NCBI GenBank assembly: GCA_003973385.1 | Contig: QNYK01000062.1 | Coordinates: 81,763-145,762 of the forward strand | Direction: 5' to 3' | From: Bacillota bacterium | GTDB taxonomy: Bacteria > Planctomycetota > UBA8108 > UBA1146 | DNA: 64,000 nucleotides | Position numbers and translations under genes: made by a program | Part shown: piece after piece, positions 1-64,000 of the stretch | How positions within the stretch are numbered: the first letter of the stretch is position 1 | How the letters are laid out: every line of letters begins with the position of its first letter | Notes under the pieces: generated by a model | The model's input: the letters and a program-made list of their open reading frames with translations, nothing else | Told to the model about the DNA's origin: nothing | The model's database searches: none

Positions 1-128
1 TGTTGCGTGGAGAGACAGGAGCACCAGCAAGGTGGGGAGGAGAGCGTTGTTGATTTTCACTGCACTCCCTTCGTAGGTGCCATGCTGGTTTCGATTATAC
101 TCGCGGAAAATTGCCGTTTCCGTAGAGA

Positions 129-920
129 TCAGAGACAGTCAGGGATCACACAGGAGAGCGGGCCGGTGGGGGTGGTAGCCTCGCAGACGCCGGATAGGGC
201 ACCCGGGGAGCTCAGAAACAGGTAGTTGAGGCTGGTCACGACATCCCCGAGGTCGACGCTTTCATCATCATTGGCATCCGCTGCCTCGATACAGGGCACC
301 ACATCACCCCCCTGAAATAACCATAAAGTCAGGAAGATCGGGTCGGCGAGGTCGATGGTGCCATCGGAATTGGTATCGCCGCGCAGCATCCCCTCGACGA
401 TCTCGACGCTTCCGTCGATGAGGGTCGGTTCGATGACGATGCCCGTCAACCAGGTGACCATCACGGTCGAATGGGGAGGATTACCGACGTCGTCGGTGAT
501 GGTGATGGGGGACGGCCCCAGCGGCGTCTCGGAATCGACCTGGTAGACGATGCGGTGGACCTCCCACTGCTCGCCGATGGGTAGGTGTCCACTACCGGCC
601 TGAAAGTAGACGACGCCGAGGCTGAGCCCCTCGGGGAAGATGTCGACGCTGACGAAACAGGGATCGAGTTCGATGGTGATGTCGCCGGGCTCGACCTCAA
701 GTACCAGCAGATCGGTCGGGACGTTGCGGACCGACAGGGAGTAGCCGGAGATGTCGAGAGCATTGTCGAAGAGCAGCGGAACACGTACCGTTTCACCTCG
801 GAGGGCGCCGGTCGAGACCAACTCCATGACATGGTCCGGATCCTGGCCACCGAGGGTCGTCGGCAGCAGCAGCGAGCCGAGAAGCAGGAGGCTGTGAAGC
901 AGTGCAATGAGCCAGTGCAT
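129..920 (-). CDS. Secreted protein with an N-terminal cohesin-like module and a C-terminal type-I dockerin repeat pair plus Cys-containing tail
   Basis: Hydrophobic signal peptide (MHWLIALLHSLLLLGSLLLP). The N-terminal region has a cohesin-like pattern (GETVRVPLLFDNALDISGYSLSVRNVPTDLLVLEVEPGDI). The C-terminus has two dockerin repeats (RGDTNSDGTIDLADPIFLTLWLF; DANDDESVDLGDVVTSLNYLF) followed by C..C..C. ORF 129..920 from the track. Confidence 0.6.
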   Translation of the reverse strand: MHWLIALLHSLLLLGSLLLPTTLGGQDPDHVMELVSTGALRGETVRVPLLFDNALDISGYSLSVRNVPTDLLVLEVEPGDITIELDPCFVSVDIFPEGLSLGVVYFQAGSGHLPIGEQWEVHRIVYQVDSETPLGPSPITITDDVGNPPHSTVMVTWLTGIVIEPTLIDGSVEIVEGMLRGDTNSDGTIDLADPIFLTLWLFQGGDVVPCIEAADANDDESVDLGDVVTSLNYLFLSSPGALSGVCEATTPTGPLSCVIPDCL

Positions 921-1081
921 CGCGCCATCGCCTCCTTTCCGCCAACCATCGGGCAGGCTTCATTGTACAGACCATTGGCGACAAGTTTGAGGGCCGGGTG
1001 CCGAGTTCAACGACAGAACGACTGCTTCTCAACAGCGGCCCCGGGCCGTGATATCATGGACTGTGCCGAAAGCAGGCACCG

Positions 1082-1945
1082 ATGTTCAGGTACTCTCTGC
1101 TCGTACTACTGTCGACGATATTGCCGTTGCCGCTGTCGGCTCAGGGGGATTTTTACTTCATTGCAGACGATGCGACGGTCGAGTTCCATCCGACCAATGG
1201 GATCGCCGAACTCACCCTGGATCTCTCCATCGTCGAGGATCTGCAGCTACCTGGCTTTCCTACCGCTACGCAGACCGATACCGGCTTCGTGATGGCGTTC
1301 ACCGTCGAGACGGCCCTTCTCGATGTCGTCGAGGTCGTCCCGACCGGGCCATGGGCCACGATTTGCGGACCGACCTGGGATCTTTTCATCGTGACCACCG
1401 ATCCATCTGGTTGTCCCGGGGGAGTGTCGATTGGTGTCGTCTACGGCTTACTCTGCGATGTCTTCATCACCTTCGAGAACCCGACGCCGATGGTTGCAGT
1501 GACACTGGAGGCTAACCGAACCGTGCTCACTGGAACGACTCAGCCGGTCGCCACTCCGTTGACCTGGGGTAACGTGTGCACGAGCGAGAACCAGCTCTTT
1601 TCCGCCGGTGCGGCGATCTTCCCGGCGTTCGTCGACGGCGCCATCACCTTCGTCCCAGTGGATCCGGTACCGTTTCTTCGCGGTGACTGCAACGCAGATG
1701 GCAGCATCGACATCGACGACGCTATGAGGATCCTCTCCTGGCTCTTCCTCGGTACCTCGTCATTGCCTTGCCCGCTGGCGTGCGACCTCAACGGCGATGG
1801 AGCCGCACCCAACATCGCGGATGCTGTCTACCTGTTCACCTATCTCTTCAGTGCAGGAGCGTCGCCGGCGTTGCCCTTTCCCGATTGTGGGACCGTGGTG
1901 GGGACCACGCCTGCCGACTGTCCTGGTTTCGGGGTTTGCCCCTGA
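1082..1945 (+). CDS. Secreted protein with a C-terminal type-I dockerin pair and Cys tail, paralogous in architecture to the 129..920 product and divergently transcribed from it
   Basis: Signal peptide (MFRYSLLVLLSTILPLPLSAQG). Cohesin-like segment (GFVMAFTVETALLDVVEVVPTG). Dockerin repeats (RGDCNADGSIDIDDAMRILSWLF; DLNGDGAAPNIADAVYLFTYLF). Tail motif PFPDCG..C..C. Confidence 0.6.
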   Translation: MFRYSLLVLLSTILPLPLSAQGDFYFIADDATVEFHPTNGIAELTLDLSIVEDLQLPGFPTATQTDTGFVMAFTVETALLDVVEVVPTGPWATICGPTWDLFIVTTDPSGCPGGVSIGVVYGLLCDVFITFENPTPMVAVTLEANRTVLTGTTQPVATPLTWGNVCTSENQLFSAGAAIFPAFVDGAITFVPVDPVPFLRGDCNADGSIDIDDAMRILSWLFLGTSSLPCPLACDLNGDGAAPNIADAVYLFTYLFSAGASPALPFPDCGTVVGTTPADCPGFGVCP

Positions 1946-2089
1946 TGAGAAAGATGATGGCGGCGGCTCAGCGGCAGCCCCGAGTGGCCCATCGGTGCAT
2001 CCAGACGGAGCGGGCCTGTTCAAATTCTCCCATAATGTACCTTATCGGACCGCTACGTTTATCACCCCCTACGACGAGATGGTGCCGTT

Positions 2090-3556
2090 TCAGCGCTGTA
2101 AGGCGCCAGGATCGTGCTGCAAACCCCACTCTCGACAGCAACGCCTCGTCAGTTCCCGCGACTGCTCCCGGGAGACATCGATTCGATGCAACAGCTTCGC
2201 CTGGCACCTCGCCTGTTCGCTGAAGAAGTCCCATCCGTCGATCTTGTGGCGAGCGTCCAGCTGCTGGAGGAAGGCACTTCGGTAGCGTCGATACCCCAGT
2301 TCCATCAGCACTTGACCTGAAAACTGACTCGGATCCCAGCACAGCTCGTCGAACGGATTCCCGGCCGAGTCGGTGGCGTTGATCAGCACATCCGCCGCGG
2401 CGATGGTTGCGCCTTCATCAGCGGCTCTGTACTGCTCAGGAACCTGTGCAGGGTCCAGCGCCAGCATCTGAACCTTCATACGCCCGGAGAGTGCTGCGGC
2501 CACCACCTGTGCTGTGGCACCATTTCCCAGTATGACGGCTACCGATCCCGGTCTACTGATCGGCTCGAGCAGATTCGCAGCAGCGATGCCATCGGTACTG
2601 GTGCCGTACCAGCGCCCGGAGTCGTACCGGATCAGAGTATTCCACGACGGCATCATGGAAGCTTGCTGGTCGATCGGTTCAGCCACCTGCCGTGCCCATA
2701 TCTCGTAGGGAGAGGTGACGATCAGACCCTCGAACTGTAGCTGCGGGTCCGTCTGCAGAAAGAGGTCCGGCTTCAGCGTCGAATATTGAACCAGACGATC
2801 GGTACAACCTGAATCGTCCAGCAATCGATTATGCCAGTCAGGAGCTGGACTCTCCTGTACCTCCGCCCCGAGCGCCGCAAACCATCTTCGCTGCGAAACA
2901 CGATCGCAGGTACGATAACGCTGACGGATGTCTTCGATGGTCGGTACATTCAGGATCACATCGGTCTCATCGTCTGCTGGCCGCACGTAACCCCACGGCT
3001 GACCGTCGTCCAGCGCAACCAGTCGATCCACTACAGATGCAGCGCCTGAACAGAAACTGATCACCGGGAAATCAGGGAATCCTTTTGCCACTGCGATGGC
3101 CGCTCGGCTCTGAGCCAGATCATCCGATGAGAAGACGATCTTCGCTGCGGCGGCTCCGCGTCGCTGCGCCTGCATCACCAGTTGCTCGGGGGGGATCTCC
3201 AGCTGCTCCGTGCGATGGCTACTGAAGATCCAATCGAGGTCGGGAGGTGGCGGCGCATCAGTGAGTGGATCCACATCGAGAATCGCTCCCAGACTCCTGC
3301 AGATTTCATCCCTGCGCACACTTCGAATCGCATCCCCGAGTCCCCCTCTGTCGGTGACGATGACCGATAAATCGCCAGGTAGGGCTGTCATAGACCGATC
3401 TGGGCGCCAGAGATCGAGCCGAAACTCGACACCACCGATCCCTGGATCGAGTTGCTGTAGTCGGCCCAACGCCTGCCAGGACTCTCTTCTGGTGATCACC
3501 ATGACCCGGTCTGCAGGTAATTGCATGGATGACTCCAAAAGGTGACCGACAAGCAC
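2090..3556 (-). CDS. Bifunctional 3-dehydroquinate dehydratase (type I) / shikimate 5-dehydrogenase-like protein
   Basis: N-terminal DHQase-I-like motif (GVEFRLDLW). C-terminal Rossmann motif GSVAVILGNGATAQVVAAAL and LINATD resemble the AroE NADP-binding domain. The fusion architecture is inferred, not searched. Confidence 0.55.
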   Translation of the reverse strand: MLVGHLLESSMQLPADRVMVITRRESWQALGRLQQLDPGIGGVEFRLDLWRPDRSMTALPGDLSVIVTDRGGLGDAIRSVRRDEICRSLGAILDVDPLTDAPPPPDLDWIFSSHRTEQLEIPPEQLVMQAQRRGAAAAKIVFSSDDLAQSRAAIAVAKGFPDFPVISFCSGAASVVDRLVALDDGQPWGYVRPADDETDVILNVPTIEDIRQRYRTCDRVSQRRWFAALGAEVQESPAPDWHNRLLDDSGCTDRLVQYSTLKPDLFLQTDPQLQFEGLIVTSPYEIWARQVAEPIDQQASMMPSWNTLIRYDSGRWYGTSTDGIAAANLLEPISRPGSVAVILGNGATAQVVAAALSGRMKVQMLALDPAQVPEQYRAADEGATIAAADVLINATDSAGNPFDELCWDPSQFSGQVLMELGYRRYRSAFLQQLDARHKIDGWDFFSEQARCQAKLLHRIDVSREQSRELTRRCCREWGLQHDPGALQR

Positions 3557-3559
3557 TGG

Positions 3560-3942
3560 AACAGAAACGCTGGGAGGGTATCATCTGGATTGTTCGGAGG
3601 GCAGAAGTCCTCTTCGTGGTGGAATCTCTTCTCGGTCCGACAGGATTCGATGAACCGGAGATCTCACCTGATCCAACTTCCTCGCTCTGAACTCAATCCC
3701 TCAGTTCACGGAAATCTGGTACCTCAGTTCTTTACCAGTAGATGCGCTGCAGGGCTCCAATCGATCCAGATCACTGGTTTGACAGCAGTATCCAGGCCAG
3801 TAGTGATCCTGATCCAGACAACTTGCTGTTGAGTACCGGCCGTGACAACGGAGCCCTCGAAGTACTGGCAACTATTTGCGCAAATTTGCAAGGACAGAAG
3901 AATACACATCATAGGAGTGGCCACGGTTGATCCCATCGGGGG
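3560..3942 (+). promoter_or_regulatory. Long, relatively low-GC 5' leader/promoter region upstream of rho; also serves divergent aroD/E
   Basis: About 380 bp non-coding between the divergent starts at 3556(-) and 3943(+). rho genes are classically autoregulated through long C-rich leaders. No specific motif was identified. Confidence 0.3.
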
Positions 3943-5328
3943 GTGAACGGGCCTTCAGCATCTCAAGGAGAAGAAGTGAACCAGGACAGTTCGGCCGGAA
4001 ATTCTGGTGGATCTGGCCGCCGACGGCGGAGCAACCGAGGTGGACGATCGCGCACCTCGACCGCCCGAAGTGCAGCTGGGAACGGCAATGGATCTGGCCG
4101 CGGTCGCGGGCGCAGATCCGGTGGTCCGCGGCGTGGACAGGGTCGGGATCGGCGAGATGACGCCAGGGACCAGGGCCAATTCGATCGCAGGAGCGCAGCC
4201 TCCTCCGCTCCCCCACTGCCTGAGGGAACCGTAGTTCGAGGAATTCTCGAGGTGGGGAATCAGGGCTTTGGATTCCTGCGCTCGGTGGAGAAGTCATTCA
4301 GAATCCAGCAGGACGATGTCCATGTCGGCAAGAATCTTGTCCAGAAGTTCCAGTTAAACAGCGGACATTACATCGTGGGGACGGTGGGTGGCAGGGCACC
4401 GCGAGGCCGCGGCCCCAGCCTCGCCAGGATTGAGTCGGTAGACGGTGACGCCCCGGAAGATGTCAAGAGTCGTATTTTCTACAAGGAGATGACCAGTATC
4501 GATCCTACCGAACGATTCTTGCTCGGAGGAACCGGCAACATTTCGATGCGCCTTGTCGATCTGATTGCTCCGATCGGTAAGGGGCAAAGAGCGCTGATCG
4601 TCGCCCCCCCTCGTACCGGTAAAACGATCTTGTTGCAGCAGATAGCTCAGGCCATCACGGAGGTTCACCCCGATTCGATGGTGCTGGCATTGCTGGTGGA
4701 TGAGCGACCCGAGGAAGTGACGGACTGGAAACGAACGGTCAAAGCTGAGGTTTATGCTTCCTCGAGTGACGAGACCTCCAAATGTCATGTCAGGGTCTCC
4801 GAGATGGCGCTTCAACGATGTCAGCGGTTGCTGGAGGCGAAGTGCGATGTGGTGCTCCTGCTCGATTCACTGACGCGACTGGGGCGAGCTTACAACCTGG
4901 AAACAGCACATAGTGGACGTACCCTCTCCGGAGGTGTCGATGCGAAAACGCTTGAAAAACCGAAGGCGATTTTCGGGGCAGCCAGAAATGTCGAGGGGGG
5001 CGGCAGCCTTACCATCGTCGCAACAGCGCTGATCGAGACCGGAAGTCGCATGGACGAGGTGATCTTCGAGGAGTTCAAGGGAACCGGAAACATGGAACTG
5101 GTCCTTTCCAGAAAACTGGCTGACCAGAGGGTGTTCCCTGCCATCGATGTCACCCTGTCAGGAACGCGCAAGGAAGAAAAGCTCTATACGCCCGAAGAGA
5201 TCGATCAGATCTGGAAACTGAGAAGAGTACTGACCAGTGTCAATCCCATCGAGGGAATGGAACTCCTCACTCAGCGCGTTGGAGCCTTCGAGGACAATGA
5301 GGAGTTCCTGCTGTCTCTGGGGAGTTGA
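3943..5328 (+). CDS. rho: Transcription termination factor Rho, with an N-terminal RG-rich low-complexity extension (GTG start)
   Basis: OB-fold RNA-binding motif ([14 protein letters not shown]). Walker [22 protein letters not shown]. Rho-characteristic Q/R-loop region and C-terminal [17 protein letters not shown]. The first ~100 aa are rich in Arg/Gly/Ser ([34 protein letters not shown]). Confidence 0.9.
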
Positions 5329-6148
5329 TCAGGGCGCTCTTTCCAAAATCCATCAACCTTGGATCGATCAGGTCTTCATCGACCCCGAAGGTCCCCACAC
5401 GTGCACGCGGAGTTTCGCAATGGAGATCGGAGCCGCCACAACTGCCCAGGTTGTGATCCTCGGCGAACGCTCTGGCGGCTGCGCGGTTTTTCGGACTCGA
5501 ATTCCGCGACAGACATTCGACTCCATCGAGACCCGCACTGGCGAGTGCCCTGCCCACTTGCTTGAGTTGTACTGCCGCTGGATGGGCCCAGAAAACCAAC
5601 CCCGAGAACTGATGGACACGCCGAATGGCATCGGTGGCTTCCAGACGAGGCCTGGCGAAGCGTTCCGCGCCGAGCCAGCGCTTGTACAGTGGCCTGGTCG
5701 TGGCCGCGAGCCCGCCTCTGACCAGTGCCCTGGCGACATGAGATCGACAGGGGACTCCCCCCTGCAGTTCTTGCTCCAGGTCGGCGATGGCGAGCGGAAT
5801 CCCGTCCTCACGCAGCCGCGTCACTCCAGCCATGACCCTCTCTCTGCGATCCGTTTCCAGTGTCAGAATCCAATCCCGGATGTCAGTGTCGAGCCCCTCG
5901 GGGAAATAGGCGAGCAGGTGGAGATTGTGATTTTCTGCACGACATGTCATCTCGACTCCGGCGAGAACTCGAAGACCATCTGGCACCACCAGAGCCTCAT
6001 AGGCCGCCACCGTGTCGTGATCACAGATGGAGATACAGGAGAGAACGCCGCAGGCTCGAGCCACGACTTCTGCCGGTGAGAGCATTCCATCACTACAGCG
6101 GGTGTGGAGATGGAGGTCGACACGCGAAGGACGGTTCAAGTGGAGCAC
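5267..6148 (-). CDS. PHP-domain metal-dependent phosphoesterase (TrpH/YciV-like)
   Basis: N-terminal DLHLHTRCSDG PHP signature and later ICDHD and GGSDLH motifs. Overlaps the gltX stop by 13 nt. Confidence 0.7.
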   Translation of the reverse strand: MLHLNRPSRVDLHLHTRCSDGMLSPAEVVARACGVLSCISICDHDTVAAYEALVVPDGLRVLAGVEMTCRAENHNLHLLAYFPEGLDTDIRDWILTLETDRRERVMAGVTRLREDGIPLAIADLEQELQGGVPCRSHVARALVRGGLAATTRPLYKRWLGAERFARPRLEATDAIRRVHQFSGLVFWAHPAAVQLKQVGRALASAGLDGVECLSRNSSPKNRAAARAFAEDHNLGSCGGSDLHCETPRARVGTFGVDEDLIDPRLMDFGKSALINSPETAGTPHCPRRLQRAE

Positions 6149-7593
6149 TCCAGGATCGCGATGGCCCGATCGATCCTATCGATCACGTTGTCTCTTCCCA
6201 GCACCATCATCACCTCGATCAGGTCAGGGGAATCACTACGAGAGGTCAATGCGAATCTCAAGGGCATGAAGAGCAACGGCTTCTTCCATTGCTTCTCGGC
6301 GAGCATTGCATCGAGCGCTTCGTTGACGGCCTCTGCTTGAAATGGAAGATCGGATTTCAACAGCGCGGAGGTGGCCTGAAGCGCTTCCAGCGATTGCTCG
6401 GGGCTTCCCTTGCGAGGCACCAGATCTTCTGGCGTTGGAGGCTCTGGAAGATTGAAAAACCAGGTTGTTCTTGGCTCGAATTCCGCCAGCCGAACCATTC
6501 GCTCGACCACCAGTGGCAGCACCGCAGCTGCCTGCTGTGGAGATACCCCTTGCGGGAGGAACCCTTCCTCGTCGATTCGTTGCAGCAACTGGTCGGGGTC
6601 CATCTTGCGAATGTGCATCCCGTTGAGCCAGTCCAGTTTGACCAGATCAAAGACCGGGGCTCCGGTGGAGATCTTCTCGATGTTGAACTCTTGCTGAAAT
6701 CGATCGAGGTCAAAGACCTCTTGCCCATCGGGGGGTGACCACCCCATCAGCGCGAGGAAATTGAGAATCGCCTCCTTCAGGTAACCCTGCTCACGGAACC
6801 AGTCGAGACTGACCGGATTCTTGCGCTTGGAGATCTTAGAATGATCTGCATTTCGCAGCAGCGGCACGTGGAAAAACCCGGGTAATGGGTGCTCCAGAGC
6901 CTGGTAGATCAACACGTGCTTGGGAGTCGAGATCAGCCACTCCTCCGCCCGAATCACGTGAGTGATTCCGAACTCGATATCATCGACCACATTGGCCAGG
7001 TGGTAGGTGGGGAAGCCATCGGTCTTGATCAGCACCTGGTCATCGATTTCGCAGTTGGCGATTCGAATTTCCCCACGAATCTGGTCGACAAAGCAGGTCT
7101 CCCCCTCCACCGGGACTCGCAAGCGGATGACATGGGGCTCCTCTTTGGCGGCTCGCTGGCTGGACTCCACAGCATCCAGATCACGACAGGTACCCGGGTA
7201 GCCGAGCCGCAGCTTGTCCTGCTTCTGCTTTTCTCTCACCTCGGCAAGGGTTTCTGCGCTGCAGAAGCAACGGTAGGCGTTGCCGCTCTCCAGCAGGTGG
7301 TCGACCTTCTGCTGGTAGATGGCGTTGCGCTCACTCTGGCGATAGGGAGCACAGGGGCCACCAAGGTCAGGCCCTTCATCCCAGTCGAGACCGAGCCACC
7401 GCAATGCGTCGAAGATTTTCTGCTCGCTACTGGCCTGGTAGCGGCTGCGATCGGTGTCATCGATGCGCAGCAGGAATTGGCCCCCGGTCTGACGTGCCAG
7501 AGTGCGGTTGAACAGTGCCACATAGGCAGTTCCCACATGAGGATCACCGGTGGGGCTGGGTGCGATTCTCACACGTGCCGGAGTCGAACTCAT
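6136..7593 (-). CDS. gltX: Glutamate--tRNA ligase
   Basis: Class I HIGH motif (PSPTGDPHVGTA), KMSKS variant (KISKRK), overall GluRS layout. 4-nt ATGA overlap with ribE. Confidence 0.9.
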   Translation of the reverse strand: MSSTPARVRIAPSPTGDPHVGTAYVALFNRTLARQTGGQFLLRIDDTDRSRYQASSEQKIFDALRWLGLDWDEGPDLGGPCAPYRQSERNAIYQQKVDHLLESGNAYRCFCSAETLAEVREKQKQDKLRLGYPGTCRDLDAVESSQRAAKEEPHVIRLRVPVEGETCFVDQIRGEIRIANCEIDDQVLIKTDGFPTYHLANVVDDIEFGITHVIRAEEWLISTPKHVLIYQALEHPLPGFFHVPLLRNADHSKISKRKNPVSLDWFREQGYLKEAILNFLALMGWSPPDGQEVFDLDRFQQEFNIEKISTGAPVFDLVKLDWLNGMHIRKMDPDQLLQRIDEEGFLPQGVSPQQAAAVLPLVVERMVRLAEFEPRTTWFFNLPEPPTPEDLVPRKGSPEQSLEALQATSALLKSDLPFQAEAVNEALDAMLAEKQWKKPLLFMPLRFALTSRSDSPDLIEVMMVLGRDNVIDRIDRAIAILECST

Positions 7594-8216
7594 GAGAGTT
7601 CTCCTTGCTGAAGCGACATCAATTCTGCAACCCAGCGGCCGAAGTGGTCCATCTCCAGGTTGATCGAATCTCCCACCGAGCGGCTACCGAGCGATGTGAC
7701 AGCCAGAGTGTGAGGAATCAGTGCCACGGAAAAGCAGCCGACAGATCTGGAAACGACGGTCAGACTGACTCCGTCGACGGTCACGGCGCCCTTCTCGATG
7801 GTTCGAAAGTCCGAGTCAGGTTCATACTCGATGACCCAGAGGGTTTCACCGCTGCCCTCGATCGATCGGATGGTCCCGATGGTATCGACATGGCCGGTGA
7901 CGTAGTGGCCACCGAGACGATCTCCCACCCGCAGTGCTCGCTCGAGATTGACCGGGGATCCGGCCGCACGTTCACCGAGAACCGAGCGTCGCAGGGTCTC
8001 CTCGACCACATCGAAACAGAGATCGCCATCGCCGCACAGGAGAGTCAAGCAGACCCCATCTACGCTGATGCTCTCCCCGGCTTCCAGGTCCGTCCAGGGT
8101 TCTAGTTCGCCGTCGATGGAGGACAATGCCCTGGGAGAGACGCTGAGGCGAACCCCTGAGGCGTTTGTGGCTATTTCCACGATACGGGCACTGCGTTCGA
8201 CGATGCCAGTGAACAA
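7590..8216 (-). CDS. ribE: Riboflavin synthase alpha subunit
   Basis: Canonical MFTGIVE N-terminus and duplicated lumazine-binding halves (GESISVDGVCLT / GAVTVDGVSLT). Confidence 0.9.
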   Translation of the reverse strand: MFTGIVERSARIVEIATNASGVRLSVSPRALSSIDGELEPWTDLEAGESISVDGVCLTLLCGDGDLCFDVVEETLRRSVLGERAAGSPVNLERALRVGDRLGGHYVTGHVDTIGTIRSIEGSGETLWVIEYEPDSDFRTIEKGAVTVDGVSLTVVSRSVGCFSVALIPHTLAVTSLGSRSVGDSINLEMDHFGRWVAELMSLQQGELS

Positions 8217-8411
8217 GGGGCCTCCTGCCTCGAGCGGATGCTACGGTAGCAACGGGTTTGTCGCCACCGAACCGGGGCCGGGGTGCCTGCTCCCGGTGTC
8301 AGTGGCTTTCATCGGCCCAGAAGCGTGTTTCAGGGGAACTTGACCCCCCCTCACAAGCCAGATAATATGTGTCACTTGGAATCGAACCTATCGATGTCGG
8401 GTGACGGGACT

Positions 8412-8486
8412 CTGCGTGCAGTGGATCTGCGTGCAGTGGATCTGCGTGCAGTGGATCTGCGTGCAGTGGATCTGCGTGCAGTGGAG
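8412..8486. repeat. Intergenic perfect tandem direct repeat, 5 x 15 bp (CTGCGTGCAGTGGAT); last unit ends ..GGAG
   Basis: Read directly: ctgcgtgcagtggat repeated head-to-tail five times. Each unit contains the near-palindrome CTGCgtGCAG. It lies in the ~580-bp divergent region between ribE (start 8216, -) and the 8800(+) gene. Confidence 0.9.
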
Positions 8487-8799
8487 CCGTCGACGACCCC
8501 CTCTCTCCCGGAGGAGGTCAGACCTCGAGCGGGACGATTTCCTGAGCAGGGCGACAACTTCCCTGCTTCGTTCTGGAGAACCTTGTGGTCCATGTGTGGT
8601 CAACCATGAGGGACTCATCAATCATAAGGAGTTTCGATTCGGTCGCATCGTGATGGTCGCATGACCATCCATCGTCCCGGGGAGACGGGCCAGTGACCGA
8701 GGAGATGATGCACGGGTCGGCGGCAAGACCGCTGCTCCAGCGAGTACTCTGAACTGTCTTCGGAGCGCTGGGGATCAACCCAAACGGAAGGAACTGGAG

Positions 8800-9651
8800 A
8801 TGAGTGGGCTCGCCAAGTTTTTCGTGGTGATCAATTTCGTCCTGGCACTTCTTTTCCTCGGTGTCAGTGCAACGCTGTTCCAGTCTCAGAAGGACTGGAA
8901 AGGTGCTGCCGAAACAGCCGTGGAGAATGCAGAAGAGACGGTCGCCATGGCGGAGAAGATGAAGGAAACGCTGCAAGGCGTCGTGGATGAGAAGAGCAGG
9001 AATAACGAATCCCTGACGAGAGAAAAGGAACAACTGAGTTCCTCGATCTTGACCCTCCAGAACTCCAATGGAGATCTGCGAAAGAGCGTCGCCCAGCTGG
9101 GCACCAAGATCGATGATCTGGATTCCCGGATAGCCCAGAAAGATGAGCATATCCAGGACAAGGACTCCAACATCGCACGCCTCGAGGAAGAAATCTCTCG
9201 GCTGAGTACGGAGATCGACTCTGCGGGTGACGCCAAGAAACTGGCGGAACGGCTGCGCAACCGCGCGTTACTCGACAAGGAGCAACTGGCTCAGCAGACG
9301 GAAGCCCTCAACAAGGAACTCACCGCACTCAAGGAAGACTATGATGACCAGCAGTTGCTGATCTCCAGGATCGTGGACTCCGGCATCCGGCTTCCCGATA
9401 TCGGTGTCACCACCGCCCCACCCATCGACGGCATGGTCGTCGGTGTTCAGGAGGGGGTTGTGGTGCTCTCCGTCGGAAAAGATGACAACGTTGAGATCGG
9501 CTATGAGTTCACCATCTACGACGGCAACCGATTCATCGGAAAAGTCCAGGTGACCAAGGTCCTCGACGATATGTCCGGCTGCACCATCCTGTTCCAGGAG
9601 GATTCCGGTATTCGTGAGGGTCACAAAGCCTCGACACGGCTGTCCAGCTAG
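8800..9651 (+). CDS. Membrane-anchored coiled-coil protein with a C-terminal beta-rich domain (hypothetical)
   Basis: N-terminal TM helix (FFVVINFVLALLFLGVSATLF). About 170 aa of heptad-like charged sequence (EEISRLSTEIDSAGDAKKLAERLRN...). C-terminal domain GMVVGVQEGVVVLSVGKDDNVEIGYEFTIYDG. Confidence 0.6.
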   Translation: MSGLAKFFVVINFVLALLFLGVSATLFQSQKDWKGAAETAVENAEETVAMAEKMKETLQGVVDEKSRNNESLTREKEQLSSSILTLQNSNGDLRKSVAQLGTKIDDLDSRIAQKDEHIQDKDSNIARLEEEISRLSTEIDSAGDAKKLAERLRNRALLDKEQLAQQTEALNKELTALKEDYDDQQLLISRIVDSGIRLPDIGVTTAPPIDGMVVGVQEGVVVLSVGKDDNVEIGYEFTIYDGNRFIGKVQVTKVLDDMSGCTILFQEDSGIREGHKASTRLSS

Positions 9652-9663
9652 AAGGGGATTCAA

Positions 9664-9909
9664 ATGTACGATCAGCCCATCGTTGAACGTAAAGATTCAA
9701 GCCCCCTGGCGACCAGTTTGCTGGCCATCTCGGTGGTTTGCCTGATCGTGGCCTCGACGCTTCTGGGCATGCGCCTCAAGGAGTTGACCTACAAGGGCAA
9801 TTCTCCGACCACCAGTGCCAAGAAGTGGGAAGACGATGGTCTCCGCAGGGTCACCCAGGACGCCAAGAAACTGTTCGCTGACGTCGATATCGACATCGAC
9901 GAGGGATAG
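9664..9909 (+). CDS. Small single-pass membrane protein (hypothetical)
   Basis: 81-aa ORF 12 nt after the preceding stop. Central TM segment LLAISVVCLIVASTLLG. Followed by a terminator-like hairpin. Confidence 0.4.
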   Translation: MYDQPIVERKDSSPLATSLLAISVVCLIVASTLLGMRLKELTYKGNSPTTSAKKWEDDGLRRVTQDAKKLFADVDIDIDEG

Positions 9910-9947
9910 ATAGCAGCGACAGCTGTTTTGCGAGCACCGATCGGATT

Positions 9948-9990
9948 GGAGCCTGCTTCCCGATGAGGGAGGCAGGCTCCTGTCATTTCT
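9948..9990 (+). terminator. Rho-independent terminator-like hairpin after the 8800-9909 gene pair
   Basis: Inverted repeat GGAGCCTGCTTCCC-gatga-GGGAGGCAGGCTCC (one G-U) followed by TGTCATTTCT. Confidence 0.5.
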
Positions 9991-10238
9991 GGCTGCCCTC
10001 TTCAGCGCGAGGTTCTTTTTCTACGGCCCCTCGCCTCTGCGTGATTCCTCACCTAGAATCCAGGACGCAGCGATGAGGTGCTTTCGTCCTCGGTGCAATA
10101 CCGCGGGAGACTTGTCAGAGATGATGGGTCCAACAGGTTGCGAAAGCCCTAAGTGGGAATGAGGGCATCCGCCCTCGGGGATCCGATCGAAAGGGTAGTG
10201 TCACAACACTGCTTCTGGTCGGGCGGGGAGTACCTATC

Positions 10239-11312
10239 TTGCTTTTCCGAATAGCACACAACTGGATCAATTCCGTGGTTGGTAGGTTCTCCACCGATCT
10301 TGGAATCGATCTGGGCACGGCGAATACTATCGTCTGTGTCAGGGGTAAAGGCATCGTGATCAGCGAGCCGTCGGTAGTTGCGGTGAAAGCTGGCACCAAC
10401 CAGGTTCTCCTCAATGGTCGAGCCGTCGGTAGTGTCGCGAAGGAAATGATGGGCAGAACCCCCGCTTCCATCGAGGCCATACGTCCCCTCAGAGACGGCG
10501 TGATCGCCGATTTCGAGATCACTGAAGCGATGTTGAAGTACTTCATCACCAAGGTCCAGAACCGATCTCGCTTCTTCAGCCCCCGGGTGGTCATCGCTGT
10601 TCCCAGCGGCATCACTGCAGTCGAGAAACGTGCGGTTTACAATTCTGCCGAACGGGCTGGAGCCAGAAAGGTCTACCTGGTCGAAGAGCCTCGCGCAGCA
10701 GGACTCGGTGCAGGACTTCCCATCGAGGAGCCCATCGCCAGCATGGTGGTCGATGTTGGCGGAGGAACCACCGAGATCGCGGTACTGTCGCTGGCAGATG
10801 TCGTGACCAGTGTCTCATTACGTGTCGCCGGAGACGAAATGGATGAAGCGATCATCAAGTACATGAAGGACACCTATAACATCCTGGTCGGCCCTCTCAC
10901 CGCAGAACAGATCAAGATCAAGATCGGTTCCGCATATCAACTCGAAGACGAACTCGAGATGGAGGTCAAGGGGCGCGATCTGATCGGAAACTTGCCGCGA
11001 AGTGCCCGGATCACGAGTGAAGAGATCAGAGAAGCACTTCAGCCACCCATCGAGACGATTGTCGAGGGCATCAAGGCGACGCTGGAGCAGACCGAGCCGG
11101 AGCTTTGTTCAGATCTGGTCGAGCGCGGCATCGTTCTCTGTGGCGGAGGAGTGCTGCTGAGAGGTCTCGATGAGTTGATCCGGAAGGCCACAGGATTGCC
11201 TGTTCGAGTGGCCGACGATCCCCTCACCTGTGTGGCTCGCGGGACTGCGATTTTCCTTGAAAATCTGGATCAATATTCTTCGGTCCTCGACTCCATCGAG
11301 GACGATTTCTAG
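10239..11312 (+). CDS. mreB: Rod shape-determining actin homologue MreB
   Basis: Near-colinear with E. coli MreB: [78 protein letters not shown]. Confidence 0.9.
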
Positions 11313-11344
11313 GGTCCATTTCGTCCGATTCGAACGGGAGTCAT

Positions 11345-12055
11345 GTGAAGCGCACCCAGAGCGCTTACTGGGCGATCTGTTGCTGGTTGGTCCTGGCCCT
11401 GCTGGGCTACGGGCTTCAGCCGCTCGTTTCTTCATCTCGGGGAGATGCAGACCGACAGATTCTTCTGGAACAGGCGCTACAGCACTCCTTACTGCTGGAA
11501 TCTGAAAATTCGGCGCTCTTCGACCGGCAGCGACTTCTGGATCGATATCTCTCGGCCAGTTTCGCTGGCTCCAGTTTCCTGCTGATTCCTGCCCGCATGA
11601 CTCCATTACTGGACCCGGCGCCCAGAAGGTCCTCAGCCAGGCTCGATCGAGGTTCCGAGGATGGTCTAGAGATTGGAATGGGAGTGATCGGTGCCTCCGG
11701 TGTGGTGGGAAAGATCGCCGCAGTCGGTCAAGGCTGGAGTCGGGTACAGCTCGCTGACGACCCGGCGTTCGTGATTCCTTTCATCGACGATTCCGGTCAT
11801 GCGGGAATCTTCGCTGGCGGCCCCGAGGCGGGCTATGGACAGCCGCGTCTCAGGATCGATCCGATTCAGATCAAGGATGCACTGGTGCTTCGTACCCACG
11901 GCGGAGGAGGCGCATTCCCCGAGGGACTGATCCTGGGGATCGTTGCCGATGCGCGAATCCCTGTCAGTGATTCCAGGATCCTGCTGTCCCGGGCACTTCA
12001 TACCAGCCAGGAGATTCTGGTGCTGTCTCCCATCCTGAATGCGAGCCATCGATGA
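11345..12055 (+). CDS. mreC: Rod shape-determining protein MreC
   Basis: Position immediately after mreB. N-terminal TM. C-terminal beta domain with MreC-like G-rich motifs (GMGVIGASGVVGKI..; GLILGIV). GTG start. Confidence 0.7.
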   Translation: MKRTQSAYWAICCWLVLALLGYGLQPLVSSSRGDADRQILLEQALQHSLLLESENSALFDRQRLLDRYLSASFAGSSFLLIPARMTPLLDPAPRRSSARLDRGSEDGLEIGMGVIGASGVVGKIAAVGQGWSRVQLADDPAFVIPFIDDSGHAGIFAGGPEAGYGQPRLRIDPIQIKDALVLRTHGGGGAFPEGLILGIVADARIPVSDSRILLSRALHTSQEILVLSPILNASHR

Positions 12056-12531
12056 GAGTCGGCTGGCTGATCACCCTGACCCTGCTGTCGATGCTGACCG
12101 TGGAAGCCTACCGCCCTCTCGTTGTCTACTCGGGGGGCATTGCAGATCCGGCACTGATATTTCTGGCCTGGTTGGCGTTGATCGATCGGTGGCCACGAAT
12201 CCTGCTGGTCGCCACGATGATCTGTCTCTACAGATCCATCGGTGGTATTTCCAGCGTCATCGAACTGGTTGGCCCCGTGGCGGCACTGATCATTTCGGTT
12301 CGCTGGTTTCGGCTGGTGCTCGATCCCTATCACCCCTGGAAGAGGTTTCAGATTCTGATTCCTGCACTGCTGATCGCCTTCGTCGTTCAGGAATGGCTGC
12401 TGGCCGGAGTCGTTCCAGGTCTGTTCTTCGTGGTGAATGGCTGCTGGCTCTCGGTCCTGGTTGCTGCGTTGCTGTTTCCAGTACTGGATCTGGTGACCCC
12501 CTTGCTCAGGAGTGCCAGATACCCGCTTTGA
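12052..12531 (+). CDS. mreD: Rod shape-determining protein MreD (polytopic membrane protein)
   Basis: 4-nt ATGA overlap with mreC. About 160 aa, multiple TM helices, in the canonical mreBCD position. Confidence 0.55.
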   Translation: MRVGWLITLTLLSMLTVEAYRPLVVYSGGIADPALIFLAWLALIDRWPRILLVATMICLYRSIGGISSVIELVGPVAALIISVRWFRLVLDPYHPWKRFQILIPALLIAFVVQEWLLAGVVPGLFFVVNGCWLSVLVAALLFPVLDLVTPLLRSARYPL

Positions 12532-12543
12532 GTAGCTTGTTCG

Positions 12544-14679
12544 GTGAGGTGGGACCGCTTCGGTCCGGAGAGGTATAGGATGCAACGTCCGAGGATCCTG
12601 ACAGTGGCGGTATTGCTGATCCTGATGACGGTCGGGATCGGCTGGCGACTGGTTCAGTTGCAAGGCGTGGAGTGGCGCGATCATGCCCTTCGTGCCTCCA
12701 GTATTCACCGCTCCATCCGTTATTCGGCGGCTCCGCGGGGACAGATCGTGGATGCCTTCGGCGTTTCGCTGGCGAGGGACACCCCGGTGATTCGGGCCAC
12801 CTTCCTGCTTTCTGAACTGGAACCTGTTCGCTGGGTCGCTCGTCGCCTGGCTCCCATCCTTCGCGGCAGTGACCAGGCCTTCCCCTGGGATGAGATGCAA
12901 CTGTGGACATCGCTTCAGATGGCCAGAGCCCGGTTGCGGCCCCAGTTCGGATCCGGAACCGATCTCCCCCGGCATCCCTGGTTGAGCCGGCTGGATCTGG
13001 TTTCCGGAAGCAAGGTCGCGAGAGCAGTGGACAGCAGGCCAGAGGACTTTCCCGGCATCTCTGCGGTGAGATCCGGCGATGAATTCACGGTTTACTTCGA
13101 TCCTGATGTTCTCTTTGCAGGTGAGATTGCCATCCGTCGGATGGAGCAGGAACTGGCACTGGAACCCGGTCATCTGTGGGCGCGGGTCGAGGAGGCCTAT
13201 CAACGAGTTCAGGATTCCTCCATCGATATCCAGGAGCGAGAGTGGATCTTCAGACGCCAGCTTCACCCCCTTCATGAGAAGATCCCCGCACAACTGGTCG
13301 TCGAGATCAGTACCGACCCACAACGGTGGCCCGGAATACACCTGGAGGAAGCTCACGATCGTGAGCATCCCCAGGATCCGTTTCTGGGCCAGCTACTGGG
13401 ACACACGGGATTGCCCACCGCTGACATCGTCAAGGGTTGGAAATCGCGCCAGGAGCCCGTCATCGACCGACTGGTCCTGCGTGATCTACGGGTCTTCGAG
13501 GCGCTGCGCCCCTTCTCCCACCACAGTGCCGATCGAGTCGGTCGCAGTGGTCTGGAGTCGGTACTGGAAGATCGACTGAGCGGTATTCCAGGCGCCGAGG
13601 TGCGGATCCTGGATCACCTGCGACGAAAGGTGGGTGCGCCCCTGGATGTCGCTCAGCCGATCGCCGGCAAGGATGTCGTGCTGGCCCTGGATGTCGAGTT
13701 GAGCCGCTGGTGTGCGCAGACGTTGATGTCGAGGCAGGTCGAACTGGGAGCGGTCGTGGTTCTGGATGTCTCCGACGGCAGCGCGATCGGCTGGGCTTCG
13801 CTGCCACAGCAGGGCATGGAGGTCTATCGAGATCGAGATCTGTACCGGAGCAGATCCGAGTCTCCTGACGGTTGGTTCCATGACCGCGTCAGTGGCTGGG
13901 CCATCGATCCCGGATCGACATTCAAGACGGTCGTCGCACTGACTGCCTTGCAAGCTGGCGTCGTCGATGCCGAGGAAATCATCGTCTGTGAAGGTCTTCT
14001 CGATCCGCGGAGTCCCGGCCGCAATCGCTGTGGAAACCACCCGTATGGACTCGAACTGAACATGACCAGTGCACTTTCTCGGTCTTGCAATGTCTATTTC
14101 TACACGATGGGACAGAGACTGGGACTCGAGGCCATTGTCGACGGAGCGGTTCAACTGGGTCTGTGGAGCGGCAGCGGTTGTTCCATCCCATCGGAATCGG
14201 TCGGGATTCGCCCCACAACAAATCCAGTAGGGACAGCGATCGGTCGGGGCTTCACCACAACTCCTCTCCAGATGGCTCGAGTGGCGCTGTCGATCGCGAG
14301 CCGCGGGGAAACTCCCGGAATCCAGTTGATCGCTGGAGAATCAGGCACTGCGCTGCATCCTTCCTTCGATATCAGACATTATGAAACCGTGATCGATGGC
14401 ATGGTTTCAGCAGTCCGTGACAGAGGAGGTACTGCGTCTCGCAGCAGCTATCGCCTCTCCGGGTTCGATCTTGCAGTGAAGACGGGAACCGCCCAGATTC
14501 CCGGCACTCAATCCTACAATGCCTGGCTCATAGGATTTTCACCTGTGGTCGATCCACAGATTGCCTTTGCCATCTCCGCCCAGGGAGTTCCATTGCACGG
14601 TGGCGAGGCTTGCGCACCGATGCTCGCCGACATCCTCCAGTGGCTCGAACAACACCGTGGTCTGGAACTTCGTCGATGA
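12544..14679 (+). CDS. mrdA: Penicillin-binding protein 2 (elongasome transpeptidase)
   Basis: N-terminal TM. Transpeptidase motifs SxxK (GSTFKTV), SxN (SRSCN), KTG (KTGTA). Follows mreD. The start may be the downstream Met (MQRPRIL). Confidence 0.85.
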   Translation: MRWDRFGPERYRMQRPRILTVAVLLILMTVGIGWRLVQLQGVEWRDHALRASSIHRSIRYSAAPRGQIVDAFGVSLARDTPVIRATFLLSELEPVRWVARRLAPILRGSDQAFPWDEMQLWTSLQMARARLRPQFGSGTDLPRHPWLSRLDLVSGSKVARAVDSRPEDFPGISAVRSGDEFTVYFDPDVLFAGEIAIRRMEQELALEPGHLWARVEEAYQRVQDSSIDIQEREWIFRRQLHPLHEKIPAQLVVEISTDPQRWPGIHLEEAHDREHPQDPFLGQLLGHTGLPTADIVKGWKSRQEPVIDRLVLRDLRVFEALRPFSHHSADRVGRSGLESVLEDRLSGIPGAEVRILDHLRRKVGAPLDVAQPIAGKDVVLALDVELSRWCAQTLMSRQVELGAVVVLDVSDGSAIGWASLPQQGMEVYRDRDLYRSRSESPDGWFHDRVSGWAIDPGSTFKTVVALTALQAGVVDAEEIIVCEGLLDPRSPGRNRCGNHPYGLELNMTSALSRSCNVYFYTMGQRLGLEAIVDGAVQLGLWSGSGCSIPSESVGIRPTTNPVGTAIGRGFTTTPLQMARVALSIASRGETPGIQLIAGESGTALHPSFDIRHYETVIDGMVSAVRDRGGTASRSSYRLSGFDLAVKTGTAQIPGTQSYNAWLIGFSPVVDPQIAFAISAQGVPLHGGEACAPMLADILQWLEQHRGLELRR

Positions 14680-15884
14680 TCCCGGAGGTTGGAAACTGGT
14701 TTCGGGACTGGAGGTCTGGCTGGGCCGGCCCGGCAACCTTGCTCGTGCTGGCGAGTCTGTGGCTCTTGCTGATCGGCACCATCTTCGTCTACAGCGCGGC
14801 GGATGGTCCAGAGGGAGGCTTCCCGGGCGCCTACGCGGCAAGTCACATGAAAAAGATACTGGTGGGAATCATCGGTTTGCTGTTCGTCTCGATGATTCCA
14901 CCGAAACGAATCGAGAGTTTCTCGGTGCTCTTTTACGGCGGAACCCTGGTCCTGCTGATACTGCTGCTGGTGTGGAAAGGGTTCGAAGGAGGTGTCGTTC
15001 GCTGGATACGCATCGGAGGCTTTGGATTGCAGCCATCGGAACTGGCCAAGATCTCCACCGTGATGGTGATCGCAACTGCCCTGAGACCGGGCAAAAAACT
15101 GCAACGATGGAGCGATCTCACCAAACTGACCCTGGTGGCGGTCATTCCTTTTGTCCTGATCGCTTCTCAACCCGACCTGAGTACCGCGCTGATACTGGTT
15201 CCTACTGTAGCTGCGATGATCTGGGTTGCCGGAGTCGAATGGAAGAAGATGGCAACGCTCAGCATGATCTTGATTGTGCTCGCTGGTTTGTCATGGCCGA
15301 CGATGCCCAACTACCAGCAACAACGCATCATCTCATATCTTGGAATCGGTTCCGTGGATCAGGATTTTGCAGGTGGTTACCAGGTCACACAATCGATCAT
15401 CGCCATGGGAAGCGGTGGTCCGACGGGAAAGGGATTGCATCTGGGGAGCCACCACGATCTCGGATACTTGCCGGAAGATCATAATGATTTCATCTTCTCG
15501 GTGATCGGAGAGGAATGGGGATTGGTGGGGACCATCTCGGTGCTGATCGGGACACTCGTACTGGTCCTGACAATGCTGGGAGTCGCATGGAGTTGTCGCG
15601 ACCCCTTCGGGAGACTGGTCTCCGTCGGACTTGCAGCGCAGATCGGCTGCCAGGCTTCCATCAACCAGGCGGTGACGGTGGGTCTGGTCCCCGTCACCGG
15701 ACTACCACTCCCCCTCATCTCCTACGGCGGGACCTCGATCGTCACGACACTGCTGGCGATCGGAATCGTCATCTCCATCGCGCGCAAACCGATAGAGGTC
15801 GTGCATCCCGATGGGCTGCAAAAGGGCGTATCTCCCGTACAACACCGACCGATTCGAGCCCGGGTATCGAAGCAACAGGCCTGA
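14676..15884 (+). CDS. rodA: Peptidoglycan glycosyltransferase RodA (SEDS family)
   Basis: ATGA start/stop overlap with mrdA at 14676-14679. About 10 TM helices. SEDS-like loops (GGFGLQPSELAKI; SYGGTSIV). Confidence 0.85.
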   Translation: MIPEVGNWFRDWRSGWAGPATLLVLASLWLLLIGTIFVYSAADGPEGGFPGAYAASHMKKILVGIIGLLFVSMIPPKRIESFSVLFYGGTLVLLILLLVWKGFEGGVVRWIRIGGFGLQPSELAKISTVMVIATALRPGKKLQRWSDLTKLTLVAVIPFVLIASQPDLSTALILVPTVAAMIWVAGVEWKKMATLSMILIVLAGLSWPTMPNYQQQRIISYLGIGSVDQDFAGGYQVTQSIIAMGSGGPTGKGLHLGSHHDLGYLPEDHNDFIFSVIGEEWGLVGTISVLIGTLVLVLTMLGVAWSCRDPFGRLVSVGLAAQIGCQASINQAVTVGLVPVTGLPLPLISYGGTSIVTTLLAIGIVISIARKPIEVVHPDGLQKGVSPVQHRPIRARVSKQQA

Positions 15885-15903
15885 TTCCCGAGCGGTGATC
15901 GTG

Positions 15904-15949
15904 AAAAAACGGATGAAAAAAAGAGGCGCCATCGGGGAAATGGCGCCCC
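15904..15949 (-). terminator. Intrinsic terminator-like hairpin, read on the minus strand; possibly bidirectional
   Basis: Perfect 8-bp stem GGCGCCAT-cggggaa-ATGGCGCC flanked on the plus strand by an A-run (a T-run on the minus strand), located just after the rodA stop. Confidence 0.5.
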
Positions 15950-16363
15950 CTCGGAAAGAAATGAAGCAAGGAAGGCAGCAATGCTGCCCCGGGGAGGAAC
16001 ACCCGACCTTTGCAGGCGGGTGGCCTTGCGCGAGAGGTCTCCGTAAAGAGTGATCTCTCCAGCTCCCCTGTCCCAAAGAGCCCACCCACAGAGAGCATTG
16101 TTCGTGCCAATCGAAGCACATCCCCTCGCCGCCACACCAAGATGGTTCTGAGAAAGGGGTTATGACGATCATGCACAAGCATGATCCTGTCAGTGGGAGA
16201 ACGGGTGTGATCAGATTCTGGCCAGCTTCTCAGGCCAGTACTGCCGGCTGATCTCTAAAGTTAAAATCAGCACGGGATTACGACTGTGGATGGAAGTTGA
16301 CCACTGGATTCAGATCCACGGCAATTGTGGATAGAATTCACCCGCTTCACTTCCTCGACGCGT

Positions 16364-16741
16364 TCAGTCCAGCACAGGGGGCAGGGGTCGGATCCAGCCA
16401 AGGGTTTCGCCGGCACCGATGGGATCCCCCGCTTCGGACCAGTGCACCAGCAAGGTCCCTGCCACCGGCGAGGTCACTGCGTGGAGGTGGTCCCCGAGAG
16501 CCACCAGCAGCAGTTCCTGCCCCTCCTCGACCGGATCTCCTGCCCTGACGCGCCACTGCATCAGGGTCGCCTCGGTCACCCCCTCCGGGGGACCCTGAGA
16601 AGCATTTCCAGCGGGGCAGGCGGGCGATGACGGGCTCTGGATGAGGGGTTGAGATTCCCGAGGGGCCTCCCGCACCGTCGGTGCGGAGGCGGGTCGAGTC
16701 CCCTCAGGAAATTGGATCGCGATTGCGCCTGGCTCCACCAC
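16364..16741 (-). CDS. Small biotin/lipoyl-attachment-like domain protein (hypothetical; lacks the usual modified Lys context)
   Basis: C-terminal half ATLMQWRVRAGDPVEEGQELLLVA...VTSPVAGTL resembles a hybrid-barrel lipoyl/biotinyl domain. Several alternative ORFs overlap it. Low confidence. Confidence 0.3.
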   Translation of the reverse strand: MVEPGAIAIQFPEGTRPASAPTVREAPRESQPLIQSPSSPACPAGNASQGPPEGVTEATLMQWRVRAGDPVEEGQELLLVALGDHLHAVTSPVAGTLLVHWSEAGDPIGAGETLGWIRPLPPVLD

Positions 16742-16865
16742 CTGGGTGTGCTCCCCTCGCAGTTACCCTCGAACACACGGCCACCACTGGACAGTCCCAG
16801 GTGCTACAGCAGGATTCTGGGCCGCAGAATCCATCGAGTTCACAGGCTACAGGCAAACCCGGGCT

Positions 16866-18185
16866 TCAGGGGCAGGCGTCAAACTGGTCACAGGTGAGGT
16901 CGTCCTCGGTGGGATCGATTCCACATTCGTCAAACGGCGCAGCGGGAGGCGCACCACCCGAGAACATGTAGCTCAGCAGCAAGACAGGATCTCCCAGAAC
17001 GATGCTGCCACTGTCATCGATGTCACCATTCTTCTCGCAAGCGGAGGCCGTTCCACCGCTGAACATGTAATCGAGCAGGTTCACCGGATCGCCCAGATTG
17101 AGAGTTCCGTTGCCGTCAAAATCACCTCGCGTGAACTGGACGCCAAAAACTCCCTCGAGAATCTCGATCCCGGTGCCCGATGTCTGAACAACACCGGAGG
17201 TCGAACCGATCGAAACCACGATGGCTGTCGGAGGTGAAGGAGATTGCGGGATCAAGGTATCGGTAAAATCAAGGGTGGTGATGCCGAGCGGCGCCGTGGC
17301 GACCGCCTGATAGTGGCTGATGATCAACTCCTGGCCATTTCCAGCGGGGAGTGTCGTCAGATCGGAGAGCGAGTAGAGACAACCGACGACCAGGCCATCT
17401 GCCCCCACCGGATCGATATCCATGGTCAAGAATGCCGGTCCGTTACCGCCGTTGAGAGCAGTGAGGGCGGCCCCGGCATCCGCAGCCAGCAGCGTCAATG
17501 CAGCGCCAGAATGGGCGAAACCGAAGGAGAAACCGTAGTTCTCAACCGGCGCATCCAGCAGGATCTGGACGTCAACGTCGCCACCCTGCTCGACACTACT
17601 CGCAGAGGGCGAGGCACTCAATTCGAAGGGCAGTATTCCACCGATCTCGATGAGCCCATCGATGGTGGTCGGTTCGATGGCGATACCACCAGGCGCCACT
17701 GCGAGATTTTCGGAATTGGAAGAATCTCCCGGAAAAACTTCGGTGCAGTATTCGATGGCTGCAAAGGTATCGTCCGGGCCCAGCAACTGCGCTTGCATCA
17801 CGATCGCTTCATGGTCAGTGTCGATCGGCAAATCATTGAGTCCAACAAAGTTGATCACGACACCCTGTCTGACTCCGAATCCGGGAAACAGGCTCAGTTC
17901 AGCGAAATCAGCGGGTCCCCCAGCATTGGATGTGTTGGGTGCAGATCCATTGACCGCCTCGACCACTTCCATGCTGGAATCGTAACAGATGGCGATGGAC
18001 CAGCCCGCAAGAACCCCGCCGTTGTTATCGATCAACGATCGGGTGGTGACAACGGCGCCGGAAGGCCCGGAACTGCTGGTATCAAAGTGAAAGATGTAAT
18101 CAGGGTTCTGTGCTGCGATCGGGCTGGAGATGACCATCAGCAACAGAAGGCCGATGAGGTGCAACGGGATACGAAGGTGAACCAT
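16866..18185 (-). CDS. Secreted protein with cohesin-like N-terminal region(s) and a C-terminal type-I dockerin pair plus Cys tail
   Basis: Signal peptide MVHLRIPLHLIGLLLLMVISSPIAAQ (start chosen at this Met). Dockerin repeats RGDFDGNGTLNLGDPVNLLDYMF and KNGDIDDSGSIVLGDPVLLLSYMF. Tail PFDECG..C..C. Gly/Ala-rich beta-like middle region. Confidence 0.65.
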   Translation of the reverse strand: MVHLRIPLHLIGLLLLMVISSPIAAQNPDYIFHFDTSSSGPSGAVVTTRSLIDNNGGVLAGWSIAICYDSSMEVVEAVNGSAPNTSNAGGPADFAELSLFPGFGVRQGVVINFVGLNDLPIDTDHEAIVMQAQLLGPDDTFAAIEYCTEVFPGDSSNSENLAVAPGGIAIEPTTIDGLIEIGGILPFELSASPSASSVEQGGDVDVQILLDAPVENYGFSFGFAHSGAALTLLAADAGAALTALNGGNGPAFLTMDIDPVGADGLVVGCLYSLSDLTTLPAGNGQELIISHYQAVATAPLGITTLDFTDTLIPQSPSPPTAIVVSIGSTSGVVQTSGTGIEILEGVFGVQFTRGDFDGNGTLNLGDPVNLLDYMFSGGTASACEKNGDIDDSGSIVLGDPVLLLSYMFSGGAPPAAPFDECGIDPTEDDLTCDQFDACP

Positions 18186-18586
18186 GAATTGACTCCTGTT
18201 CGGGCGAGCACGTTGGAGGCGGTGATCGAACCGTAGTTCGAGCCCGAGGATGGCTCCGGGACCGATTATAGGCCCGTTCGGTGGCAATCTACCCGGTTTC
18301 GGGAATCACCGCACCCTCGCACTGACCACCGTTCCAGCGCAGAATCATGGTCAGATCGACCTATTGTAGCACTCGAACCCACTTTTCGGCACCCCTCCCC
18401 TGGCACCAGAAATGTCAATTGCTGCCGAATGTCCAGATCAGGGACACCCGGGCCGCATTCGGTACCGAGGTCGAGACCCGGACGCTGCCGCACCCCCACC
18501 ACAACCTCGATCCCCTGCGGGCACGGCGTTTGCCTCCCCTCCACCAGCACTGCGGTACTCCCGCGGCAGACGCAGAAAGGACCGAG

Positions 18587-19288
18587 ATGACTCTTGAAGC
18601 CAGCGACAGCCCCCTGCCGCTTCCAGTCAGTTCCGTTCATGAACTGCAAGATCTTCAGAAGAAGGGCATCAGCAAGATGCGGGTCGTCTCGGCGAGCCAG
18701 TTACGGAACTCGGCCAGGATTGCGCTCGCGCAGGCCCTCAACGAGATGCTCGGAGAGATTCAGATCTGCGGCGAGGAACGCCAGTTGATCCTGGATCGTG
18801 CGCAGAGCCACCTGATGCCGTCCAACCCCGGCACCGATTCGATTCCAGTGGAGACCCCTGAAGTGGCACCCGCATCGAAGCCAGTGCCCCGGGCAGATGA
18901 AACGAAAGAAGCGCAGCAGTCACAGCCTCCAGCATCTGCCTCCAAGGGCCCACTCGGAGAGAGAGAAAAGGCGCTGCTCGTCCAGCTCTCGCGGCTCATC
19001 GCACGCGATTGGAGAACGGAACTGGCGACGGTGAGGGATTCACAACGCACCCAGGTCGAAAGGCTCGAGATGAGGATTGAAGAATTGACGCTTGCTCTGC
19101 ACGCGACCGATCACGCACTCGCCGGCGAGGACAAGAAATGCACCGCCGAACTGGAAGTGAAATCCCCGTTTGATCACAAGAAATCAGAACTCCTGGACCA
19201 ATTATTCCAGGCAAATGTGGCTCTCCGCTCCCTTGCGGATGAAACAGCACCTGGAGAAACAGGATCCCAGGACCGAGAAGGAAGGTAG
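18587..19288 (+). CDS. Hypothetical partner protein of the actin-like ATPase (helical N-domain, Pro/Glu/Ala/Ser-rich linker, C-terminal coiled coil)
   Basis: The stop is 3 nt before the start of the downstream MamK-like gene. Linker PVETPEVAPASKPVPRADETKEAQQSQPPASASKGP. C-terminal heptad-like RTQVERLEMRIEELTLALHA. Start chosen at the Met at 18587; an upstream in-frame ORF extension exists. Confidence 0.5.
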   Translation: MTLEASDSPLPLPVSSVHELQDLQKKGISKMRVVSASQLRNSARIALAQALNEMLGEIQICGEERQLILDRAQSHLMPSNPGTDSIPVETPEVAPASKPVPRADETKEAQQSQPPASASKGPLGEREKALLVQLSRLIARDWRTELATVRDSQRTQVERLEMRIEELTLALHATDHALAGEDKKCTAELEVKSPFDHKKSELLDQLFQANVALRSLADETAPGETGSQDREGR

Positions 19289-19290
19289 TC

Positions 19291-20388
19291 ATGACCCCGG
19301 AAAACAGGACTCAGCACAACAGTAACAAGGATGTGGCCGTGCCGTGGGCCAGCAACAAGACCAGTATCTTGCATGTCGGAATAGATCTGGGGACGAGCCG
19401 AAGCGCGATTGCCAGCTCTAACGGCGCTCGTGAAGTGATGGCGAGCCTGGTCGGTTGGCCCAAGGATTCGGTATCCGCCAGGGTACTGGGTGCCAGCATC
19501 CTTGTCGGCGACGCAGTGCTGGAAAATCGACTGGCACTCCATACCTGTTACCCACTGAATGCTGGGAATCTAGCCTTCACCGAGTTGAGCGGCCCCGAAA
19601 AGGACGCCTCGAGAAAGGCGGGAGTGACGCTGCTGGATGCGTTGCGCAAGGCCAGCAATCCGAGGCCAGATCAAGCGGTCTGTGCCGTGATCGGCGCCCC
19701 GGCTGAGGCCACCCGCGAGAACAAGCAGGCGATCGTGGACCTGGCCAGAGACGCCGGAATCGATGGAGTGATGGTGGTTTCCGAGCCCTTTGCCGTCGCC
19801 TATGCCGTCAATGCTCTGGAGAACGCCATCGTCATCGACATCGGAGCGGGCACCATCGACCTGTGTCGGATGGCTGGTAGTCTTCCCGGTGCAGAGGATC
19901 AGGTGACGGTGTTCCGCGCCGGCAACTATGTCGATCAAAGGCTGGCCGAATTGATTCGCGAGGCCCATCCCCAGGTTCAATTCACATCGAACATGATCAA
20001 GCTGGCCAAGGAGCGTTTCAGCAGCGTGGTGGATACCGAGAATCGCGCGCTGGTGACATTTCCGGTGGCCGGTTGCCCGACCAAGATCGACATCACTCCT
20101 CAACTACGAAGCGCTGTCGAGGAACTGGTGCCGTGGATCACACAAGGGATTCAGTCGCTGGTCGCCACCTTCGACCCGGAATTCCAGCATCGGATCCGCA
20201 ACAAGATCATCGTCAGCGGCGGAGGCTCGCAGGTCTTTGGCCTCCAGGAAGCCCTTGAAAAGGGGCTGGAAGCACTCGGCGGAGGCCGCGTGACGATCGT
20301 CGATGATCCGGTTTACGCAGGCGCTCAAGGTGCACTGAAGCTGGCCCAGGAGATGCCAGAAGAGTACTGGAGCCAGATGCGAAGGTGA
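19291..20388 (+). CDS. MamK-family actin-like ATPase (bacterial actin homologue distinct from MreB)
   Basis: Shares MamK-like motifs throughout: VGIDLGTSRSAIA (phosphate 1), VGWPKD, VCAVIGAPAEA, VVSEPFAVAY, IVIDIGAGTIDLC (phosphate 2), GSLPGAEDQVTVFRAGNYVDQRL, IIVSGGGSQVFGLQEAL (adenosine), DPVYAGAQGALKLAQEMPEEYW. Compared from memory with Magnetospirillum MamK. No database search was run. Confidence 0.8.
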   Translation: MTPENRTQHNSNKDVAVPWASNKTSILHVGIDLGTSRSAIASSNGAREVMASLVGWPKDSVSARVLGASILVGDAVLENRLALHTCYPLNAGNLAFTELSGPEKDASRKAGVTLLDALRKASNPRPDQAVCAVIGAPAEATRENKQAIVDLARDAGIDGVMVVSEPFAVAYAVNALENAIVIDIGAGTIDLCRMAGSLPGAEDQVTVFRAGNYVDQRLAELIREAHPQVQFTSNMIKLAKERFSSVVDTENRALVTFPVAGCPTKIDITPQLRSAVEELVPWITQGIQSLVATFDPEFQHRIRNKIIVSGGGSQVFGLQEALEKGLEALGGGRVTIVDDPVYAGAQGALKLAQEMPEEYWSQMRR

Positions 20389-20460
20389 TCCCTAGATTCC
20401 AATGCACTCCCCCCCTTCTCTGCCGGGGTCTCGATTCGTCGAGATCCCGGCGTATTTATT

Positions 20461-21603
20461 TCATGCGGTGGGTGGACTCTGGAGATCTCTCTGGCGCAAC
20501 TCTGCAACGATTCGTGCCAGCTGGACTCCCACTCCGGTCATCAGATCGACGCTGCTGGTCGGTCCCATCGACAGGCGAACAGAGCCGCGGATCCAGTCGA
20601 TATCGAAGCCCATCGCCTCCAGAACATGGCTCGGTTCCCTCGCTCCGGAGGAGCATGCAGAACCACTGGAAGCGGAGATGCCTGCCATATCGAGCCGCAC
20701 CAACAATGTCTCGGCGTGGATACCCAGAAACCCGATGTGGATACAGCCGGGCCAGTCGTGAGACTGGTGCTCGACGATACGAGTGTCTGGAATCGATTCC
20801 AGGTGGCTGATCAGAGCCGCTCTGGATTCCCTGAGCTGGCCAAGATCCCACAGCGGCGACTGCTGTGCCATATCAGCGAGCAGGCCAAGTCCTCGAATCG
20901 ATAGAAGATTCTCGGTGCCGGGCCTGATCTTCTTCTCCTGGGGACCACCGTGGTGCACCGGTTCGACCAGCAATCCATTCCTGACCCAGAGGGCGCCGAC
21001 TCCAATCGGTCCGAAGGACTTGTGAGCCGTGATGGAAGCGGAGTCCGCGCCGAGTTCTGGAAGCGTCTCGCCGAAACGGAAGAAACCCTGAGCCCCGTCG
21101 ATATGAAGCAGGCCTCCACCGGCATGGATTCGCCTGGCCAGATCTGGAATATCCTGGGTGATCCCGGTCTCATTATTGACCCATTGAATCGAGTAGAAGG
21201 CTCCTTCCACGACCTCGAAATCTCGGATTCGACCGAAGGAATCCACCTCGAGGAGGCCACCGGGGCGCCCCTGCAGCCACTGTTGTTTCGCTGGCTCCAG
21301 AATCGAAGGGTGCTCGGTGGCGCCCACATGAAGCGGGGCATCGGTGGGCGCCAGACCAAACATGGCCAGGTTGTTGGATTCGGTGCCCCCACTGGTGAAG
21401 TGTAGTTCTGAAGGAACCACACCGAGAAAGGAAGCGAGTCGCTGGCGCGCTTCCTCGAGATCTCTCCGCGCTTCCCGGCCATGACGGTGCAGACTGGATG
21501 GATTGGACGGTTCTCCGGCATGAAGCCACCCGGACATCTGGCGGGCGACCTCATCATGGATGGGTGTCGTTGCATTGAAATCGAGATAGATCGATTGCAT
21601 CAC
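20461..21603 (-). CDS. Cysteine desulfurase (class V aminotransferase, IscS/NifS-like)
   Basis: GGTESNNLAM, PLP-lysine motif SITAHKSFGPIGVGAL, C-terminal catalytic-loop region SSGSACSSG. Confidence 0.85.
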   Translation of the reverse strand: MMQSIYLDFNATTPIHDEVARQMSGWLHAGEPSNPSSLHRHGREARRDLEEARQRLASFLGVVPSELHFTSGGTESNNLAMFGLAPTDAPLHVGATEHPSILEPAKQQWLQGRPGGLLEVDSFGRIRDFEVVEGAFYSIQWVNNETGITQDIPDLARRIHAGGGLLHIDGAQGFFRFGETLPELGADSASITAHKSFGPIGVGALWVRNGLLVEPVHHGGPQEKKIRPGTENLLSIRGLGLLADMAQQSPLWDLGQLRESRAALISHLESIPDTRIVEHQSHDWPGCIHIGFLGIHAETLLVRLDMAGISASSGSACSSGAREPSHVLEAMGFDIDWIRGSVRLSMGPTSSVDLMTGVGVQLARIVAELRQRDLQSPPTA

Positions 21604-22067
21604 ATCGCCCCACCGAGATCGACCCCTCGGGTCAGAAGCAGATCAATCTGCCAGAGACCTGCGGAGTCGGGTTGAAGAAACAGGGAGTATTCGATGAGTT
21701 GATCTTCCGACGACCAGATCAGGGTGACCCACTGTTCCGGCTCCCCCGCCGAGATCGGTTCGGGAACAGGATCGATGCTGGAAAAGACCAGCAGTTCCAG
21801 CAGAGGAATGTCACCCAACTGCGGAACATCCGAAAATCGCAGCATCGCCTCGAAGGCGAGTTCAGAAATTCGATCCTGGCTCGTCGCAGACAGACAGCGA
21901 TAGGCAGCCGGGTATTGCCCTGCATCGATGGCGTACCGGAAGTACCGTACCGTTTCATGGGGTCCGTCGGTGTTGAAATGGCGATCCACGTCGGGGACAT
22001 GGCAACACCCACTGCACAGCAGATAGATGCAGCAAAGAGCCATCGAACGGGCTGTCTTCATCCCCAT
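21600..22067 (-). CDS. Putative lipoprotein (hypothetical)
   Basis: Lipobox-like N-terminus MALCCIYLLCSGC. 4-nt overlaps with both neighbours, which suggests an operon. Confidence 0.45.
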   Translation of the reverse strand: MGMKTARSMALCCIYLLCSGCCHVPDVDRHFNTDGPHETVRYFRYAIDAGQYPAAYRCLSATSQDRISELAFEAMLRFSDVPQLGDIPLLELLVFSSIDPVPEPISAGEPEQWVTLIWSSEDQLIEYSLFLQPDSAGLWQIDLLLTRGVDLGGAM

Positions 22068-22069
22068 CG

Positions 22070-22570
22070 TCAGTTTTCCTCATCTTCGGTGGGATCCATT
22101 TCAGACATCGGTGGGAACTCTGGAAACGGGATATCTGCGATCCCCAGATCGGTCACATCATTGACCTGATCCAGAACCGATCTGGAGACATGGATCGGAA
22201 AGCCGAGTCTAGCCGAGAGCACGAAGGCGTCGCTAGGTCTGCAATCGATGCGCACTTCTGATCTCATGTCGTCCTTGTCTACCCCCGTTTGAATCAGAAC
22301 CAGGGTGGAACAAAAGGCGCTATCGAGGATCTCGGATATGATGACCTTTGTGATCTTCAGATCGAAACCAATCAAGATCGATCGCAACAGGTCATGAGTC
22401 AGCGGCCTTGGCGTGTCCTGCTCTTGAACCGCTCGCGCGAGTGCTTCGCCCTCGGTAGAGCCGATGAAAATGACGAATGTTTTTTCGGTACTTTTCAGGA
22501 ATACAGCGGCTCCATCTGGGGACACTCCGATCAACTTATCGATGGTCACTTCAATGATTTCTTCTGTCAT
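22070..22570 (-). CDS. Bifunctional nuclease (BFN/DUF151) domain protein
   Basis: RPLTHDLL ... IDCRPSDAFVLSARLGFPIHV matches the conserved core of the DUF151/BFN family. Acidic C-terminal tail. Confidence 0.6.
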   Translation of the reverse strand: MTEEIIEVTIDKLIGVSPDGAAVFLKSTEKTFVIFIGSTEGEALARAVQEQDTPRPLTHDLLRSILIGFDLKITKVIISEILDSAFCSTLVLIQTGVDKDDMRSEVRIDCRPSDAFVLSARLGFPIHVSRSVLDQVNDVTDLGIADIPFPEFPPMSEMDPTEDEEN

Positions 22571-22610
22571 TGGTGCCTCTCATCGGATCCGGTAGTCTGG
22601 TACGAGGATT

Positions 22611-23369
22611 CTAATCGGGATCGATTTGTTGTGCATCCATCCCGTGACCTGCCAATGTCGCTTCAAAGCATGGCATCAGGGAACTGGATGCGGAGGAGAG
22701 GGCGAATCGCTCCCCGGGCCCACCATCCGGCACCACCGATAAATCACCTCCTGACTCGCTGATCAGTAACTCACCCGCGCCAACATCCCATGGATGGGTT
22801 CTGTACCATGCGCCCCCCTGAAGCCTTCCGGAGGCTATCCAGGCCATCTCCAGGGCGATCGATCCGAGCGATCTGGCCCTGGTCGATTCGGGGAAATGAG
22901 ACCTCCAGTCGGGATAGCGTCTCCTCCAGTGATCCGATAGGGAAAGCACCGGACTCTCCATCGAAGTGGACAGGGAGGGGCTCGGTCCGCCGCGCAGGAT
23001 TCCCTTACCGCGCCACGCTTCGAACCACTCGCCTCTGACAGGATCAGAGACCCAGCCCAGAACCACGGATCCGCCGTGGATGTAGGCGATGGAGACCGCA
23101 AACAGGGGAATCCCATGGCCGTGATTGGTCGAGCCATCGAGCGGATCGATCAGCCAACCCTGCTGGTCGGCACCGGGATCCATTCCCAGTTCCTCGCCGG
23201 CGACCAGGTCGTCAGAAAACGCAACGGCTAATTGATCACGAAAGAGCTGTTCAGAATCGATATCTGCAGGCAACCCCGCGTTGAATCGGTCCAGCACCAG
23301 CCGGGAGAGGTTCGCAAGAACCCGGCGTCCAAAAGCACGGCGAGGTCCGAGTTCAGCTGCGCTGTTCAA
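22611..23369 (-). CDS. Inositol monophosphatase family protein (SuhB/CysQ-like)
   Basis: Metal-binding motifs EE.G(18 aa)WLIDPLDGSTNH and WDVGAG. Confidence 0.8.
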   Translation of the reverse strand: MNSAAELGPRRAFGRRVLANLSRLVLDRFNAGLPADIDSEQLFRDQLAVAFSDDLVAGEELGMDPGADQQGWLIDPLDGSTNHGHGIPLFAVSIAYIHGGSVVLGWVSDPVRGEWFEAWRGKGILRGGPSPSLSTSMESPVLSLSDHWRRRYPDWRSHFPESTRARSLGSIALEMAWIASGRLQGGAWYRTHPWDVGAGELLISESGGDLSVVPDGGPGERFALSSASSSLMPCFEATLAGHGMDAQQIDPD

Positions 23370-24652
23370 GTCACGCCACCAGTTGCAGAGCGCTCAAGTG
23401 CGGCGATCCCTGGCAATTCAGTTCCCTCAAGGAATTCGAGGGCAGCCCCACCTCCGGTAGAGATGTGATGGAAACGATCTGCGATGCCGAGTTGCCGCGC
23501 TGCAGCAGCGCTGTCCCCCCCTCCAACAACGACAAGACCAGGGTGCTCCGCGAGGAAGCATGCCACTGTCGCCGTCCCATGTCGGAATTCCGGAGTTTCG
23601 AAGACTCCGAGCGGACCATTCCAGAAAATGGTCCTGGCTTGTTCGAGTTTCTGGCAGAAGAGGGTGGCCGTCTCCGGACCGATATCGAGCAGCATCATTC
23701 CTTCACCGGGAGTCGACCCCACAACGACGGTCTCGGTCCTGGTCGGTCGAGTCAGTTGATCTCCCGCGATGAAATCGACAGGAAGCACCAACTCCGGACC
23801 CCCGAGCAGTACCTCTCTGACTTCGGAGAGTGCTTCTGGCTCGGTGGCCGAGGCCCCCACATCGACACCGTTGCCCTCCAGCAAGGTATTGGCGAGTCCA
23901 CCACCACAGATGATTCCATCGAGCTGGCCAGAGAGGTGACCGAGAACTCCGAGTTTGTCACGGACCTTCGCACCGCCAGCTACGATCCAGAAGGGACGCT
24001 GAGCATCATCGCGAATCCTCGTCAGTACCTCGATCTCTCGCTCGATCAGGAACCCCGCGTAAGAAGGAAGTAGATCCGCCACGGCATCGACAGAAGCATG
24101 AGAACGGTGGCAGCATCCAAACGCGTCGTTGACGAAATACTGGCAACCGGTGGCCAGCGCTCGGGCAAAATCAGTATCGTTCGCCTTCTCGCCGGGGTCG
24201 AAACGGAGGTTTTCCAGCATCATGACGCCACCGGGCGCCAGTCCATCCAGTTGACGTATCGATTCGGCACCGGCAGGGATCTCGGGGAGATGAAGCACTG
24301 CGGATTGCAACTGCTGTTGCAACGAACTGGCCACCACCGCGGTGGAAAATGCCGGGTCTACAGTTGCAGGTCGTCCCAGATGAGAAATAAGGACGATCCT
24401 GGCACCTGCCCGCTGTAATGCCTTCAGGGATGGCAAGATCGCCTCGACTCGATTGGTATCGGTGACGCCTCCAGAATCGATGGGTAGATTCAGATCCGCA
24501 CGCAACAGCACCGGATCACGAGGTTTCAACCGTGGCAACAAGTCAGCAATGGATCGCAATCTCAACCGCCTTCCAGTAGACGACGAAATCTTGTTGGCGA
24601 GGTCAGCAACCAGCCCTGTACCCGCAAAGGGCCTCGAATCTCGATCCACCAC
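23366..24652 (-). CDS. pgk: Phosphoglycerate kinase
   Basis: RADLNLP, ISHLGRP, GGGDSAAA and the hinge-region pattern. The ORF is about 30 aa longer at the N-terminus than typical, so the start is uncertain. Confidence 0.9.
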   Translation of the reverse strand: MVDRDSRPFAGTGLVADLANKISSSTGRRLRLRSIADLLPRLKPRDPVLLRADLNLPIDSGGVTDTNRVEAILPSLKALQRAGARIVLISHLGRPATVDPAFSTAVVASSLQQQLQSAVLHLPEIPAGAESIRQLDGLAPGGVMMLENLRFDPGEKANDTDFARALATGCQYFVNDAFGCCHRSHASVDAVADLLPSYAGFLIEREIEVLTRIRDDAQRPFWIVAGGAKVRDKLGVLGHLSGQLDGIICGGGLANTLLEGNGVDVGASATEPEALSEVREVLLGGPELVLPVDFIAGDQLTRPTRTETVVVGSTPGEGMMLLDIGPETATLFCQKLEQARTIFWNGPLGVFETPEFRHGTATVACFLAEHPGLVVVGGGDSAAAARQLGIADRFHHISTGGGAALEFLEGTELPGIAALERSATGGVT

Positions 24653-24965
24653 CCCGCTGTTCCCGACAGCACATCAACGGGCAATTGCAGCACCACAGCA
24701 TCTTGCTGAGAGAGGCGCCACTGCCGCCCTGGACTCTATTCGGGATCACTCTCCATCGGTGTCTCGGCTGGATGCTGGATGATTCTTGCAATGTTGGCAG
24801 AGATGGCATGACGTCGAAGCAAGAATATCGGGAATCGGATCATTCCGATCAACCCCTGAGAGAGTCCAGAAAGCAGTTGCCACCAGACGATCCGCTTCGC
24901 CCTTGTGCCCGCGTCGGGTAGCGGAAGCGGAGAACTGCCGGAGGCGGTGCATGGATCGGAAGCCA

Positions 24966-26021
24966 TCAGGGAGAATCCGGCATCGGCAAGGAGCGGGAAC
25001 CCCGCTGTTTCATCCAACTCCAGCGTGAGATCCTCGCGGCAACCGTCTCCAGGGTGACGTAGTAGGTGAATTGTAACGCTTGCTCCTTGGGCCTCTGTGC
25101 GCTGGAGGAAAAGGGAATTCGCATCGTCGTGGTCTTTCGAAGCACCATGTCACCCTTTGAATTTCGTTCGAAGAACTGCGCCTTGGCTTCGCCCTGGAAA
25201 ATATTTGCGATGGGGGCTCCGTAGAAGGTCTCGAGTCTGACGAAGTAGCAGCGGATCTTGATCTTCAGGACCACAGGAACCTTGCCATCATCCTTGCCAG
25301 CCACGAACTGAAGTTTCCCGCCCATTCGACGGAGGTGGTAGGTCATCCCGGACCGCTCCGGTGCAGACCTCCCCAACTTCTCGTCCATCGTCACGACCAC
25401 GCGATCGGCGCCCAGGATGGGTAAAGGAGGCAACTCGGGAAGTTCTCCAGAGGCAGGTCGTTCCCAGTCGGGCAGTTTCAATATATCAGGGATCACCGTT
25501 GCGGGAGTTGCCGGATCGAACTCGAGTTCAGCCCTTCGTTTCTTCTCTCCCTCGGATCCGCGAAGAAACCAGTCTCCGCCTATCCAGACATACCCCAGCA
25601 CCGATCGAGCCTGATCGTGATCGGGATCGATCTGGACGACCATCTTCCAGTGCTTGAGGGCTTGAGCTTTGAGTTCAGCCGAGTCGCACCAGAGGGCCAG
25701 ATTCAGCTGGTCCTCAATCTTTGCAGGATCCAGTTGCTGGAGCCGGGTGCGATATTGATCGAGTGGTGTCAGGCGTCTTTCCGTCTTGACGATCTGGCTT
25801 CGATCGATGGTGATCACTTCACCTTCGCTCGACCGGATGCTGATCAGATCGCCGAGCTCTCTCAGGATGGATCCATCGATGACGCGACCGTCCTTGAGGT
25901 GAAACAGATCGGCGTACCCCACATCCATGGGAGTCATCGTCAGCAGAAAACCCAGCGCAAGGGCCAGGACGCGCACTCCTGGATGAGGAGCAGCGAGTTG
26001 TGCTGATGACGATGGGCTCAT
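24966..26021 (-). CDS. Secreted hypothetical protein
   Basis: 351-aa ORF with an N-terminal hydrophobic signal-like region (VLALALGFLLTMTP). No recognisable catalytic motifs. Confidence 0.45.
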   Translation of the reverse strand: MSPSSSAQLAAPHPGVRVLALALGFLLTMTPMDVGYADLFHLKDGRVIDGSILRELGDLISIRSSEGEVITIDRSQIVKTERRLTPLDQYRTRLQQLDPAKIEDQLNLALWCDSAELKAQALKHWKMVVQIDPDHDQARSVLGYVWIGGDWFLRGSEGEKKRRAELEFDPATPATVIPDILKLPDWERPASGELPELPPLPILGADRVVVTMDEKLGRSAPERSGMTYHLRRMGGKLQFVAGKDDGKVPVVLKIKIRCYFVRLETFYGAPIANIFQGEAKAQFFERNSKGDMVLRKTTTMRIPFSSSAQRPKEQALQFTYYVTLETVAARISRWSWMKQRGSRSLPMPDSP

Positions 26022-26137
26022 GACCGTGTATCCTCTCTCGAACAGACGTCAGGTTGATTCTCCCCCTGGCCCCTGAAGTTACCAGTGGATTTCCCACCTG
26101 GAGGGGCCCCAGCACGAGAGAGTGAAGGCCACCGAGA

Positions 26138-27931
26138 ATGTCCTGCAGCCCCGTCCCCACCGCTCTAACCCCTCTCGGCGTGGATGGGTTCACTCCAGAC
26201 CCGCGGATCTCGCTGCGGATCACCTGTCTCTGCCTGGCCCTGGCGGGCTGTGATGCAGGATCCTCGACTCCGCAGGTGCTGGTCGATATCACCGATGACA
26301 CCGGAATCCACTTCTGGCATGACAACGGCATGACCGGGGAACTCTATTTCTGTGAGACGGTCGGACCAGGGTCAGCATTCCTGGATTTCGATGGTGACGG
26401 TGATCTGGATATCTTTCTCCTCCAGGGGAGGTTGCTGGGCGACACCAAGCAGGAATCGGACCGGATCTTCACGCCCCCGGCTGGGCAGCCGACGGGGGCC
26501 AGATTGTATCGGAACGAAGGGGTCAATGATCTGGGTATCCCGCAGTTCATCGATGTGACCACATCGTCCAGGATCGATGCGAGTGGGTACGGGATGGGAT
26601 GTGCCGTGGGAGACATCGAGGGCGATGGTGACCCCGATCTTTACCTGACACAATTCGGCGAAGATCAGTTGTGGGTCAATCAAGGCGACGGCACTTTCAT
26701 CGACGGAACCGAGCAAGCAGGGCTAGGCGATGGTCGCTGGACTACCAGTGCCATCTTCATCGACATCGATGCCGATGGAGATGAAGATCTGTATGTTTGT
26801 TCCTACATCGATTTCACCCTGAAAAATCACAAACCCTGTTTCTCCGAGAGCAGTGCAGTCGAATACTGTGGGCCCAGTTCCTATACACCGCTGCCCGATC
26901 GCATTTACCGTAACCGCGGAGATGGCACCTTTGAGGAGATGACCTCTGCCAGTGGAATAGGAGCACAACCGGGCGCTGGTCTCGGTGTCGTATGTTCAGA
27001 TCTCGATGCAGATGGAAGGCTGGACTTCTATGTCGCCAACGATGGCATGGCCAATCGACTGTGGCGACAGGTGGCACCGTTTGTATTCGAGGATACAGCA
27101 CTGCTGGCCGGGTGCGCACTGCTGGCCGGGTGCGCGTACAACAGGGATGGTCGCCCGGAGGCTTCGATGGGAGCAGACCTCGCTGATTACGATGGAGATG
27201 GAGACGAAGATATCTTCGTCACTCACCTGACCGGAGAAACGAACACGCTCTACACCAACAATGGCAAGGGCATATTCGATGATGAGTCCTCACGATCGGG
27301 ACTCGGTGTTCCCAGTCGTCGTTGGACTGGATTCGGGACCGCGTGGTTTGATCTCGAAAATGATGGTGATCTCGATCTATTCGTCACAAACGGCGCAGTG
27401 AAACGGATGGAAGAACGAGTCGCTGCGGGCGACCCCTACCCTCTCGATCAACCCGATCAACTCTTCATCAATCGAGACGGAAAACACTTCGAGGAGATCG
27501 CTGCAGCCAGGGCCACGGTGCTTCAAGAGGAATCTGTGGGTCGAGGTGCTGCATTTGGAGACATCGACAACGATGGAGACATTGATATTCTCGTCAGTAA
27601 TAACTGCGGGAATGTTCGCCTTCTCCAGAACAGGGTCGGGGCCAGCAACTCATGGATCGGCCTCGATATCCGCAATGATGGAAACCGGGTCGAGACAGGA
27701 GTCCGGTGTGAAATCCGGCAGGGCGATCAGTCGGTCATATATAGACGATCTCGACGAGGAGGATCCTACCTGTGCAGTAACGATCCACGTATCTCGGTGG
27801 GTCTGGGGACGCGCACGGAGAATTGCGAAGTGACGATATTCTGGTTCGACGGTTTGATCGAAGTCTTCGAGGATCTTTCACTGCGCCGATATCACACGCT
27901 GCGCCATGGCGAAGGGATTCCAAGGCGATGA
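26138..27931 (+). CDS. CRTAC1/ASPIC-UnbV family protein with FG-GAP/VCBS-type repeats
   Basis: Repeated D-x-D-x-D-G-D-x-D calcium-binding beta-propeller repeats (DFDGDGDLDIFL, DIEGDGDPDLYL, DIDADGDEDLYV, DLDADGRLDFYV, DYDGDGDEDIFV, DLENDGDLDLFV, DIDNDGDIDILV). UnbV/ASPIC-like C-terminus (GGSYLCSNDPRISVGLG). Lipoprotein-like N-terminus. Confidence 0.8.
   Translation: MSCSPVPTALTPLGVDGFTPDPRISLRITCLCLALAGCDAGSSTPQVLVDITDDTGIHFWHDNGMTGELYFCETVGPGSAFLDFDGDGDLDIFLLQGRLLGDTKQESDRIFTPPAGQPTGARLYRNEGVNDLGIPQFIDVTTSSRIDASGYGMGCAVGDIEGDGDPDLYLTQFGEDQLWVNQGDGTFIDGTEQAGLGDGRWTTSAIFIDIDADGDEDLYVCSYIDFTLKNHKPCFSESSAVEYCGPSSYTPLPDRIYRNRGDGTFEEMTSASGIGAQPGAGLGVVCSDLDADGRLDFYVANDGMANRLWRQVAPFVFEDTALLAGCALLAGCAYNRDGRPEASMGADLADYDGDGDEDIFVTHLTGETNTLYTNNGKGIFDDESSRSGLGVPSRRWTGFGTAWFDLENDGDLDLFVTNGAVKRMEERVAAGDPYPLDQPDQLFINRDGKHFEEIAAARATVLQEESVGRGAAFGDIDNDGDIDILVSNNCGNVRLLQNRVGASNSWIGLDIRNDGNRVETGVRCEIRQGDQSVIYRRSRRGGSYLCSNDPRISVGLGTRTENCEVTIFWFDGLIEVFEDLSLRRYHTLRHGEGIPRR
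27101..27136. repeat. 18-bp perfect tandem duplication inside the CRTAC1-family gene (ACTGCTGGCCGGGTGCGC x2; encodes ALLAGCALLAGC)
   Basis: Read directly at ~27101-27136. Confidence 0.7.
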
Positions 27932-29532
27932 GATCGAGGTTGCCGCGCATACTGCTGATTCTGGCGTGGCTGTCGATGCCTGGCTGTGATTCCCGTTCAC
28001 CACTGCCTGAACCTCCTCAATTGGTGGGACTGGAACAAGGGGTCGTCGAGCATCTGGATCGGACCTATGCGACACTTCAGCAGGCACAGGAGAGTCTCAC
28101 GGGGATCGAACTGGGTGCCGCATATGGTGATGCTGCCATCACCTATCATGCGTACGATTTACCGATGACCGCTCACTCCTGCTACCAGCGAGCACTGGAT
28201 CTGGATCCCGATACTGCCCGTTGGAAGTACCTGATGGCGATGATCAAGGTCCAACTGGGCCAGGAGGCGCAGGCGACTCGGCTCTATCTGGAGGTGCTGG
28301 AACTGATTGCAGAGCATCCCCCGACACTGGCAGCACTCGGAGAACTCAAACTCGAAGTCGGTGAACCAGAGGTTGCCGGGTCATACTATCGACGGTTGCT
28401 GGATCTTCAGCCCAACAGTGCGCCTGCGCTGGCAGCGCTGGGAAAGATTGCACTGGAGGCAGACCGTCCACAACTCGCCGTCGACTTCCTCGAACAGGCG
28501 CTGTCACTCTCTCCCGCTGCTTCAGGATTGCGCTACCCCCTGGGTCTGGCGCTTCGAGATCTCGGCCACACTGATCGCGCCATCGAGCAGATGAAAGCGC
28601 GCGGGGATGCCTACCCGAGAGTCGCAAATCCATGGCTTGACGAGGTAAAAAGCCGTCCGGTCGGGGCCAGGATTGCCCTCAATAGAGGAACCACACTGTT
28701 TCAGGAGGGTCTGTTCGAGCAGGCTCGCGACCAGTTCGAGCAAGCCTGCTCAGCCGCTCCGGAATCCGCCACTGCTCACCTCAATCTGGGTTCCGCACTG
28801 GCAAAATTGAATCTGATCTCCGAGGCGATTGCCGAATACGAGCAAGCGATACTGCTCGACCCGGACTCGACGATCGCGTGGTTTGACCTGGGTGTTATTC
28901 ATGCCTCGTTGAATCAGGAGTCCCAGGCGATTCGATGTTACGACCAGGCACTCCTCATCCATCCTGACAACGCGGAAGCAAGATTCAACAGGGCAAATGC
29001 CCTGCGGAGACTGGGAAATTACCTGGAAGCCGCTGCCGAGATGAAAATGGTTCGCACTCTGCGCCCGGGCAACAGCACTGCATGGCTTGCAGAAGCTGTC
29101 TGTTACCTGCGAATCGAGCAGAGGAACGCTGCTCGCATGACCTGCATCGATGGTCGAATCGCGACCGGAAATGACGCCAGGTTGATCAGCCTATCGGCGC
29201 GCATCACAGCCACGGATCCATCCCCCACCACGGAGCAACTGGCCTCCCATCTGGAGGAGATCGAGCAACTGTTGAAGGTTCAAACCACACTCGAACTGGT
29301 AGAGACCAAGGCGATGCTACTGGCTGCTCAGGGTCTCTTCGAAGAAGCGATCGAGTGGCAAAATGCGGCACTGGAGGCTGCTCTTGGTGCCGGCCGCGAG
29401 GACATTGCCAGACGTCTGACCGGCAACCGTGATCGCTACTCCCGAGGAGTTGCCGCGTCCGACCCCTGGCCCGAGGAATCTTCAGGAGCTACTTCCGATT
29501 CTGGAGGCGGCAAGAGGTCAACCTCGCAGTGA
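27928..29532 (+). CDS. TPR-repeat lipoprotein
   Basis: ATGA start/stop overlap with the preceding gene (27928-27931). Lipobox LSMPGC. More than 10 TPR-like 34-aa repeats (e.g. AIRCYDQALLIHPDNAEARFNRANALRRLGNYLEA). Confidence 0.75.
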   Translation: MRSRLPRILLILAWLSMPGCDSRSPLPEPPQLVGLEQGVVEHLDRTYATLQQAQESLTGIELGAAYGDAAITYHAYDLPMTAHSCYQRALDLDPDTARWKYLMAMIKVQLGQEAQATRLYLEVLELIAEHPPTLAALGELKLEVGEPEVAGSYYRRLLDLQPNSAPALAALGKIALEADRPQLAVDFLEQALSLSPAASGLRYPLGLALRDLGHTDRAIEQMKARGDAYPRVANPWLDEVKSRPVGARIALNRGTTLFQEGLFEQARDQFEQACSAAPESATAHLNLGSALAKLNLISEAIAEYEQAILLDPDSTIAWFDLGVIHASLNQESQAIRCYDQALLIHPDNAEARFNRANALRRLGNYLEAAAEMKMVRTLRPGNSTAWLAEAVCYLRIEQRNAARMTCIDGRIATGNDARLISLSARITATDPSPTTEQLASHLEEIEQLLKVQTTLELVETKAMLLAAQGLFEEAIEWQNAALEAALGAGREDIARRLTGNRDRYSRGVAASDPWPEESSGATSDSGGGKRSTSQ

Positions 29533-30863
29533 GCGCGGATCTCCTCTTCAGCGTCAACGACCTCCATGGTGGTCCCCTGCTTGAGGACCCATGCACCCCT
29601 CGACAGTTGATAGGTCAAATCGAAGCGCAGATGTGCTGCACGTGCGCCGCATCTACCGCCAGGCATATCGAGCTTGATTCGAGCCGGATAGCGGCCCCCT
29701 TCGAGCCAGGACTTGACTTCCAGCTTCCACAACAACTGACCAGAATCATCGAAGATGGACTCCTCGATGATTCGCCCTGAATCGACATCGAAGTGGATGC
29801 GAGCATGGTCGGCGTTCCGGATGGTCCCTTCCCAGTAGGAGATATTCAGAAGCCCGATACCTGCGTGTCGAAATGGAAAGCCCGAGACCTGCAGCAGAAT
29901 CACACCACTGTCAGAATCGGAATCCGAGACCGACTCGGGAAGAGTCCCTGAAGGAGTGCAAAATAGCAGGTCAGCTGCAGTTCGCAGGTGAATCACCCGA
30001 TCCAGGTCGTATCCCATCATCCGGATCGACTCCATATCCTCGACCTTGGCGTGAATCTCTATCTCCTTGCTGGAATCGGAAGCAAAATTCACCATGGAGA
30101 AGTTGTAGTCGAGCCGCGCAGGTGGCCGAGCTCGACCGACCCAGCCCTCGTTGGCGTTGAACAACTTGCGGAAGCCGGCAACGTCCTTGCCCGCTGCAGC
30201 ACTGGCGGAGATCCACTTTTCCCGGGAAGTGGCACTGATTCTCGAATCGAGCAGCCGAAGGCGCATCCTCGAGAGATCTGCATCGGTGGGATTGGACTGG
30301 TACGCTCGCTCGATGGCATCGAGGGCCAGAACTTTACAGCGGGTCATCTTTGCCGTTTGCTCGGCTTCGCCTCCCGATACACGGCGAAAAGCAAGTTGAG
30401 ACTGAGGCAAGATCTGGGATTGAAGTCCCCGCATCGCTGCAACCCTCAGAAGTCGTTCCGGGTGGCCCAGAAGTGGTTCGAGAATCTTCGCGATCCGGGT
30501 GTCCGAGATGTAGCCAAAACCGTGTGCAGCGGCCTCCTGGCTATGCACATTGTCGGTGGCGAGGCAGCGCGCGAAGAAGTTGAACGCCTGGTCGGGAAAA
30601 GCTCGCAACACGAGCATGGTGACTCGCCTGCGAAGGGAAGAATCCTTCCGGGTGAGAAACTGCTCCAGATCAGGAAGTAGCGTTGCATCACGGTTGAGCA
30701 GGATCTGCTCCACGGCACGCTGATGAGTGGGAGGCTCAGGGGCCTGCAGGTCACGCAGAAGATCTGCTCGTATCCGGTCAATTTTGCCGGGTTCATCCCC
30801 GGCGAGAGGAAGGCAGACCACCAGTGCTAGTGCGAGCAGTAGCCATGAACTTCGCTGGAACAA
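29436..30863 (-). CDS. Secreted hypothetical protein with HEAT/ARM-like helical repeats and an SD-rich linker
   Basis: Signal peptide MFQRSSWLLLALALVVCLPLAG. Repetitive helical region. SDSDSDSG linker. The 3' end overlaps the convergent TPR gene by ~97 bp, so one stop or end may be mis-assigned. Confidence 0.5.
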   Translation of the reverse strand: MFQRSSWLLLALALVVCLPLAGDEPGKIDRIRADLLRDLQAPEPPTHQRAVEQILLNRDATLLPDLEQFLTRKDSSLRRRVTMLVLRAFPDQAFNFFARCLATDNVHSQEAAAHGFGYISDTRIAKILEPLLGHPERLLRVAAMRGLQSQILPQSQLAFRRVSGGEAEQTAKMTRCKVLALDAIERAYQSNPTDADLSRMRLRLLDSRISATSREKWISASAAAGKDVAGFRKLFNANEGWVGRARPPARLDYNFSMVNFASDSSKEIEIHAKVEDMESIRMMGYDLDRVIHLRTAADLLFCTPSGTLPESVSDSDSDSGVILLQVSGFPFRHAGIGLLNISYWEGTIRNADHARIHFDVDSGRIIEESIFDDSGQLLWKLEVKSWLEGGRYPARIKLDMPGGRCGARAAHLRFDLTYQLSRGAWVLKQGTTMEVVDAEEEIRAHCEVDLLPPPESEVAPEDSSGQGSDAATPRE

Positions 30864-31025
30864 GATGAGACTCCTTCAGGGCGTCAGGTTACAGGTCAAT
30901 GGTGCCGACTCCCAACCAATGGATGGGTAGACGGAGACGATACAAGGTTTACAATAGACACTCCGTAAACTTTGTTAGTCAGGAGAGGTCCCTGCCCCCT
31001 CCTGTCATTTTCGCACTTCCCACTC

Positions 31026-33872
31026 ATGAATTCGCGGAGGTTTTCGATGCGTTCGAAACTCATTCCGACCTTCATCCTGCTACTTTGCTGCACTCAGATC
31101 CAGGCTCAGTCTCAGACGCCAGCCTCGGTGTCACAGACCTCAGGAGCCCTGGCACCTCCAGCCGGATCCACCTCTGCCCCGATGATCCCAGGAGATGTCA
31201 TCCAGTTTGTAGGACATGGCGGCAGCAATCCACTGGGAATTTGCATAGATGAACCGCAACGGCGGCTCTATGTCTGCGATCTCTTCAGCGGAACCACGCA
31301 CCTCTACAACATCGACGACCTGTCAGCGGGAGTGGTATCCACCATTTCCAATCCTGCGGGTAGCGTTTCCACCAATGGGATTGCCATCTCGGGTCAGCAC
31401 ATCTACTGGGTGGTTCCAGGAGCGTCCCCGAATCTGTGGAGAACTCTCAAGGATGGCACCAATCCGCAAGTTCACGGAAACCTGACACTACCTGGAGGGG
31501 GAATCGTTGGTGACATCTGCATCACGTCAGATCAAACGATGTGGGCAGTGGATGTCACCAATGATCAGTACAGCAGCCATCTCCTCAATGGGGAATTTTC
31601 AGGATCGATCATCGGACATCCAGCAGGTAGCGGCGCTGGCAACAGCATCGCTTATCGCAGCGACTGCAACCTATTGCTGGTTCCACACAATGTTCCCGGC
31701 GCCACCATCGTCACTGCCATCAGCACGATGGATTCGTCTGGAGTGCTCAGAGCCGAGACGGACATCTCATCGCTGGGAGGATTCATCAACGGGATTGCGC
31801 ATGTTTCCAGCGGCTCTCAGGGAGTCCCATCGGTGTTTCTCGTCGACGCCTCCATGAATCGTATCTATGAACTGGAATCTCAACCTGCGTGCCCTGCACC
31901 GCAACTCAGTGGGCAACATGAGTTCGAGATCTGCGGCCCGACCGGACTGAACGACATCAATGACACCTCCCTGCTGATGGAGATGGTGCACTTTGACCAC
32001 TACGGAACAGTGCGAGATGTTGACATCTACCTGGAGATGGAACATGACTTTGCTGCTGACATCACCGTCAACATCACGAGCCCTGCAGGAACCACGGTGA
32101 GCTTGCTCTCAGAAACACAGTACAGCGGAAGTTTGTGGGGACTGGTCTTTGACACCGACGGCCAGGGGCTTTATCCGGACGGACCCGGTTCACTGGATGA
32201 TTTCGACGGTCAGGAGATCCACGGAAACTGGATCTTGACGATCATCGATCCTTACCCCGGCTCCGATGGCACACTCTCCAACTGGTGCGTCAGAATCGAT
32301 GAGGAAACGAAACGGTTGCACAGAGGGGTATTTCCGGTGCTTCATGCCACGGGTATCCAGAATCAGGCGATCAGCCAATCGATTCCGATCCAGGACTCGG
32401 TCACCATCACGGAGGGATACAGTGCCATCGATCTGGATGTGGGCATTGACCTGATCCACGGCTTTCTTTCAGACCTGGCCATCCGAATCGCCAGCCCACT
32501 GGGGACAGAGGTGACCTTGCTGGGCCTGGGACCGGCAACTGCGGGTGAGATTCACACCACATTCGATCAACAGGGCATCGAGTATGCCCCCGACAGTTTA
32601 CCGACAGGGCAACAGATGGCACCTCAAGGGCCCGGGGCCCTGTCCGACTTCCTGGGGGAAGCAGTCCAGGGTGACTGGACGCTGCTCGTAGATGACAGCG
32701 TGACGACTGACGATGGAGTACTCCAGAACTGGAGTCTGGATCTACTGGAACCAGTGCTGCTCAACTCATCTGGGAACCCCCTGGAGTTCAACATTGAAGT
32801 TCAGGAAAACATCGCAGTAGCCGATATCGAGGTGGATCTTCAACTGATGCATCCAGCGATCGACCAGATTCATGTCACATTGACATCGCCCCAGGGAACC
32901 GTGGCGATTCTGGAGAGCTTCGGAGGGTATGCCGGGACAGCGATCCACTGCATTTACGACACCAGCGGAATCGCCTACGACGAGGCACTCGTCGCAGAAG
33001 GAATTCGCATGCAACCTGCAGGTTCGCTCGAAGCATTCATCGGTGAATCGATGCAAGGCATCTGGACGCTGAAAGTTCAGGACAATCTATCGAGCAGCCA
33101 GGGTTGGCTGACCGATCTTGCCCTGATCATCCATGGTGATGATGCGCCATGTTTGGCCCCCACCGTGACCGCAATCAGTTCCACTCTGGCCACCGATATC
33201 CCGTTCCCGATTGCATTCTCTGGAACACTCGGTGGCACCGCGGCAGACTTTCTGTACTGGGACTTCGGCGATGGCACCGGTTCTGCTGACCTGAATACAG
33301 TTCACCTGTACTTGGTCCCAGGAACCTATGTCGTACGCTTGACCGTGGAAAACCCGTGCGGGACAGCATTTTCTCAGCTTTCCGTGATCGTCTGTGAAGC
33401 ACCGGTTGCGAATTTCGATTTGCTCGGCTGGATCGGCATCGCACCCTATTGCGCCGAATTTCAAAACCTTTCCACCGGAACCATAGACCATCTCATGTGG
33501 GATTTTGGTGATGGATCCACCGTTCAGAACAACGGGGATGCCGCCTTCAATTACGACGCCCCAGGTTACTACAGCGTGACGCTGGACGCGTACGGCACCT
33601 GCGGCACCACATCGACGATGACCAGAAACAACGAGATCAAGGTGCTGTCGATGGGAGATGTCAATGCTGATGGCGCGCTGGACACATCTGATCCGATCAC
33701 ATTGGTTCTCTACCTCTTCGGAGCCGGAGGAGTCCTACCCTGTCCAAAATCTGGAGACGTCAATGGAGACCAATTGTTGAACCTCGGCGATGTGGTCCAC
33801 CAGTTGATGTTCTTGTTCGGCGGTGGCTCGGACTCGGCCCCGGTGAACAATTGCGGATCGTGTGATATCTGA
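31026..33872 (+). CDS. Large secreted multidomain protein: N-terminal propeller-like region, three proprotein-convertase P-domain-like modules, two PKD domains, C-terminal type-I dockerin pair and Cys tail
   Basis: Signal peptide MNSRRFSMRSKLIPTFILLLCCTQIQAQ. Three ~110-aa repeats resembling the PC P-domain (..DVDIYLEMEHDFAADITVNITSPAGTTVSLL..GNWILTIID..; ..DLAIRIASPLGTEVTLL..GDWTLLVDD..; ..IHVTLTSPQGTVAILE..GIWTLKVQD..). PKD motifs (WDFGDGTGS..YVVRLTVEN; WDFGDGST..YSVTLDAYG). Dockerin repeats GDVNADGALDTSDPITLVLYLF and GDVNGDQLLNLGDVVHQLMFLF. Tail NNCGSCDI. Confidence 0.75.
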   Translation: MNSRRFSMRSKLIPTFILLLCCTQIQAQSQTPASVSQTSGALAPPAGSTSAPMIPGDVIQFVGHGGSNPLGICIDEPQRRLYVCDLFSGTTHLYNIDDLSAGVVSTISNPAGSVSTNGIAISGQHIYWVVPGASPNLWRTLKDGTNPQVHGNLTLPGGGIVGDICITSDQTMWAVDVTNDQYSSHLLNGEFSGSIIGHPAGSGAGNSIAYRSDCNLLLVPHNVPGATIVTAISTMDSSGVLRAETDISSLGGFINGIAHVSSGSQGVPSVFLVDASMNRIYELESQPACPAPQLSGQHEFEICGPTGLNDINDTSLLMEMVHFDHYGTVRDVDIYLEMEHDFAADITVNITSPAGTTVSLLSETQYSGSLWGLVFDTDGQGLYPDGPGSLDDFDGQEIHGNWILTIIDPYPGSDGTLSNWCVRIDEETKRLHRGVFPVLHATGIQNQAISQSIPIQDSVTITEGYSAIDLDVGIDLIHGFLSDLAIRIASPLGTEVTLLGLGPATAGEIHTTFDQQGIEYAPDSLPTGQQMAPQGPGALSDFLGEAVQGDWTLLVDDSVTTDDGVLQNWSLDLLEPVLLNSSGNPLEFNIEVQENIAVADIEVDLQLMHPAIDQIHVTLTSPQGTVAILESFGGYAGTAIHCIYDTSGIAYDEALVAEGIRMQPAGSLEAFIGESMQGIWTLKVQDNLSSSQGWLTDLALIIHGDDAPCLAPTVTAISSTLATDIPFPIAFSGTLGGTAADFLYWDFGDGTGSADLNTVHLYLVPGTYVVRLTVENPCGTAFSQLSVIVCEAPVANFDLLGWIGIAPYCAEFQNLSTGTIDHLMWDFGDGSTVQNNGDAAFNYDAPGYYSVTLDAYGTCGTTSTMTRNNEIKVLSMGDVNADGALDTSDPITLVLYLFGAGGVLPCPKSGDVNGDQLLNLGDVVHQLMFLFGGGSDSAPVNNCGSCDI

Positions 33873-36047
33873 TCAGTTCCTCGTTTGGGAATGAAAGCCA
33901 GCGTTCTTGCTGGCGAGTTCCACAAGCAGATCACAGGGGCTTCGTGCTGACCCGGCTTCATGGGCGGCACGAAGCCTTTTTTCAATTTGCGGCAAACCCT
34001 CGGAATCTGCTGCGCGCAGTGGACCTCCAAGGTGAGGTGGGTACCCCGTTCCCATCACCATCGCAAGATCGAGAATCCCAGCATCCAGAACCACATTTTC
34101 TTCAAGGCAGCGAGCGGCTTCATCGACCATCGGGTCGAGCAAGGAAGAGATGATATCGACGTCTGACATCGTCCGTGCAGATGCCTTGATCATTGTTTTG
34201 ACCTGCTGATTCCAGGTCAAACTAGTGCCCCTGTGCAGGTAAAAACCGATTCCGGCCTTCTTGCCGAGCCAGCCTTTCTCGACCATTTTCTGTAGCATCG
34301 GCGAGGCCGCTGCTCTCTCTCCGAAGGAAGCGTGAAGTGTCTCCTGAACCTCAAACCCGATATCGAGTCCCACTTCGTCCATCAGGCGAAAGGGGCCCAT
34401 CGGCAAGCCATGTCTTCGAGCGACCGCATCGATGTGGGCGCCACTGACTCCATCGAGCAACAGCCGAGACGCCGCATCCAGGTAGGGCAGAAGCAGTCTG
34501 TTGACAAGGAAACCTGGTGAGTCCTTCACGAGCACCGGATACTTTCCCAGTTTCCTGGCGAGCGCCAGGGCGATTCCGACCGTTTCAGGAGCTGTTTGCT
34601 CTCCAGGAATCACCTCGACCAGCGGCATCCGTGGAACCGGATTGAAGAAGTGCAAGCCAACCACCCTGGAGGCAATCGGACTTCCATGCTGGATCTCGGT
34701 GACACTCAGTGCGGAAGTATTCGTGGCAAAGATCGCCTCATCACCGAGCAGGGGCGCGACTTCGGCAAGGACAGAACGCTTGACGTCCAGGCGTTCGACC
34801 ACGGCTTCCAGCACTCCAGCGCAACGCCCCAGACCGATGAGGTCTTTTCCATGACCGAGCCTGGAAAGGATCTCAGCTTGTTGGTATCGGGTGAACCGTC
34901 GCTTCTTTCTTCGTTGATCGATGGCGGATCCGATCAGTTTCAAAGCTCGATCCAGGGACTCCAGCGAGATGTCACGCAACCTGACAGGGATGGACTTCTC
35001 GATGGCGATCGTGGCCACCCCCGAACCCATGACCCCGGCTCCCAGAATCATGAGGCTTCGATCCTCTGGCCAGCTCCCATCGGGGTCTCCATCGGTTCCT
35101 CGCCTCACCCGCTCAGAATCCTGGAAAATCGACACGAGATTCCTGCAAACCGGACCGGTGGCGAGACGAGAAACGGCCATCGCCTCCATCTCCAGGGAAT
35201 GTCGTTCATCCTTGTGAGCTGAAAGCCTCGCCACTTCGATGGCTTTCTCGGGAGCAGGCATGTGGCCGAGTGTCCGCGCGCGAACAGTTTTGAGCGCCTT
35301 TTTACAGACGATGGTGCGACCGAGGGTGGTCTCATCGAGCAGGTAAGAGAAGAACCCCTTCCTTCGTTTCTTTCTGCGAGCACGAACCGACCGGAAGCCG
35401 TCGGATACCATCTGCTCGATCAGTTGCAGTGAGAGCTCTCGAAATCCTTCAGTGGGAACCGTGGCGTCGAGCACTCCCTTGCGGTAGGCAATCGGGGCGG
35501 GCAGCCTGCTGGCCGGCAGTATCCAGCCGAGGGAAGCGCGCAAGCCCAGCAGCCTGGTCAGACGTACTGTGCCGCCGAAGCCGGGAATGATGCCAAGATT
35601 CACCTCAGGAAAACCGATCCTGGTCCTGGGATCGGAAACTCCTATGCGGGCGGTACATCCCAGAGATAACTCGAGACCTCCACCGAGACAGGTGCCTCGG
35701 ATGACCGCTATCGAGGGGATGGAAAGAGAGCTCAATCTCCCGAACAGGTCCTGTGCGCGTCGACATGCATCCACAACCTGGTCAACGTTCTCTGCAGATC
35801 CGATCGCATTGACATCTGCACCGGCAATGAAATGGTCCTGCTTGGCGCTGGACACGATCACGGCGTCGACACCCTGATGGTTTCCGATGTCATCGATCTG
35901 GCTGGAGAGGTCCGTCAGTACATCCTCGCTCAATACATTGGCACTGCTCTCTGCATCTATGATCAGGTGCAACCAGCGCCCTTCAGGATCGGCTTCAGGA
36001 ATTGCTGCATCCCAACCGGATGATCGGATCAGTCTCCATTGACTCAT
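33873..36047 (-). CDS. Fatty-acid oxidation multifunctional protein alpha subunit (enoyl-CoA hydratase / 3-hydroxyacyl-CoA dehydrogenase), FadB/FadJ-like
   Basis: N-terminal crotonase fold (FIAGADVN). Central Rossmann motif ILGAGVMGSGVA. C-terminal 3HCDH domains. Start chosen at MSQWRL, giving an ATGA overlap with the thiolase gene. Confidence 0.85.
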   Translation of the reverse strand: MSQWRLIRSSGWDAAIPEADPEGRWLHLIIDAESSANVLSEDVLTDLSSQIDDIGNHQGVDAVIVSSAKQDHFIAGADVNAIGSAENVDQVVDACRRAQDLFGRLSSLSIPSIAVIRGTCLGGGLELSLGCTARIGVSDPRTRIGFPEVNLGIIPGFGGTVRLTRLLGLRASLGWILPASRLPAPIAYRKGVLDATVPTEGFRELSLQLIEQMVSDGFRSVRARRKKRRKGFFSYLLDETTLGRTIVCKKALKTVRARTLGHMPAPEKAIEVARLSAHKDERHSLEMEAMAVSRLATGPVCRNLVSIFQDSERVRRGTDGDPDGSWPEDRSLMILGAGVMGSGVATIAIEKSIPVRLRDISLESLDRALKLIGSAIDQRRKKRRFTRYQQAEILSRLGHGKDLIGLGRCAGVLEAVVERLDVKRSVLAEVAPLLGDEAIFATNTSALSVTEIQHGSPIASRVVGLHFFNPVPRMPLVEVIPGEQTAPETVGIALALARKLGKYPVLVKDSPGFLVNRLLLPYLDAASRLLLDGVSGAHIDAVARRHGLPMGPFRLMDEVGLDIGFEVQETLHASFGERAAASPMLQKMVEKGWLGKKAGIGFYLHRGTSLTWNQQVKTMIKASARTMSDVDIISSLLDPMVDEAARCLEENVVLDAGILDLAMVMGTGYPPHLGGPLRAADSEGLPQIEKRLRAAHEAGSARSPCDLLVELASKNAGFHSQTRN

Positions 36048-37330
36048 GAGGCGATCCCTTCCAGCAGTACCGCCCCACCCTGTCCTCCTCCGACGCACAT
36101 CGTCGCGATTCCATGACCGCCGCCACGGCGATGTAATTGCCGTGCGAGCGTGAAGATCAACCGGGCTCCGGATGCACCGACAGGATGTCCCAATGCGATG
36201 GCACCTCCGTGAACATTGAGGCGGTCATGCTCGATGGCTCCGGGTGTCGATGAAAAACCCGCCTCCCTGCAGAAACTGTCGCTGGCCAGCGCCCGCTGGC
36301 AAGCAAGCACCTGAGCAGCAAACGCTTCATTCAGTTCTACCAGGTCGATGTCCCCGAGTGCGAGGTCAGATCCTGACAGGACAGACGAGATGGCATGAAC
36401 CGGTCCTAGCCCCATCCGTAACGGATCGCATCCCACAAAGGCCGTGCCGACAATCCTGGCGATGGGCGAAAATCCAAGCTGACGTGCACGCTCAGAATCC
36501 ATCAGTAGCAACATCGATGCGCCATCCGTGATACCGCACGAATTGGCGATGGTGACTGAACCGAGCTTCCGATCGAAGTAGGGCTTCATCCGGTTCATCT
36601 TCTCGAATTTAGCGTCGGGTCTGGGTCCGATATCCTCCCGAATAACATCATTGAAGCGTGGCGGAATCGCCAGCGCACTGATTTCCTCGGCCAGTACATC
36701 TCGAGATGCGACTGCCCGGCGATGACTTTCCAGCGCATACTGATCCTGTTCATCTCGACTGATGCCCCACTCTCGTGCGAGGCGATCGGCGGTATCTCCC
36801 ATATTCTCGCCACTGAATGGGTCCTTCAACCCCTCCAGCAACCCGATCCGGGGCTTGAGGTCTCGGGGGCGAAAATGAAAGATCCCGGCCAGTTTTTCGG
36901 TCATCGCACGAGCGCGAGACAGTGAGGCCAGTTTGAATCCGAAGGAAAGTGGGAAAAGAATCGGAATCCTGCTCATCGACTCGGAGCCACCCGCAAGAAC
37001 GGCATCGGATGCCCCACAGCGAATACGATCATATGCATCCGAAACTGCCTGCATGCCACTGGCGCAGTTCCGTGAAACCGTCTGTGCAGGAGTGCTTTGT
37101 GGGAGACCTGAACGAAGCGCAACAACCCTGGCCGGATTCGCGCAATCGGGGGGCTGTGCCACGCATCCGAGGATCAACTCATCGATGATCGCTGGATCGA
37201 TATCCACGCGGTCGAGCAGATCGCGGGCACAACTTCGAGCAAGTTCATCCACGGGAACATCCCGGAACACTTCGCCTGCACGGACAAAGGGGGTCCTGGA
37301 GCCATCAATGATCACAACTTCCCTGGCCAA
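36044..37330 (-). CDS. Acetyl-CoA C-acyltransferase (3-ketoacyl-CoA thiolase), FadA/FadI-like
   Basis: Thiolase signatures: active-site Cys region VSRNCASGMQAV, NEAFAAQVLA, GGAIALGHPVGASGARL, CVGGGQGGA. Confidence 0.85.
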   Translation of the reverse strand: MAREVVIIDGSRTPFVRAGEVFRDVPVDELARSCARDLLDRVDIDPAIIDELILGCVAQPPDCANPARVVALRSGLPQSTPAQTVSRNCASGMQAVSDAYDRIRCGASDAVLAGGSESMSRIPILFPLSFGFKLASLSRARAMTEKLAGIFHFRPRDLKPRIGLLEGLKDPFSGENMGDTADRLAREWGISRDEQDQYALESHRRAVASRDVLAEEISALAIPPRFNDVIREDIGPRPDAKFEKMNRMKPYFDRKLGSVTIANSCGITDGASMLLLMDSERARQLGFSPIARIVGTAFVGCDPLRMGLGPVHAISSVLSGSDLALGDIDLVELNEAFAAQVLACQRALASDSFCREAGFSSTPGAIEHDRLNVHGGAIALGHPVGASGARLIFTLARQLHRRGGGHGIATMCVGGGQGGAVLLEGIAS

Positions 37331-37347
37331 ATCATCCCCCTTCTGGA

Positions 37348-38694
37348 TCAGCGAATCCTGACATATTTTCCCAGATTCTCCCGTGCCAGTTGCTGGAGGA
37401 ATTCCTCCTCGGCATCGATGAACCCGAGAGTGAAGATTCGAACACCTCGCAGGTAGTTTCTGGCCCTGGTATCTTCCAGTATCTGCTTCATCAGTTGCCG
37501 GGAGTCCACGGGCAATTGGTCACCCTGGCTTCCGATATGAGTTGGCGCTCCATCTGTGATCAGATAAATCGTATCTACCGTGGGGTCAGTCAGTGCCATG
37601 TGCAAGGCCTCATCCGTAACGGTGATGCCGGTGGCCTGCAAATCGCTGACGAACTGCGATGCAGATGCCCGGTTTTTCTTCGAGGCAGGCAGAAGAATTG
37701 CACTCCAGGGGTTCACGGAAGACGAGTATGAAATGACAGTGAATCGTCGATCATCTCCCAGTCCTTCGATGGCTCGACTCACCTCTCTACGGGCCCGCAA
37801 GATCCTTCTGCGATGCTCCATCAGTTCCTCGAGTTTTTGTTCTACTGTTTCGTCAACTCCGGTACTTCGTCGTGCTTTCTCTATCGCCTCCTTGGAGGGT
37901 GGGTCGGTCGCCAGCATCGAACCGGAAGTGTCGACTATGAAGACGATATTCTTTCCGGTGATATCAAGGCCAAAGAGTCCTGTTCCCGTGACTGGTTGAC
38001 TTGCCTTGATGTCACCAGCACGGCTCGGATCGATTTCATCGCGGTGAGTCGCGATCCAGTTTCTGTACTGCTCAGCACCGTGAAGCGAAAGTCCCGTGAG
38101 TCGATGCAGAGCATCTCTGCAGGCGAGCCAGGTGCGATCTTGCGGAAGATGGCTCAACTCTTCTCGCCCTCCTTGCAGCGTTTTTTCGGCAGTTTTTGAA
38201 TCCTCCCATCTGGACATTGCGAGCACGAGTGGATCCAGAGCGAGGATTTCCTGACTGCGACCGAGAATTCTGGCAGCAACAGCAACAACCTGAGGAGCCT
38301 TGTCATCTATGGTGGCCAGCGCCAGCTGGATGGAATCGATCGAGTCTGACTGCAGTGAAGCTTCCAGTAAAAATAACCTTGCGGGCCATTTCTTGCTGGT
38401 GCGAATGAGGGTTTCGAATTCCTTGGCGACAACGGATGCGGGAACAAATGGGACGGCCCGGATGGCCGTCACGAAGATCCGATGGCGATCAAAGTAATGC
38501 CACTGCTCCTCTGCAATCTCCTCAACCCGGGCCACCGTTGAGGCAAGAATGGAGATCGATCGAGGTCCCTGCTCCTGAGCAATCGCCTGTATCCTGATCA
38601 TCACTGCGGATGTATCCCGATCAGCGATGGCCTGGTCCAGTGCACGATCAACAGCGATGGGCATGGCGATGACAAGAAGAAGGAGAGGGATCAA
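37348..38694 (-). CDS. von Willebrand factor type A (VWA) domain protein
   Basis: MIDAS motif IVFIVDTSGSM and downstream TDGAPT in the C-terminal half. N-terminal TM/signal. Helical N-terminal region. Confidence 0.75.
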   Translation of the reverse strand: MIPLLLLVIAMPIAVDRALDQAIADRDTSAVMIRIQAIAQEQGPRSISILASTVARVEEIAEEQWHYFDRHRIFVTAIRAVPFVPASVVAKEFETLIRTSKKWPARLFLLEASLQSDSIDSIQLALATIDDKAPQVVAVAARILGRSQEILALDPLVLAMSRWEDSKTAEKTLQGGREELSHLPQDRTWLACRDALHRLTGLSLHGAEQYRNWIATHRDEIDPSRAGDIKASQPVTGTGLFGLDITGKNIVFIVDTSGSMLATDPPSKEAIEKARRSTGVDETVEQKLEELMEHRRRILRARREVSRAIEGLGDDRRFTVISYSSSVNPWSAILLPASKKNRASASQFVSDLQATGITVTDEALHMALTDPTVDTIYLITDGAPTHIGSQGDQLPVDSRQLMKQILEDTRARNYLRGVRIFTLGFIDAEEEFLQQLARENLGKYVRIR

Positions 38695-40397
38695 GATCGC
38701 ACCGCTTCCCGTATGGCCTGAGCCGCTTCATCCACTGGAAGTCGTGTTTGCTCCATCGAATCCCGTTCTCTGAGCGTCACCGTTCCATCCTCGAGGGTCT
38801 GGCCATCGATGGTGAGACAATAGGGTGTGCCTGCTTCATCCATCCTGCGATAACGACGGCCGACAGCCCCCTTGTTGTCATAGAATACAGGCAGGTCTCG
38901 CTTGAGATCTCGATAGATCTCCTGGGCACATTCTGGCATACCATCCTTCTTCACCAGCGGAAATACAGCAGCCTTGATCGGCGCAATGCGAGGATGGAAT
39001 TTCAATACCACACGACCCTGCATCTTTCCATTTTCATCGGGAGCCATGTCTTCTGTGTAGGCCTCACAGAGAAATGCAAGTGCCGCTCGATCCGCACCAG
39101 CAGAAGGCTCGATCACATGCGGAATGTACTTTTCGTTCGTCACTGGATCGCGATAGGAAAGATCCTTGCCACTGCCCCGATGGACGGGCTTTCCATCTTC
39201 ACCGAGTTCGACTTCAAGCGGTCGGCTGGCGGGATTCAACTTCCCTTCCATGTGGCTTCTGAGATCGAAATCTCCCCTGTGTGCAATCCCCTCGAGTTCT
39301 CCGAACTCGCCTTTCGGAAGGAAGGGAAATGCATATTCGATATCTGCAGTACCCGTGGAGTAATGGCTCAGTTCATCGGCGTCATGCTCACGGAGAATCA
39401 AGTTATCACCGGATAGGCCCAGTTCCTGGTACCACTTCATGCGTCGATCTCGCCAGTAACCATACCAATGGTGGGAAGAATCGGGATGGCAGAAAAACTC
39501 GACCTCCATCTGCTCGAACTCGCGAACTCTGAATGTGAAATTTCTGGGAGTGATCTCATTTCGAAAGCTCTTACCGATCTGAGCGATTCCAAAAGGAATC
39601 CTGACCCTGGAGGAATCGACCACGTTCTTGAAATTGACGAATATCCCCTGCGCAGTTTCCGGGCGCAGATAAGCGACGCTGGCCTCGTCAAGCAGCGCAC
39701 CCATGTGAGTCTTGAACATCAAATTGAACTCGCGTGGCTCGGTGAGAGTTCCCGGTTCCTTTGCGTCCGGCCCGAAAACCTCGGAGAAATCAGAGACGGA
39801 CTCGAGCGAAACAACAACTCCATCCCAGCTGATCTGGTCTCTATCCTTGGCGCGTAATCCAAAATATTTCTGTGCCCTGGCAGTCAGTACCTCATGCTCT
39901 TCGTCCGGCTCACAGACGGCTGTCACAAAGATCCGGTCATCCCCTCGGAGTGCCCATCGTCCACGCACTTGATCATGACGATAACGGCGCTTGGACTCCT
40001 TGCAGTCCACCATCATGTCATGGAACAGGTCATGATGACCGGAGCATTTCCATACCTGTGGATGCATCAGTATTGAACAGTCCAGCCCGGTCATCTCGAA
40101 AGCCTCGGAAGCACCTTCTGGAGTGGAGATATCGTCGTGGTGAGTGACCATGTCTGCCCACCAGGCTTCTTTCACATTGCGTTTGAGTTCGACACCAAGA
40201 GGTCCGTAATCCCAACAGCCGTTCATGCCGCCATAGATCTCGCTGGACTGAAACAGGAACCCGCGTCGTTTGCAAAGCGATACGATCTTTTGCATGACTC
40301 CCAGGTCATCGTTGCTCAATTGGCCTCCAACGGTTCGGTGTGGATGCATTGCGCTATCTGGCCCTGACATCCTAGGAACCTTGTCCCCGGGAGGCAA
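38691..40397 (-). CDS. glyQS: Glycine--tRNA ligase, single-chain alpha2-type
   Basis: RRGFLFQSSEIYGGMNGCWDYGPLGVELKRNVKEAWW is the hallmark N-terminus of alpha2-type GlyRS. Class II motifs. C-terminal anticodon-binding domain. Confidence 0.9.
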   Translation of the reverse strand: MPPGDKVPRMSGPDSAMHPHRTVGGQLSNDDLGVMQKIVSLCKRRGFLFQSSEIYGGMNGCWDYGPLGVELKRNVKEAWWADMVTHHDDISTPEGASEAFEMTGLDCSILMHPQVWKCSGHHDLFHDMMVDCKESKRRYRHDQVRGRWALRGDDRIFVTAVCEPDEEHEVLTARAQKYFGLRAKDRDQISWDGVVVSLESVSDFSEVFGPDAKEPGTLTEPREFNLMFKTHMGALLDEASVAYLRPETAQGIFVNFKNVVDSSRVRIPFGIAQIGKSFRNEITPRNFTFRVREFEQMEVEFFCHPDSSHHWYGYWRDRRMKWYQELGLSGDNLILREHDADELSHYSTGTADIEYAFPFLPKGEFGELEGIAHRGDFDLRSHMEGKLNPASRPLEVELGEDGKPVHRGSGKDLSYRDPVTNEKYIPHVIEPSAGADRAALAFLCEAYTEDMAPDENGKMQGRVVLKFHPRIAPIKAAVFPLVKKDGMPECAQEIYRDLKRDLPVFYDNKGAVGRRYRRMDEAGTPYCLTIDGQTLEDGTVTLRERDSMEQTRLPVDEAAQAIREAVRS

Positions 40398-40465
40398 GAA
40401 GACTGGAGTGACCGTTGACCTGACGGGCTCCGATCTCTATACCTGAGACCAGAAGGAGGCCCCCC

Positions 40466-40753
40466 TTGTCAGTGCTCACCGAGGAAAGATTGATCCAGTT
40501 CATGAGGGAGACGATCGAACTGGAGCGAGATTGCCTGGACCGCATCATTCAGGAAGGGACTCGTCCGGCGCCTGAACAGGTTCTGAAACGATTCCGGCAT
40601 CTTGTTGGTTCCCTCGAGGCCGAGAAGGACAATGAGGCCTCCCTGCACGAGGAGTGCTGGAACTGGATCTGGAACGTCAACGAGGGGATGAACCTGATTC
40701 AACTCTATGGACGCCTCGCCTGGATCAACCTGCAACTGCTGGAACTTCTCTGA
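40466..40753 (+). CDS. Small helical hypothetical protein
   Basis: 95-aa ORF in the gap between the divergent glyQS start and the convergent argS end. No motif recognised. Confidence 0.35.
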   Translation: MSVLTEERLIQFMRETIELERDCLDRIIQEGTRPAPEQVLKRFRHLVGSLEAEKDNEASLHEECWNWIWNVNEGMNLIQLYGRLAWINLQLLELL

Positions 40754-40759
40754 GCAGAT

Positions 40760-42538
40760 CTACATTCTCTCCAGGGGATCGATACAGAGCAGTTGCAAAC
40801 CCCTACCTAGCGTTTTTTTCAACGCATCCACCAGCACCAGCCTATCCGAGCTCAGGGATGCGTCGTCTCCCAGCACCCGATGCTGAGCGTAGTAGGTGTT
40901 GAATTCACTGGCGAGTTCGAGCAGGTACTGGGATAGGTGTGAGGGTTCAGCATCGCGAGCAGCTCTGGCAACCACCTCGGGAAATCGAAGTATTCGTTTG
41001 AGCAATACCAGTTCCTCTGCTTCTTCAAGAAGTCGACCGTCACCGGCAGCGAGACCCTGAGAGGCAGCTTTTCGCAGAATGCTACAGAAGCGCACATGTG
41101 TGTATTGCAGGTATGGGCCGGTTTCACCATCGAAGGCGAGAATCTTCTCGAGTTCGAAATTCACATCTTTTCGCCTCGCGGCCTTCATGTCACTGAAGAT
41201 CACAGCTCCGACTCCGACCGCTTCCGAGATCTGCTCGACCTGCTGCGAATCCAGATCCGGGTTCTTTTCCTGCACCTTGCGGGTGGCCAGTTGAACCGCC
41301 TGATTCAGCACTTCCTCGAGCAGCACGACCTGACCACCACGGGTCTTACCCTTTTTCCAGGCGCCATCGACCTTGAGCCGCATCACCCCGAACTCAGCAT
41401 GCTCTAGATGGCTTGCCCACTCATGGCCGAGCAATTTCAGGACCCCGAACACTTGCTTGAAATGGAGACCCTGACCCGCATCGACAACATACAGGCAGCG
41501 GTCGAATGGATACAACTTGTGACGCTCCATGGCACTGGCGAGGTCCCTTGTACCGTAGAGAGTGGCTCCGTCCTGCTTCCGTATCAGCATCGGGGGCATC
41601 TGATCGGTCACATGAACCACTTCTGCCCCGTCACTCTCCACGAGTAACCCCTTGTCCTGCAACTGCGCGATCACCGCTTCCATTCCCTGCTCGTAGTGAG
41701 ACTCTCCGATGGTCTTGTCGAAACTGACTCCGAGGCGCTGGTAAATGGAATCGAACTTGTGGAGTGAAACAGCCCGGATACGTTTCCATCGCGAAACTGC
41801 GAGTGGATCGCCAGCTTCCAGTTTTCGAAACCATTCCCTTGCGATGCTGTCCAGCCCCTCTTCCTCCTGGCAGGACTGGTTGAACCGGACATAGAGTGCA
41901 TTCAGATCTGAGACCGGGTCTTCACGCTTCTCGAGCGGTGGAGAATCGAGATCATCGGTTGATCTGTACTTTTCCCAGGCCGCCAGCAGCTTCCCGAATC
42001 CGGTTCCCCAATCTCCGAGGTGATTCCAGCTGATGACCGTGTGGCCAGCCCAACGAAGCAAATTAGCCATCGCCTGGCCCAGCATCGTCGAACGTAGGTG
42101 ATGCACCGCCAACTGCTTGGCGATATTGGGAGAAGAGTACTCAACAATGACAGTCTGCCCCTGTCCACTCTCCCCTCTTCCCCATCCTTCTCCAGCTTGC
42201 AACACTCGTTCGACAGCTAATCGTGCAAACTCTGAGCGGTTCACCTTGAAGTTCAGATAAGGTCCTGCGGTGTCTACAGACTGCAACCACGGCAGATCCC
42301 AGCTGGCCTGGGCCAGTTGTGTGGCAATCTCTGGAGGAGACTTCTTCAACTGCTTGGCGAGTTGAAAGCACGGAAGCGACAGGTCTCCAAGATCCTGCGA
42401 TGGTGGATCGGTCATCGAGTCTGCAAGATCGGTGCTCGTCAGGTCCAGGATGGATGCCACCCTGTCGCCAATCTGTTGCCTGAAATGGCGCAATCGAGCC
42501 TCCTGCCGAGAAAGTTGTACGTCTGTTCCGTGCCACAT
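40760..42538 (-). CDS. argS: Arginine--tRNA ligase
   Basis: Class I HIGH region (SSPNIAKQLAVHHLRST). C-terminal DALR anticodon-binding domain (YLLELASEFNTYY). Start approximate. Confidence 0.9.
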   Translation of the reverse strand: MWHGTDVQLSRQEARLRHFRQQIGDRVASILDLTSTDLADSMTDPPSQDLGDLSLPCFQLAKQLKKSPPEIATQLAQASWDLPWLQSVDTAGPYLNFKVNRSEFARLAVERVLQAGEGWGRGESGQGQTVIVEYSSPNIAKQLAVHHLRSTMLGQAMANLLRWAGHTVISWNHLGDWGTGFGKLLAAWEKYRSTDDLDSPPLEKREDPVSDLNALYVRFNQSCQEEEGLDSIAREWFRKLEAGDPLAVSRWKRIRAVSLHKFDSIYQRLGVSFDKTIGESHYEQGMEAVIAQLQDKGLLVESDGAEVVHVTDQMPPMLIRKQDGATLYGTRDLASAMERHKLYPFDRCLYVVDAGQGLHFKQVFGVLKLLGHEWASHLEHAEFGVMRLKVDGAWKKGKTRGGQVVLLEEVLNQAVQLATRKVQEKNPDLDSQQVEQISEAVGVGAVIFSDMKAARRKDVNFELEKILAFDGETGPYLQYTHVRFCSILRKAASQGLAAGDGRLLEEAEELVLLKRILRFPEVVARAARDAEPSHLSQYLLELASEFNTYYAQHRVLGDDASLSSDRLVLVDALKKTLGRGLQLLCIDPLERM

Positions 42539-42631
42539 TTTATAGTGGAGTACCAACGCGGATCAAACGCTCCCGACGGAGGAATCCCTCTGGACTCTGA
42601 ATTGAGCGACTTCTGCGGGAAAGGAAACGAG

Positions 42632-42958
42632 ATGCGAGAGCACAGAAGGGTCCCGGTGGGTTCCTCGGCACTGTTACTGGCAACGACGCTGATGTTGGCG
42701 GTGGCACTGATCTGGGTCCTGCCGGTGGTCATTTCTCACCAGAATCATGGCACGGCAGCAGCACAATCAAAGAAATCACCCCGGTGGATCTTCACGAACG
42801 CGGGTACGATTCCCACCGAGTTCGGTGAACTGGTGCAGGTCAATGGCACATCCGGCAACTACACGCTGGTTTTTCAGGGTACCGACAAGAAGATCCGATT
42901 GGTCGACCTCAGAGGAGGCAAGATCCCTCCCAGAGCCATCGTGATCGATCGTGAGTAA
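42632..42958 (+). CDS. Small secreted/membrane hypothetical protein
   Basis: Start at an internal Met (MREHRR..) followed by the hydrophobic segment LLLATTLMLAVALIWVLPVVI. The longer upstream ORF extension overlaps argS and is not favoured. Confidence 0.35.
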   Translation: MREHRRVPVGSSALLLATTLMLAVALIWVLPVVISHQNHGTAAAQSKKSPRWIFTNAGTIPTEFGELVQVNGTSGNYTLVFQGTDKKIRLVDLRGGKIPPRAIVIDRE

Positions 42959-43386
42959 CGCCGCTGGTGCGAGGTGCTGGAACACTTCACCTGGGCACGG
43001 ATGGGCCCGGAACTACGGGCCAGCTGTGGCCGGGGAGAGGGATCAACTGGCGAGACGATCCCCTCTTCTACTGACTTCGGGGTTGGACCACTTCCTTCCC
43101 CGTTCTCCCCGGACAGCTGATCTGTGGTGCCAGATGACACCTCGAGACGCCTCGTCGCCTCTTCCTTCACGCCCTGAGGACGGGTGATGTTGCAGACAAC
43201 GGGATCACAACGACCCCGGAGAGCATCGAACTGATTGCAAGGGTCATGCCACATCATTCGAGCCTTCCCTGCGATACAGGGTGCGTGTTGACTTGATGCT
43301 GTACGGCTGCTGTACGATCCTGGAAAGTCTTCCGGACACTGGTCGTCCGGGGACCGAGTTCGGTCTGTAGCGGGAAGGCGCCCACC

Positions 43387-44205
43387 ATGACCCCGAGCGA
43401 TCAATCGCAGCCTTCACCGATGGTCGAGATGACTCGCCTGAAGCAGATCATAGATCGGTTGCGATCTCCTGGAGGCTGCCCGTGGGATCTGGCGCAGACC
43501 GCTGACAGTTTGAGGCCCTACCTGCTGGAGGAGGCCCACGAGGCTGCCGAGGCGATCAGTTCCGGAGACCCTGAGCGGATCTGCGAGGAACTGGGGGATC
43601 TTCTGATGAACATCCACCTGCAAGCGCGTATCGGCGAGGAAAGTGGTGCGTTCACACTGGAGAATATTGCGCGTGATATCTCCGAAAAATTGATCCGGAG
43701 ACACCCTCATGTATTCGCAGATGGTGTTGCCGAGGATGCCGAAGCGGTCCGTAGAGCCTGGGATCAGATCAAGAGTCAAGAAAAGGGAGACGTGAACCAG
43801 CACTCCCCTACGATCCGCACCTTGCCGGCCTCCTTGCCCGCTCTGGCTCGAGCAGACAGGATCGGAAAGATGGCTGCAGAGGTGGGATTCGACTGGCCAG
43901 CGCTGGCTGGCCCACGGGATAAACTGAATGAAGAACTGGCAGAGTTGGATGAAGCGGTGAGTGAAGGCAATCGAAAAGCCATCCACCATGAGATAGGAGA
44001 CCTGCTCTTCGCGGCCTCCAGTATCGCCCGAAAACTCGAAATCGATCCCGAACAGGCGCTCAACGACTCACTCGAGCGCTTCCGTCATCGCTTTACTTAC
44101 ATCGATGAGCAACTCGGAGATGCTGTCAGGGCAGATCTGGAACAACTGGAAGAATGGTATCAGCAGGGCAAGAACCGCGAGGAAGAGGCAACCGATGGAA
44201 GCTGA
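43387..44205 (+). CDS. mazG: Nucleoside triphosphate pyrophosphohydrolase MazG
   Basis: Two MazG EEXXE/H-type helical modules (LLEEAHEAAEAI..EELGDLLMNI; HHEIGDLLFAAS), RHPHVF motif. Confidence 0.85.
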   Translation: MTPSDQSQPSPMVEMTRLKQIIDRLRSPGGCPWDLAQTADSLRPYLLEEAHEAAEAISSGDPERICEELGDLLMNIHLQARIGEESGAFTLENIARDISEKLIRRHPHVFADGVAEDAEAVRRAWDQIKSQEKGDVNQHSPTIRTLPASLPALARADRIGKMAAEVGFDWPALAGPRDKLNEELAELDEAVSEGNRKAIHHEIGDLLFAASSIARKLEIDPEQALNDSLERFRHRFTYIDEQLGDAVRADLEQLEEWYQQGKNREEEATDGS

Positions 44206-45274
44206 ATACGGCGGGCTGGCAGAGGTCCAGCGACGCATCCGAGAAGGGCTGGCGACCAGGATCATCGGCCAGGATTCCGCCATTCAACAGATTCTCACTG
44301 CCTTCTTTGCTGGTGGTCACATCCTCATCCTCGGAGTTCCTGGACTGGCCAAGACCTTGATGATCCGATCGCTTTCAGAGCTTCTGGATTTGCAATTCAG
44401 CCGGGTGCAGTTCACACCGGATCTGATGCCTCAGGACATCACCGGAACCTCGATCCTGACTTCCGACTCAGATGGAATGGACCGAGGATTTCGGTTCAGG
44501 AAGGGGCCCCTCTTCGCCAACTTGTTGCTGGGCGACGAGATCAATCGTACACCTCCCAAGACCCAGGCTGCACTCCTGGAGGCGATGGAAGAGGGACAGG
44601 TCACTGTGATGGGGCAGCGGCACAAACTGCCCGTTCCATTTTTTGTCATGGCAACCCAGAACCCACTGGAACAGGAAGGCACCTATTTGCTTCCATCCAC
44701 GCAACTGGACAGATTTGCGTTCCAGGTGATGCTCGATTACCCGAACGAAGCGGAAGAACTCGAGTTGGTCTCCAGCACGACAGCACGAACCGAGGAACCG
44801 CTGCATCCGGTGATTCCAGGTTCCTGGGTCACCGATGCCATCGAAGAGATTCGCAAGGTTGTGATCCCTGACTGGGTGTTGCTCAGGGCCACGCGCATGG
44901 TACGAGCAACCCGTCCGGGTGAGGTAGATGGTTGTGAAGTCGCCAGGGAATTGTTGTCTCACGGTGCAGGTCCCAGAGGAATTCAGACGATGCTCACCAC
45001 TTCAAGGGCGCTGGCTGCATTGCGAGGGAGAAACACGGTGATTGCTGAGGATCTGGACGAGGTGATCTTACCGTCGCTGCGACACCGTATAGTGCTCAGC
45101 GTACACGCAGATGCTGAAGGTTTGACCCAGGATGATGTCATCCAGAGAGTGAGAGAGTCCATCGGAGATCTCGACGGAGATATGCCTCGGATACAGGATG
45201 GAGAACTGGGGTTTTTACGCAGGTGGCTCGAGAAATTGTCCGATACAACTCCCGACTTCAAAGTGAGCAAATAG
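44195..45274 (+). CDS. MoxR-family AAA+ ATPase
   Basis: Walker A (LGVPGLAKT), Walker B (LLGDEINR), sensor region. Start chosen at MEAEYGG, overlapping the mazG stop by 11 nt. Confidence 0.85.
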   Translation: MEAEYGGLAEVQRRIREGLATRIIGQDSAIQQILTAFFAGGHILILGVPGLAKTLMIRSLSELLDLQFSRVQFTPDLMPQDITGTSILTSDSDGMDRGFRFRKGPLFANLLLGDEINRTPPKTQAALLEAMEEGQVTVMGQRHKLPVPFFVMATQNPLEQEGTYLLPSTQLDRFAFQVMLDYPNEAEELELVSSTTARTEEPLHPVIPGSWVTDAIEEIRKVVIPDWVLLRATRMVRATRPGEVDGCEVARELLSHGAGPRGIQTMLTTSRALAALRGRNTVIAEDLDEVILPSLRHRIVLSVHADAEGLTQDDVIQRVRESIGDLDGDMPRIQDGELGFLRRWLEKLSDTTPDFKVSK

Positions 45275-45291
45275 ACCGATTGAAGTCGGAT

Positions 45292-47496
45292 TCAACTGCT
45301 GGAAGCCACAAACCCGATGATGTCCCTGGCGCTCTCCTCGTCGTAACCGTGACGCTCCTGAAGCCGCTGCAACACTGATTCTGCAACACCGATCTCTTCT
45401 TCGGTCAGGGCGCCGCGTTCCTCGGTGAAGTACTTCAGGACATCATGTTGAATCCGCAACATGGTCGAGGATCGCTCCTTCCAGATCGAGGTCTTGAGTT
45501 TGCTGAAGAGACCCGGGAATACTGTCTTGTATCTCAACTCGGTATCAGGATTTTCTGTTGCGTAGGCTCCGATTCTGCTCAGCAAACCAGATCGGAATTC
45601 AGGGACGCTCACCTGGATGTCGAGCATCTCTTCCACCCGCTTCATCAGATCGGCAGATGCTGCGACATGTTCCCCAGTAGGCCCATGAAAAATCGTGGTG
45701 CCAGTATCGAACGCTTTGACGTGCTTGAAATAGTCAGTGAAGATTCTTTCGAACTCTTCTTCCTCCACCAGACCGATGCTATCAAAAACCTCCTGGCGCA
45801 CGATTTCCAGGTAATGGGAACGGACTTGTTCGATGAACTGGGTGCAATCATTGTACCCGTTGTCGACGGGCAACCTGAGAAAGTCGTGAACGCTAGACTC
45901 CTTGATGAAGATCTCTAACTCACTGAACATGGTGAGCGGCGACAGGCAGGATCTAGTACTATCTTCAGCTGCCAGAGCAATCATGGTGATCATCTCGCGC
46001 GGAGAAGCTCCTCTACGACCCTCGTATTCAGATCCGTAGATGCCCTCGAACTCCCCCTCTGCATCCTCGTGTTCATCTCTCAATGCGCGAATATTCTGAC
46101 CGAGCATTTTTTGTTCATCGGCCTTGAACTCTGCTGGAGTTTCTCCGTGGTCGTAGAGAAGTGCCTTTTGCATCGGAGTCAACCGAGCAACAACTGGAGC
46201 CAGATCAGGATGATGGTTCTTGGGTGATGGCCTCTTGAGGCGAGTCAGCACCGCCCACAGCGCGGTCATCTCGGCTGTGTGCGGGGCCACGGATTTTCCG
46301 ATCGCATGTGTCTTGATATTACGCTGGTAAAGTTCTGCTTCTCGGGAGTACTGCAACAGGTATGGAACCCTGATCAAACTGAGTCTACCTTTGAAGGATG
46401 AGAAATCTGGAGTCCTCTTGAACAGATTGAGCTGTTTCTCATTCGCAGTGCCAGTCAGCACGATGTCGAGATGGGCCCTGTAATTGGGCAACTGGATCGT
46501 GCCCTTTTCGGATGTGGTGAGCAGGTATTTATTGGTCTCAGGTGGACGCTTCAGGAAATCGGAGTATTCACACAGGCCTCGATTGGCGTCGACCAGTTCA
46601 CCCTCCATTTCGTAGAGCGGCATACCGTGAAGGACACCAGGCAGCGCATTCCCTTCGTATGCCATCAATCGCGTCTGGGCGTCGATATTCCCCTGCGGTT
46701 CAATGCTGATACAGCCGAGCCGGTATCGCTTTGAGTGAAAGAAGCGCTCGACCTGGATGTGGCGCATCACCTTGCTCCAGTCCCCCTGGTTTGCTGCCAG
46801 CAACGCCTCGTAGATCCACTTACTCTTCTGGCTCAAATCACCATGAATGGCCCATTCGTAATTGAATTGATCCATTTCGGAAACCTCTGGGTGAGCAGCG
46901 ATGGCTCTATCGATCAGTTCCTTTCGCTCCTGTCTTGGAATCAGGAACAGTGGCGAATCTTTCAACTCGCAGCGAATGATGGAACCAATATCTTCAGCCT
47001 TGAGAAAAGCGTATGTGCCGCTATCTGCACCCTCATCTTCTTCGAAACCGATCCTGCCTGCTTCGCTCGATTTGAGCGGGAAGATCCAGTTGAACCTGTA
47101 CATGGAACCCTCTGGACGGGTGCTGTAGTGCGTCATGGCGTGCATGATCGACTGAATGGTCGTCGATTTGGCGGAGCCATTGGGCCCGTGAAGCAAGATC
47201 AATCGATCAGCGATCCCGTTTCGAGCGAACTGTCGCAACTTCTGATAGATCGAGTTCTGAACCCTCTCCTGTGCAACGAGCGACTCCTCTGATCGAGTGA
47301 AGCCAAGATTGAAGAGACTCCACCTGCGGTCGATCATCCCGACCCGCTGGACCTCTTCTGTTCCGTAGTACTCGAACATATCACACAGGTACCGTGGAGA
47401 ATTTCTCAGATAAGGATAAGGACTCGATAGGAAGTCCTCGATGAACCCCGTGACACTTCGAAGCCTCTGGCGGGCCTCGAATCTATCCAGGGACAT
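45292..47496 (-). CDS. prkA: PrkA-family serine protein kinase (AAA+ N-domain)
   Basis: N-terminal Walker A LLHGPNGSAKST. Length ~735 aa. Characteristic PrkA N-terminal region (FEYYGTEEV..). Start approximate. Confidence 0.8.
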   Translation of the reverse strand: MSLDRFEARQRLRSVTGFIEDFLSSPYPYLRNSPRYLCDMFEYYGTEEVQRVGMIDRRWSLFNLGFTRSEESLVAQERVQNSIYQKLRQFARNGIADRLILLHGPNGSAKSTTIQSIMHAMTHYSTRPEGSMYRFNWIFPLKSSEAGRIGFEEDEGADSGTYAFLKAEDIGSIIRCELKDSPLFLIPRQERKELIDRAIAAHPEVSEMDQFNYEWAIHGDLSQKSKWIYEALLAANQGDWSKVMRHIQVERFFHSKRYRLGCISIEPQGNIDAQTRLMAYEGNALPGVLHGMPLYEMEGELVDANRGLCEYSDFLKRPPETNKYLLTTSEKGTIQLPNYRAHLDIVLTGTANEKQLNLFKRTPDFSSFKGRLSLIRVPYLLQYSREAELYQRNIKTHAIGKSVAPHTAEMTALWAVLTRLKRPSPKNHHPDLAPVVARLTPMQKALLYDHGETPAEFKADEQKMLGQNIRALRDEHEDAEGEFEGIYGSEYEGRRGASPREMITMIALAAEDSTRSCLSPLTMFSELEIFIKESSVHDFLRLPVDNGYNDCTQFIEQVRSHYLEIVRQEVFDSIGLVEEEEFERIFTDYFKHVKAFDTGTTIFHGPTGEHVAASADLMKRVEEMLDIQVSVPEFRSGLLSRIGAYATENPDTELRYKTVFPGLFSKLKTSIWKERSSTMLRIQHDVLKYFTEERGALTEEEIGVAESVLQRLQERHGYDEESARDIIGFVASSS

Positions 47497-47634
47497 ATGT
47501 CGAAATTTACTGATGAAATCGGATGCAGCGCTCACTCTTCCCCGTTTCCACTGGGCAGTACCCGATCGGTGATCGGCACCATTGGAATGATAACCGAATC
47601 CGTCTCCGAGGTCACACCCACCGGTACGCCTGAA

Positions 47635-48801
47635 CTACTTGTATGCGGGAATTCCGGTGATCTCGTGCCCGAGGATCAGGGTATGTATGTCGTGGGTGCC
47701 CTCGTAGGTCTTCACCGACTCGAGATTGAGCATGTGCCGACCCACCGGGTATTCATGGGTGACTCCATTTGCACCGAGCAGATCTCTGGCAGAACGAGCG
47801 ATTTCCAGTGCCCAGTGAACATTGTTGCGCTTCGACAGGGAGACGTGCTGGGCAGTCATCTTTCCCGAGTCCTTCAACTGAGCCAGACGAAGACACAGCA
47901 GTTGAGCCTTGGTGATTTCTGAGAGCATCTCGGCTAACTTTGCCTGTACCAGCTGAAAACTACCGATGGGTCGGTCAAATTGGATGCGACTCAGCGAATA
48001 CTTCCTGGCTACATCAAAGGAAGCCATTGCGGATCCGACTACACCCCAGGCGATGCCGTAGCGCGCCTGGGTCAAGCATGAGAGCGGCCCGCCAAGCCCT
48101 TCGGCACCAGCCAGCAGATTCTCCTTCGGGATCCGGCAATCCTGAAAATGCAACTCTGAAGTTGTCGACGCCCGCAGTGAGAATTTCTTTCCCTGTTTTG
48201 TCGTCGAAAAACCCTCCGAGCCTTTTTCGACCAGAAAGCCACGAATGCGGCCATCCAATTTCGCCCAGACAACGGCAACATCACTGACGCACCCGTTGGT
48301 AATCCACATCTTGTTCCCGTTCAGGATGTACTCATCACCATCCAGCACAGCATGAGTGATCATGCCGCTGGGATCCGAGCCGTGATCAGGCTCGGTCAGG
48401 CCGAAACAACCAATCATTCGCCCGGCCGCCAGTTCCGGGAGGAACCTCTGTTTCTGCTCCTCGGTCCCATAACGATGGATGGGGTACATCACGAGACCGC
48501 CCTGAACGCTGACAAAGGAACGTAAGCCGCTATCGCCTCTTTCCAGCTCCTGCATGATCAATCCGTACGAGATGCTATCCAATCCAGCACACTCATAGCC
48601 CTGGATATTGGCACCGAGCAAGCCCAGTTCGCCCAGTGCCGGAATGACCTGATCGGGAAAGCGATCTTCCATGAAGCAATCCTCGATCACGGGGATCACC
48701 TGATCTTCGACAAAGTCACGGACCGTATCCCGGATCAGGCGCTGCTCGTCCGTGAACAGATCGTCCAGGTTGTAGAAGTCAGACCCCTCGAAACGCTCCA
48801 T
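47635..48801 (-). CDS. Acyl-CoA dehydrogenase (glutaryl-CoA dehydrogenase-like)
   Basis: ACAD fold layout with FAD/substrate motifs (GLTEPDHGSDP; YEGTHDIHTLILG at the C-terminus). Confidence 0.9.
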   Translation of the reverse strand: MERFEGSDFYNLDDLFTDEQRLIRDTVRDFVEDQVIPVIEDCFMEDRFPDQVIPALGELGLLGANIQGYECAGLDSISYGLIMQELERGDSGLRSFVSVQGGLVMYPIHRYGTEEQKQRFLPELAAGRMIGCFGLTEPDHGSDPSGMITHAVLDGDEYILNGNKMWITNGCVSDVAVVWAKLDGRIRGFLVEKGSEGFSTTKQGKKFSLRASTTSELHFQDCRIPKENLLAGAEGLGGPLSCLTQARYGIAWGVVGSAMASFDVARKYSLSRIQFDRPIGSFQLVQAKLAEMLSEITKAQLLCLRLAQLKDSGKMTAQHVSLSKRNNVHWALEIARSARDLLGANGVTHEYPVGRHMLNLESVKTYEGTHDIHTLILGHEITGIPAYK

Positions 48802-49037
48802 TGGAACTCCCTCTCAATGAACAGGTCGATGTACCCGGGGTTCTGGCCCCTTGATTCTGGATGGTACACAGGGATAGGTTCCGCGAGAATTGATTCCTCA
48901 GACTCGCCCACCGTCAGATGGTCTGCTGGCTCGGGCCTGGGCGCAGGAGCGACCATGCAACCAGATAGCCCCGATGTGGAGTGCCTCCGCCAAAGAAACA
49001 GGGGCCGATGCAGGACAACATCGACCCCCTCAATTTT

Positions 49038-49112
49038 TGACCCCAAGGGGATTCGAACCCCTGTTCTCAGGATGAAAACCTGATGTCCTGGACCTGACTA
49101 GACGATGGGGCC
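49038..49112 (-). tRNA. tRNA-Glu (anticodon UUC)
   Basis: Hand-folded cloverleaf on the minus strand: acceptor GGCCCCA/TGGGGTC, anticodon loop TTTTCAT (UUC), T-arm GGGGTTCGAATCCCC. CCA is not encoded. Confidence 0.8.
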
Positions 49113-49123
49113 TCGATTTCAAG

Positions 49124-49196
49124 TGAGAGCAGTTGGGCTCGAACCAACGACCGACGCCTTAAAAGGGCGTTGCTCTACCGACTGAGCTATGCTCCC
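49124..49196 (-). tRNA. tRNA-Lys (anticodon UUU)
   Basis: Minus-strand cloverleaf: GGGAGCA-TA-GCTCAGTCGGTAGAGC-A-ACGCC-CTTTTAA-GGCGT-CGGTC-GTTGGTTCGAGCCCAAC-TGCTCTC-A. Confidence 0.8.
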
Positions 49197-49256
49197 GCGC
49201 AGCGACGAAATGTACCGACCCACGTTGGGTCCGTCAATCTTTTCCCTCTGGTCTGA

Positions 49257-49811
49257 TCAGATCTCCATCAACTCTTCTGTTTTCCGTTTCAGGTCCTCAT
49301 CGACCTGTTTCTCGACGGATTTGAGGACTTCCTGGACCTGACCCTTGAATCTTGCCTGATCATCTTCAGAGAGGTCTCCGTCCTTCTTGGAGGTATCGAT
49401 GTGCTTGTTGGCATCCCTGCGGATGTTGCGCATCGATACCCGGGACTCTTCGGCGACCTCCTTCGCCCTGGATACCAACTGCTTGCGCCGTTCTTCCGAC
49501 AGAGGCGGTACCTTCAAACGGAGCAATTTTCCATCTGTCTGTGGAGTGATCCCAAGATCCGAAGTAAGAATCCCCTTCTCGATGTCTGCGATGGAACTGA
49601 CATCGAAGGGCTTGATGACAATCTGGTCCGGCTCCGGCACGGAGATGTTGGCCAGTTGTTTCAAGGGTGTTTGTGTGCCGTAGTAATCGACTCTTATCGA
49701 CTCGACCAAACCGGGGTGTGCCCTGCCTGTACGCATGCCTCTCATCTCCTCACGGAGATGATCAAGCGCCTTGGTCATGCGTTCTTCGGCATCGATGATG
49801 ACTTCCTCCAC
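49257..49811 (-). CDS. frr: Ribosome recycling factor
   Basis: 184 aa. Conserved RRF layout, including the GITPQTDG loop. Confidence 0.9.
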   Translation of the reverse strand: MEEVIIDAEERMTKALDHLREEMRGMRTGRAHPGLVESIRVDYYGTQTPLKQLANISVPEPDQIVIKPFDVSSIADIEKGILTSDLGITPQTDGKLLRLKVPPLSEERRKQLVSRAKEVAEESRVSMRNIRRDANKHIDTSKKDGDLSEDDQARFKGQVQEVLKSVEKQVDEDLKRKTEELMEI

Positions 49812-49825
49812 CTTGAACCTCCACG

Positions 49826-50554
49826 CTATGATGTTGCTGATTGCTGACTGATCAGGGAACCCACAGGCTCACCGATGAGGGCCTCATGAATCGCATTCTC
49901 ACGGGTCATATCAAAGATTCGAAGCGAAATCTGCTGATCTCTGCAAAGAGTGAATGCTGTGGCATCCATCGCCTCTAGCCCTTGCTCAAGCACATGATCG
50001 AAGGTTGTACTGTCCAATCTTCGAGCATCGGGGTACTCAACAGGATCTCGATCGTAGATCCCGTCATGCTTGGTCCCCTTGAGAAGTTCTGTACAGTCCA
50101 GTTCCGCTGCACGAAGTGCTGCACAGGTATCAGTGGTGAAATACGGATTTCCGGTGCCACCAGAGAGCAGCAGGGTAGTTCCCGCAGCCAGTGCTTCTCG
50201 GGCGATGCTCGAATGGAAGGGGCGTACCTGAGGAACTGGTGAACCAGCGCCCATCACCATCGTTTTTAGTCCAGCGAATCCCAGATGAGCACTGAGAGCC
50301 AGTGCGTTGACATGGGTGGCCGCCATGCCGATGGCGTCGGCATCGGTCCTGTGAAACCCCTCCGTGGCCCAGTCGGCTCCCCTGCAGATGTTGCCAGCTC
50401 CGACAACGATGGCAAGTTCGACAGATCCTGAGGCTCTGGCGATCTGGGAGGATATGGCTGTCAATGCCAGGTGGTCGAGCCCGGTGCCTGATTCACCGCC
50501 GAGCGCCTCTCCACTCAGTTTCAGCAAAACCCGCCTGGCCACATCTCTTGCCAT
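49826..50554 (-). CDS. pyrH: Uridylate (UMP) kinase
   Basis: RVLLKLSGEALGG N-terminus, GGTGNPYFTTD motif. Confidence 0.9.
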   Translation of the reverse strand: MARDVARRVLLKLSGEALGGESGTGLDHLALTAISSQIARASGSVELAIVVGAGNICRGADWATEGFHRTDADAIGMAATHVNALALSAHLGFAGLKTMVMGAGSPVPQVRPFHSSIAREALAAGTTLLLSGGTGNPYFTTDTCAALRAAELDCTELLKGTKHDGIYDRDPVEYPDARRLDSTTFDHVLEQGLEAMDATAFTLCRDQQISLRIFDMTRENAIHEALIGEPVGSLISQQSATS

Positions 50555-50596
50555 GAAATTGTGTCCATTCCGGACCGAGCCATGGAACGCTGGTGC

Positions 50597-51187
50597 CTAC
50601 TGGCCGATCTCTAGCCGGTGGAAGCGAGTCAACTGGATGTTCTCGCCAATCATCGCGATCGCATCCTGAATCAACTGCTCGATACTCTTCTTGTCATCCT
50701 TGATGAAGGCCTGATTGAGCAAACAAACCTCGCTGTAGTACTTCTGCAACTTTCCTTCGACGATATTGCCCTGAATGTTCTCCGGCTTGTCTTTTACCTG
50801 TTCTTCAAAAACGGCTCTCTCGCGATCGACATCGGATTGATCGAGCTGATCGGATGACACGGCCAGGGGATTCATCGCTGCGATGTGCATCGCAATATCT
50901 CTGATGAGAACCTGAAAATGTTCATTCTTTGCCACGAAGTCAGTCTCGCAGAGTACCTCCACGACGACTCCGATTCGACCATTGGAGTGAATGTAAGACC
51001 CGATCCAGCCCTGGCTAGTGGTGCGATCTGCCTTCTGCGCAGCCATCCGGGCTCCACGCATACGAAGCAAATCAACGGCCCCCTCGATATCGCCATCGGT
51101 TTCGCTGAGCGCCTTCTTGCACTCCATCATGCCGACTCCGGTTTTTTTTCTGAGTTCTGCAACTGTCTTGGCGCTGATCTGACTCAT
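50597..51187 (-). CDS. tsf: Elongation factor Ts
   Basis: N-terminal UBA-like MSQISAKTVAELRKKTGVGMMECKKAL. TDFVAKN motif. Start chosen at MSQISAK. Confidence 0.9.
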   Translation of the reverse strand: MSQISAKTVAELRKKTGVGMMECKKALSETDGDIEGAVDLLRMRGARMAAQKADRTTSQGWIGSYIHSNGRIGVVVEVLCETDFVAKNEHFQVLIRDIAMHIAAMNPLAVSSDQLDQSDVDRERAVFEEQVKDKPENIQGNIVEGKLQKYYSEVCLLNQAFIKDDKKSIEQLIQDAIAMIGENIQLTRFHRLEIGQ

Positions 51188-51188
51188 T

Positions 51189-52076
51189 CTAACTTTCTTT
51201 CTTCTTGTCGGGAGTGACGACGATCTTCGGTTTCGATTTGACTTCCTCAGTCTGGTCCACACCGGGTGCGGGCTGGGGAGGCGTGTATGGTTTGGACCGA
51301 GCCTCCTCCGGGCTCACGGTCCGCTCCTTCTCCTTCTTGCTGGCCCTCTCCTCATCGGAGGCCTTCTTGGCGGCCTCCTCCTGCTGGCGTGCTTGCAGCT
51401 TATCCTTACCCGCAATGATCGAATCTGCGAGCTGACTGAGGATCACCTCGATGCTGCGATATGCATCGTCATTTCCAGGGATTGGCAAATCCACAAGATT
51501 TGGATCACAATCGGTATCCACGATCGAAATGATGGGAATGTTCAATCCCCGAGCTTCCTTGACGGCGATTTCATCGCGTCGAATATCCACGGCAATCAGG
51601 GCTCCAGGCAGACGATTCATGTTTCGCACACCTTCGAGGTTGCGAAATATCTTTCTTCGCTCCCTCTCCATCTTGGAAATCTCTTTCTTGGTCCGTACTA
51701 CCGATTCGTCTGCAAGCTCCTTCTCGAGTTCTTCGAGGCGACGCAGTCGGCTTCGAATTGTCTGGTAGTTGGTCAGCGTACCGCCGAGCCACCGATGGAC
51801 ACAGAAGTGCATGCCACAGCGACCCGATTGTTCCCGAACCACCTCCCGAGCCTGAGATTTGGTTCCGACGAAAACCACTTCATGTCCCGCCTCCACGATG
51901 TGCTCGAGGAAGTGCTTTGCGCGAACGATCCCACGAACTGTCTGTCGCAGATCGATGACATGGTTCTTGTTATGCTTCTGGTGAATGTATGGAGCCATGG
52001 CGGGGTGCCAACGGCTGGAGCGATGGCCGAAATGGACTCCAGCCTCGATCAGTTCCTTGATCTGCAATCCGGACAT
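51189..52076 (-). CDS. rpsB: 30S ribosomal protein S2 with a ~100-aa Lys/Glu/Ala-rich C-terminal extension
   Basis: GVHFGHRSSRWHP..., LGGTLTNYQTI, VIVDTDCDP signatures. The tail is QQEEAAKKASDEERASKKEKE...KPKIVVTPDKKKES. Start chosen at MSGLQIKEL. Confidence 0.9.
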   Translation of the reverse strand: MSGLQIKELIEAGVHFGHRSSRWHPAMAPYIHQKHNKNHVIDLRQTVRGIVRAKHFLEHIVEAGHEVVFVGTKSQAREVVREQSGRCGMHFCVHRWLGGTLTNYQTIRSRLRRLEELEKELADESVVRTKKEISKMERERRKIFRNLEGVRNMNRLPGALIAVDIRRDEIAVKEARGLNIPIISIVDTDCDPNLVDLPIPGNDDAYRSIEVILSQLADSIIAGKDKLQARQQEEAAKKASDEERASKKEKERTVSPEEARSKPYTPPQPAPGVDQTEEVKSKPKIVVTPDKKKES

Positions 52077-52297
52077 TTCCGGTTTCCTTTCGTTGTTCCG
52101 CACAGGGGGCCTCTCGACAGGAATCCCGCGGAAAACGTGTTTCATTGCCCGGGTTCCAGGACCGCAGCGCAGGGCTGACAGATCCCAGGGGCTCTGATGG
52201 ATAGTGACCGGCTCTCCACCCGGAGAGCCTCGACAGCCCCGCAAGGTATCGTTTCAACACGGGACCATCAATCGATTCGAGGTGCCAGAAACCGGTC

Positions 52298-53302
52298 TCA
52301 GGCTTTCTCCAGAGCCTGTCCGCGGCCTCGAAGGCTTTCGATGACCTGGGACGCGGCTTCCATCGCTCTACGCCCCTGAGAACCGGTTACTGCCGGGTCG
52401 CAACTGCCTCTGGCGGCCTCGAGGAAGGAATCGAGTTCTGCCCTGAGGGGCTCTTCCTCGTCAAAGGTCAGCGGTTCCTTATCCAGATGCTGGGACAGAA
52501 AGTCTTCGACTCCCTCGGGTGCCTGAACGCGTCCCAGCGGATCCAGGAATCTGGCCGGGTCGTATGTTTCATCCAGCGACACTCGAAAACCCTCCCGGTG
52601 AACCAGATCGAGGCTGACATACTGCCTGTGGCCAAAAATCCGGATCTTTCTGGATCGATTCAAGGCGACCCTGCTGGTCTTGACGAAAGCTGTCGCACCC
52701 TTGCAAAAACTGAGTCTGGCATGAGCAAGATCCTCGGTCGGAGAAAGCACTGCGCAACCATGCGCATCCACAGCGGCGAGATCGTCATCGATCAGGTGGA
52801 GAGCGATATCAATGTCATGAATCATCAGGTCGTGAACGACGCTGATCTCAGTGGATCGAAGTGTAAATGGATGAATTCGGTCGCACTCGATGAATAGAGG
52901 TTGATCGATGATACCGATGGCAGACCTGATCAATGGATTGAATCGCTCGATGTGTCCCACCTGGAGAACAGAGCCGGAATTATCGGCAAGTTCACAGATC
53001 TGATCTGCCTCTTCGAGGGTTGCTGCGAGCGGCTTTTCGACGAGAACAGCGATTCCAGCCTCTAGAAATGGTCTGGCTGTTTCGAGGTGGAATGGTGTTG
53101 GTGTAACAATGCTGACCGCATCGACCTGGTTGATGATTTTCGAGGTGTCTGAAAATGCAATGCACCCGTGAAGGTCTGCGATTTCCCGGGCCCTGTCGCC
53201 ATCGATATCAACGACTCCGACAAGATCAGCATCGGGAATTTCATTCCAGATCCTTGCATGAGCACTACCGAGATGCCCGACTCCAACAACTGCAACACGC
53301 AT
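52298..53302 (-). CDS. Gfo/Idh/MocA-family NAD(P)-dependent oxidoreductase
   Basis: N-terminal Rossmann motif MRVAVVGVGHLGSAHA. Family-typical EKPLA motif (VLVEKPLAATLEEA). Lies immediately downstream of lpxA. Confidence 0.8.
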   Translation of the reverse strand: MRVAVVGVGHLGSAHARIWNEIPDADLVGVVDIDGDRAREIADLHGCIAFSDTSKIINQVDAVSIVTPTPFHLETARPFLEAGIAVLVEKPLAATLEEADQICELADNSGSVLQVGHIERFNPLIRSAIGIIDQPLFIECDRIHPFTLRSTEISVVHDLMIHDIDIALHLIDDDLAAVDAHGCAVLSPTEDLAHARLSFCKGATAFVKTSRVALNRSRKIRIFGHRQYVSLDLVHREGFRVSLDETYDPARFLDPLGRVQAPEGVEDFLSQHLDKEPLTFDEEEPLRAELDSFLEAARGSCDPAVTGSQGRRAMEAASQVIESLRGRGQALEKA

Positions 53303-53315
53303 ACATCTCATCCTT

Positions 53316-54101
53316 CTACGGTTGACGAGCACGGCCCTGGCGACCGCCTTCTGTGGCTCGCAGGAACGATCTGAGGTGAATTCCCTCCTCGGGGACATGA
53401 CCACGGCGCTCGAGCAGTTCGAACGCCTCTCTACGAATCATGTTGTTGTTGTACAGGAGCCGCTGAGCTTCCTTGAGCCATGCACACACTTCCTCACTGA
53501 TCCCGGCTCGTTTCATTCCTACCGAATTGATCGCTCGGACCCTTGATGGGTTGCCCTCCGTTATCAGATAGGGAGGTGCATCGGTCGTGACTCTGGTCAT
53601 GCCGCCGATGAAAGCCAACCTGCCAACAGTCGCATAGTGATGAACAGCCGCCAGCCCTCCGAAGCCCGCCTGGTCCTCGACAACTACATGCCCCCCGAGC
53701 AGAACTCCATTCGCCATGATGATTTCGTTGCCAACGATGCAGTCGTGAGCGATATGTGAACTGGCCAGGATCAAGCAGCCGTTTCCAAGGCGAGTGACAC
53801 CACCTCCCTGAGCGGTGCCCCTGTTGATGGTACAGTGTTCACGAAACAGGTTGTCTGATCCGATCTCTGCCCAGGTTTGCTCCCCCTTCCACTTCTTGTC
53901 CTGTGGATCACCACCGAGGACGGCACCTGGGTGGACCACGCAACGCTCACCGATTCGCGTGTTGCAGACCACTGACGAATGATGGTGGAATACACAGCCA
54001 GCACCAATCGTGACCTGAGGCCCGATGTATACACCCGGGCCGATGGTAACATCGGGTCCGATCTCAGCACTCGGGTCAATATGGGAGTCAGGGTGGATCA
54101 A
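53316..54101 (-). CDS. lpxA: Acyl-ACP--UDP-N-acetylglucosamine O-acyltransferase
   Basis: MIHPDSHIDPSAEIGPDVTIGPGVYIGP hexapeptide-repeat left-handed beta-helix, then the C-terminal helical domain typical of LpxA. Confidence 0.85.
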   Translation of the reverse strand: MIHPDSHIDPSAEIGPDVTIGPGVYIGPQVTIGAGCVFHHHSSVVCNTRIGERCVVHPGAVLGGDPQDKKWKGEQTWAEIGSDNLFREHCTINRGTAQGGGVTRLGNGCLILASSHIAHDCIVGNEIIMANGVLLGGHVVVEDQAGFGGLAAVHHYATVGRLAFIGGMTRVTTDAPPYLITEGNPSRVRAINSVGMKRAGISEEVCAWLKEAQRLLYNNNMIRREAFELLERRGHVPEEGIHLRSFLRATEGGRQGRARQP

Positions 54102-54113
54102 CGGTTTATCTCC

Positions 54114-55418
54114 TCAGTCAGCATCCACTATCATGAATCGTATAGTCGCTTGGGTAACGGTTTTCCCATCTACGGTCGCCTTGACCTGCACCTGAGCAGT
54201 ACGCTCGCGAAACCGCTTCAACTCTGCCTCCAGGATCAGTTGATCTCCAGGAACCACCGTTTTTCGAAACTTGACATCGTCGATCCCAAGAATATAGGCG
54301 ATCCGGTTGGAATCGGCACTACTCCTGAGTAATAGAACCCCGGAAAGTTGTGCCAGCGCTTCCAGTTGAAGCACTCCAGGCATCACAGGCTGTCCCGGGA
54401 AATGGCCCTGGAAGTACTCCTCGTTGAAGGAGACATTCTTGAGACCCACGGCACGTACACCCTGTTCCACCTCGAGAACCCTGTCCACGAGCAGAAAAGG
54501 ATAACGGTGAGGCAGGATCTTCTGGATGTCGCGGATTTCGAGCCCACGGGGAGACTTGATCAGAACGTCTTCCAGTTCTCTCTCTCTCACATGAGCTTCG
54601 GCGATCTTCGATGCAAGATCCGCATTGAGGCCATGGCCACTGCGATGAGCGATGATATGCCCGGAAATAGCACAACGTAACAGGTATACATCGCCGATCA
54701 GATCCAGGATCTTGTGCCTGGCGGGTTCGTCCGGAAGTCGAAATTTGGGTGCCATTCCGCGGTCATCGATCAGAAGCGTGTTGCCCTCGTTGGCGCCCTT
54801 CCCGAGCCCCCTCGCCTGAAGTTCCTTGACCTCTCGCTCGAGCACAAAGGTCCTGGCGGGCGCGATCTGTTTTCGAAAGTTCTCCTCATTGATCTCCAGG
54901 TCGACAGTCTGACTGAATCCAGGATCACCGTCGTACTGGAGGGTGTAGGTGATACGAAGCTTCTCGGAAGGCAATGCCACGACACTGGCATCCCCATCCT
55001 CTGCTGCAACAGGTGTGGTAACGGCCAGGGTGCGTCCCCGAGCTCCTTGATCAGCCAGTCCTGTCTCGCCAATGGCATCCAGAAAAGGAAGGGCGGATCC
55101 ATCCATACCTGGAATCTCAGGACCATCGATCTCGCAGATCAAGTTTTCGATTCCAAGCACGTGCAGGACAGAAAGCAGATGCTCGCAGGTGTGTACCTCG
55201 ATGTTGCCAACTCCGAAACTGGTGCGTCTTGGCTGCTTTCTCAGAGTGTCGAGGCCGACAGGAATTTCCAGTTTCGGATCGACATCGGTCCGGATGAAAA
55301 CGATTCCCGAATCGGTGTCGGCTGGAAGCAATCTCAGCGTCGATTCTTCACCAAGATGCAGACCGCAGCCAGTGAGGACGGTCTCACCGGAGATAGTTTG
55401 CTGGGTCACCGAGGTCAA
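54114..55418 (-). CDS. Bifunctional UDP-3-O-acyl-N-acetylglucosamine deacetylase / 3-hydroxyacyl-ACP dehydratase (LpxC-FabZ fusion)
   Basis: The N-terminal ~280 aa have LpxC motifs ([17 protein letters not shown]; HKILDLIGD; HRSGHGLN). The C-terminal ~150 aa have the FabZ hot-dog fold ([15 protein letters not shown]; [19 protein letters not shown]). Confidence 0.9.
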
Positions 55419-56005
55419 TTATCACCGACCTTGGCAGACACTCTTGAGATCACATCTACGGTGATATCGAGTTCGGGCTTTGCCCAGACACTCACATACA
55501 CCTTGAAATCATTGGCCCTGGCGACATTGTTGAGGACAATGTCGAGTTCTCTTTCGCCGGCAACTTCCTCTATGGCCGCTCTGACAAGTTTGATGAGGTC
55601 ATCGCGCCGTTCCTTGAAGCGGGTAGTAAATTCGCGTTCAAGATCCTCCTGCATCCAGGCCAGTTCAGCCTTGGCGAGGGTAAAGCGTTTCTCCACTGCC
55701 CTGCGGCCATCCGTTCCCGGCTGCAACTGTTCCGCCTCCTGCTGTATCTGCCTCAAAGTAGATTCACGATCGCGAATCTCCTGCTCCATCGATAACTTCA
55801 ATTGATTGAACTCGGCGGTGATCTGTTTGCCCTGCGGAATTTGTTCCAGAACTACCTGAACATCGCAAACGCCAACACGGTGAGATTCAAGCTGAACTCC
55901 GACTCCCAATAGAGATGCCTGCAGAGCCAGAAAAAGGACTGCTCCGCAGAGAGTCAGTCCGAACAATTTCGGCAAGATGTGGATTCGATGCTGCTGATCT
56001 GTCAT
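55415..56005 (-). CDS. Skp/OmpH-like periplasmic chaperone
   Basis: N-terminal TM/signal, long charged coiled-coil arms (EFNQLKLSMEQEIRDRESTLRQIQQEAEQL). Canonical position upstream of the lpx genes. Confidence 0.6.
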   Translation of the reverse strand: MTDQQHRIHILPKLFGLTLCGAVLFLALQASLLGVGVQLESHRVGVCDVQVVLEQIPQGKQITAEFNQLKLSMEQEIRDRESTLRQIQQEAEQLQPGTDGRRAVEKRFTLAKAELAWMQEDLEREFTTRFKERRDDLIKLVRAAIEEVAGERELDIVLNNVARANDFKVYVSVWAKPELDITVDVISRVSAKVGDN

Positions 56006-56015
56006 TTCACTACTT

Positions 56016-57359
56016 TCATGAGATGGCAAACGGGTCGTAGGCCAGATCACCAAATCGTAATTGGTCGGCGATGAACGCGAGTTTCACCGATCCTGTGCGT
56101 CCTTTTCTCTGTTTCGCAACGATAATCTCCGCCTTGCCCTTGGCGTCTTCATCATCTGGTTTGTAGTATTCCTCACGATACAGCAACAGCACCACATCAG
56201 CATCCTGCTCGATGGCTCCAGATTCTCTGAGGTCAGACATCCTGGGCCTGTGTCCTTCGCGGGCCTCGACTGCACGAGAGAGCTGGGAGATGGTCAAGAT
56301 CGGCACATGGAGTTCTCTTGCCAGTTGTTTGAGTGATCTCGATATCTGCGATATCTCCTGCTGACGGTTTTCTGACCTGCCCCCCATATCCAGCAACTGA
56401 AGATAATCGACAATGATCAATCCCAGCTTCTTCTGGTGGTGTAGACGCCTTGCACGGGCACGAATCGACATTGCATTCAAACCGGGCGCATCGTCGATGA
56501 AAATCGGTGCCTCCCTGAGTGTCTCGCAACGGGTGATGATCTTCTTCCAATCAGCGTCATTGAGGTCTGCTTTTCGCAATTTCGTGGCACTGACCCGTGA
56601 GGACATACTCAAGAGGTTCATCGCTATTTGATCGTAAGCCATCTCAAGACTGAAGATGGCAACTGGCGTATTGTTGGTGGTGGCAGCATGAAGCGCGATA
56701 TTCAGGGCAAAAGTGGTCTTTCCCATCGAAGGTCGGCCAGCAGCCACGATGAGGTCGGATGGTTGCAGTCCATTGGTCATCTCATCGAGTTCGCTGAATC
56801 CGGTCATGACACCGACCACGCCCTTTTCCCATTCCTCGATGTTCGTGATGGCCTGATCGATGCTTTCCTTGATGCCATGAACTCCCTGATTGGCATCATC
56901 CTCTGCCAGTGTGAGGATCTGGGCACCTGCTTCGTCGATAAGGTCACGCACTCTCCCGGTTCCAGATCTGGCTCTGGATTCGAGGTCCTGGCAGGTTTCG
57001 ATCAGTCTTCGCCTCTGAGCCTCCTGGTGGATGATCTTTGCATACTCGATGGCATTGGAACTGGTCCGAATATGACTCGTCAGATCTACCAGGTACTCCT
57101 CACCACCTGCCGCTGACAACTGCCCGGAAGCGCGAAGACGGTCAATCAGGATCAGCGCGTCAGTCACGCCCTCGTCGGCCCACAGCGAGAGCAACTCTTC
57201 AAAGAGCACTCTGTGCCTGGAAAGGTAGAAGTCCTGGGCCTTGATCATCTCCAGCACTGCGTGGCTTTTCGCTCCACCGAGCAATAGAGATCCGAGGAGG
57301 CTGACTTCGGCTTCCACATTGTGAGGTAAACTGGGCTGTGTGGGCGTCTCTTTGTTCAT
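56016..57359 (-). CDS. dnaB: Replicative DNA helicase DnaB
   Basis: N-terminal EAEVSLLGSLL. Walker A GRPSMGKTTFALN. Walker B/H4 regions (LIIVDYLQL; SQLSRAVE). Start chosen at MNKETP. Confidence 0.9.
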   Translation of the reverse strand: MNKETPTQPSLPHNVEAEVSLLGSLLLGGAKSHAVLEMIKAQDFYLSRHRVLFEELLSLWADEGVTDALILIDRLRASGQLSAAGGEEYLVDLTSHIRTSSNAIEYAKIIHQEAQRRRLIETCQDLESRARSGTGRVRDLIDEAGAQILTLAEDDANQGVHGIKESIDQAITNIEEWEKGVVGVMTGFSELDEMTNGLQPSDLIVAAGRPSMGKTTFALNIALHAATTNNTPVAIFSLEMAYDQIAMNLLSMSSRVSATKLRKADLNDADWKKIITRCETLREAPIFIDDAPGLNAMSIRARARRLHHQKKLGLIIVDYLQLLDMGGRSENRQQEISQISRSLKQLARELHVPILTISQLSRAVEAREGHRPRMSDLRESGAIEQDADVVLLLYREEYYKPDDEDAKGKAEIIVAKQRKGRTGSVKLAFIADQLRFGDLAYDPFAIS

Positions 57360-57553
57360 CTGATTCTCGATTTCATCCCGCTGACTGATCGGCGACGCGA
57401 CGGTGCGCTCTGGTGCCAAGAGCAATGCGCAGTTCATCGAAGGGCCGAGCGCTGACCCTACCGGAGCCGGGCCCAGCACGAAAGAGGAGGCCCAAACTCG
57501 CGTTGTGGGCATGGCTTGGGTTCATTTCGATGACCGCCATGAGCGATGCAGTC

Positions 57554-58087
57554 TCAGTCAGACTCGGACGAAGTGGGAGTGCCCCCCTCATCTTCGTCCT
57601 CCTCCTGCTCACCTGCTGGGGTCTCATCTTCGATATCATCTTCATCTGCCTTGACGACCCACACCTTTATCGTTGTTTCAAATTCAGGATGAACTCGAAC
57701 ATTCAGGTTATAGATTCCAAGTTCCTTGATCGGTTTTTCGAGTTCGATCAGGTCCGGGTCAAACTCGATACCATCGGCAGTAAGTTGGTCCGTGATGGTC
57801 TGCACTGTAACGGACCCGAACAGGTGCCCTTCTTCGGTGGCTCGAGCGATGACGGTGCAGGATGCTCCATCGATCGTCTCGGCGAGTGATCGCATCTCCA
57901 GGTTGCGTTCCGACTCTTCCTGTTCAAGACGACGCTTCTGAGCATCGATCCATTGCAGGTTTGCCTGCCCCATCTCGACACCGATTCCCTGGGGTATCAG
58001 GTAGTTACGAGCGTAGCCTGGCTTGACGTCGATCACGTCACCGATCTCGCCCAGGTCGCTGATGGTCTTCTTGAGAAACAATTTCAT
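57554..58087 (-). CDS. rplI: 50S ribosomal protein L9 with an acidic C-terminal tail
   Basis: MKLFLKKTISDLGEIGDVIDVKPGYARNYLIPQG canonical N-domain. Confidence 0.9.
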   Translation of the reverse strand: MKLFLKKTISDLGEIGDVIDVKPGYARNYLIPQGIGVEMGQANLQWIDAQKRRLEQEESERNLEMRSLAETIDGASCTVIARATEEGHLFGSVTVQTITDQLTADGIEFDPDLIELEKPIKELGIYNLNVRVHPEFETTIKVWVVKADEDDIEDETPAGEQEEDEDEGGTPTSSESD

Positions 58088-58154
58088 CGATTTGTCTCCA
58101 TTTGCCGTCCGTCTATCGACAGTCCGACTCTTTCAATTTCGACTGATAACAAGA

Positions 58155-58361
58155 TCACTGCCCGTAGGGTAGCAAGGCCATGTACCTGGCCTGGTGAACA
58201 GCACGCTTGATGCGGTGCTGCATCCGGGAATCACAACCGATCTGACGCCGGGAGGTCAGTTTGCCCCCACCGGTCAGAACCTTGTGAAGTAAATCAACAT
58301 CCTTGTAGTCGATGTAATTCATATCAGCGACCACGGATTTCTTTTCTCTACGTCCAAACAT
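58155..58361 (-). CDS. rpsR: 30S ribosomal protein S18
   Basis: YIDYKDVDLL..TGGGKL..RRQIG......R..IKRA...ALLPY signature. Confidence 0.9.
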   Translation of the reverse strand: MFGRREKKSVVADMNYIDYKDVDLLHKVLTGGGKLTSRRQIGCDSRMQHRIKRAVHQARYMALLPYGQ

Positions 58362-58378
58362 TGAGTTCTCTTTCTGCC

Positions 58379-58840
58379 CTAGAAGGGCACCTCGTCATTG
58401 AAGGGTTGGCCCTGAGGGAAACCATCGGATTCTCCGCCAGAACTTTGCTCTGCTGGAGTGGAGTAGCCGCCCTGTGAGGATCCGCTCTGTGGGGATCCTC
58501 CCTCGCTGGAGCGAGGCATGAAGTGGACTCGCTCAGCAACCACGGTCAATTTGTTGCGATTCTTGCCACTCTCCTTGTCGGCCCACTGGTCGTACTTGAG
58601 TCGCCCTTCGATAACGACCTGCTTCCCCTTGGAAAGATATTGATTGCAATTTTCTGCCTGGCGCCCCCAGACGGTGACGGTCACGAAACAGGTCTCCTCC
58701 TGCATCTGATCTTCGCCCTGTCGGCGATATCGACGATTGGATGCGATTCCAAGATCACAGACCGCGGTTCCCCCCGGAGTCATTCTCAAATCGGGATCCC
58801 GGGTCAGATTGCCAGCGATAAATACCCTGTTGATCTCCAT
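58379..58840 (-). CDS. ssb: Single-stranded DNA-binding protein
   Basis: OB-fold N-domain (MEINRVFIAGNLTRDPDLR..), Gly/Ser/Gln-rich linker, acidic C-terminal tip FNDEVPF. Start chosen at MEINRV; the upstream ORF extension overlaps rpsF. Confidence 0.9.
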   Translation of the reverse strand: MEINRVFIAGNLTRDPDLRMTPGGTAVCDLGIASNRRYRRQGEDQMQEETCFVTVTVWGRQAENCNQYLSKGKQVVIEGRLKYDQWADKESGKNRNKLTVVAERVHFMPRSSEGGSPQSGSSQGGYSTPAEQSSGGESDGFPQGQPFNDEVPF

Positions 58841-58856
58841 GAGGACCTCTTCTCGT

Positions 58857-59612
58857 TCAGTTGGTTTCTTCCTCGGTATTGACGACTTCCTCGGTATTGG
58901 CGACTTCCTCGGTATTGGCGACTTCCTCCACGGTTTCATCCGTCGCCGCATCGTCTTCGCCCTCTGTTGGCACCACCTCGCCCACGACTTCTGGATCAGA
59001 GACCTCGGCGCCGGAATCTGTCTCCTCAGATGCCTCAGCCTCGATGGGCTCTTCCTCGCTGGGCTCTTCTCCGTCGACCGCATCGGCTGTTTCAGGGGTG
59101 ACTACATCGAAAGTGTCCCCCTCGCTGGCAGCCATCGCGTCCTCGACGGCACCGTCAGGTTTGGGCACAGATTCGGCTTCAGGTTTGGCTTCAGATTCTG
59201 CTTCAGGTTTGGCTTCAGATTCTGCTTCAGGTTTGGCTTCAGATTCTGCTTCAGGTTTGGCCACAGCAACAGCGGCTGCGCGTGCAGCGGCTTCCTTGCG
59301 TTTGGCCATCTCCAGGTCGAGGAAATCCTCCTGGATGACCAGCATCCTCAATACATGCTCGTTGAGCTGGCCATCACTGCGTATCGCAGCAATCGCTCCC
59401 GTGTCTGAAGTGAAGTAGGCGAGGAAATAAACACCTCGCTTGATCCCCTTCACGGGATAGGCAAGCCGTTGTTCCGGCCACCTTTCTGAGTATTCGATGG
59501 TGGCGCCCTGCTGTTCAATCAAGCCCCGGATCTGATTCTCGATCTCGGCCCAATCGGTCGCAGCAGCCGCGGCATCGACGAGGAAAAGTCCCTCGTAAAG
59601 TCGTTCGGTCAA
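58857..59612 (-). CDS. rpsF: 30S ribosomal protein S6 with a ~150-aa acidic repetitive C-terminal extension
   Basis: S6 core (LYEGLFLV..., RLAYPVKG.KRG.YFL). Start proposed at TTG 59610-59612, preceded by a perfect AAGGAG Shine-Dalgarno. The tail contains KPEAESEA x4 and (A/V)NTEEV x3 repeats. Confidence 0.85.
   Translation of the reverse strand: MTERLYEGLFLVDAAAAATDWAEIENQIRGLIEQQGATIEYSERWPEQRLAYPVKGIKRGVYFLAYFTSDTGAIAAIRSDGQLNEHVLRMLVIQEDFLDLEMAKRKEAAARAAAVAVAKPEAESEAKPEAESEAKPEAESEAKPEAESVPKPDGAVEDAMAASEGDTFDVVTPETADAVDGEEPSEEEPIEAEASEETDSGAEVSDPEVVGEVVPTEGEDDAATDETVEEVANTEEVANTEEVVNTEEETN
58871..58930. repeat. 18-bp tandem repeat (~3.3 copies) within the rpsF 3' region (CGACTTCCTCGGTATTGG)
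   Basis: Read directly. Encodes the EEVANT repeats. Confidence 0.8.
59175..59262. repeat. 24-bp tandem repeat x ~3.7 within rpsF (GCTTCAGGTTTGGCTTCAGATTCT)
   Basis: Read directly. Encodes the KPEAESEA repeats. Confidence 0.85.
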
Positions 59613-59719
59613 GATGATCTCCTTAAGATCTGGATCAGCAGCCCCGCTCCCCCGATGACCGTCAGGGAATCTCCGCGAGCGCCGCACCCTGGTGTTACTC
59701 GTTCACTGGTGTTACGCGT

Positions 59720-60358
59720 TCAACTATCCTCGACCCCGTCAGGGATCTCGTCAGCCTGTTGAGGAAGCGGCCCATTGTAGCGGCGAGCCGCATTCGTTAC
59801 ACCCTCAACCAGCCAGCAAAGTACAGATTCGGACGCTCTTTTTTGTGACCGTTCAAATGCCTCCTTTTCCGCTCCATCCGGGCGATCCAGCACATGGTCC
59901 GAGACTGCCGTCGAGGTCCCGGGATGGCCGATTCCGATGCGACACCGGGGTATATCAGCGGTTCCGAGGGCCGAGATGATATCCTCGAGCCCCTTGTGCC
60001 CTCCCGAAGAGCCTCCAGCACGGATTCTGATCGATCCACAGTCCAGATCCAGATCGTCGATGACGACCAGGCACTGGCCCGGACTGATCGACATCGTTTC
60101 GAGGAAGAGACGCACAGGCTCGCCACTGAGATTCATGAACCGCATCGGCTTGAGGACATGAGTCTTGCGCCATTTCCAGGATCCGGACATCCACTGGGCA
60201 CCGGTGGCTTGACCTGATTCAGGGCGTCTGAGCCGGTCCGTGACCAGATCAGCGACGGCAAATCCAACATTGTGGCGGCTACCGACGTACTGATCGCCTG
60301 GATTGCCCAGGCCGATGACGACAAGAGGTTGCGACCGATCGGGTCCGGTTCGTCGCAT
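59720..60358 (-). CDS. pth: Peptidyl-tRNA hydrolase
   Basis: VIGLGNPGDQYVGSRHNVGF N-terminal signature. Confidence 0.9.
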   Translation of the reverse strand: MRRTGPDRSQPLVVIGLGNPGDQYVGSRHNVGFAVADLVTDRLRRPESGQATGAQWMSGSWKWRKTHVLKPMRFMNLSGEPVRLFLETMSISPGQCLVVIDDLDLDCGSIRIRAGGSSGGHKGLEDIISALGTADIPRCRIGIGHPGTSTAVSDHVLDRPDGAEKEAFERSQKRASESVLCWLVEGVTNAARRYNGPLPQQADEIPDGVEDS

Positions 60359-60390
60359 CGGCGCCCTTCCTCACCTGAAGCCGGGAGGAA

Positions 60391-60948
60391 TCAGCCTCCG
60401 CGGCGCCCATGAACGATGATGATCGGGGTTTCCGCTGGAAGTGTCGACTCGACACCTTCGGGCAGGTCGAGATCGCGCACACGGATGGATTCATCGGCAG
60501 CTAGATTCTCGATATTGACGACCAATTTGCTGCTCAGATCACTCAACTTTCCTCGAACTGGCATGTGATGGTAAGCGATATCGAGAGTTCCACCGGCGCT
60601 GGTCCCCTTGGCCACACCGATCGTCTGGATATGGATGGTGGATTCCACCACATCGTCCATCTTGACCCTGGCCAGATCAGCATGAATGGCATGATCACCG
60701 AATGTGTCGTACTGCACTTCCTTGACAAGCCCCAGTTCGGAGTGCCCATCACAATCGATCTGGAATAATCTGTGGCTATGCGCCAGGGCCTCGTAAAAGG
60801 CCGTCGAATCGACAGCCAGCTTCGAATTGGCCTGGCCATATCCATATACATTGACCGGCATCTGACCCGAGGCTCTCAGGATCCTCGCGGAACGGCTCCC
60901 CTTGTCGGAGGAGTCTCTGACCTTGCCCTCCATCACGAACTTCTCCAT
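60391..60948 (-). CDS. rplY: 50S ribosomal protein L25 / general stress protein Ctc
   Basis: Two-domain Ctc-form L25 (ARILRASGQMPVNVYG N-domain, C-terminal beta domain). Confidence 0.85.
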   Translation of the reverse strand: MEKFVMEGKVRDSSDKGSRSARILRASGQMPVNVYGYGQANSKLAVDSTAFYEALAHSHRLFQIDCDGHSELGLVKEVQYDTFGDHAIHADLARVKMDDVVESTIHIQTIGVAKGTSAGGTLDIAYHHMPVRGKLSDLSSKLVVNIENLAADESIRVRDLDLPEGVESTLPAETPIIIVHGRRGG

Positions 60949-60991
60949 CGCCTCGTCGCCTTTCAGCGTCCAGCTAGGCTGGACGGGTCAC

Positions 60992-61945
60992 TTAAAAGAT
61001 GTTTCGCCCAATCGAAGCTGACTTGTGAATCTGTCGGATCGAATTGGCGAAGGCCGGTGCACATGACAACAGTGTTACCCTATCATCGAATATCTTTCCG
61101 TCCACGGGAATGGTATCGACAACCGCAAACTCCTCCGCAGGACTGGCCTGAAGCCGCTCCACCGCAGGTCCACAGAACACAGGATGAGTGCATGCGAGAT
61201 ATACCGATTTTGCGCCCTTCTCGAGGATCAGATCGGCGGCCTTGGTGATCGAGCCACCGGTGGCGATGACATCGTCAGCGATGATCGCGTGAAGTCCTGC
61301 GACTTCTCCGATGATGAAACCGATCTCGGTCTCCTCCCCGCTCACTCGACGCTTATCGACGGTAGCCAATCGGGCTCCAAGTCCTCGGCTATACGCACGA
61401 GCCATCTTGATGGCTCCGACATCGGGACTCACCACGACCAGGTCGGTCATGTTCTTCTTGGCGTAGTGATCGATGATGATCGAACCTGCGTAGACATGAT
61501 CCACCGGGATATCGAAAAAGCCCTGGATCTGCTCACAATGCAGATCCATCGTCACGACACGATCTGCACCTGAAGCGACGATCAAGTTGGCGACAAGTTT
61601 GGCGGTGATCGGAACCCGTGCGCCCTGTTCACGTCTATCTTGACGGGCATATCCAAAGTATGGAATCACTGCAGTGATTCGCGCAGCAGATGATCGTTTG
61701 ACACAATCAATCATCACCAATAGTTCCATCAGGTTCTCATTGACGGGAGGGCAGGTGGATTGAACAACGAATACATCCTTACCCCGAACATCTTCCTCCA
61801 GAGTCACCGAGATCTCGCCATCCGGAAATCGAGTGACCTTGGCACTGCCACTATCGAGCCCCAACTCGGAACAGATTTTGTTCGCCAAGGCCCGGTTCGA
61901 GTTGCCACTGATGACCACCATGCGGTCTGAAAGTTTCTGGCTCAT
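60992..61945 (-). CDS. prs: Ribose-phosphate pyrophosphokinase
   Basis: PRPP-binding loop IIGEVAGLHAIIADDVIATGGSI, N-terminal FSGNSNRALA-like motif. Confidence 0.9.
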   Translation of the reverse strand: MSQKLSDRMVVISGNSNRALANKICSELGLDSGSAKVTRFPDGEISVTLEEDVRGKDVFVVQSTCPPVNENLMELLVMIDCVKRSSAARITAVIPYFGYARQDRREQGARVPITAKLVANLIVASGADRVVTMDLHCEQIQGFFDIPVDHVYAGSIIIDHYAKKNMTDLVVVSPDVGAIKMARAYSRGLGARLATVDKRRVSGEETEIGFIIGEVAGLHAIIADDVIATGGSITKAADLILEKGAKSVYLACTHPVFCGPAVERLQASPAEEFAVVDTIPVDGKIFDDRVTLLSCAPAFANSIRQIHKSASIGRNIF

Positions 61946-63261
61946 CGGATCTCTCTTTCATCATCACGAACATCGTCTGCAAGGTCCTGTTGCGATTTTC
62001 TCTCCCGTGCAGGAACACCCAGGACAGTCGTTCCTGGGTGGACATCCCTTCCGGGAGGAACCACCGCTCCTGCTGCCACCACGGCACCAGCACCGATGTT
62101 GCCCGGAGCCACGATGACGGAACCACTGCCGATGAATGCGTTCTCACCGATGGTAGTCGGAGACTTCTTAACCCCATCGTAATTTGCCACCACAGCTCCA
62201 GCTCCGATATTGGCTCCCGACTCGACTTTTGTATCGCCGAGATAGGCGAGGTGCTTGGCTCGAACTCCATCTGCAAGCTCGCTCCTGTTGATCTCGACGA
62301 AATCGCCCACCTTCACATCGTCACCGATCACGGTTCCGCCCCTGAGATGTGCAAAAGGGCCGATCTCACAACAGGTCCCCACCCGGACGCCTCGCCGGAT
62401 GATCGTCTGGGGATGGATCACGGTATCCTCACCGATCGACACCCCGAATTCGACCCAGGTCGTGGTCGGGTCGACAATCGTCACGCCTTGTTCCAGAAAC
62501 CGCTGCTGCAATCTGTCCTGAATAATTCTGGATACCCGAGCCAGTCCTACTCGATCGTTGACCTGAAGGAACTGGTGGTCGACTCCGACCCCTATCGCAT
62601 CGACGACCATCGATCTCTGAACCAGCACCTCGACCAGCCGGGTCAGGTAGCTCTCTCCTGCAGTTTCCTTGCCAGAGAGGTCCCCTGCCACCATCTCGTC
62701 GAGCACTGGTGTCACCATCTCTGCATCGAGCACGTACAGGCCCAGATTGACCTCGTCGATGGCGCGTTCAGTATCGGAGGCTTGTTCCTCTTCCACGATG
62801 GAGATGAAATCGCCTGTCTGATCGCGAACAATGCGCCCCATGCCGGTCGGATCCGCCACTCGCGCGGTCGCCACTGAAAAAGCCGACGAGCTCTTCCCGT
62901 GGTCCGCCACGAATGAAGCCAGCAGTGTGGGATCCAGATCAGGCAGATCCCCGTTGACGACCAGAACCTGCGCACAAGCGGGCGGCTGCTGTCGAAGTGC
63001 AGCCAGCAATGCGTCGGCGGTTCCGAGTTGTTGTTGCTGAATCGCAATTCGAATGGAAGAGTCGCCAAGGCAACCACGGACTTCATCGGCTCCATGCCCC
63101 AGGACCACTATCAGGTCAGCGGCACCAGCCTCGCGCACACTACCAGTGATCACCTCGATCATCGGAACACCAAGGATTTCATGGAGAACCTTGGGACGTT
63201 GAGACTTCATTCGCGACCCTCGTCCCGCAGCCAGCAAAATGGCGGAGAATTTCGGGTCCAT
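61942..63261 (-). CDS. glmU: Bifunctional UDP-N-acetylglucosamine pyrophosphorylase / glucosamine-1-phosphate N-acetyltransferase
   Basis: N-terminal LAAGRGSRMKS..PKVLH nucleotidyltransferase motif. C-terminal hexapeptide-repeat acetyltransferase domain. 4-nt overlap with prs. Start chosen at MDPKFSAIL. Confidence 0.9.
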   Translation of the reverse strand: MDPKFSAILLAAGRGSRMKSQRPKVLHEILGVPMIEVITGSVREAGAADLIVVLGHGADEVRGCLGDSSIRIAIQQQQLGTADALLAALRQQPPACAQVLVVNGDLPDLDPTLLASFVADHGKSSSAFSVATARVADPTGMGRIVRDQTGDFISIVEEEQASDTERAIDEVNLGLYVLDAEMVTPVLDEMVAGDLSGKETAGESYLTRLVEVLVQRSMVVDAIGVGVDHQFLQVNDRVGLARVSRIIQDRLQQRFLEQGVTIVDPTTTWVEFGVSIGEDTVIHPQTIIRRGVRVGTCCEIGPFAHLRGGTVIGDDVKVGDFVEINRSELADGVRAKHLAYLGDTKVESGANIGAGAVVANYDGVKKSPTTIGENAFIGSGSVIVAPGNIGAGAVVAAGAVVPPGRDVHPGTTVLGVPARERKSQQDLADDVRDDEREIR

Positions 63262-63352
63262 CGAAGCAGTCCTGTCTTGCTGCACCCTCAGGTTGGTAAT
63301 GGGTACAGATGTTGTAGCGATACATACGCCCATTGGTGGTCGTGACCAAGAA

Positions 63353-63427
63353 TGGCTACCCGGCGAGGACTCGAACCTCGAATGACTGGACCAAAACCAG
63401 TTGTGTTGCCAATTACACCACCGGGTA
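63353..63427 (-). tRNA. tRNA-Gln (anticodon UUG) with genomically encoded CCA
   Basis: Minus-strand cloverleaf: U1:A72 first pair and G73 discriminator (bacterial Gln identity), D-arm GTGT/ACAC, anticodon loop TTTTGGT, T-arm CGAGGTTCGAGTCCTCG, then CCA. Confidence 0.75.
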
Positions 63428-63539
63428 GCAACAGTCCGTTCCTGGAACGAGGACTCCCCCTCCATCGAAGCAGAGCCTGCTCGTCGCTGATTGATTCTAG
63501 CCTCGCACCGGATGGAGCGTCAATCGAGCCGGAGGGGTT

Positions 63540-63995
63540 TCAGGATAAAGCTCCGGATCCTGCCGGATCATGCGGAATGGGTTCCAGCACCGGGATCAGC
63601 AATGCTGACCAGGATTCCCAGCCAGGATCATCGGCGCACAGTTGCGTCAAAGGTAGCCACAACCCCTGCATCCGGTCCGTCTCTCTGATCTCTGGCGGAT
63701 GATCCAGTGTCGCCTCGATCGCCATCCCCAGGTGAACCCGTCCCACATCGGTCTCATCGTCATTGATCCAGCCGAGCAAACGAAACTGTCCCGGGGGGCG
63801 AAGCAGCCGCACCTCTTCCGCCAGTTCTCTCCTCATACCGCGCATCAGTAACGGTTCTGGACCCGCAGGCTCGGGATTGACATGGCCACCGACTCCGATC
63901 GAGTTCCGATGATGCAGCCGGGACTCTCCCTGGCTCGATAGCCGCCGCAGGCGCAGCACCCGGTCCCGATGGCGTAGCACGAGGTAAGGAATCAC
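63540..63995 (-). CDS. NUDIX-like hydrolase domain protein (N-terminus may lie beyond the window edge)
   Basis: Nudix-box-like GGHVNPEPAGPEPLLMRGMRRELAEEV. The ORF reaches the window boundary. Confidence 0.4.
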   Translation of the reverse strand: MIPYLVLRHRDRVLRLRRLSSQGESRLHHRNSIGVGGHVNPEPAGPEPLLMRGMRRELAEEVRLLRPPGQFRLLGWINDDETDVGRVHLGMAIEATLDHPPEIRETDRMQGLWLPLTQLCADDPGWESWSALLIPVLEPIPHDPAGSGALS

Positions 63996-64000
63996 CTGTT

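Follow-up and report, generated by a model that had tools for sequence, protein, structure and literature searches.

The cohesin-dockerin pair is the best-studied modular "plug and socket" of bacteria and is widely used in synthetic biology; to our knowledge, almost everything understood about it comes from anaerobic cellulolytic Firmicutes. A 64,000-nucleotide stretch of Planctomycetota DNA (the window) carries near its left edge two small genes whose products each appear to combine the two modules on a single polypeptide, which raises the question of whether these modules are genuine and what such proteins might assemble. The two open reading frames (ORFs) of 263 and 287 amino acids claimed in an earlier note on this DNA are present exactly as described, with P1 at 129..920 on the minus strand and P2 at 1082..1945 on the plus strand. 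We favor, with moderate confidence, the view that P1 and P2 are secreted and serve as connectors, with one cohesin and one dockerin each, in a non-cellulosomal assembly of an uncultured marine or hydrothermal Planctomycetota bacterium, resembling monovalent adaptor scaffoldins.

The cohesin (PF00963) is a nine-stranded beta-sandwich with a jelly-roll topology that by definition binds a cognate dockerin when Ca2+ is present, and the type I dockerin (PF00404) consists of two segments of ~22 residues, each made up of a 12-residue EF-hand-like loop (ligands at positions 1, 3, 5, 9, and 12) and then a helix. Searched as a single sequence against Pfam, P1 gave a Cohesin score of 15.2 bits (cut-off 24.1) and P2 had no Cohesin match, while Dockerin_1 was scored at 19.5 bits (P2) and 19.2 bits, slightly under the cut-off of 22.9; an NCBIfam search yielded no meaningful match. 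A family profile of 15 sequences, in which relatives of P1 and P2 were taken together, reached CipA cohesins with E-values of 4.9e-10 and 2.8e-7 and a dockerin with 1.5e-6. A profile confined to four P2 sequences reached the dockerin 2y3n_B (5e-6) and no cohesin by sequence. The Pfam/HMM comparison suggested earlier is thus divided, with single sequences falling short of the cut-offs, the combined profile reaching both modules, and the P2-only profile reaching the dockerin alone. Structural comparison points the same way: in Foldseek searches, the P1 model matched type I cohesins with E-values from 6e-11 to 1e-9 (target TM up to 0.87, rmsd 2.1-3.1) and the P2 model matched them with an E-value of 4e-10 (target TM 0.76), and at least the top 40 matches of both models were all cohesins. 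As modeled, both proteins contain a cohesin fold superimposable on solved cohesins, and sequence and model together show a two-segment type I dockerin in each. The earlier description of both products as secreted proteins with a cohesin, a dockerin, and a conserved Cys tail is upheld, the profile and Foldseek matches and the intact calcium loops speaking for the two domains.

P1 begins with a signal peptide at amino acids 1-25 (846..920, minus strand; MHWLIALLHSLLLLGSLLLPTTLGG, followed by Q) and P2 with one at amino acids 1-21 (1082..1144, plus strand; ...PLPLSAQ, followed by G). Both were read by eye from the sequence, where a hydrophobic core runs up to ...AQ (in P1, up to ...GGQ), and in P1 homologues the leader always ends in ...AQ before DPDH. 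Sec-type export is therefore predicted by eye for both proteins, in agreement with the earlier note. The AF2 models show N-terminal helices at residues 2-26 of P1 (low confidence at 20-26) and 2-12 of P2, with confidence again low over residues 13-21. A lipoprotein assignment was rejected, as the Cys found near the cleavage site in some homologues is a Gly in P1 and is not conserved. The P1 cohesin spans amino acids 27-176 (393..842, minus strand; E-value 4.9e-10 for the profile against PDB cohesins and 6e-11 in Foldseek) and is followed by the dockerin core at 178-238 (207..389, minus strand), which contains two intact calcium loops, DTNSDGTIDLAD (D182-D193) and DANDDESVDLGD (D215-D226), each succeeded by a modeled helix (192-203 and 224-235), as well as a linker Cys, C210. 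Its Cys tail occupies amino acids 239-263 (132..206, minus strand), with C246, C257, and C262 marked out by conservation and Cys co-occurrence. In P2, the cohesin lies at amino acids 22-195 (1145..1666, plus strand; Foldseek 1g1k_A, E-value 4e-10, target TM 0.76) and has four additional cysteines, C95, C111, C125, and C166, of which C95, C111, and C166 do not vary across the aligned P2 subfamily. The P2 dockerin core at 198-259 (1673..1858, plus strand) contains C203, C230, and C234 and two intact loops, DCNADGSIDIDD (D202-D213) and DLNGDGAAPNIAD (D235-D247), the latter lengthened by one inserted residue; a helix again follows each loop in the AF2 model, and the Cys tail extends over amino acids 260-287 (1859..1942, plus strand; C269, C280, and C286, likewise marked by conservation and co-occurrence). 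The models have overall pLDDT and pTM values of 82.7 and 0.69 for P1 and 78.7 and 0.65 for P2, and confidence in the tails is low (pLDDT 43-67).

Dockerin core and tail together form an extended, Cys-bearing module, designated here Doc*, of which P1 carries a four-Cys and P2 a six-Cys type. Its relationship to type I dockerins is significant at the sequence level: the Doc* profile matches solved dockerins with an E-value of 7e-8, and 18 of 30 Doc* modules match Dockerin_1, the best at 4.7e-7. Known dockerins align to profile positions 1-58/62 only, and the tail at positions 60-89 has no counterpart in them. Classical clostridial dockerins comprise ~60-70 residues and have neither cysteines nor disulfides, a description that Doc* does not fit, since linker and tail Cys are found in 93-98% of modules. 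Of the unique modules in related genomes, 192 of 207 have both, as do 241 of 246 instances among the top database matches (columns 33 and 82), showing that the tail is conserved well beyond the four dockerin proteins of the window. Doc* is thus a phylum-typical extended dockerin variant with a ~30-residue tail, whose cysteines are paired to the linker Cys by co-occurrence. In the database, its profile retrieved 46,482 cluster representatives when the threshold was E<=1e-3. Tightening it to E<=1e-10 left 26,129, a number that does not count tails, because the dockerin core alone attains that score.

Further Cys columns of Doc* are also coupled. Columns 71 and 88 (odds ratio 100, p 2.5e-40) and columns 6 and 37 (odds ratio 215, p 1.7e-21) co-occur in the database set, and both associations were replicated in the loci set (odds ratio 49, p 7e-24, and odds ratio 61, p 8e-27, respectively), where the non-partner columns 6 and 71 were unassociated (p 0.3); all of these statistics are inflated by shared ancestry. 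Since the cysteines co-occur in three specific pairs, Doc* is probably stapled by disulfides, which we infer to be C210-C257 and C246-C262 in P1 and C230-C280, C269-C286, and C203-C234 in P2. A reading of the Cys tail as a separate sorting or terminal motif, sorting being one option raised by the earlier note, does not hold. C-terminal sorting signals (PEP-CTERM, MYXO-CTERM, and the T9SS CTD) are strictly C-terminal and single-copy, and in the CTERM types a motif precedes a transmembrane helix and then a basic tail. The Cys tail is an integral part of Doc*, which may be N-terminal, internal, or C-terminal, starts within the first 60 amino acids in 91 of 307 instances, and is repeated in many proteins (2-12 copies); its tails commonly end in ...C-P, with neither a hydrophobic helix nor a basic tail. 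Position 1 of Doc* is a conserved aromatic residue. In known dockerins, an "intramolecular clasp" in which an N-terminal Trp stacks on a C-terminal Pro stabilizes the ends of the module (Slutzki et al. 2013, PMC3821032). The aromatic position 1 and the ...C-P end of Doc* resemble this clasp, but the Doc* version would be covalent, with 2-3 disulfides (judged from co-occurrence) tying the 30-residue extension to the inter-repeat linker.

P1 and P2 are paralogs (BLASTP identity 27% over the full length, E-value 1e-13) and are indeed divergently transcribed; they do not face each other as had been stated, since their 5' ends are adjacent, and the gap between them (921..1081) measures 161 bp rather than 160 bp. 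Both promoters are presumed to lie in this gap. A promoter and terminator scan of positions 1..2200 found no terminators and a single weak sigma-70-like site at 1029..1057 (plus strand), no better than in shuffled sequences, so the proposed shared promoter region stands as a matter of position and not of promoter signal. Nor is the pair a self-contained unit. The first 20 codons of a third gene, encoding a signal peptide (VKINNALLPTLLVLLSLHAT), occupy 1..60 on the minus strand and run off the left edge of the window, and a contig that is 99.8% identical to window positions 1..1945 (L087) contains this gene in full directly downstream of P1. Its 440-amino-acid product has a Coh-Coh-Doc* architecture (local HMM matches of 1.3e-28 and 4e-14 for the cohesins and 5e-30 for Doc*), so that P1 and P2 are members of a cluster of three Coh-Doc* genes. 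The P1/P2 arrangement is kept in loci L003-L007, and homologs with 50-78% identity, in which the calcium ligands and cysteines never vary, were found in several metagenomes and metagenome-assembled genomes (MAGs), their hosts being Planctomycetota MAGs of marine or hydrothermal origin. The idea that divergent pairing is generally needed for function was rejected: tandem arrays outnumber divergent pairs by 86 to 15 in related loci, and a 50%-identical ortholog has no P2-like neighbor.

Two other dockerin proteins are encoded in the window. A 473-amino-acid ORF at 16866..18287 (minus strand), whose probable start is the Met encoded at 18185, is a Coh-Coh-Doc* paralog with cohesins at residues 84-215 and 232-353, a linker C417, and tail cysteines C455, C466, and C472. 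A 966-amino-acid ORF at 30972..33872 (plus strand) combines three proprotein-convertase P-domains and two PKD domains with a C-terminal Doc* and represents a candidate cargo. The Cys tail attributed to all four window proteins is present in each, in a shortened form (...NNCGSCDI) in the 966-amino-acid protein. The surroundings of the four genes are housekeeping genes, with no dedicated operon containing cargo, and an Rfam search detected only three tRNAs, all far from the P1/P2 locus.

A wider picture was obtained from 881 kb of Planctomycetota loci, which were chosen for a P1-like gene, a selection that biases architecture counts towards Coh-Doc proteins. In this survey, 101 of 104 cohesin ORFs also carry Doc*, and the remaining three are truncated by locus ends. 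The related loci contain 4-7 Coh-Doc* genes, with a recurrent five-gene array, and the ~170-amino-acid spacer of Doc-X-Doc proteins proved to be the same cohesin domain. Other domains accompany Doc* in 118 of 226 Doc* ORFs, which are cargo-like, and of the 122 Doc-only ORFs, 107 have the module at their very C-terminal end. Cargo domains detected in 80 Doc*-only ORFs include P_proprotein, PKD, FG-GAP, LTD, HYR, TSP3 (TSP3_bac), and peptidase C25; the single Peptidase_C25 was the only peptidase, and no cellulases or hemicellulases were found among these ORFs, which contain only one GH25. In these relatives, Doc* terminates many non-enzymatic or adhesin-like and a few hydrolytic proteins. A cohesin-only, SLH, or membrane-anchored scaffoldin was not found in the 881 kb, and the architectures recovered there include no candidate for attaching an assembly to the cell.

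How do these proteins compare with known systems? Archaeoglobus fulgidus AF2375 and the glycosidase/toxin complexes of Clostridium perfringens reportedly have cohesins and dockerins, sometimes on one polypeptide, that form enzyme complexes, and their non-cellulosomal cohesins (2xdh, 2jh2, 2w1n, and 2vo8) are among the Foldseek matches of P1 and P2. There, single or few proteins per genome bear the modules, mostly joined to enzymes, whereas the P1/P2 family is large, paralogous, and clustered, mostly has no catalytic domains, and uses a distinct dockerin variant. The combination of plant-cell-wall CAZyme cargo, primary scaffoldin, and SLH or sortase anchor that marks a cellulosome was not encountered among the 80 Doc*-only ORFs and in the 881 kb. 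Natural monovalent adaptor scaffoldins allow a larger cohesin-dockerin assembly to take up additional proteins that bear a dockerin (PMC4959524). Like the ScaC-like adaptors of Ruminococcus flavefaciens, P1 and P2 are small and secreted, with one cohesin and one C-terminal dockerin, and the ScaC-type cohesin 5lxv is among the Foldseek matches of P1. Nevertheless, the adaptor scaffoldins have a Firmicute host and P1 and P2 a Gram-negative-type Planctomycetota host; the cargo of the latter system (80 Doc*-only ORFs) lacks cellulases and CBMs; their dockerin has an extra, probably disulfide-stapled tail; the primary or anchoring scaffoldin typical of cellulosomes was not found in 881 kb; and the Coh+dockerin form, a minority in cellulosomes, accounts for essentially all cohesin proteins in their relatives. 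The claim that these proteins are unrelated to cellulosomes is therefore borne out for the non-cellulolytic cargo but not for the modules, which are true homologs of cellulosomal ones.

The closest parallel is the "planctosome" hypothesis, which proposes cohesin and dockerin modules in Planctomycetes without cellulose degradation (Andrei et al. 2019, ISME J, PMC6461901). In that account, the adaptor is a signal-peptide protein with a dockerin and a cohesin, and its partners carry P-domains, LTD, TSP3, and HYR (PMC6461901). The P1/P2 system agrees in having a Planctomycetota host, secreted cohesin/dockerin proteins, a non-cellulolytic character, and a dual-module adaptor, and all four partner domains recur on Doc* proteins of the window or its relatives. 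The occurrence of cohesin and dockerin on one small polypeptide is thus a known arrangement, with monovalent adaptor scaffoldins and the adaptor of the hypothetical planctosome as examples. The planctosome account concerns freshwater Nemodlikiaceae, in contrast to the marine or hydrothermal MAGs of the P1/P2 relatives, and includes a cohesin-bearing LTD anchor and M12B/M14 dockerin peptidases, neither of which appears in the small sample of 80 cargo ORFs. The passages of it used here do not mention a Cys-stapled tail, the consistent association of cohesins with a dockerin, or alternating Doc/Coh proteins (PMC6461901).

A plausible route to assembly can be outlined on this basis. After Sec export, Doc* would fold around two Ca2+ ions and be locked by disulfides between linker and tail (C210-C257 in P1) and within the tail (C246-C262 in P1), with a third in P2 (C203-C234) between the two calcium loops, as a covalent counterpart of the dockerin clasp. 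The cohesin of one subunit would then bind the Doc* of another protein in trans, and P1, P2, and neighboring Coh-Coh-Doc* proteins may join together, and with cargo that bears Doc* (the P-domain/PKD protein at 30972..33872 being one example), as complexes outside the cell or on its surface. Cohesin-Doc* binding and assembly by P1 and P2 are inferred. Self- or hetero-assembly, as proposed in the earlier note, is plausible, and becomes more so because no complete ORF with a cohesin in the surveyed loci lacks a dockerin. A broader extension, which we consider unlikely, is that the Cys-stapled Doc* and its obligately fused cohesin form a distinct self-assembly system across Planctomycetota, with each receptor doubling as a ligand; proteins of alternating modules alone would polymerize head to tail into extracellular chains or lattices, as a protein coat or matrix carrying adhesin-like cargo instead of displaying enzymes, with P1, P2, and the 440-amino-acid protein as co-expressed blocks of complementary specificities.

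A related but unlikely alternative is that Coh-Doc*, Coh-Coh-Doc*, and Doc*-Coh-Doc* proteins do not serve as cargo adaptors at all but are themselves the product, each cohesin binding the next subunit's Doc* to give self-polymerizing chains or branched lattices such as a surface coat, holdfast, or biofilm matrix. The presence of Doc* on every complete cohesin ORF, the failure to find a cohesin-only anchor in 881 kb, the many proteins composed of alternating Doc* and cohesin modules alone, and the side-by-side paralogs would all suit such a matrix. However, the 118 of 226 Doc* ORFs that are cargo-like fit display, and the dockerin of a cellulosomal scaffoldin usually does not bind its own cohesins. 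It is less probable still that Doc* works at the C-terminus as an anchor or secretion domain for a target other than a cohesin (a surface glycan, part of a secretion system, or the outer membrane), with the cohesin fold being a general ligand-binding beta-sandwich that engages in no pairing. Such a role would be compatible with the extreme C-terminal position in 107 of 122 Doc-only ORFs, which recalls C-terminal sorting domains, with the failure to find an anchoring scaffoldin in 881 kb, and with cohesin-like folds known from non-dockerin contexts. Yet Doc* can also follow a signal peptide immediately, lie inside a protein, or be repeated in tandem, lacks a hydrophobic helix or basic tail, and shares its C-terminal position with classical enzyme dockerins, and the coupling of cohesin to Doc* (101 of 104) would be hard to explain without an interaction. 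Intramolecular pairing, in which each cohesin would be bound by its own dockerin to give a closed, stabilized monomer that acts singly, for instance as a calcium-binding or adhesive surface protein, appears very improbable: the very short cohesin-Doc* linker means that the domains must pack together, and the pTM values of 0.69 and 0.65 suggest a defined domain orientation, but with only ~2-5 residues of linker the dockerin probably falls short of the canonical binding face, and the alternating multi-module proteins and gene clustering would be left unexplained. Finally, the subthreshold single-sequence Pfam scores and the missing NCBIfam match might suggest chance ORFs or a mis-called motif, a reading that is refuted by conserved full-length homologs, significant profile and fold matches, and conserved synteny.

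Connector subunits thus remain the preferred interpretation, and P1 and P2 are ordinary in kind, namely non-cellulosomal cohesin-dockerin proteins like the monovalent adaptor scaffoldins, while two features, the probable stapling of the dockerin and its obligate fusion with a cohesin, are apparently undescribed. The locus illustrates in compact form an uncharacterized and very large Planctomycetota branch with tens of thousands of cluster representatives, distinguished by an apparently disulfide-stabilized dockerin, cohesins always accompanied by a dockerin, and non-cellulolytic cargo; the apparent disulfide stabilization of Doc* would suit oxic seawater. Their small size (~240-265 amino acids when mature) makes P1 and P2 convenient test objects. 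If the proposed binding is true, it would supply protein engineers with additional cohesin-dockerin pairs that are orthogonal and tolerate oxidation, give the "planctosome" its first experimental footing, and help explain how the cell surface is organized in these bacteria.

P1 (263 aa, 129..920 on the minus strand) and P2 (287 aa, 1082..1945 on the plus strand), with 161 bp between their start codons, are the divergently transcribed ORFs that the earlier note had described, and its reading of them as cohesin-plus-dockerin proteins was right in essentials, being borne out by profile and fold. The cohesin/dockerin pair is a real feature. The full-length BLASTP alignment of the two shows 27% identity (E 1e-13). 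A promoter scan of the intergenic region returned one weak sigma-70-like match, no more than chance. In a six-frame scan, dockerin-type calcium loops occur in exactly four proteins of the window, the other two being a 473-aa ORF (16866..18287, minus strand) and a 966-aa ORF (30972..33872, plus strand). Both P1 and P2 begin with a hydrophobic leader (ending ...GGQ and ...SAQ, respectively), and the leaders of the other two proteins end in ...AQ; from their sequences, all four are read as putative Sec signal peptides.

Single-sequence Pfam searches, by which the earlier note had proposed to verify the domains, remained sub-threshold, with 15.2 bits for P1 against Cohesin (cut-off 24.1) and 19.5 bits for P2 against Dockerin_1 (cut-off 22.9), and NCBIfam gave no match for either protein. 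Homologue matches were scarce (23 and 13 among 5.8 billion sequences), the named ones being exclusively Planctomycetota MAG proteins. Membership of both superfamilies is supported by family profile and by fold. A profile built from an alignment of 15 P1/P2 homologues matches Clostridium thermocellum CipA cohesins (E 4.9e-10 and 2.8e-7) and a dockerin (E 1.5e-6). The AlphaFold2 models of P1 (pLDDT 82.7, pTM 0.69) and P2 (pLDDT 78.7, pTM 0.65) have type I cohesins as their top Foldseek matches in the PDB (P1: E 6e-11, target TM as high as 0.87; P2: E 4e-10, TM 0.76). Nearly all the structures listed are cohesins, among them those of Archaeoglobus fulgidus and Clostridium perfringens, which are not cellulosomal. 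A four-sequence P2-only profile confirms the dockerin (E 5e-6) and matches no cohesin by sequence, so P2 is assigned its cohesin from the fold and from its homology to P1. Canonical ligand positions are present in both calcium loops of each dockerin, with a one-residue insertion in the second loop of P2. The P2 subfamily also has four extra Cys within its cohesin domain (C95, C111, C125 and C166; window 1145-1666, plus strand), three of them invariant among four relatives, which may form additional disulfides in the cohesin itself; the P1 cohesin contains a single, unconserved Cys.

Alignment of the P1/P2 family reveals four conserved Cys. The first (C210 in P1) lies in the linker that joins the dockerin repeats, and the others (C246, C257 and C262 in P1) fall in the last ~20 residues; the P2 subfamily has two more, in GDCNADG of loop 1 and in ACD just before loop 2. 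An 89-position profile of this extended module, Doc* (dockerin core plus Cys-rich tail), searched against 1.84 billion cluster representatives, gave 46,482 matches at E<=1e-3, 26,129 at E<=1e-10 and 648 at E<=1e-30; since the core of this family alone scores 64-84 bits on the profile (a clostridial dockerin scores 35 bits), what these counts measure is the dockerin type, with or without the tail. Alignments of Doc* to known dockerin structures and to Pfam Dockerin_1 are confined to its positions 1-58/62, so in the libraries searched the tail has no equivalent that is solved or curated. The earlier note had asked whether the Cys tail is a conserved sorting or disulfide motif. Its conservation across related dockerin modules was upheld, as 241 of 246 full instances among the top matches, and 192 of 207 unique instances at the genomic loci, have both the linker Cys and the main tail Cys. 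A role as terminal sorting signal is ruled out by multi-copy and N-terminal instances: within the top 150 proteins, Doc* reaches 12 copies per protein, and of 307 full-length instances 91 begin by residue 60 and just 110 lie at the extreme C-terminus.

In statistics that ignore shared ancestry, Cys at profile columns 71 and 88 co-occur strongly (OR 100, p 2.5e-40 in the top-match set; OR 49, p 7e-24 in the loci set), as do those at columns 6 and 37 (OR 215, p 1.7e-21; OR 61, p 8e-27), and the non-partner columns 6 and 71 are unassociated (p 0.3). Because of this disregard of ancestry, and because Doc* tails are modelled at low confidence, we infer rather than assign the pairing: co-occurrence suggests three nested disulfides, of which the linker-to-tail bond would be universal and the within-tail and loop 1-to-loop 2 bonds optional.

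A scan of GTDB species representatives recovered 382 relatives, almost all from Planctomycetota MAGs of marine, hydrothermal, groundwater and similar origin, the nearest being SZUA-1234 (75% identity). Across related loci from 87 sources (881 kb), Doc* occurs on 223 ORFs and cohesin on 104, and 101 of these 104 also carry Doc*, the three exceptions being cut by locus ends. The architectures, whose counts are biased because loci were selected for a P1-like gene, comprise Doc*-only (118), Coh-Doc* (65), Coh-Coh-Doc* (29), Doc*-Coh-Doc* (7) and Doc*-Doc* (4), where Coh is a cohesin domain. The genes occur in clusters of 4-7 per 12-kb locus, and adjacent pairs are tandem (86), divergent (15) or convergent (12). 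Six loci from Planctomycetota MAGs (L021, L023, L028, L029, L038 and L064) share a five-gene same-strand array resembling a conserved operon of graded connectors, in which Doc*-cargo (430-740 aa) is followed by Coh-Coh-Doc* (~660 aa), a second Coh-Coh-Doc* (~460 aa), Coh-(Coh)-Doc* (~480 aa) and Coh-Doc* (~300 aa). Pfam analysis of 80 Doc*-only ORFs identified P_proprotein (7), PKD (6), FG-GAP (5), LTD (3), Laminin_G_3 (3), Calx-beta (3) and HYR (2), with CotH, Peptidase_C25, GH25, TSP3_bac and others once each, and no cellulases.

The top Doc* proteins frequently show a signal peptide, Doc*, ~170 aa and Doc*, at times repeated. The P1/P2 cohesin HMM matches this spacer in ~100 of them (down to 1e-30), so proteins in which Doc* and cohesin modules alternate form a family, in a list that, being ranked by summed score, is enriched for multi-module proteins. 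Among matches P0053-P0200 are many alternating-only proteins (Doc*-Coh-Doc*, ~360 aa; Doc*-Coh-Doc*-Coh-Doc*, ~620-660 aa) and pure tandem repeats of 4-7 Doc* copies, with no other recognisable domain in either type (examples are P0180, P0078, P0074, P0054 and P0062).

Contig L087, 99.8% identical to window 1..1945, encodes a 440-aa Coh-Coh-Doc* protein immediately downstream of P1 on the same strand (L087:3098-4420), whose first 20 codons occupy window 60..1 (minus strand) before the gene runs off the left edge; P1 and P2 thus make up two of the three genes in a Coh-Doc* cluster. In hydrothermal-vent metagenome contigs L003-L006 and in SZUA-1234 (L007), two tandem P1-like genes diverge from a P2 orthologue (75% identity), and downstream of that orthologue lies a C-type-lectin-Coh-Doc* gene; the aroD/E-like gene of the window is also nearby. 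The C-type-lectin protein has 471 aa (L003:6950-8365, plus strand; also in L004, L006 and L007); the window has no such gene, and P2 is there followed directly by the aroD/E-like gene. No P2 gene adjoins a more distant P1 orthologue, of 50% identity. The four dockerin genes of the window sit among housekeeping genes (aroD/E-like, rho, gltX, mreB, PBP2, rodA, tRNA synthetases and beta-oxidation genes). Adjoining the Coh-Coh-Doc* gene at 16866..18287, 18347-20388 (plus strand) encodes a 313-aa ORF with no Pfam match and then a 365-aa divergent actin-like protein (MreB_Mbl 1.5e-21, weak Salactin/Volactin matches), distinct from the canonical mreB (10239-11312) upstream of PBP2 (12544-14679) and rodA (14610-15884). 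A 597-aa FG-GAP/ASPIC-UnbV protein (26138-27931, plus strand) is encoded ~3 kb upstream of the P-domain/PKD-Doc* gene, with a TPR gene and a HEAT-repeat gene between them; FG-GAP is a common Doc* cargo in relatives, but dockerin loops are lacking here. Rfam matches in the window are limited to three tRNA genes (49038-49196 and 63356-63427, minus strand).

Beyond the observed domain composition, conservation, module coupling, clustering and non-cellulolytic cargo, the evidence best supports a reading of P1 and P2 as putative secreted connector subunits, each with one socket (cohesin) and one plug (Doc*). Doc* would bind Ca2+ and be stapled by disulfides, and the cohesins would bind in trans the Doc* of paralogues and of cargo, for which the P-domain/PKD protein at 30972..33872 is a candidate. 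That Coh/Doc* proteins purely self-polymerise into a matrix, favoured by the lack of any cohesin-only anchor in the 881 kb of related loci, is unlikely though worth weighing; a Doc* serving as anchoring domain for a non-cohesin target is less probable still, and pairing between the cohesin and Doc* of one protein appears very improbable.

For these putative connectors, the monovalent adaptor scaffoldin of cellulosomes is nearest by architecture (PMC4959524). With no CAZyme cargo and no anchoring scaffoldin found, the P1/P2 system does not belong to the cellulosomes. Nearest by organism and cargo is the planctosome, still a hypothesis, which Andrei et al. 2019 (PMC6461901) proposed for freshwater Planctomycetes, with a dockerin-plus-cohesin adaptor and with proteins that bear P-domain, LTD, TSP3 and HYR domains; a later paper cites it without adding to it. 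In the R. flavefaciens ScaA dockerin, Trp and Pro form an 'intramolecular clasp' (PMC3821032), which the conserved aromatic at position 1 and terminal Pro of Doc* bring to mind. Our incomplete literature coverage yielded no description of the stapled tail, the cohesin-always-with-dockerin rule or the alternating-module proteins. P1 and P2 are ordinary in kind, as non-cellulosomal cohesin-dockerin proteins of Planctomycetota, and offer a compact representative of a large, experimentally untouched cohesin-dockerin variant.

Follow-up and report, generated by a model that had tools for sequence, protein, structure and literature searches.

The tandem repeat described here lies in a 583-bp intergenic gap (8217 to 8799) of the window, as we call the whole 64,000-nucleotide stretch of DNA that was analyzed. 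On its left, the gap is bordered by the riboflavin synthase gene ribE (7590 to 8216, minus strand; Pfam Lum_binding, E = 1.5e-40). This gene is preceded by gltX and is transcribed away from the repeat array. The first gene downstream of the array, on the plus strand, encodes a 283-aa membrane-anchored coiled-coil protein (8800 to 9651), and after it come genes for a protein of about 80 aa, mreB, mreC, and PBP2. Homologues of the 283-aa protein were found only in uncultured marine Planctomycetota metagenome-assembled genomes (MAGs). In related loci, too, gltX-ribE lies on the minus strand and is followed by a gap of about 500 to 620 bp, beyond which the plus strand carries the coiled-coil gene, the small gene, mreB, and mreC. 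Every related locus that spans the region in full shows this arrangement, down to 44% protein identity; in L034, at 32% identity the most distant relative retrieved, an extra gene lies between ribE and the coiled-coil gene. One of two public MAGs in which a 71-aa open reading frame is annotated across the array is labeled “Bacillota bacterium” although the locus is planctomycete, and that label is likely a binning or labeling error.

Between positions 8100 and 8900, the sole promoter-like site is a sigma-70-like TTGACC-N17-TAATAT element on the plus strand (8340 to 8368), which points towards the array and the gene at 8800. The pattern has one match in the 64-kb window against 0.04 expected, and each of the 32 related loci examined retains TTGACC-N16-17-TAnnAT, even at 44% protein identity. 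The distance from the promoter to the ATG is 370 to 460 nt in 31 of these 32 loci and 279 nt in the remaining one (L053). No terminator-like site was found before the 8800 gene, and the interval holds no conserved ORF. Taken together, conservation of these elements suggests that a long 5′ leader of the coiled-coil/mreBCD operon (8375 to 8799, plus strand, with a presumed transcription start) is transcribed from the 8340-8368 promoter. This leader would be about 425 nt in the window, where the array makes it longer than any other in the set, 250 to 400 nt in relatives, and about 250 to 430 nt overall. The first unit of the array begins some 45 nt beyond the −10 element. The array would therefore lie in the leader, where it could not change promoter spacing, and an earlier suggestion, made from the letters alone, that it might affect the 8800 promoter does not fit the position of the only conserved promoter-like element, upstream of the array.

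Several parts of the putative leader are strongly conserved. Just 3′ of the hairpin predicted over the array, the block CTCTCTCCCGGAGGAGG (8501 to 8517, plus strand) is invariant in all but its last two bases within the clade of at least 84% protein identity. Further downstream, the motif TCCCGGGGAGACGG (8675 to 8688, plus strand) has one exact match in the window; among 19 aligned leaders, CGGGGA at its core does not vary and the remainder of YCYCGGGGAGACGR hardly does. A copy of YCYCGGGGAGACGR with one mismatch, TCTCGGGGAGATGA, occurs at 24280 to 24293, and two matches in the window are at chance level (8 of 100 shuffles). The ribosome-binding region CCCAAACGGAAGGAACTGGAG (8779 to 8799, plus strand) abuts the ATG at 8800 and is nearly invariant in three alignments. 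In the minimum-free-energy fold of the leader it is paired with positions 8498 to 8508 of a C/U-rich block (8497 to 8509) that takes in the C/U-rich part of CTCTCTCCCGGAGGAGG, which suggests that the block can pair with the ribosome-binding site. A leader hairpin, GGCGG...CCGCC, is also conserved and takes a compensatory GACGG...CCGTC form in L043. Relative to L006 and L008, two loci from the nearest other species, the promoter and early leader are 91 to 92% identical and the last 300 nt are 85 to 86% identical, compared with 66 to 86% for the third codon positions of the two flanking genes. This indicates moderate constraint overall, with strongly conserved islands.

A search of Rfam 15 returned nothing credible in 8150 to 8850 at E values up to 10, and the intergenic region was empty at the gathering score. 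The leaders of eight relatives were likewise without a match at E values up to 1, and known RNA families, including an FMN riboswitch for the divergent ribE, were rejected on this basis. No tRNA or tmRNA was found in the region. RNAalifold applied to the 3′ halves of 19 leaders gave a weak consensus (−5.9 kcal/mol), in which 2 of 13 pairs show a compensatory change. Across a clade of marine Planctomycetota, the leader combines a promoter that is strictly conserved with blocks that do not vary (CTCTCTCCCGGAGGAGG, CGGGGAGACG, and the GGCGG/CCGCC hairpin), and the leader at 8340 to 8799, together with its counterparts in L006 to L056, is a candidate for a new cis-regulatory RNA.

The array itself occupies 8411 to 8485 on the plus strand and consists of five perfect head-to-tail copies of TCTGCGTGCAGTGGA, with no mismatch and no indel. 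Tandem Repeats Finder (TRF) reports a period of 15, 5.0 copies, 100% matches, 0% indels, and a score of 150, which ranks second in the 64-kb window; it is the sole TRF row with five perfect copies. The sequence-only reading had set the five copies in the register CTGCGTGCAGTGGAT (8412 to 8486). The count of five perfect units stands in the register of TCTGCGTGCAGTGGA, but in the register first proposed only four are perfect, the fifth ending in G instead of T. Its description of inverted arms was accurate, as CTGC-GT-GCAG is present inside every unit, and so was its statement that this is not a CRISPR array, since a new unit begins every 15 bp, which is the length of the unit itself, and no room is left for spacers. 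GGATCT spans each junction between units and, along with the CTGC and GCAG arms, makes the array as a whole quasi-palindromic.

Elsewhere in the 64-kb window, no further copy of the 15-mer was found with zero or one mismatch. Neither 596 Gb of species-representative genomes nor the metagenome collection contained a 22-mer that spans the junction, which rules out a dispersed repeat or mobile element. The repeat is thus confined to a single locus, with units head to tail and without spacers and with a copy number that varies between like flanks, all of which are features of a variable-number tandem repeat (VNTR). An exact 20-mer of the left flank, ATGTCGGGTGACGGGACTCT, does occur in an unrelated contig (L057, JAAHTH010000300.1, 834 to 853), where ARAGORN found no tRNA in the region of the match; given the size of the collection, this is most likely a chance match. 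The window holds other tandem repeats, of 18 nt (3.4 copies; 58868 to 58928) and 24 nt (4.5 copies; 59155 to 59261), within a minus-strand ORF (58857 to 59687; 276 aa), whose acidic C-terminal tail contains the EEVANT and AKPEAESE repeats that they encode. By eye, the product looks like ribosomal protein S6. We also considered a Dam/GATC epigenetic switch, as the unit junction creates a GATC site, yet GATC is 3.2-fold overrepresented across the window (781 observed versus 241 expected) and this candidate was rejected. CGATCG is likewise overrepresented (63 observed, 19 expected).

Copy number differs between assemblies of the same species. Among assemblies that are 96 to 99.9% identical to the window by blastn and have the same flanks, the array is present in alleles of 5, 4, 2, 2 (diverged), and 1 copies. 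A JGI assembly (L002, 3300021977; 99.9% identity) has five copies and an ENA assembly (L003; 99.6%) has four. L058 (98 to 98.7%) has two, the second of which carries a single nucleotide polymorphism and reads CAATGGA, and L059 (96.4 to 97.3%) has two diverged units of 14 and 15 nt, TCTGCTCGCAATAC followed by TCTGCTGGCAATGGA. In L001 (TREM19-1_SAMN09060591 scaffold_2), a run of N falls exactly at the array (approximately 2520 to 2620), with a second copy of the left flank beyond it; the right-hand contig, which is 99.9% identical to the window, repeats that flank and then has a single variant unit, TCTGGGTGCGGTGGA. This gap with its duplicated flank is a scaffolding artifact arising from allele heterogeneity at the repeat. 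Two Logan contigs start with exactly two units, having broken inside the array, as a k = 31 graph should when a repeat has at least three copies.

Besides the independent JGI assembly, the five-copy form is represented by two NCBI MAG records in which the 71-aa ORF runs across five units. The array is therefore real and polymorphic, and it gains or loses whole units over very little evolutionary time. The comparison of copy number between related strains that the sequence-only reading had proposed thus bears out its idea of recent expansion. Because the arrays differ between assemblies in whole units (75, 60, and 30 nt), slippage is the mechanism to which these differences point.

Other species have different sequence at this position. 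In the nearest of them (L006 to L012; 96 to 97% protein identity and 80 to 88% DNA identity) the place of the array is taken by one nonrepeated segment of 15 to 16 nt, TCTTCCCCGTGTTGA or TCTCCCCCTGCGTTGA, around which about 44 nt on the left and about 40 nt on the right are almost invariant. GGA is absent from the nonrepeated segment that sister species have at the array position. Related loci have TCTTCCCCGTGTTGA, TCTCCCCCTGCGTTGA, or TCTGCTGGCAATGGA in place of the unit, with invariant sequence on both sides, and no other part of the early leader is so poorly conserved. A comparison by eye of the window with L006 shows differences at 7 of 15 apex positions, and the third codon positions of the flanking genes are 73 to 86% identical between the same two loci. 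Such divergence would fit a mutational hotspot, but it would also fit diversifying selection.

At the array position, a sister clade (84 to 86% protein identity) carries another tandem repeat, whose 11-nt unit, ATGTCAGTGGA, is present in one to three copies. It is located about 70 to 100 nt downstream of the promoter in L013 and L040 (two copies each), L041 (three), L042 (degenerate), and L056 (one). The core CAGTGGA is common to this unit and the 15-nt unit, and the 11-nt repeat arose independently of the 15-nt array. That two lineages have expanded repeats sharing CAGTGGA at one site could reflect selection, either for greater hairpin length or for repetition of a motif, and not neutrality. 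In more distant clades, parts of the 5′ leader fold into hairpins, although homology to the hairpin of the array was not established for them.

On the plus strand, RNA from 8396 to 8497 is predicted to fold into a hairpin in which the flanks form a closing stem and the array forms a long apical helix. The closing stem pairs GUCG (8396 to 8399) with CGAC (8494 to 8497), UGACGG (8402 to 8407) with CCGUCG (8487 to 8492), and CUC (8410 to 8412) with GAG (8484 to 8486). The minimum-free-energy fold has −57.6 kcal/mol on the plus strand (z = −3.5), versus −37.9 kcal/mol on the minus strand; G·U pairs, which make up 11 of the 44, account for the lower stability of the minus-strand RNA. Predicted stability rises steadily with copy number, from −14 kcal/mol at zero units to −58 kcal/mol at five. 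The unit being quasi-palindromic (CTGC/GCAG plus GGATCT), added units simply lengthen the RNA hairpin. Single-stranded DNA from either strand is also predicted to fold (−25 and −20 kcal/mol), which would be compatible with hairpin-assisted slippage.

The closing stem is present in the predicted folds of six of the seven alleles with window-type flanks; the fold of L006 differs. In the clade with the 11-nt repeat, an equivalent stem is formed by GAUGGAACC with GGUUCUAUC. In an alignment of 10 distinct sequences, the five stem pairs shared by all are 94% paired, and controls with a slid register were clearly worse (20 to 72% paired). One of these pairs occurs as C-G, U-G, and U-A and another as G-C and G-U. 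However, a shuffle control for covariation was not significant, the observed score being reached by 165 of 500 shuffles, with few independent changes to draw on. Overall, the predicted closing stem is plausible, short of proven.

Among the explanations that we weighed, it is very improbable that the repeat was collapsed or inflated during assembly and that the polymorphism is unreal. Short-read graph assemblies do break at the array, and single copy numbers are consensus calls, but the five-copy form recurs in independent assemblies and the four-, two-, and one-copy forms lie within contigs with intact flanks. The array, at 75 bp, is also shorter than a typical read. The sequence-only reading had named an artifact as one way in which it could fail, and a coding sequence as another, and the second fares no better. 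An ORF that reads LRAVD five times extends over 8394 to 8609 on the plus strand (71 aa, or 108 aa from a GTG at 8283). With a unit length divisible by three, a frame open over 71 to 108 codons, and annotation of the 71-aa version as a hypothetical protein in two public MAG records (RTZ90390.1 and RUA09786.1), a real small (LRAVD)5 protein might be supposed. Yet among 5.8 billion proteins the ORF matched only itself, a Pfam search gave no match, and gene callers left the gap empty in L001 to L003. Alleles whose inserts measure 29 or 16 nt are shifted out of frame, L006 and L007 lose the frame through a 1-nt deletion just downstream, and the 11-nt unit of the sister clade destroys it at the array position. 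In addition, the longer version of the ORF begins upstream of the conserved promoter. With no conserved frame or protein, we judge the ORF to be spurious, a protein-coding role for it is scarcely credible, and the array is noncoding, as had been supposed.

Improbable too, if less drastically so, is the proposal that the array is a series of protein-binding sites, whether for a DNA-binding regulator that sits on the near-palindrome CTGCGTGCAG as a roadblock downstream of the promoter or for an RNA-binding protein of the CsrA type that is sequestered by a sponge. Each unit does hold a GGA and an inverted repeat with 4+4 arms, the RNA can be drawn as four GCAG-UGGAU-CUGC hairpins, and the CAGTGGA motif recurs in the 11-nt repeat of the sister clade. 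However, a conserved regulator would need a conserved site, and the unit is not conserved in the closest relatives, in which both flanks are nearly invariant; this disfavors the array of regulator-binding sites that had been put forward from the sequence. A period of 15 bp also sets successive sites on opposite faces of the DNA helix. As for a sponge, RNA folded as beads on a string reaches −28.4 kcal/mol versus −57.6 kcal/mol for the single long hairpin, in which every GGA of the array is predicted to be paired (unpaired probability of about 0). A CsrA sponge of the CsrB/RsmZ type is disfavored by this difference in stability of 29 kcal/mol along with the lack of conservation. Among the genes next to the locus, no csrA or regulator gene was identified.

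An effect of copy number on expression deserves more attention, even if we consider it rather unlikely that the array is a contingency-like repeat whose variability is selected because it alters how the leader folds, how stable the mRNA is, or how well the coiled-coil/mreBCD operon is translated. Each unit would lengthen and stabilize the hairpin directly 5′ of the C/U-rich block (8497 to 8509) that may pair with the ribosome-binding site. The array lies between the conserved promoter and the start codon, the predicted stability of the hairpin climbs steadily with each unit from 0 to 5, positions 8498 to 8508 are paired with the ribosome-binding site in the minimum-free-energy leader fold, and repeats have expanded independently at the same apex in two lineages. 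Against this, sister species do well with a single unit, and the contact between the C/U-rich block and the ribosome-binding site is a fold prediction that comes without covariation because both partners are invariant. Classical contingency loci have units of 1 to 8 nt and belong to surface or host-interaction genes, not to a cell-shape operon; here, the unit has 15 nt and the genes encode a coiled-coil protein, MreB, MreC, and PBP2. There is precedent for such an arrangement in the AGAT repeats of the Moraxella uspA2 5′ untranslated region (UTR) and in the TAACTGA repeats found in Beggiatoaceae leaders (PMC4679880). A stronger version, in which the apex is a selected “length dial” by which two lineages, with units of 15 and 11 nt that both contain CAGUGGA, tune expression of the cell-shape operon by way of a longer or multi-motif hairpin, strikes us as a long shot.

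We consider it most probable, at about 0.62, and most economical that the array is a VNTR (minisatellite) that has expanded in the permissive apex of a leader hairpin and is neutral or at most mildly modulates expression. Under this explanation, a segment of about 15 nt would have been tandemly duplicated, after which slipped-strand mispairing in replication would have added and removed copies. The apex near the 5′ end of the leader would be the sole part of the leader region that tolerates any sequence and any length, and repeats would accumulate there because of that tolerance. Units exposed in single-stranded DNA could form hairpins, which should favor further slippage, and the leader that carries them would be transcribed from the 8340-8368 promoter towards the coiled-coil/mreB-mreC-PBP2 operon. 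Both the slippage mechanism and the neutral or mild effect of copy number are inferred.

The array resembles known systems to different degrees. Like the bacterial VNTRs that serve as minisatellite loci in MLVA strain typing, it has head-to-tail, near-identical units in the size range of about 10 to 100 bp, a unique locus, conserved flanks, and a copy number that varies between strains. Unlike typical MLVA loci, it belongs to an uncultured marine planctomycete, is placed at the predicted hairpin apex of a conserved mRNA leader, and is quasi-palindromic and self-folding. Structured RNAs have variable or expansion segments in which hairpin tips vary in length between lineages. In these, as in the predicted hairpin of the array, change is confined to the apex of a helix while the base is conserved, but the array changes by tandem repetition, on a within-species time scale, and in an uncharacterized leader. 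CRISPR arrays share with it short, partly palindromic direct repeats; the array differs in having no spacers, a unit of 15 bp instead of 23 to 47 bp, and no adjacent cas genes.

The uspA repeats of Moraxella catarrhalis likewise vary between strains and lie in an untranslated leader downstream of the promoter (PMC4679880). In uspA1, a poly-G repeat lies upstream of the gene between the promoter and the start codon, and in the 5′ UTR of uspA2, AGAT repeats range from 6 to 23 copies between strains and their copy number affects expression (PMC4679880). However, the Moraxella units are 1 to 4 nt long, the genes encode surface proteins of a pathogen, and the effect on expression is experimental, whereas the array has a 15-nt unit, precedes a cell-shape operon, and is known from sequence. 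In the Beggiatoaceae, TAACTGA heptamers form direct repeats in intergenic regions and are proposed to act after transcription (PMC4679880). Like the array, they are short direct repeats of perfect sequence that lie in the 5′ leaders of a bacterium from the environment (PMC4679880), but they occur at about 170 loci per genome with a shared unit and the 15-bp array occurs at a single locus, with no further copy in the window or the collections searched.

The array is a textbook case of repeat turnover and is useful as a strain marker for an uncultured deep-sea planctomycete population. If its copy number were shown to change expression, contingency-type regulation would extend to the cell-shape genes, a housekeeping operon, of a free-living marine bacterium. 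If the apex were indeed a length dial, it would represent a heritable and reversible expression switch in free-living marine planctomycetes, of a kind so far documented mainly in pathogens. The more promising lead than the array is the conserved leader of about 400 nt that precedes the mreBCD-associated operon across the clade and matches no described RNA family.

What the first reader, a model, noticed from the sequence alone, without database searches (positions are those of the whole stretch)
18290..20388. Two-gene operon encoding a MamK-family actin-like ATPase and an upstream linker/coiled-coil partner, in a genome that also has a full MreB elongasome
The 19291-20388 product shares MamK-like motifs over its whole length: both phosphate loops, the VGWPKD, VCAVIGAPAEA and VVSEPF blocks, GxLPGxEDQVTxxxAGNYVDxRL, and the C-terminal PxxYW. 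It is clearly distinct from the MreB copy at 10239. It starts 3 nt after a 234-aa protein (18587-19288) that has a MamJ-like architecture: a helical N-domain, a Pro/Glu/Ala/Ser-rich acidic linker and a C-terminal coiled coil. The partner shows no sequence similarity to MamJ. No recognisable large mam genes (A/B/M/E/O/P/Q) are nearby, so this is not a magnetosome island; mamI/mamL-size proteins could not be assessed. The pair is more likely a non-magnetosome MamK-type filament system with its own cargo adaptor. Its function is unknown.
Basis: partly seen in the sequence, partly recalled or inferred. Interest (0 to 1): 0.78.

Follow-up and report, generated by a model that had tools for sequence, protein, structure and literature searches.

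The report
Planctomycete MamK-like actin with conserved partner
This is a two-gene operon in a non-magnetic marine planctomycete that encodes a MamK-type actin-like filament protein and an unnamed coiled-coil partner found beside that actin across the phylum; the partner's conserved tail helix probably docks it onto the filament.

Summary
The 365-aa protein (19291-20388) is a MamK-type actin-like ATPase: NCBIfam MamK 390 bits (cutoff 400), 41% identical to M. magneticum MamK, and its AF2 model fits the MamK filament subunit at TM 0.96. The window's true MreB (10239-11312) is separate. The 233-aa upstream gene (18587-19288) is real and ends 2 nt before the ATPase start. A terminator-like hairpin follows the ATPase. 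None of the ORFs scanned in the 64-kb window is a magnetosome gene.

The ATPase is not new as a kind. It belongs to a Planctomycetota clade of MamK-like actins, one of which was named 'saltatorellin' in a 2019 preprint.

The partner is the more interesting part. It has no Pfam, NCBIfam or PDB relative, and no paper I could search describes it. A homolog lies directly upstream of the ATPase in 80 of 90 sources, and in none of 80 loci holding true MamK or other MamK-like actins. The partner-linked actins form one exclusive clade. The conserved core is a C-terminal coiled coil plus a terminal helix (h-x-x-h-h-x-x-N-h-x-h-[RQK]). The N-terminal modules vary (small helical domain, GGDEF, PAS).

Most likely it is a filament adaptor or regulator. 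Binding and cellular role are inferred, not shown.

The parts
18288..18586 (.). Divergent intergenic region between the secreted dockerin-like gene (16866-18287, - strand) and the partner gene; presumed promoter region.
   Evidence: No sigma-70 consensus site was found. There are no iterated centromere-like repeats, only weak two-copy matches. The in-frame ORF extension here is not conserved in relatives.
18587..19288 (+). Partner gene, 233 aa: member of an unnamed coiled-coil family always found next to the Planctomycetota MamK-like actins.
   Evidence: No Pfam, NCBIfam, PADLOC, PDB or Foldseek relative. Homologs at 44-92% identity occur in Planctomycetota MAGs. A homolog lies directly upstream of the ATPase in 80 of 90 sources.
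18644..18814 (+). Partner N-terminal small helical domain (aa 20-76) with the conserved block GIxKxRVVSxSQL..LAVxxAL.
   Evidence: AF2 helices 20-25, 36-57 and 62-76, pLDDT 70-84. The block is conserved in alignments A1 and A3. Other family members have GGDEF or PAS domains in its place.
18821..18949 (+). Flexible Pro/Ser/Ala-rich linker (aa 79-121).
   Evidence: pLDDT 33-48. Composition: Pro 19%, Ser 14%, Ala 14%, net charge -2. Not conserved; replaced by coiled coil in most relatives.
18950..19144 (+). Long helix (aa 122-186) containing the conserved coiled-coil segment VERLExRIxxLxxAL.
   Evidence: pLDDT 86-98. R163 is invariant and L167 and L178 nearly invariant across 28 diverse members. 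L160, I164 and L171 are invariant among the 7 members of A1, which gives heptad spacing of 4-3-4 residues.
19169..19246 (+). Terminal helix (aa 195-220). The core motif LDQLFQANVALR (aa 203-214, nt 19193-19228) is the proposed ATPase/filament-binding element.
   Evidence: pLDDT about 90. K199 and N210 are invariant and L213 nearly so. The motif regex gives 81 matches per 80,707 aa in upstream ORFs against 2 per 992,366 aa elsewhere. It is present in 58 of 60 database family members, near the C-terminus.
19277..19285 (+). Shine-Dalgarno-like GAAGGAAGG for the ATPase, inside the last codons of the partner gene.
   Evidence: Sequence read directly. The stop TAG is at 19286-19288 and the ATG at 19291, which points to translational coupling.
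19291..20388 (+). MamK-type actin-like ATPase, 365 aa, of the Planctomycetota ('saltatorellin'-type) clade.
   Evidence: NCBIfam MamK 390 bits. PDB MamK E 4e-80. AF2 pLDDT 87, pTM 0.83. Foldseek best match is the MamK filament 5ljv_A, TM 0.96, rmsd 1.4 A. The catalytic E165 and D183 (MamK E143 and D161) and both phosphate loops are conserved.
20421..20452 (+). Terminator-like hairpin (14-bp stem, 9 G-C pairs, T-rich tail) 33 nt after the ATPase stop, between convergent genes.
   Evidence: No such site lies between the two genes on the + strand.

Best explanation
The locus is a self-contained, co-transcribed two-gene cytoskeletal module on the chromosome of a non-magnetotactic marine planctomycete. 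The downstream gene encodes a MamK-type actin-like ATPase that polymerises into filaments. The upstream gene encodes a coiled-coil partner made in step with it through a 2-nt gap and an internal ribosome-binding site. The partner's conserved C-terminal module is a heptad coiled coil followed by a roughly 18-residue helix with an invariant Asn in a hydrophobic stretch. I propose that this module docks onto the ATPase or its filament. The interchangeable N-terminal part would connect the filament to a cellular target or an input signal; in this window it is a small three-helix domain on a 43-residue flexible linker. In function the pair resembles ParM/ParR, AlfA/AlfB or MamK/MamJ: an actin-like polymer plus a dedicated adaptor or regulator. 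Shown here: the identity and fold of the ATPase, the operon layout, the phylum-wide and clade-exclusive linkage of the two families, the motif, and the modular N-termini. Inferred: polymerisation (from the intact catalytic and fold features and from the preprint on a relative), physical binding through the terminal helix, and any cellular role such as positioning, polarity, shape or division.
For: ATPase identity. Operon layout. Linkage: a partner homolog lies on the same strand directly upstream in 80 of 90 sources, with gaps of -9 to +317 nt. The reciprocal look-up from partner homologs finds the ATPase immediately downstream in 2 of 3 cases. No third family is conserved across the loci; the next most frequent neighbour is in 16 loci. 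Specificity: 0 of 80 loci around true MamK or other MamK-like actins have the partner. All 78 non-redundant partner-linked ATPases form an exclusive clade in 23 of 25 NJ bootstraps. Motif: about 500-fold enriched and confined to ORFs upstream of the ATPase. It survives when the rest of the partner is replaced by PAS plus coiled coil, or is reduced to a short protein. It occurs as 2-3 tandem copies separated by Gly-rich spacers in L037, L064 and L072, which looks like a short linear binding motif repeated to engage several subunits. The low hydrophobic moment (0.15), with hydrophobic residues spread around the helix and an invariant Asn among them, argues against a plain membrane-targeting helix. 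A related Planctomycetota MamK-like protein forms filaments in E. coli and M. gryphiswaldense (bioRxiv 10.1101/817700).
Against: No direct evidence of binding exists. Clade-specific positions in the ATPase are few and do not define a clear docking surface. The a/d spacing L203-L206-N210-L213 also fits a self-associating leucine zipper. An orphan partner paralog exists without an adjacent ATPase. The window protein has His where MamK has A278, the site of the non-polymerising A278D mutation, so its filament interface may differ. I could not confirm that the published saltatorellin sequence falls in this clade; only its primer-derived C-terminus (YWEQLK) matches. The NCBIfam MamK score is just under the curated cutoff. 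The two locus sets were gathered with different queries, so unsampled intermediates could blur the clade boundary.
Confidence: 0.6

Rival explanations
1. The partner does not bind the ATPase through its terminal helix. The helix is instead a dimerisation zipper or a membrane- or envelope-anchoring element. The partner would then act as a scaffold or anchor that meets the filament through another region, or only indirectly.
For: L203, L206, N210 and L213 occupy a/d-like positions with Asn at 'a', as in dimeric leucine zippers. Basic residues flank the helix in the main clade (KK...LQKK). Tandem copies could equally raise membrane avidity.
Against: The hydrophobic moment is low (0.15) and a polar invariant Asn sits among the hydrophobic residues. 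Membrane-targeting helices rarely keep an invariant residue pattern over such divergence (established knowledge). The 13-residue copies in L072 between Gly-rich spacers are too short for a stable zipper. The motif's strict genomic linkage to one actin clade is most simply explained if that actin is its target.
Confidence: 0.2
2. A chromosomal ParMRC-like (type II) DNA-segregation system, in which the partner is a ParR-like centromere-binding adaptor.
For: It is a two-gene actin-plus-adaptor layout. A subset of related loci adds a ParA/MinD-type P-loop ATPase upstream.
Against: No DNA-binding fold or family is detected in the partner. No iterated repeats flank the genes. The context is chromosomal housekeeping genes, and the pair is single-copy in this window. 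N-terminal GGDEF and PAS variants do not fit a centromere binder. ParM scores only 23 bits.
Confidence: 0.05
3. A genuine or remnant magnetosome-chain system (MamK plus a MamJ analogue), with the other magnetosome genes lying elsewhere in the genome.
For: The ATPase scores close to NCBIfam's MamK cutoff. Metagenomic magnetotactic Planctomycetota have been reported (PMC12748827).
Against: No mam or mad gene appeared among the 40 ORFs scanned in the window. The ATPase falls outside the true MamK clade. True mamK loci lack the partner, 0 of 5. The pair is present in at least 80 diverse, mostly Planctomycetota genomes with unrelated neighbourhoods. There is no similarity to MamJ.
Confidence: 0.03
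4. The two genes are only syntenic neighbours with unrelated functions.
For: No experiment links them.
Against: Adjacency persists at 45-49% ATPase identity while every other neighbour changes. The spacing is tight or overlapping. The partner is exclusive to this actin clade.
Confidence: 0.03

Closest known systems
Saltatorellin, the MamK-like actin homolog of Saltatorellus ferox Poly30 (Wiegand et al., bioRxiv 10.1101/817700, 2019)
   Same: A second actin homolog alongside MreB in a non-magnetotactic planctomycete-related bacterium. It branches close to MamK. Its primer-derived C-terminus YWEQLK is identical to that of several main-clade proteins in my set and close to the window's EEYWSQMRR.
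   Different: I did not hold the S. ferox sequence, so membership of the same clade is inferred. The preprint describes the actin only: 'operon' and 'neighbo' give no hits in its text. It links the protein to shape-shifting in Saltatorellota, whereas the pair found here is spread across many Planctomycetota lineages, including Kuenenia and Phycisphaerales MAGs.
MamK, the magnetosome actin of Magnetospirillum (PDB 5ljv, 5ljw, 5jyg), with MamJ
   Same: 41% identity over the full length. The fold superposes at TM 0.96 and 1.4 A. Catalytic residues are conserved. As with mamJ-mamK, an adaptor-like gene sits directly upstream.
   Different: It falls outside the true MamK clade. There is no magnetosome gene cluster. 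The partner is unrelated to MamJ and has no strongly acidic repeats. His replaces MamK A278.
BeeR, the three-stranded tubular actin of Verrucomicrobiota (PDB 8r2n; PNAS 2025, PMC11929497)
   Same: Another MamK-related actin of non-magnetotactic PVC bacteria, with a disordered N-terminal extension.
   Different: Only 25% identity. The NCBIfam BeeR score is 166 bits against a cutoff of 530. The residues that define BeeR's cross-strand contacts were not examined here.
ParM/ParR (type II plasmid partition), and AlfA/AlfB and Alp7A/Alp7R
   Same: A two-gene module of an actin-like polymer with a dedicated adaptor. ParR binds ParM through a short C-terminal helix (established knowledge: Gayathri et al. 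2012), which is the model for the mechanism proposed here.
   Different: The gene order is reversed (adaptor first). No DNA-binding domain and no centromere repeats were found. The location is chromosomal and phylum-wide. ParM similarity is negligible.
Tandem WH2-domain actin nucleators of eukaryotes (Spire, Cordon-bleu)
   Same: This is an analogy only. Short helical actin-binding motifs are repeated in tandem with flexible spacers, as seen in the L037, L064 and L072 partners.
   Different: There is no sequence relationship, and binding to the bacterial actin is untested.

Membership tests
MamK family actin-like protein (NCBIfam NF040964, subfamily model) | Whole-protein score at or above the curated cutoff (400 bits) | tested here: not met
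   390.1 bits, E 7.4e-117, covering profile positions 1-331 of 335. This is a borderline miss. NCBI names some clade members 'MamK family actin-like protein' (P0030, P0093).
MamK family actin-like protein | Actin/MamK fold with intact nucleotide-binding and catalytic residues (MamK E143 and D161, phosphate loops, GGGS) | tested here: met
   Foldseek best match is MamK filament 5ljv_A, TM 0.96, rmsd 1.4 A. E165, D183, D32-G34-T35 and G310-S313 are conserved.
Magnetosome MamK sensu stricto | Placement inside the clade of MamK proteins from magnetotactic bacteria | tested here: not met
   The NJ trees put the window in a Planctomycetota clade separate from AMB-1 MamK, MamK-like P0234 and 'Magnetosome protein MamK' P0224. 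The clade is exclusive in 23 of 25 bootstraps. These are distance trees only.
Magnetosome MamK sensu stricto | Encoded within a magnetosome gene cluster (mamAB-type genes nearby) | tested here: not met
   Forty ORFs across the 64-kb window give only housekeeping families. By contrast, L090 shows mamE-mamJ-mamK. The rest of the genome was not available.
Magnetosome MamK sensu stricto | ATP-dependent polymerisation into filaments that organise magnetosomes | not testable with these tools
   The only support is the preprint's report that a related planctomycete protein forms filaments in heterologous hosts.
Saltatorellin (Planctomycetota MamK-like actin) | Orthology with the S. ferox Poly30 protein | tested here: inconclusive
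The primer-derived termini are MTDITTD... and ...YWEQLK. Five main-clade proteins end in exactly YWEQLK, but none starts with MTDITTD.
BeeR family (NCBIfam NF053558) | Score at or above 530 bits | tested here: not met
   166.2 bits; 25% identity to 8r2n.
MreB | Score at or above the NCBIfam/TIGR MreB cutoffs (293 and 366 bits) | tested here: not met
   69 and 58 bits. The window's real MreB at 10239-11312 scores 470 bits on Pfam MreB_Mbl, against 77 bits for this protein.
MamJ (for the partner) | Sequence similarity to MamJ, or acidic repetitive domains | tested here: not met
   BLASTP E 5.5 and hhalign probability 0.06% against the MamJ of L090. The linker's net charge is only -2 and it has no repeats.
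ParMRC type II partition system | Adaptor with a DNA-binding (RHH/HTH) domain plus iterated centromere repeats next to the genes | tested here: not met
   No such domain appears in family scans or the AF2 model. There are no iterated repeats.
New partner family (unnamed) linked to Planctomycetota MamK-like actins | C-terminal module LExRIxKL...(YRxVQGL)...h-x-x-h-h-x-x-N-h-x-h-[RQK] within about 20 residues of the C-terminus, encoded directly upstream of the actin | tested here: met
   The window partner matches the family profile at 268 bits. It has the motif LDQLFQANVALR ending 19 residues from its C-terminus. The YRxVQGL element of the main clade is absent from the window's marine subclade.

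The most novel reading that the evidence does not exclude
The pair is the core of a Planctomycetota-wide cytoskeletal system that has not been recognised before. It would consist of an actin-like filament whose assembly or attachment is controlled by a family of modular proteins sharing a short, WH2-like actin-binding helix. That helix is sometimes repeated in tandem, like a nucleator, and sometimes fused to PAS or GGDEF sensor domains or teamed with a ParA/MinD ATPase. In a phylum that lacks FtsZ, such a system could underlie budding or division, polarity, or membrane remodelling.
Probability: 0.2. Interest if true: 0.85.

Novelty: new variant of a known kind. Interest (0 to 1): 0.62.

Why it matters
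Actin-like filaments paired with dedicated adaptors (ParM/ParR, MamK/MamJ) are the textbook examples of how bacteria move and position things. Planctomycetes lack FtsZ and have unusual cell biology, including budding, shape-shifting and complex membranes, and their cytoskeletal basis is poorly understood.

This work shows that a MamK-type actin in the phylum almost always comes with one specific, so far unnamed partner family that has a sharply defined C-terminal motif. That provides:
- a concrete handle for experiments: a peptide to test for binding, and an invariant Asn to mutate;
- a correction to the idea that 'saltatorellin' is special to shape-shifting Saltatorellota;
- a hint, from the PAS, GGDEF and ParA-like variants, that filament behaviour responds to signals.

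It also warns against reading 'MamK family' annotations in MAGs as evidence of magnetotaxis.

Tried and rejected
- **Relatives of the partner.** Searches found nothing beyond coiled-coil noise: PDB profile search, Foldseek on the AF2 model (best E 1.5), Pfam on all 28 aligned members at E<=1, and PADLOC.
- **Specificity-determining positions.** Comparing partner-linked with partner-less ATPases gave only 11 positions. They cluster loosely at 321-342, which is too weak to define a docking site.
- **Natural fusions.** The long proteins (520-1232 aa) with C-terminal MamK-like domains are not partner-ATPase fusions: no profile hit, and one stray regex match.
- **Centromere-like repeats.** None were found around the operon.
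- **Sigma-70 promoter scan.** No site was found upstream. This is uninformative for a planctomycete.
- **The longer 313-aa reading of the partner ORF (from 18347).** Rejected, because the extension is not conserved.
- **The S. ferox saltatorellin sequence.** It was not among the proteins or loci I fetched.
- **A third conserved gene.** Rejected for the family as a whole.
Full report
**1. The observation**

Both ORFs are present as described. The 365-aa product of 19291-20388 scores 390.1 bits (E 7e-117) on NCBIfam's MamK subfamily model NF040964, just under its 400-bit cutoff. It scores 166 bits on BeeR (cutoff 530) and 58-69 bits on the MreB models. Pfam, which has no MamK model, sees only a weak MreB_Mbl match of 77 bits.

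Against PDB sequences, the top hits are the three MamK entries (E 4e-80, query 26-363). BeeR follows at 2e-28 and MreB at 1e-10. An AlphaFold2 model (pLDDT 87, pTM 0.83) superposes best on the MamK filament subunit 5ljv_A (TM 0.96, rmsd 1.4 A, 41% identity). BeeR comes next (25% identity), then MreB (about 20%). The catalytic Glu and Asp (MamK E143 and D161; here E165 and D183) and the phosphate loops are conserved.

The window's genuine MreB (10239-11312; 470 bits) sits with MreC, PBP2 and RodA. None of the 40 ORFs scanned across the 64 kb is a magnetosome gene. They are Rho, tRNA synthetases, PGK, DnaB, ribosomal protein S2, lipid A genes and the like.

**2. The upstream gene**

Protein conservation with relatives at about 80% ATPase identity begins exactly at that Met. 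The in-frame extension back to 18347 is not conserved, and in L013 it is interrupted by stop codons.

The stop codon (19286-19288) is 2 nt from the ATPase ATG. A GAAGGAAGG Shine-Dalgarno-like sequence lies in the partner's last codons. A 14-bp-stem terminator-like hairpin follows the ATPase at 20421-20452, and none separates the two genes. This is a two-gene operon.

The AlphaFold2 model (47-sequence alignment) gives these segments:
- a small helical N-domain (aa 20-76, pLDDT 70-84);
- a disordered stretch (aa 79-115, pLDDT below 40);
- a 65-residue helix (aa 122-186, pLDDT 86-98);
- a terminal helix (aa 195-220, pLDDT about 90).

The linker is Pro/Ser/Ala-rich but only mildly acidic, with net charge -2.

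**3. Conservation of the pair**

In relatives at 80%, 64%, 60% and 56% ATPase identity, the same upstream gene and much of the wider synteny are kept. At 47-49% identity everything around changes, but an unannotated ORF of about 280 aa still precedes the ATPase. Those ORFs align with the window's partner.

The best 80 are nearly all Planctomycetota MAGs. They include records labelled Kuenenia, Brocadiaceae, Phycisphaerales and Pirellulales, plus one Hydrogenedentes and one Omnitrophota record.

A profile of the partner finds a homolog on the same strand, ending -9 to +317 nt before the ATPase, in 80 of 90 sources. Most of the misses lack upstream sequence. No third gene family is conserved: the next most frequent neighbour occurs in 16 loci. 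Starting instead from partner homologs, the ATPase is immediately downstream in 2 of 3 look-ups. The third is an orphan paralog.

**4. What is conserved in the partner**

Across 28 diverse members, the invariant or near-invariant positions are almost all C-terminal: R163, L167, L178, K199, N210 and L213. The family consensus is LERRIxKL..L..TE..L, then DxGIASIYRxVQGL, then KKELMxxIFxANLxLQKK. The middle element is absent from the window's marine subclade.

The N-terminal part is interchangeable:
- a small helical domain, as in the window;
- a GGDEF domain (P0160, P0162, P0167);
- a PAS domain plus coiled coil (L069, L088);
- almost nothing at all, in short proteins of about 150 aa (L089, L088).

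In L037, L064 and L072 the terminal motif is present two or three times, separated by Gly-rich spacers.

A regex for the motif, [LIMV]..[LIVMF][LIVMFA]..N[LIVMAK].[LIVMF][RQK], matches 81 times in 80,707 residues of upstream ORFs (77 of 90 sources). It matches only twice in 992,366 residues of all other ORFs. Both of those are themselves extra upstream ORFs, in L069 and L088. The motif is present in 58 of 60 database family members and ends 4-17 residues from the C-terminus in 57 of them.

**5. Specificity**

I fetched 80 metagenomic loci using true MamK as the query. Five are Magnetospirillum-type mamK loci (78-96% identity), and one of them shows the canonical mamE-mamJ-mamK order. The rest are other MamK-like actins, many of them 43-45% identical to the window protein. 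None of the 80 has a partner-profile hit, and the few regex matches there are scattered and not C-terminal.

In a bootstrapped NJ tree, all 78 non-redundant partner-linked ATPases form one clade. It contains none of the 65 partner-less proteins and is recovered in 23 of 25 replicates. A second tree, made with 50%-identity representatives, puts the window in a marine subclade sister to the main Planctomycetota clade. That is apart from the clade holding AMB-1 MamK, its MamK-like paralog and a 'Magnetosome protein MamK'.

The partner therefore appears to have arisen with this actin clade and stayed with it. One caveat applies: the two locus sets were gathered with different queries and the trees are distance-based.

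**6. What it is not**

- The partner has no similarity to MamJ.
- It has no Pfam, NCBIfam, PADLOC or PDB relative and no structural neighbour.
- Databases call its relatives 'hypothetical protein', or 'GGDEF domain-containing' when fused.
- No DNA-binding fold and no centromere-like repeats were found, so a ParMRC-like partition system is unlikely.
- The chromosomal housekeeping context and the phylum-wide spread argue against a mobile or defence element.

**7. Mechanism**

The best reading is an actin-like filament plus a dedicated adaptor or regulator. The grounds for proposing that the terminal helix is the ATPase-binding element are:
- it is the only part retained in every variant;
- it is confined to genes next to this actin clade;
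- it can be repeated in tandem like a short linear binding motif;
- it carries an invariant Asn within a hydrophobic stretch, and its hydrophobic moment is low (0.15), which fits a buried protein interface better than a membrane-surface helix.

The precedent, from established knowledge, is ParR, whose C-terminal helix inserts into ParM.

The main rival is that the helix is a zipper or an anchor. L203, L206, N210 and L213 do fall on a/d-like positions. Clade-specific ATPase residues are too few to map a site.

The cellular role is unknown. The PAS and GGDEF variants, and a ParA/MinD-type gene added upstream in 16 loci, suggest regulated positioning or assembly rather than a static scaffold.

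**8. Comparison with the literature**

A 2019 preprint named a MamK-like actin of Saltatorellus ferox 'saltatorellin'. It showed that an mCherry fusion forms filaments in E. coli and in an M. gryphiswaldense mamK mutant, and proposed a role in shape-shifting (10.1101/817700). The primers given there encode a C-terminus YWEQLK, identical to several main-clade proteins in my set. I could not obtain the sequence to prove that it belongs to the same clade.

The preprint does not mention a neighbouring gene. Neither does the only other paper using the name (PMC11032199), the BeeR paper (PMC11929497), or two papers on MamK diversity and its coiled-coil partners (PMC10653835 and PMC12748827).

The actin is therefore a new member of a known kind. 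The partner family, its motif and its strict linkage appear to be undescribed in the literature I could search.

**9. Verdict**

The ATPase is MamK-like but not a magnetosome MamK. The resemblance to MamJ is only architectural and specific to the window's subclade. The conserved and informative feature is the C-terminal module. Interest is moderate to high for bacterial cell biology, and novelty is a new variant of the 'actin-like polymer plus adaptor' theme.

Noticed in passing
L022, L024, L025, L038, L051, L055, L057, L067, L068, L074 (Kuenenia), L077, L078, L082, L083: the gene directly upstream of the partner: In 16 related loci a MinD/ParA/MipZ-type P-loop ATPase (Pfam AAA_31, CbiA, ParA, MipZ) precedes the partner, giving a three-gene variant of ParA-like, partner, MamK-like actin. 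The window does not have it.
   Followed up: partly
P0192-P0220 (representative-library proteins), e.g. P0195 residues 1-880: A separate clade of MamK-like domains sits at the C-terminus of 520-1232-aa proteins. The N-terminal part of P0195 is a very long acidic Glu/Pro/Val/Ile-rich repeat region, reminiscent of a MamJ-type acidic region fused directly to the actin.
   Followed up: partly
window 16866-18287 (-): A 473-aa protein with a signal-peptide-like N-terminus and two dockerin-like repeats at its C-terminus (GDFDGNGTLNLGDPVNLLDYMF and GDIDDSGSIVLGDPVLLLSYMF) and no Pfam hit. It is conserved divergently upstream of the pair only in the marine subclade, in 14 loci.
   Followed up: partly
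L171 4001-5125 (P0175); L069 1735-2202 and 2206-3210; L088 627-1085 and 1155-2432: Extra motif-bearing proteins exist. One is an orphan paralog with no adjacent ATPase. Two loci carry two motif-bearing ORFs upstream of one ATPase. This suggests that several adaptors can share one filament.
   Followed up: partly
window 20188-20190 (ATPase His300): The residue aligned with MamK A278, whose A278D change blocks polymerisation in PDB 5ljw, is His here and in the clade consensus (EFQHR). The longitudinal interface may therefore differ from MamK.
   Followed up: no
window 19291-19362 (ATPase aa 1-24): The ATPase has a disordered N-terminal extension (pLDDT about 33) that MamK lacks. It is comparable to the disordered N-terminal domain described as a hallmark of BeeR.
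   Followed up: no
window 12052-12531 (+): The ORF in the MreD position, between mreC and the PBP2 gene, has no Pfam match. L001 has an equally unannotated 159-aa ORF at the same place.
   Followed up: no
window 8800-9651 (+) and 8518-9150 (-): Overlapping ORFs lie upstream of mreB. The + strand one is a 283-aa protein with only a weak long-coiled-coil (FPP) match, and which strand is coding was not resolved.
   Followed up: no
window 37348-38694 (-) and 44105-45274 (+): A VWA-domain protein and a MoxR-type AAA+ ATPase (AAA_3, bpMoxR) lie a few kb apart, and a PrkA-type kinase is at 45292-47535. They are unrelated to the finding.
   Followed up: no

Follow-up and report, generated by a model that had tools for sequence, protein, structure and literature searches.

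A conserved, putatively secreted planctomycetal protein with a five-bladed propeller, three P-domains, two PKD domains and a dockerin-type tail

Introduction

A gene in the 64-kb window, the whole stretch of DNA analysed here, raises the question of what three P-domains do in a protein in which no protease domain was recognised. The preliminary description proposed a surface adhesin or enzyme scaffold, and regarded the architecture as unusual on the ground that P-domains normally accompany subtilisin/kexin catalytic domains. The analysis below points to a fairly ordinary modular, putative surface protein and to no disguised protease.

Results and Discussion

The gene and its conservation

The gene is an intact single open reading frame on the + strand, with its end at 33872 and a TGA stop codon at 33870–33872 in the ORF listing. 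The maximal frame, from a TTG at 30972, encodes 966 aa, and the frame from 31026 encodes 948 aa. The orthologues, of 941–944 aa, begin with MRS, which corresponds to the ATG at 31047, and a Shine-Dalgarno-like GGAGG lies at 31036–31040 (+), 6 nt upstream of this ATG. Reading of the sequences gave the same GGAGG-N6-ATG arrangement in the orthologous loci L001 and L002. The complete gene is therefore placed at 31047–33872 (+), encoding 941 aa plus the TGA stop; the length of 966 aa and the start at 31026 given previously were slightly off.

Full-length homologues were found in Planctomycetota MAGs at 64–100% identity, and the protein is collinear over its full length with six orthologues at 64–100% identity. 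It is restricted to 11 species. The open reading frame is thus real and not a chance one, and its product is a conserved, putatively secreted protein of uncultured Planctomycetota.

The gene sits between one divergent and one convergent gene, and the synteny around it, which includes housekeeping genes, is conserved. An assignment of function from operon context was rejected, because the gene is flanked by housekeeping or unrelated genes, and such conserved synteny is uninformative for function. Promoter and terminator scans flanking the gene gave results at chance level, and no RNA families were found within or adjoining it.

At the N-terminus, a Sec-type signal peptide, MRSKLIPTFILLLCCTQIQA, is predicted at 31047–31106 (+), with a basic n-region, a hydrophobic core and an A-x-A-like site; the candidate cleavage position before Q was obtained using a crude −3/−1 rule script and by reading of the sequence. 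Among the secreted proteins of this organism, there is a tendency for Gln to follow the signal peptide directly, and no literature on such a "Q-rule" in Planctomycetes was found. The signal peptide is followed by a Ser/Thr/Pro-rich linker at 31107–31181 (+), predicted to be disordered (pLDDT below 50 in the full-length model), in which the motif SVSQTSGAL is kept among close orthologues.

The N-terminal propeller

The head of the protein, at 31182–31895 (+), is a five-bladed beta-propeller with YWTD/NHL-type blades, and is covered by no Pfam model. The AlphaFold2 model of the N-terminal region of about 240 aa is an all-beta propeller of 20 strands with a pLDDT of 90.3 and a pTM of 0.89, which bears out the propeller-like region suggested earlier; the five blades of the model agree in number with five "hhhxD" blade motifs. 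Searches with Pfam, and also with NCBIfam, gave no peptidase family at E ≤ 1 for the whole protein; for the first 317 aa, none was found up to E = 10. A hidden N-terminal peptidase was rejected on the basis of these searches and of the propeller fold, and the absence of a protease domain, as first described, holds.

In fold, the propeller is nearest to type-I glutaminyl cyclase (3mbr, 3nok) and the C-terminal domain of YjiK (3qqz), whereas its best Foldseek E-values are to NHL domains. In sequence, the profile of close orthologues (A2) gave nothing significant against the PDB sequence set, and a broader family profile (A6) was needed. Among the best 60 of its 94 matches, this profile found LRP6 (E = 1e-11), the archaeal S-layer protein 1l0q (3e-9), nidogen (3e-7) and TRIM NHL domains (1e-4), and no glutaminyl cyclase chain. 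Within the same 60 of 94, the solved structures nearest in sequence are those of ligand-binding, non-enzymatic YWTD propellers. The blades are thus homologous at the sequence level to those of YWTD (LDL-receptor class B), YVTN and NHL propellers, although YWTD and NHL propellers have six blades and YVTN propellers seven, while the present one has five; the window protein has no Pfam match to Ldl_recept_b or NHL. At 50% identity, the propeller family falls into at least 272 clusters; it has no Pfam or NCBIfam model. Among 57 propeller relatives, 17 are combined with P-domains and 19 with Dockerin_1, some further ones carry other jelly-roll modules, and none (0/57) has a catalytic Pfam domain.

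An alternative is that the protein is a dockerin-borne enzyme, with a catalytic propeller (glutaminyl-cyclase-, lactonase- or lyase-like) supported by the adjoining P-domain as in kexin/furin. The enzymes Drp35 and virginiamycin B lyase are among the sequence-level matches, a cyclase would act on the N-terminal Gln of the secreted proteins of this organism, and the close orthologue group has an invariant His/Asp-rich patch (D126, D130, H135, H148 and H171 in domain numbering), which, from the sequence, might form a metal-binding or an active site. However, this patch is not conserved in the wider family, where conservation throughout is confined to structural G, P, W and D residues; over 70 domain instances, the polar positions conserved at 70% or more are D35, D126 and E232 only. 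Neither a Lys nor an Asn was seen among the conserved positions, and a catalytic constellation shared by the family was not recognised in these sequences. In papaya glutaminyl cyclase, the catalytic residues named are E69, N155 and K225 (PMC5837995).

The family searches also argue against an enzyme. The type-I cyclases (Glu_cyclase_2, PF05096) share the five-bladed fold, but the identity of the propeller to type-I glutaminyl cyclase and YjiK is 12–17% (13–17% to the cyclases), and Glu_cyclase_2 gave no match at E ≤ 10 on the N-terminal region and none in the 57 relatives at E ≤ 0.01. The window protein has no other enzyme-family match above cut-off. In the 57 relatives, no other enzyme family was found at E ≤ 0.01, beyond sub-threshold SGL and Vgb_lyase matches in two members each. 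Sequence membership in the SdiA-regulated/YjiK family (PF06977) was likewise not found: the matches to it are sub-threshold only (3/57 relatives), and an hhalign comparison of the family profile with E. coli YjiK yielded a probability of 0.8%. In addition, the strongest relatives are the non-enzymatic YWTD propellers, and a 941-aa protein limited to 11 species would be unexpected for a housekeeping cyclase. A catalytic propeller is therefore regarded as unlikely, and it would be very unlikely that the propeller is a new catalytic family on a cohesin–dockerin scaffold, for example a cyclase or lyase with a fold akin to that of type-I glutaminyl cyclase, with the P-domain stabilising a non-protease catalytic domain. 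If this were true, a planctomycetal "planctosome" (see below) would have its first enzyme subunit in this propeller, which might also be tied to the apparent N-terminal Gln preference of the secreted proteins. A binding role of the propeller is more in line with these results. It was counted against a binding head that some propellers of this superfamily are enzymes (Drp35, Vgb lyase, glutaminyl cyclase).

The P-domains and PKD domains

The propeller is followed by three copies of PF01483 (P_proprotein), with an overall score of 130.9 bits relative to a cut-off of 21, so that the three P-domain-like modules proposed at first are P-domains. P-domain 1 (31992–32366, +) gave 48.2 bits (E = 1.1e-12) over profile positions 2–85 of 86, and was modelled with beta-strand content at a pLDDT of about 70; P-domain 2 (32367–32753, +) gave 50.5 bits (E = 2.3e-13) with a pLDDT of about 79, and P-domain 3 (32754–33143, +) gave 47.1 bits (E = 2.5e-12) with a pLDDT of about 77. 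The matches extend over about aa 330–423, 470–572 and 599–700 in the 948-aa numbering, and the three domains are mutually divergent (26–30% identity). An assignment of the repeats to CARDB, Big or another beta-sandwich family was rejected, with PF01483 as the sole match; neither this alternative nor an N-terminal peptidase, each of which was expected to overturn the first reading, was found.

The two PKD domains are also confirmed, with PKD_4 at 73.4 bits (cut-off 27) and PKD at 60.4 bits (cut-off 23.5), each in two stretches. PKD domain 1 (33144–33401, +) matches PF18911 and PF00801 above their cut-offs, has a pLDDT of 80–91, and its PDB matches are PKD domains of an archaeal S-layer protein and of collagenases. 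PKD domain 2 (33402–33650, +) is the second PF18911/PF00801 stretch, matches the PKD domain of 6aem (E = 1.5e-5) and has a pLDDT of 82–88. NCBIfam gave a single sub-threshold PKD-like match and nothing more.

As in the proprotein convertases kexin and furin (MEROPS S8B), the P-domains score well above the cut-off and have the C-terminal motif G-x-W-x-L-x-V-x-D...G-x-L-x-x-W-x-L. The differences are that no Peptidase_S8 domain with its Asp-His-Ser catalytic residues is found anywhere in the present protein, and that its P-domains are in tandem, divergent and variable in number between orthologues. The protein is thus P-domain-containing and not a convertase. P-domains that lack a protease are nothing out of the ordinary: each of the 22 nearest relatives of the P-domain region has PF01483 without Peptidase_S8, in a list that is a sample and not a census, as this search missed the orthologues of the protein itself. 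Together with the 17 and 19 of 57 propeller relatives noted above and a published precedent (PMC6461901), this leaves the earlier view of the architecture as unusual unsupported.

The identity among orthologues is 70–90% in the head and 74–86% in the tail, compared with 48–71% in the P-domain and PKD modules. Syntenic orthologues keep the head and the tail, while P0007 has four P-domains and eight PKD domains and P0008 has four and two, respectively. The copy number of these modules is thus variable between syntenic orthologues, and they therefore look like a stalk. In the full-length model, the domains are well folded, although the pTM is only 0.38 and the linker between the propeller and the P-domains has a pLDDT of 39–63. 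The combination indicates an arrangement like beads on a string, with no confident packing between the propeller and the P-domains, which also argues against an enzyme supported by its P-domain as in kexin/furin. When the whole 948-aa model was compared with the PDB by Foldseek, the only matches were to generic multidomain structures at TM ≤ 0.15, including SorCS2, GhpA, 1l0q and one kexin-like Aeromonas protease (3wqb).

The dockerin-type tail

The C-terminal module at 33651–33869 (+) matches solved dockerins when used as a profile and consists of two segments, each a Ca2+ loop plus a helix, ending in ...NCGSCDI. The calcium loops are DVNADGALDTSD and DVNGDQLLNLGD. In nine homologues, positions 1, 3, 5 and 12 of both loops, that is, all eight liganding positions, and three Cys are invariant. 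The helices were modelled at the expected places (aa 890–898 and 920–931) with low pLDDT. Dockerin_1 (PF00404) scored 17.5–18.1 bits, below the gathering score of 22.9; ten of 11 homologous tails match it at E ≤ 1, with a best value of 4.3e-6. The tail alone gave E = 2.8e-4 against solved type-I dockerins (4fl4_A), and the tail profile found 24 dockerin chains at E = 1e-8 to 3e-3, with EF-hand proteins at the weak end (E ≥ 0.01). The dockerin pair with a CGSC tail, as described before, is therefore upheld, though sub-threshold in Pfam. The top match of the dockerin profile is PDB 8x39, named just "Serine protease".

The tail resembles cellulosomal type-I dockerins (4fl4_A, 3ul4_B, 2y3n_B, 1daq) in its two segments of about 22 residues, each with a D-x-N-x-D-G-x-x-x-x-x-D calcium loop and then a helix, with profile-level homology at E = 1e-6 to 1e-4. 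It differs from them in that the host is a planctomycete, the protein has no carbohydrate-active enzyme module, a further invariant Cys separates the repeats, C-G-x-C is added at the C-terminus, the score is below the Pfam cut-off, and the cohesin partner is putative.

Three further proteins encoded in the window have tails with 36–51% identity to this one. Such a distribution could arise if the protein were an adhesin or S-layer-type protein, either free-standing or attached directly to the cell, in which the tail would not be a ligand for cohesin. The tail, common to many secreted proteins of the organism, would then be a disulfide-clamped, Ca2+-stabilised EF-hand pair with three invariant Cys, acting as an anchoring, folding or export signal. 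Four proteins in 64 kb with the same tail and a conserved Cys pattern look like carriers of a generic sorting or anchor module; the dockerin score is under the Pfam cut-off, and EF-hand proteins are among the weak matches of the tail profile. The combination of propeller and PKD domains is also a known S-layer architecture, as in the archaeal YVTN propeller 1l0q, which was matched in both sequence and fold searches. However, the tail profile matches cohesin-binding dockerins at 1e-8 to 1e-4, compared with 0.01 or above for EF-hand proteins, and a cohesin-like module on the same contig itself carries a tail of this kind, an arrangement like that of scaffoldin adaptors. An adhesin whose tail does not bind cohesin is accordingly considered fairly unlikely.

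Cohesin-like genes and the proposed assembly

The same contig has candidate partners for the tail. ORF 129–920 (−) encodes a cohesin-plus-dockerin protein, with matches to the cohesins 1aoh and 3kcp at E of about 2e-4 and to dockerins at about 2e-3; ORF 16866–18287 (−) has two copies of the same cohesin-like module and the same dockerin tail. The cohesin-like modules extend over about aa 25–175 in the first of these and about aa 50–215 and 234–380 in the second. These candidate cohesins are weak matches (E about 1e-4) located 13–30 kb from the gene, and they share no operon with it. Cohesin-like modules, dockerin-like modules and P-domains thus co-occur in the window.

A comparable set of modules has been described in the "planctosome", a hypothetical proposal for freshwater Planctomycetes (Andrei et al. 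2019, ISME J, PMC6461901), in which protease-less P-domain arrays are located on a cohesin-bearing lamin-tail-domain (LTD) anchor protein. The phylum is the same, and in both cases protease-less P-domain arrays and cohesin/dockerin modules occur on secreted proteins. By analogy, the present P-domain array might recruit or activate separately encoded, dockerin-bearing peptidases, a hypothesis published for arrays on a cohesin-bearing anchor (PMC6461901). Here, however, the P-domains follow a propeller in a protein of the cargo type, which bears a dockerin, and are not on an LTD/cohesin anchor or scaffold, the lineage is a different group of uncultured MAGs, and the P-domains are the least conserved, copy-variable part. 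No peptidase gene adjoins the locus, which is syntenic with housekeeping genes, and neither an LTD anchor nor a dockerin-bearing peptidase was seen within the 64-kb window. As the planctosome is itself hypothetical, a protease partner acting in trans is considered extremely unlikely.

The reading that we consider moderately probable is that the protein is a non-proteolytic, dockerin-borne binding subunit of a non-cellulosomal cohesin–dockerin assembly at the cell surface. The modular protein would be exported by the Sec pathway, as its sequence suggests; the five-bladed propeller would be the ligand-recognising head, and the three P-domains, which are galactose-binding-like jelly rolls, and the two PKD domains would form a semi-flexible stalk that may add secondary binding. 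Through its Ca2+-dependent dockerin module, the protein would dock at the cell surface onto a partner that bears cohesin and would thereby be a cargo subunit of the assembly. In terms of the functions proposed at first, a surface adhesin or scaffold-associated protein stands as the best functional reading, while a disguised protease does not. The planctomycete outer membrane would have to be crossed, which was counted against a surface assembly.

The biology of the locus is modest, and the locus is of some practical use. One contig holds a dockerin-bearing cargo protein and candidate cohesin partners, namely ORF 129–920 and probably ORF 16866–18287. Planctomycetal non-cellulosomal cohesin–dockerin systems are proposals, and the modules found here are short, clonable and directly testable. 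The locus also points to an uncurated five-bladed propeller family that is repeatedly paired with P-domains and dockerins. Finally, the name "subtilisin-like proprotein convertase family protein" is given at source to several relatives of the P-domain region that have no S8 domain, and, as a warning for annotation, "P-domain" should not be equated with "proprotein convertase".

Results and Discussion

Extent of the Gene

In the ORF listing, the target is a single long ORF ending at position 33872. The preliminary description assigned it 966 aa and a start at 31026; the former length belongs to the maximal ORF with a TTG start at 30972, and a start at 31026 gives 948 aa. All six full-length orthologues (941–944 aa, 64–100% identity) begin with MRS, corresponding to the ATG at 31047, and a GGAGG sequence at 31036–31040, 6 nt 5' of this ATG, is also present in the orthologous loci L001 and L002. 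These two facts place the gene at 31047–33872 (+), with a product of 941 aa, and the earlier length and start are replaced accordingly. Residue numbers refer to the 948-aa frame and are lower by seven in the real protein. The GC content is close to that of the surroundings.

P-Domains and PKD Domains

The Pfam scan matched P_proprotein (PF01483) to three stretches of the target with 130.9 bits in total. When scanned singly, the repeats scored 48.2, 50.5 and 47.1 bits against a cut-off of 21 bits, with near-complete coverage of the model, and no rival family was matched by them in Pfam, so that the three P-domain modules first read from the sequence were borne out over another beta-sandwich family. 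Their mutual identity is only 26–30%, which indicates that the array is old. Both PKD domains of the earlier reading scored above the Pfam cut-off, and in the PDB they match those of collagenases and an archaeal S-layer protein. No peptidase family was matched at any threshold in Pfam or NCBIfam, the N-terminal part included, in agreement with the protease-less architecture described before.

This architecture had been called unusual, a view that does not hold. All 22 of the nearest relatives of the P-domain region contain PF01483 and lack Peptidase_S8, with SLH, Calx-beta, HYR, DUF11, dockerin or RTX repeats as partner domains; several are labelled by their source as "subtilisin-like proprotein convertase family protein". 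Andrei et al. (2019, PMC6461901) have described secreted proteins of planctomycetes in which several P-domains occur together with cohesin/dockerin modules. The target is an uncharacterised example of a kind already known, namely modular, dockerin-bearing secreted proteins with protease-less P-domains. The same study proposed a peptide-degrading "planctosome", and in that style the P-domains could serve separately encoded peptidases, which is considered highly improbable for the target.

Propeller Head

The N-terminal region gave zero matches in Pfam and NCBIfam. The AlphaFold2 model of the head, computed from an alignment of eight orthologues, is all-beta with 20 strands (pLDDT 90.3, pTM 0.89), and the sequence carries five "hhhxD" blade motifs, which upholds the propeller-like N-terminus suggested earlier. 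A family profile of 22 sequences matched the YWTD propellers of LRP6 (1e-11) and nidogen (3e-7), the YVTN propeller of an archaeal S-layer protein (1l0q, 3e-9) and NHL domains (1e-4) in the PDB. The profile search over 1.84 billion cluster representatives returned 272 proteins at E ≤ 1e-3, each with one or two copies of the domain. Among 57 propeller-family proteins, Dockerin_1 was found in 19 and P_proprotein in 17, and a few bear jelly-roll domains (InhA-like MAM, GBD_T9SS_assoc, Reelin subrepeat B).

An enzymatic role of the propeller would be favoured by its cyclase-like fold and by a D/H-rich patch that is invariant in close orthologues. Glutaminyl cyclase or YjiK chains were absent from the best 60 of the 94 PDB matches of the head profile, and hhalign gave E. 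coli YjiK a probability of 0.8% against the family profile. A catalytic Pfam domain was found in 0 of the 57 proteins. Over 70 domain instances, conservation of 70% or more is confined to structural positions: Gly, Pro and Trp, a small number of hydrophobic residues, and the Asp/Glu positions of the blades. The enzymatic role is accordingly judged distinctly unlikely. The model, the blade motifs and the sequence relatives show that the head is a five-bladed propeller with YWTD/NHL-type blades, that the likeness to cyclases is one of fold only, and its family is one of five-bladed propellers as yet uncurated.

Dockerin Tail and Cohesin-Like Proteins

The tail, the last 73 residues, reaches 17.5–18.1 bits for Dockerin_1, below the cut-off of 22.9. 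The tail alone matched solved type-I dockerins (E 2.8e-4), and a profile built from it together with eight homologous and three paralogous tails matched 24 dockerin chains with E-values between 1e-8 and 3e-3, far ahead of ordinary EF-hand proteins. The loops DVNADGALDTSD and DVNGDQLLNLGD hold the canonical liganding positions 1, 3, 5 and 12, which are invariant in nine homologues, as are one inter-repeat Cys and the C-terminal C-G-x-C. The dockerin pair with a CGSC tail is thereby confirmed, sub-cut-off in Pfam, and the preliminary domain reading as a whole agrees with the Pfam P and PKD matches, the propeller model and the dockerin profile.

Three further ORFs of the window carry a target-type tail, 36–51% identical to that of the target. 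The first (129–920, −; 263 aa, secreted-looking) has a cohesin module at approximately residues 36–143 followed by the tail, an architecture resembling that of adaptor scaffoldins. Its Pfam Cohesin match is below the cut-off (E 0.025, 15.2 bits), its single sequence matched PDB entry 1aoh at E 2.6e-4, and its orthologue profile matched 3kcp and 1aoh (1.7e-4) and dockerins (about 2e-3). Judged from sequence, it is a candidate docking partner for the target. The second, a mechanically called ORF of 473 aa (16866–18287, −) without a Pfam match, contains two modules and a dockerin-type tail with four Cys; the modules matched the cohesin-like module of the first ORF (BLASTP against a database of four proteins, E 8e-19 and 3e-3), and its start is likely the Met at about 18185. 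The third (1082–1945, +; 287 aa) is the divergent neighbour of the first, with a signal-peptide-like start, an N-terminal domain without assignment and a sub-cut-off Dockerin_1 match (19.5 bits). These ORFs indicate that the organism encodes cohesin-like and dockerin-like modules in quantity, including adaptor-type proteins that combine the two. The locus is of value chiefly because concrete candidates for the dockerin and the cohesin of putative planctomycetal cohesin-dockerin assemblies lie on a single contig. That the tail is a generic anchoring or sorting module rather than a cohesin ligand seems unlikely.

Stalk, Conservation and Proposed Mechanism

Orthologue identity is highest in the propeller (70–90%) and the tail (74–86%), and is 48–71% in the P and PKD domains. 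Two distant orthologues keep both head and tail: P0007 (1553 aa), at the same chromosomal site, has four P-domains and eight PKD domains, and P0008 (1095 aa) has four and two. The full-length model has well-formed domains, but its pTM is 0.38 and its linkers are weak; nothing in it suggests that propeller and P-domain are fixed to each other as the catalytic domain and P-domain of furin are. Taken together, these features are consistent with two functional parts, the head and the anchor, linked by a stalk whose length can vary. The propeller gene occurs in 11 GTDB species, all uncultured Planctomycetota MAGs.

In the most likely mechanism, which is somewhat favoured, the target would be exported through its Sec signal peptide, its tail would dock Ca2+-dependently to a cohesin-bearing partner, holding it at the surface, and the propeller would be displayed as a ligand-binding head atop the P/PKD stalk.

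Predicted Signal Peptide

The predicted Sec signal peptide, from sequence reading and a crude check, is MRSKLIPTFILLLCCTQIQA followed by Q; the predicted signal-peptidase-I site and the Gln right after it are at 31104–31109. The target and the other three ORFs with this tail each have Gln after the predicted site (IQA-Q, LGG-Q, LSA-Q and IAA-Q), as do 26 of 53 propeller-family proteins under a crude −3/−1 rule. Gln follows 12.5% of candidate cleavage sites, compared with an overall Gln frequency of 2.4%. The pattern is reminiscent of the "Q-rule" of Bacteroidetes (PMC5837995), a study in which Planctomycetes were not covered; in the papers searched, no link between the two was found.

Genomic Neighborhood

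The target is solitary, with a divergent HEAT-like gene on one side and, on the other, a fadB-like/thiolase pair in convergent orientation. Its TGA stop (33870–33872, +) abuts the fadB-like stop (33873–33875, −) with zero spacer, which recurs in orthologous loci; the one terminator-like hairpin (33897–33914, −), at chance level, is within the fadB-like coding sequence. The product of the HEAT-like gene (29436–30863, −; 475 aa) begins like a signal peptide and matches HEAT_2 only faintly. The gene adjoins the target orthologue in L001, L002 and the P0007 locus L016 (about 37% identity overall), and a functional link with the target is possible. Just upstream, with conserved synteny, are an FG-GAP/ASPIC-UnbV repeat protein (26138–27931, +) and a long TPR protein (27823–29532, +), both secreted- or periplasmic-looking repeat proteins; VWA, ProRS and ArgRS genes follow downstream. 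Orthologous contigs retain this gene order even where identity falls to about 40%. A tRNA-Gln (63353–63427, −) is inside the mechanical ORF 61942–63465 (−), so that the real start of this ORF must be downstream of the tRNA, and tRNA-Glu and tRNA-Lys are in tandem at 49038–49196 (−).
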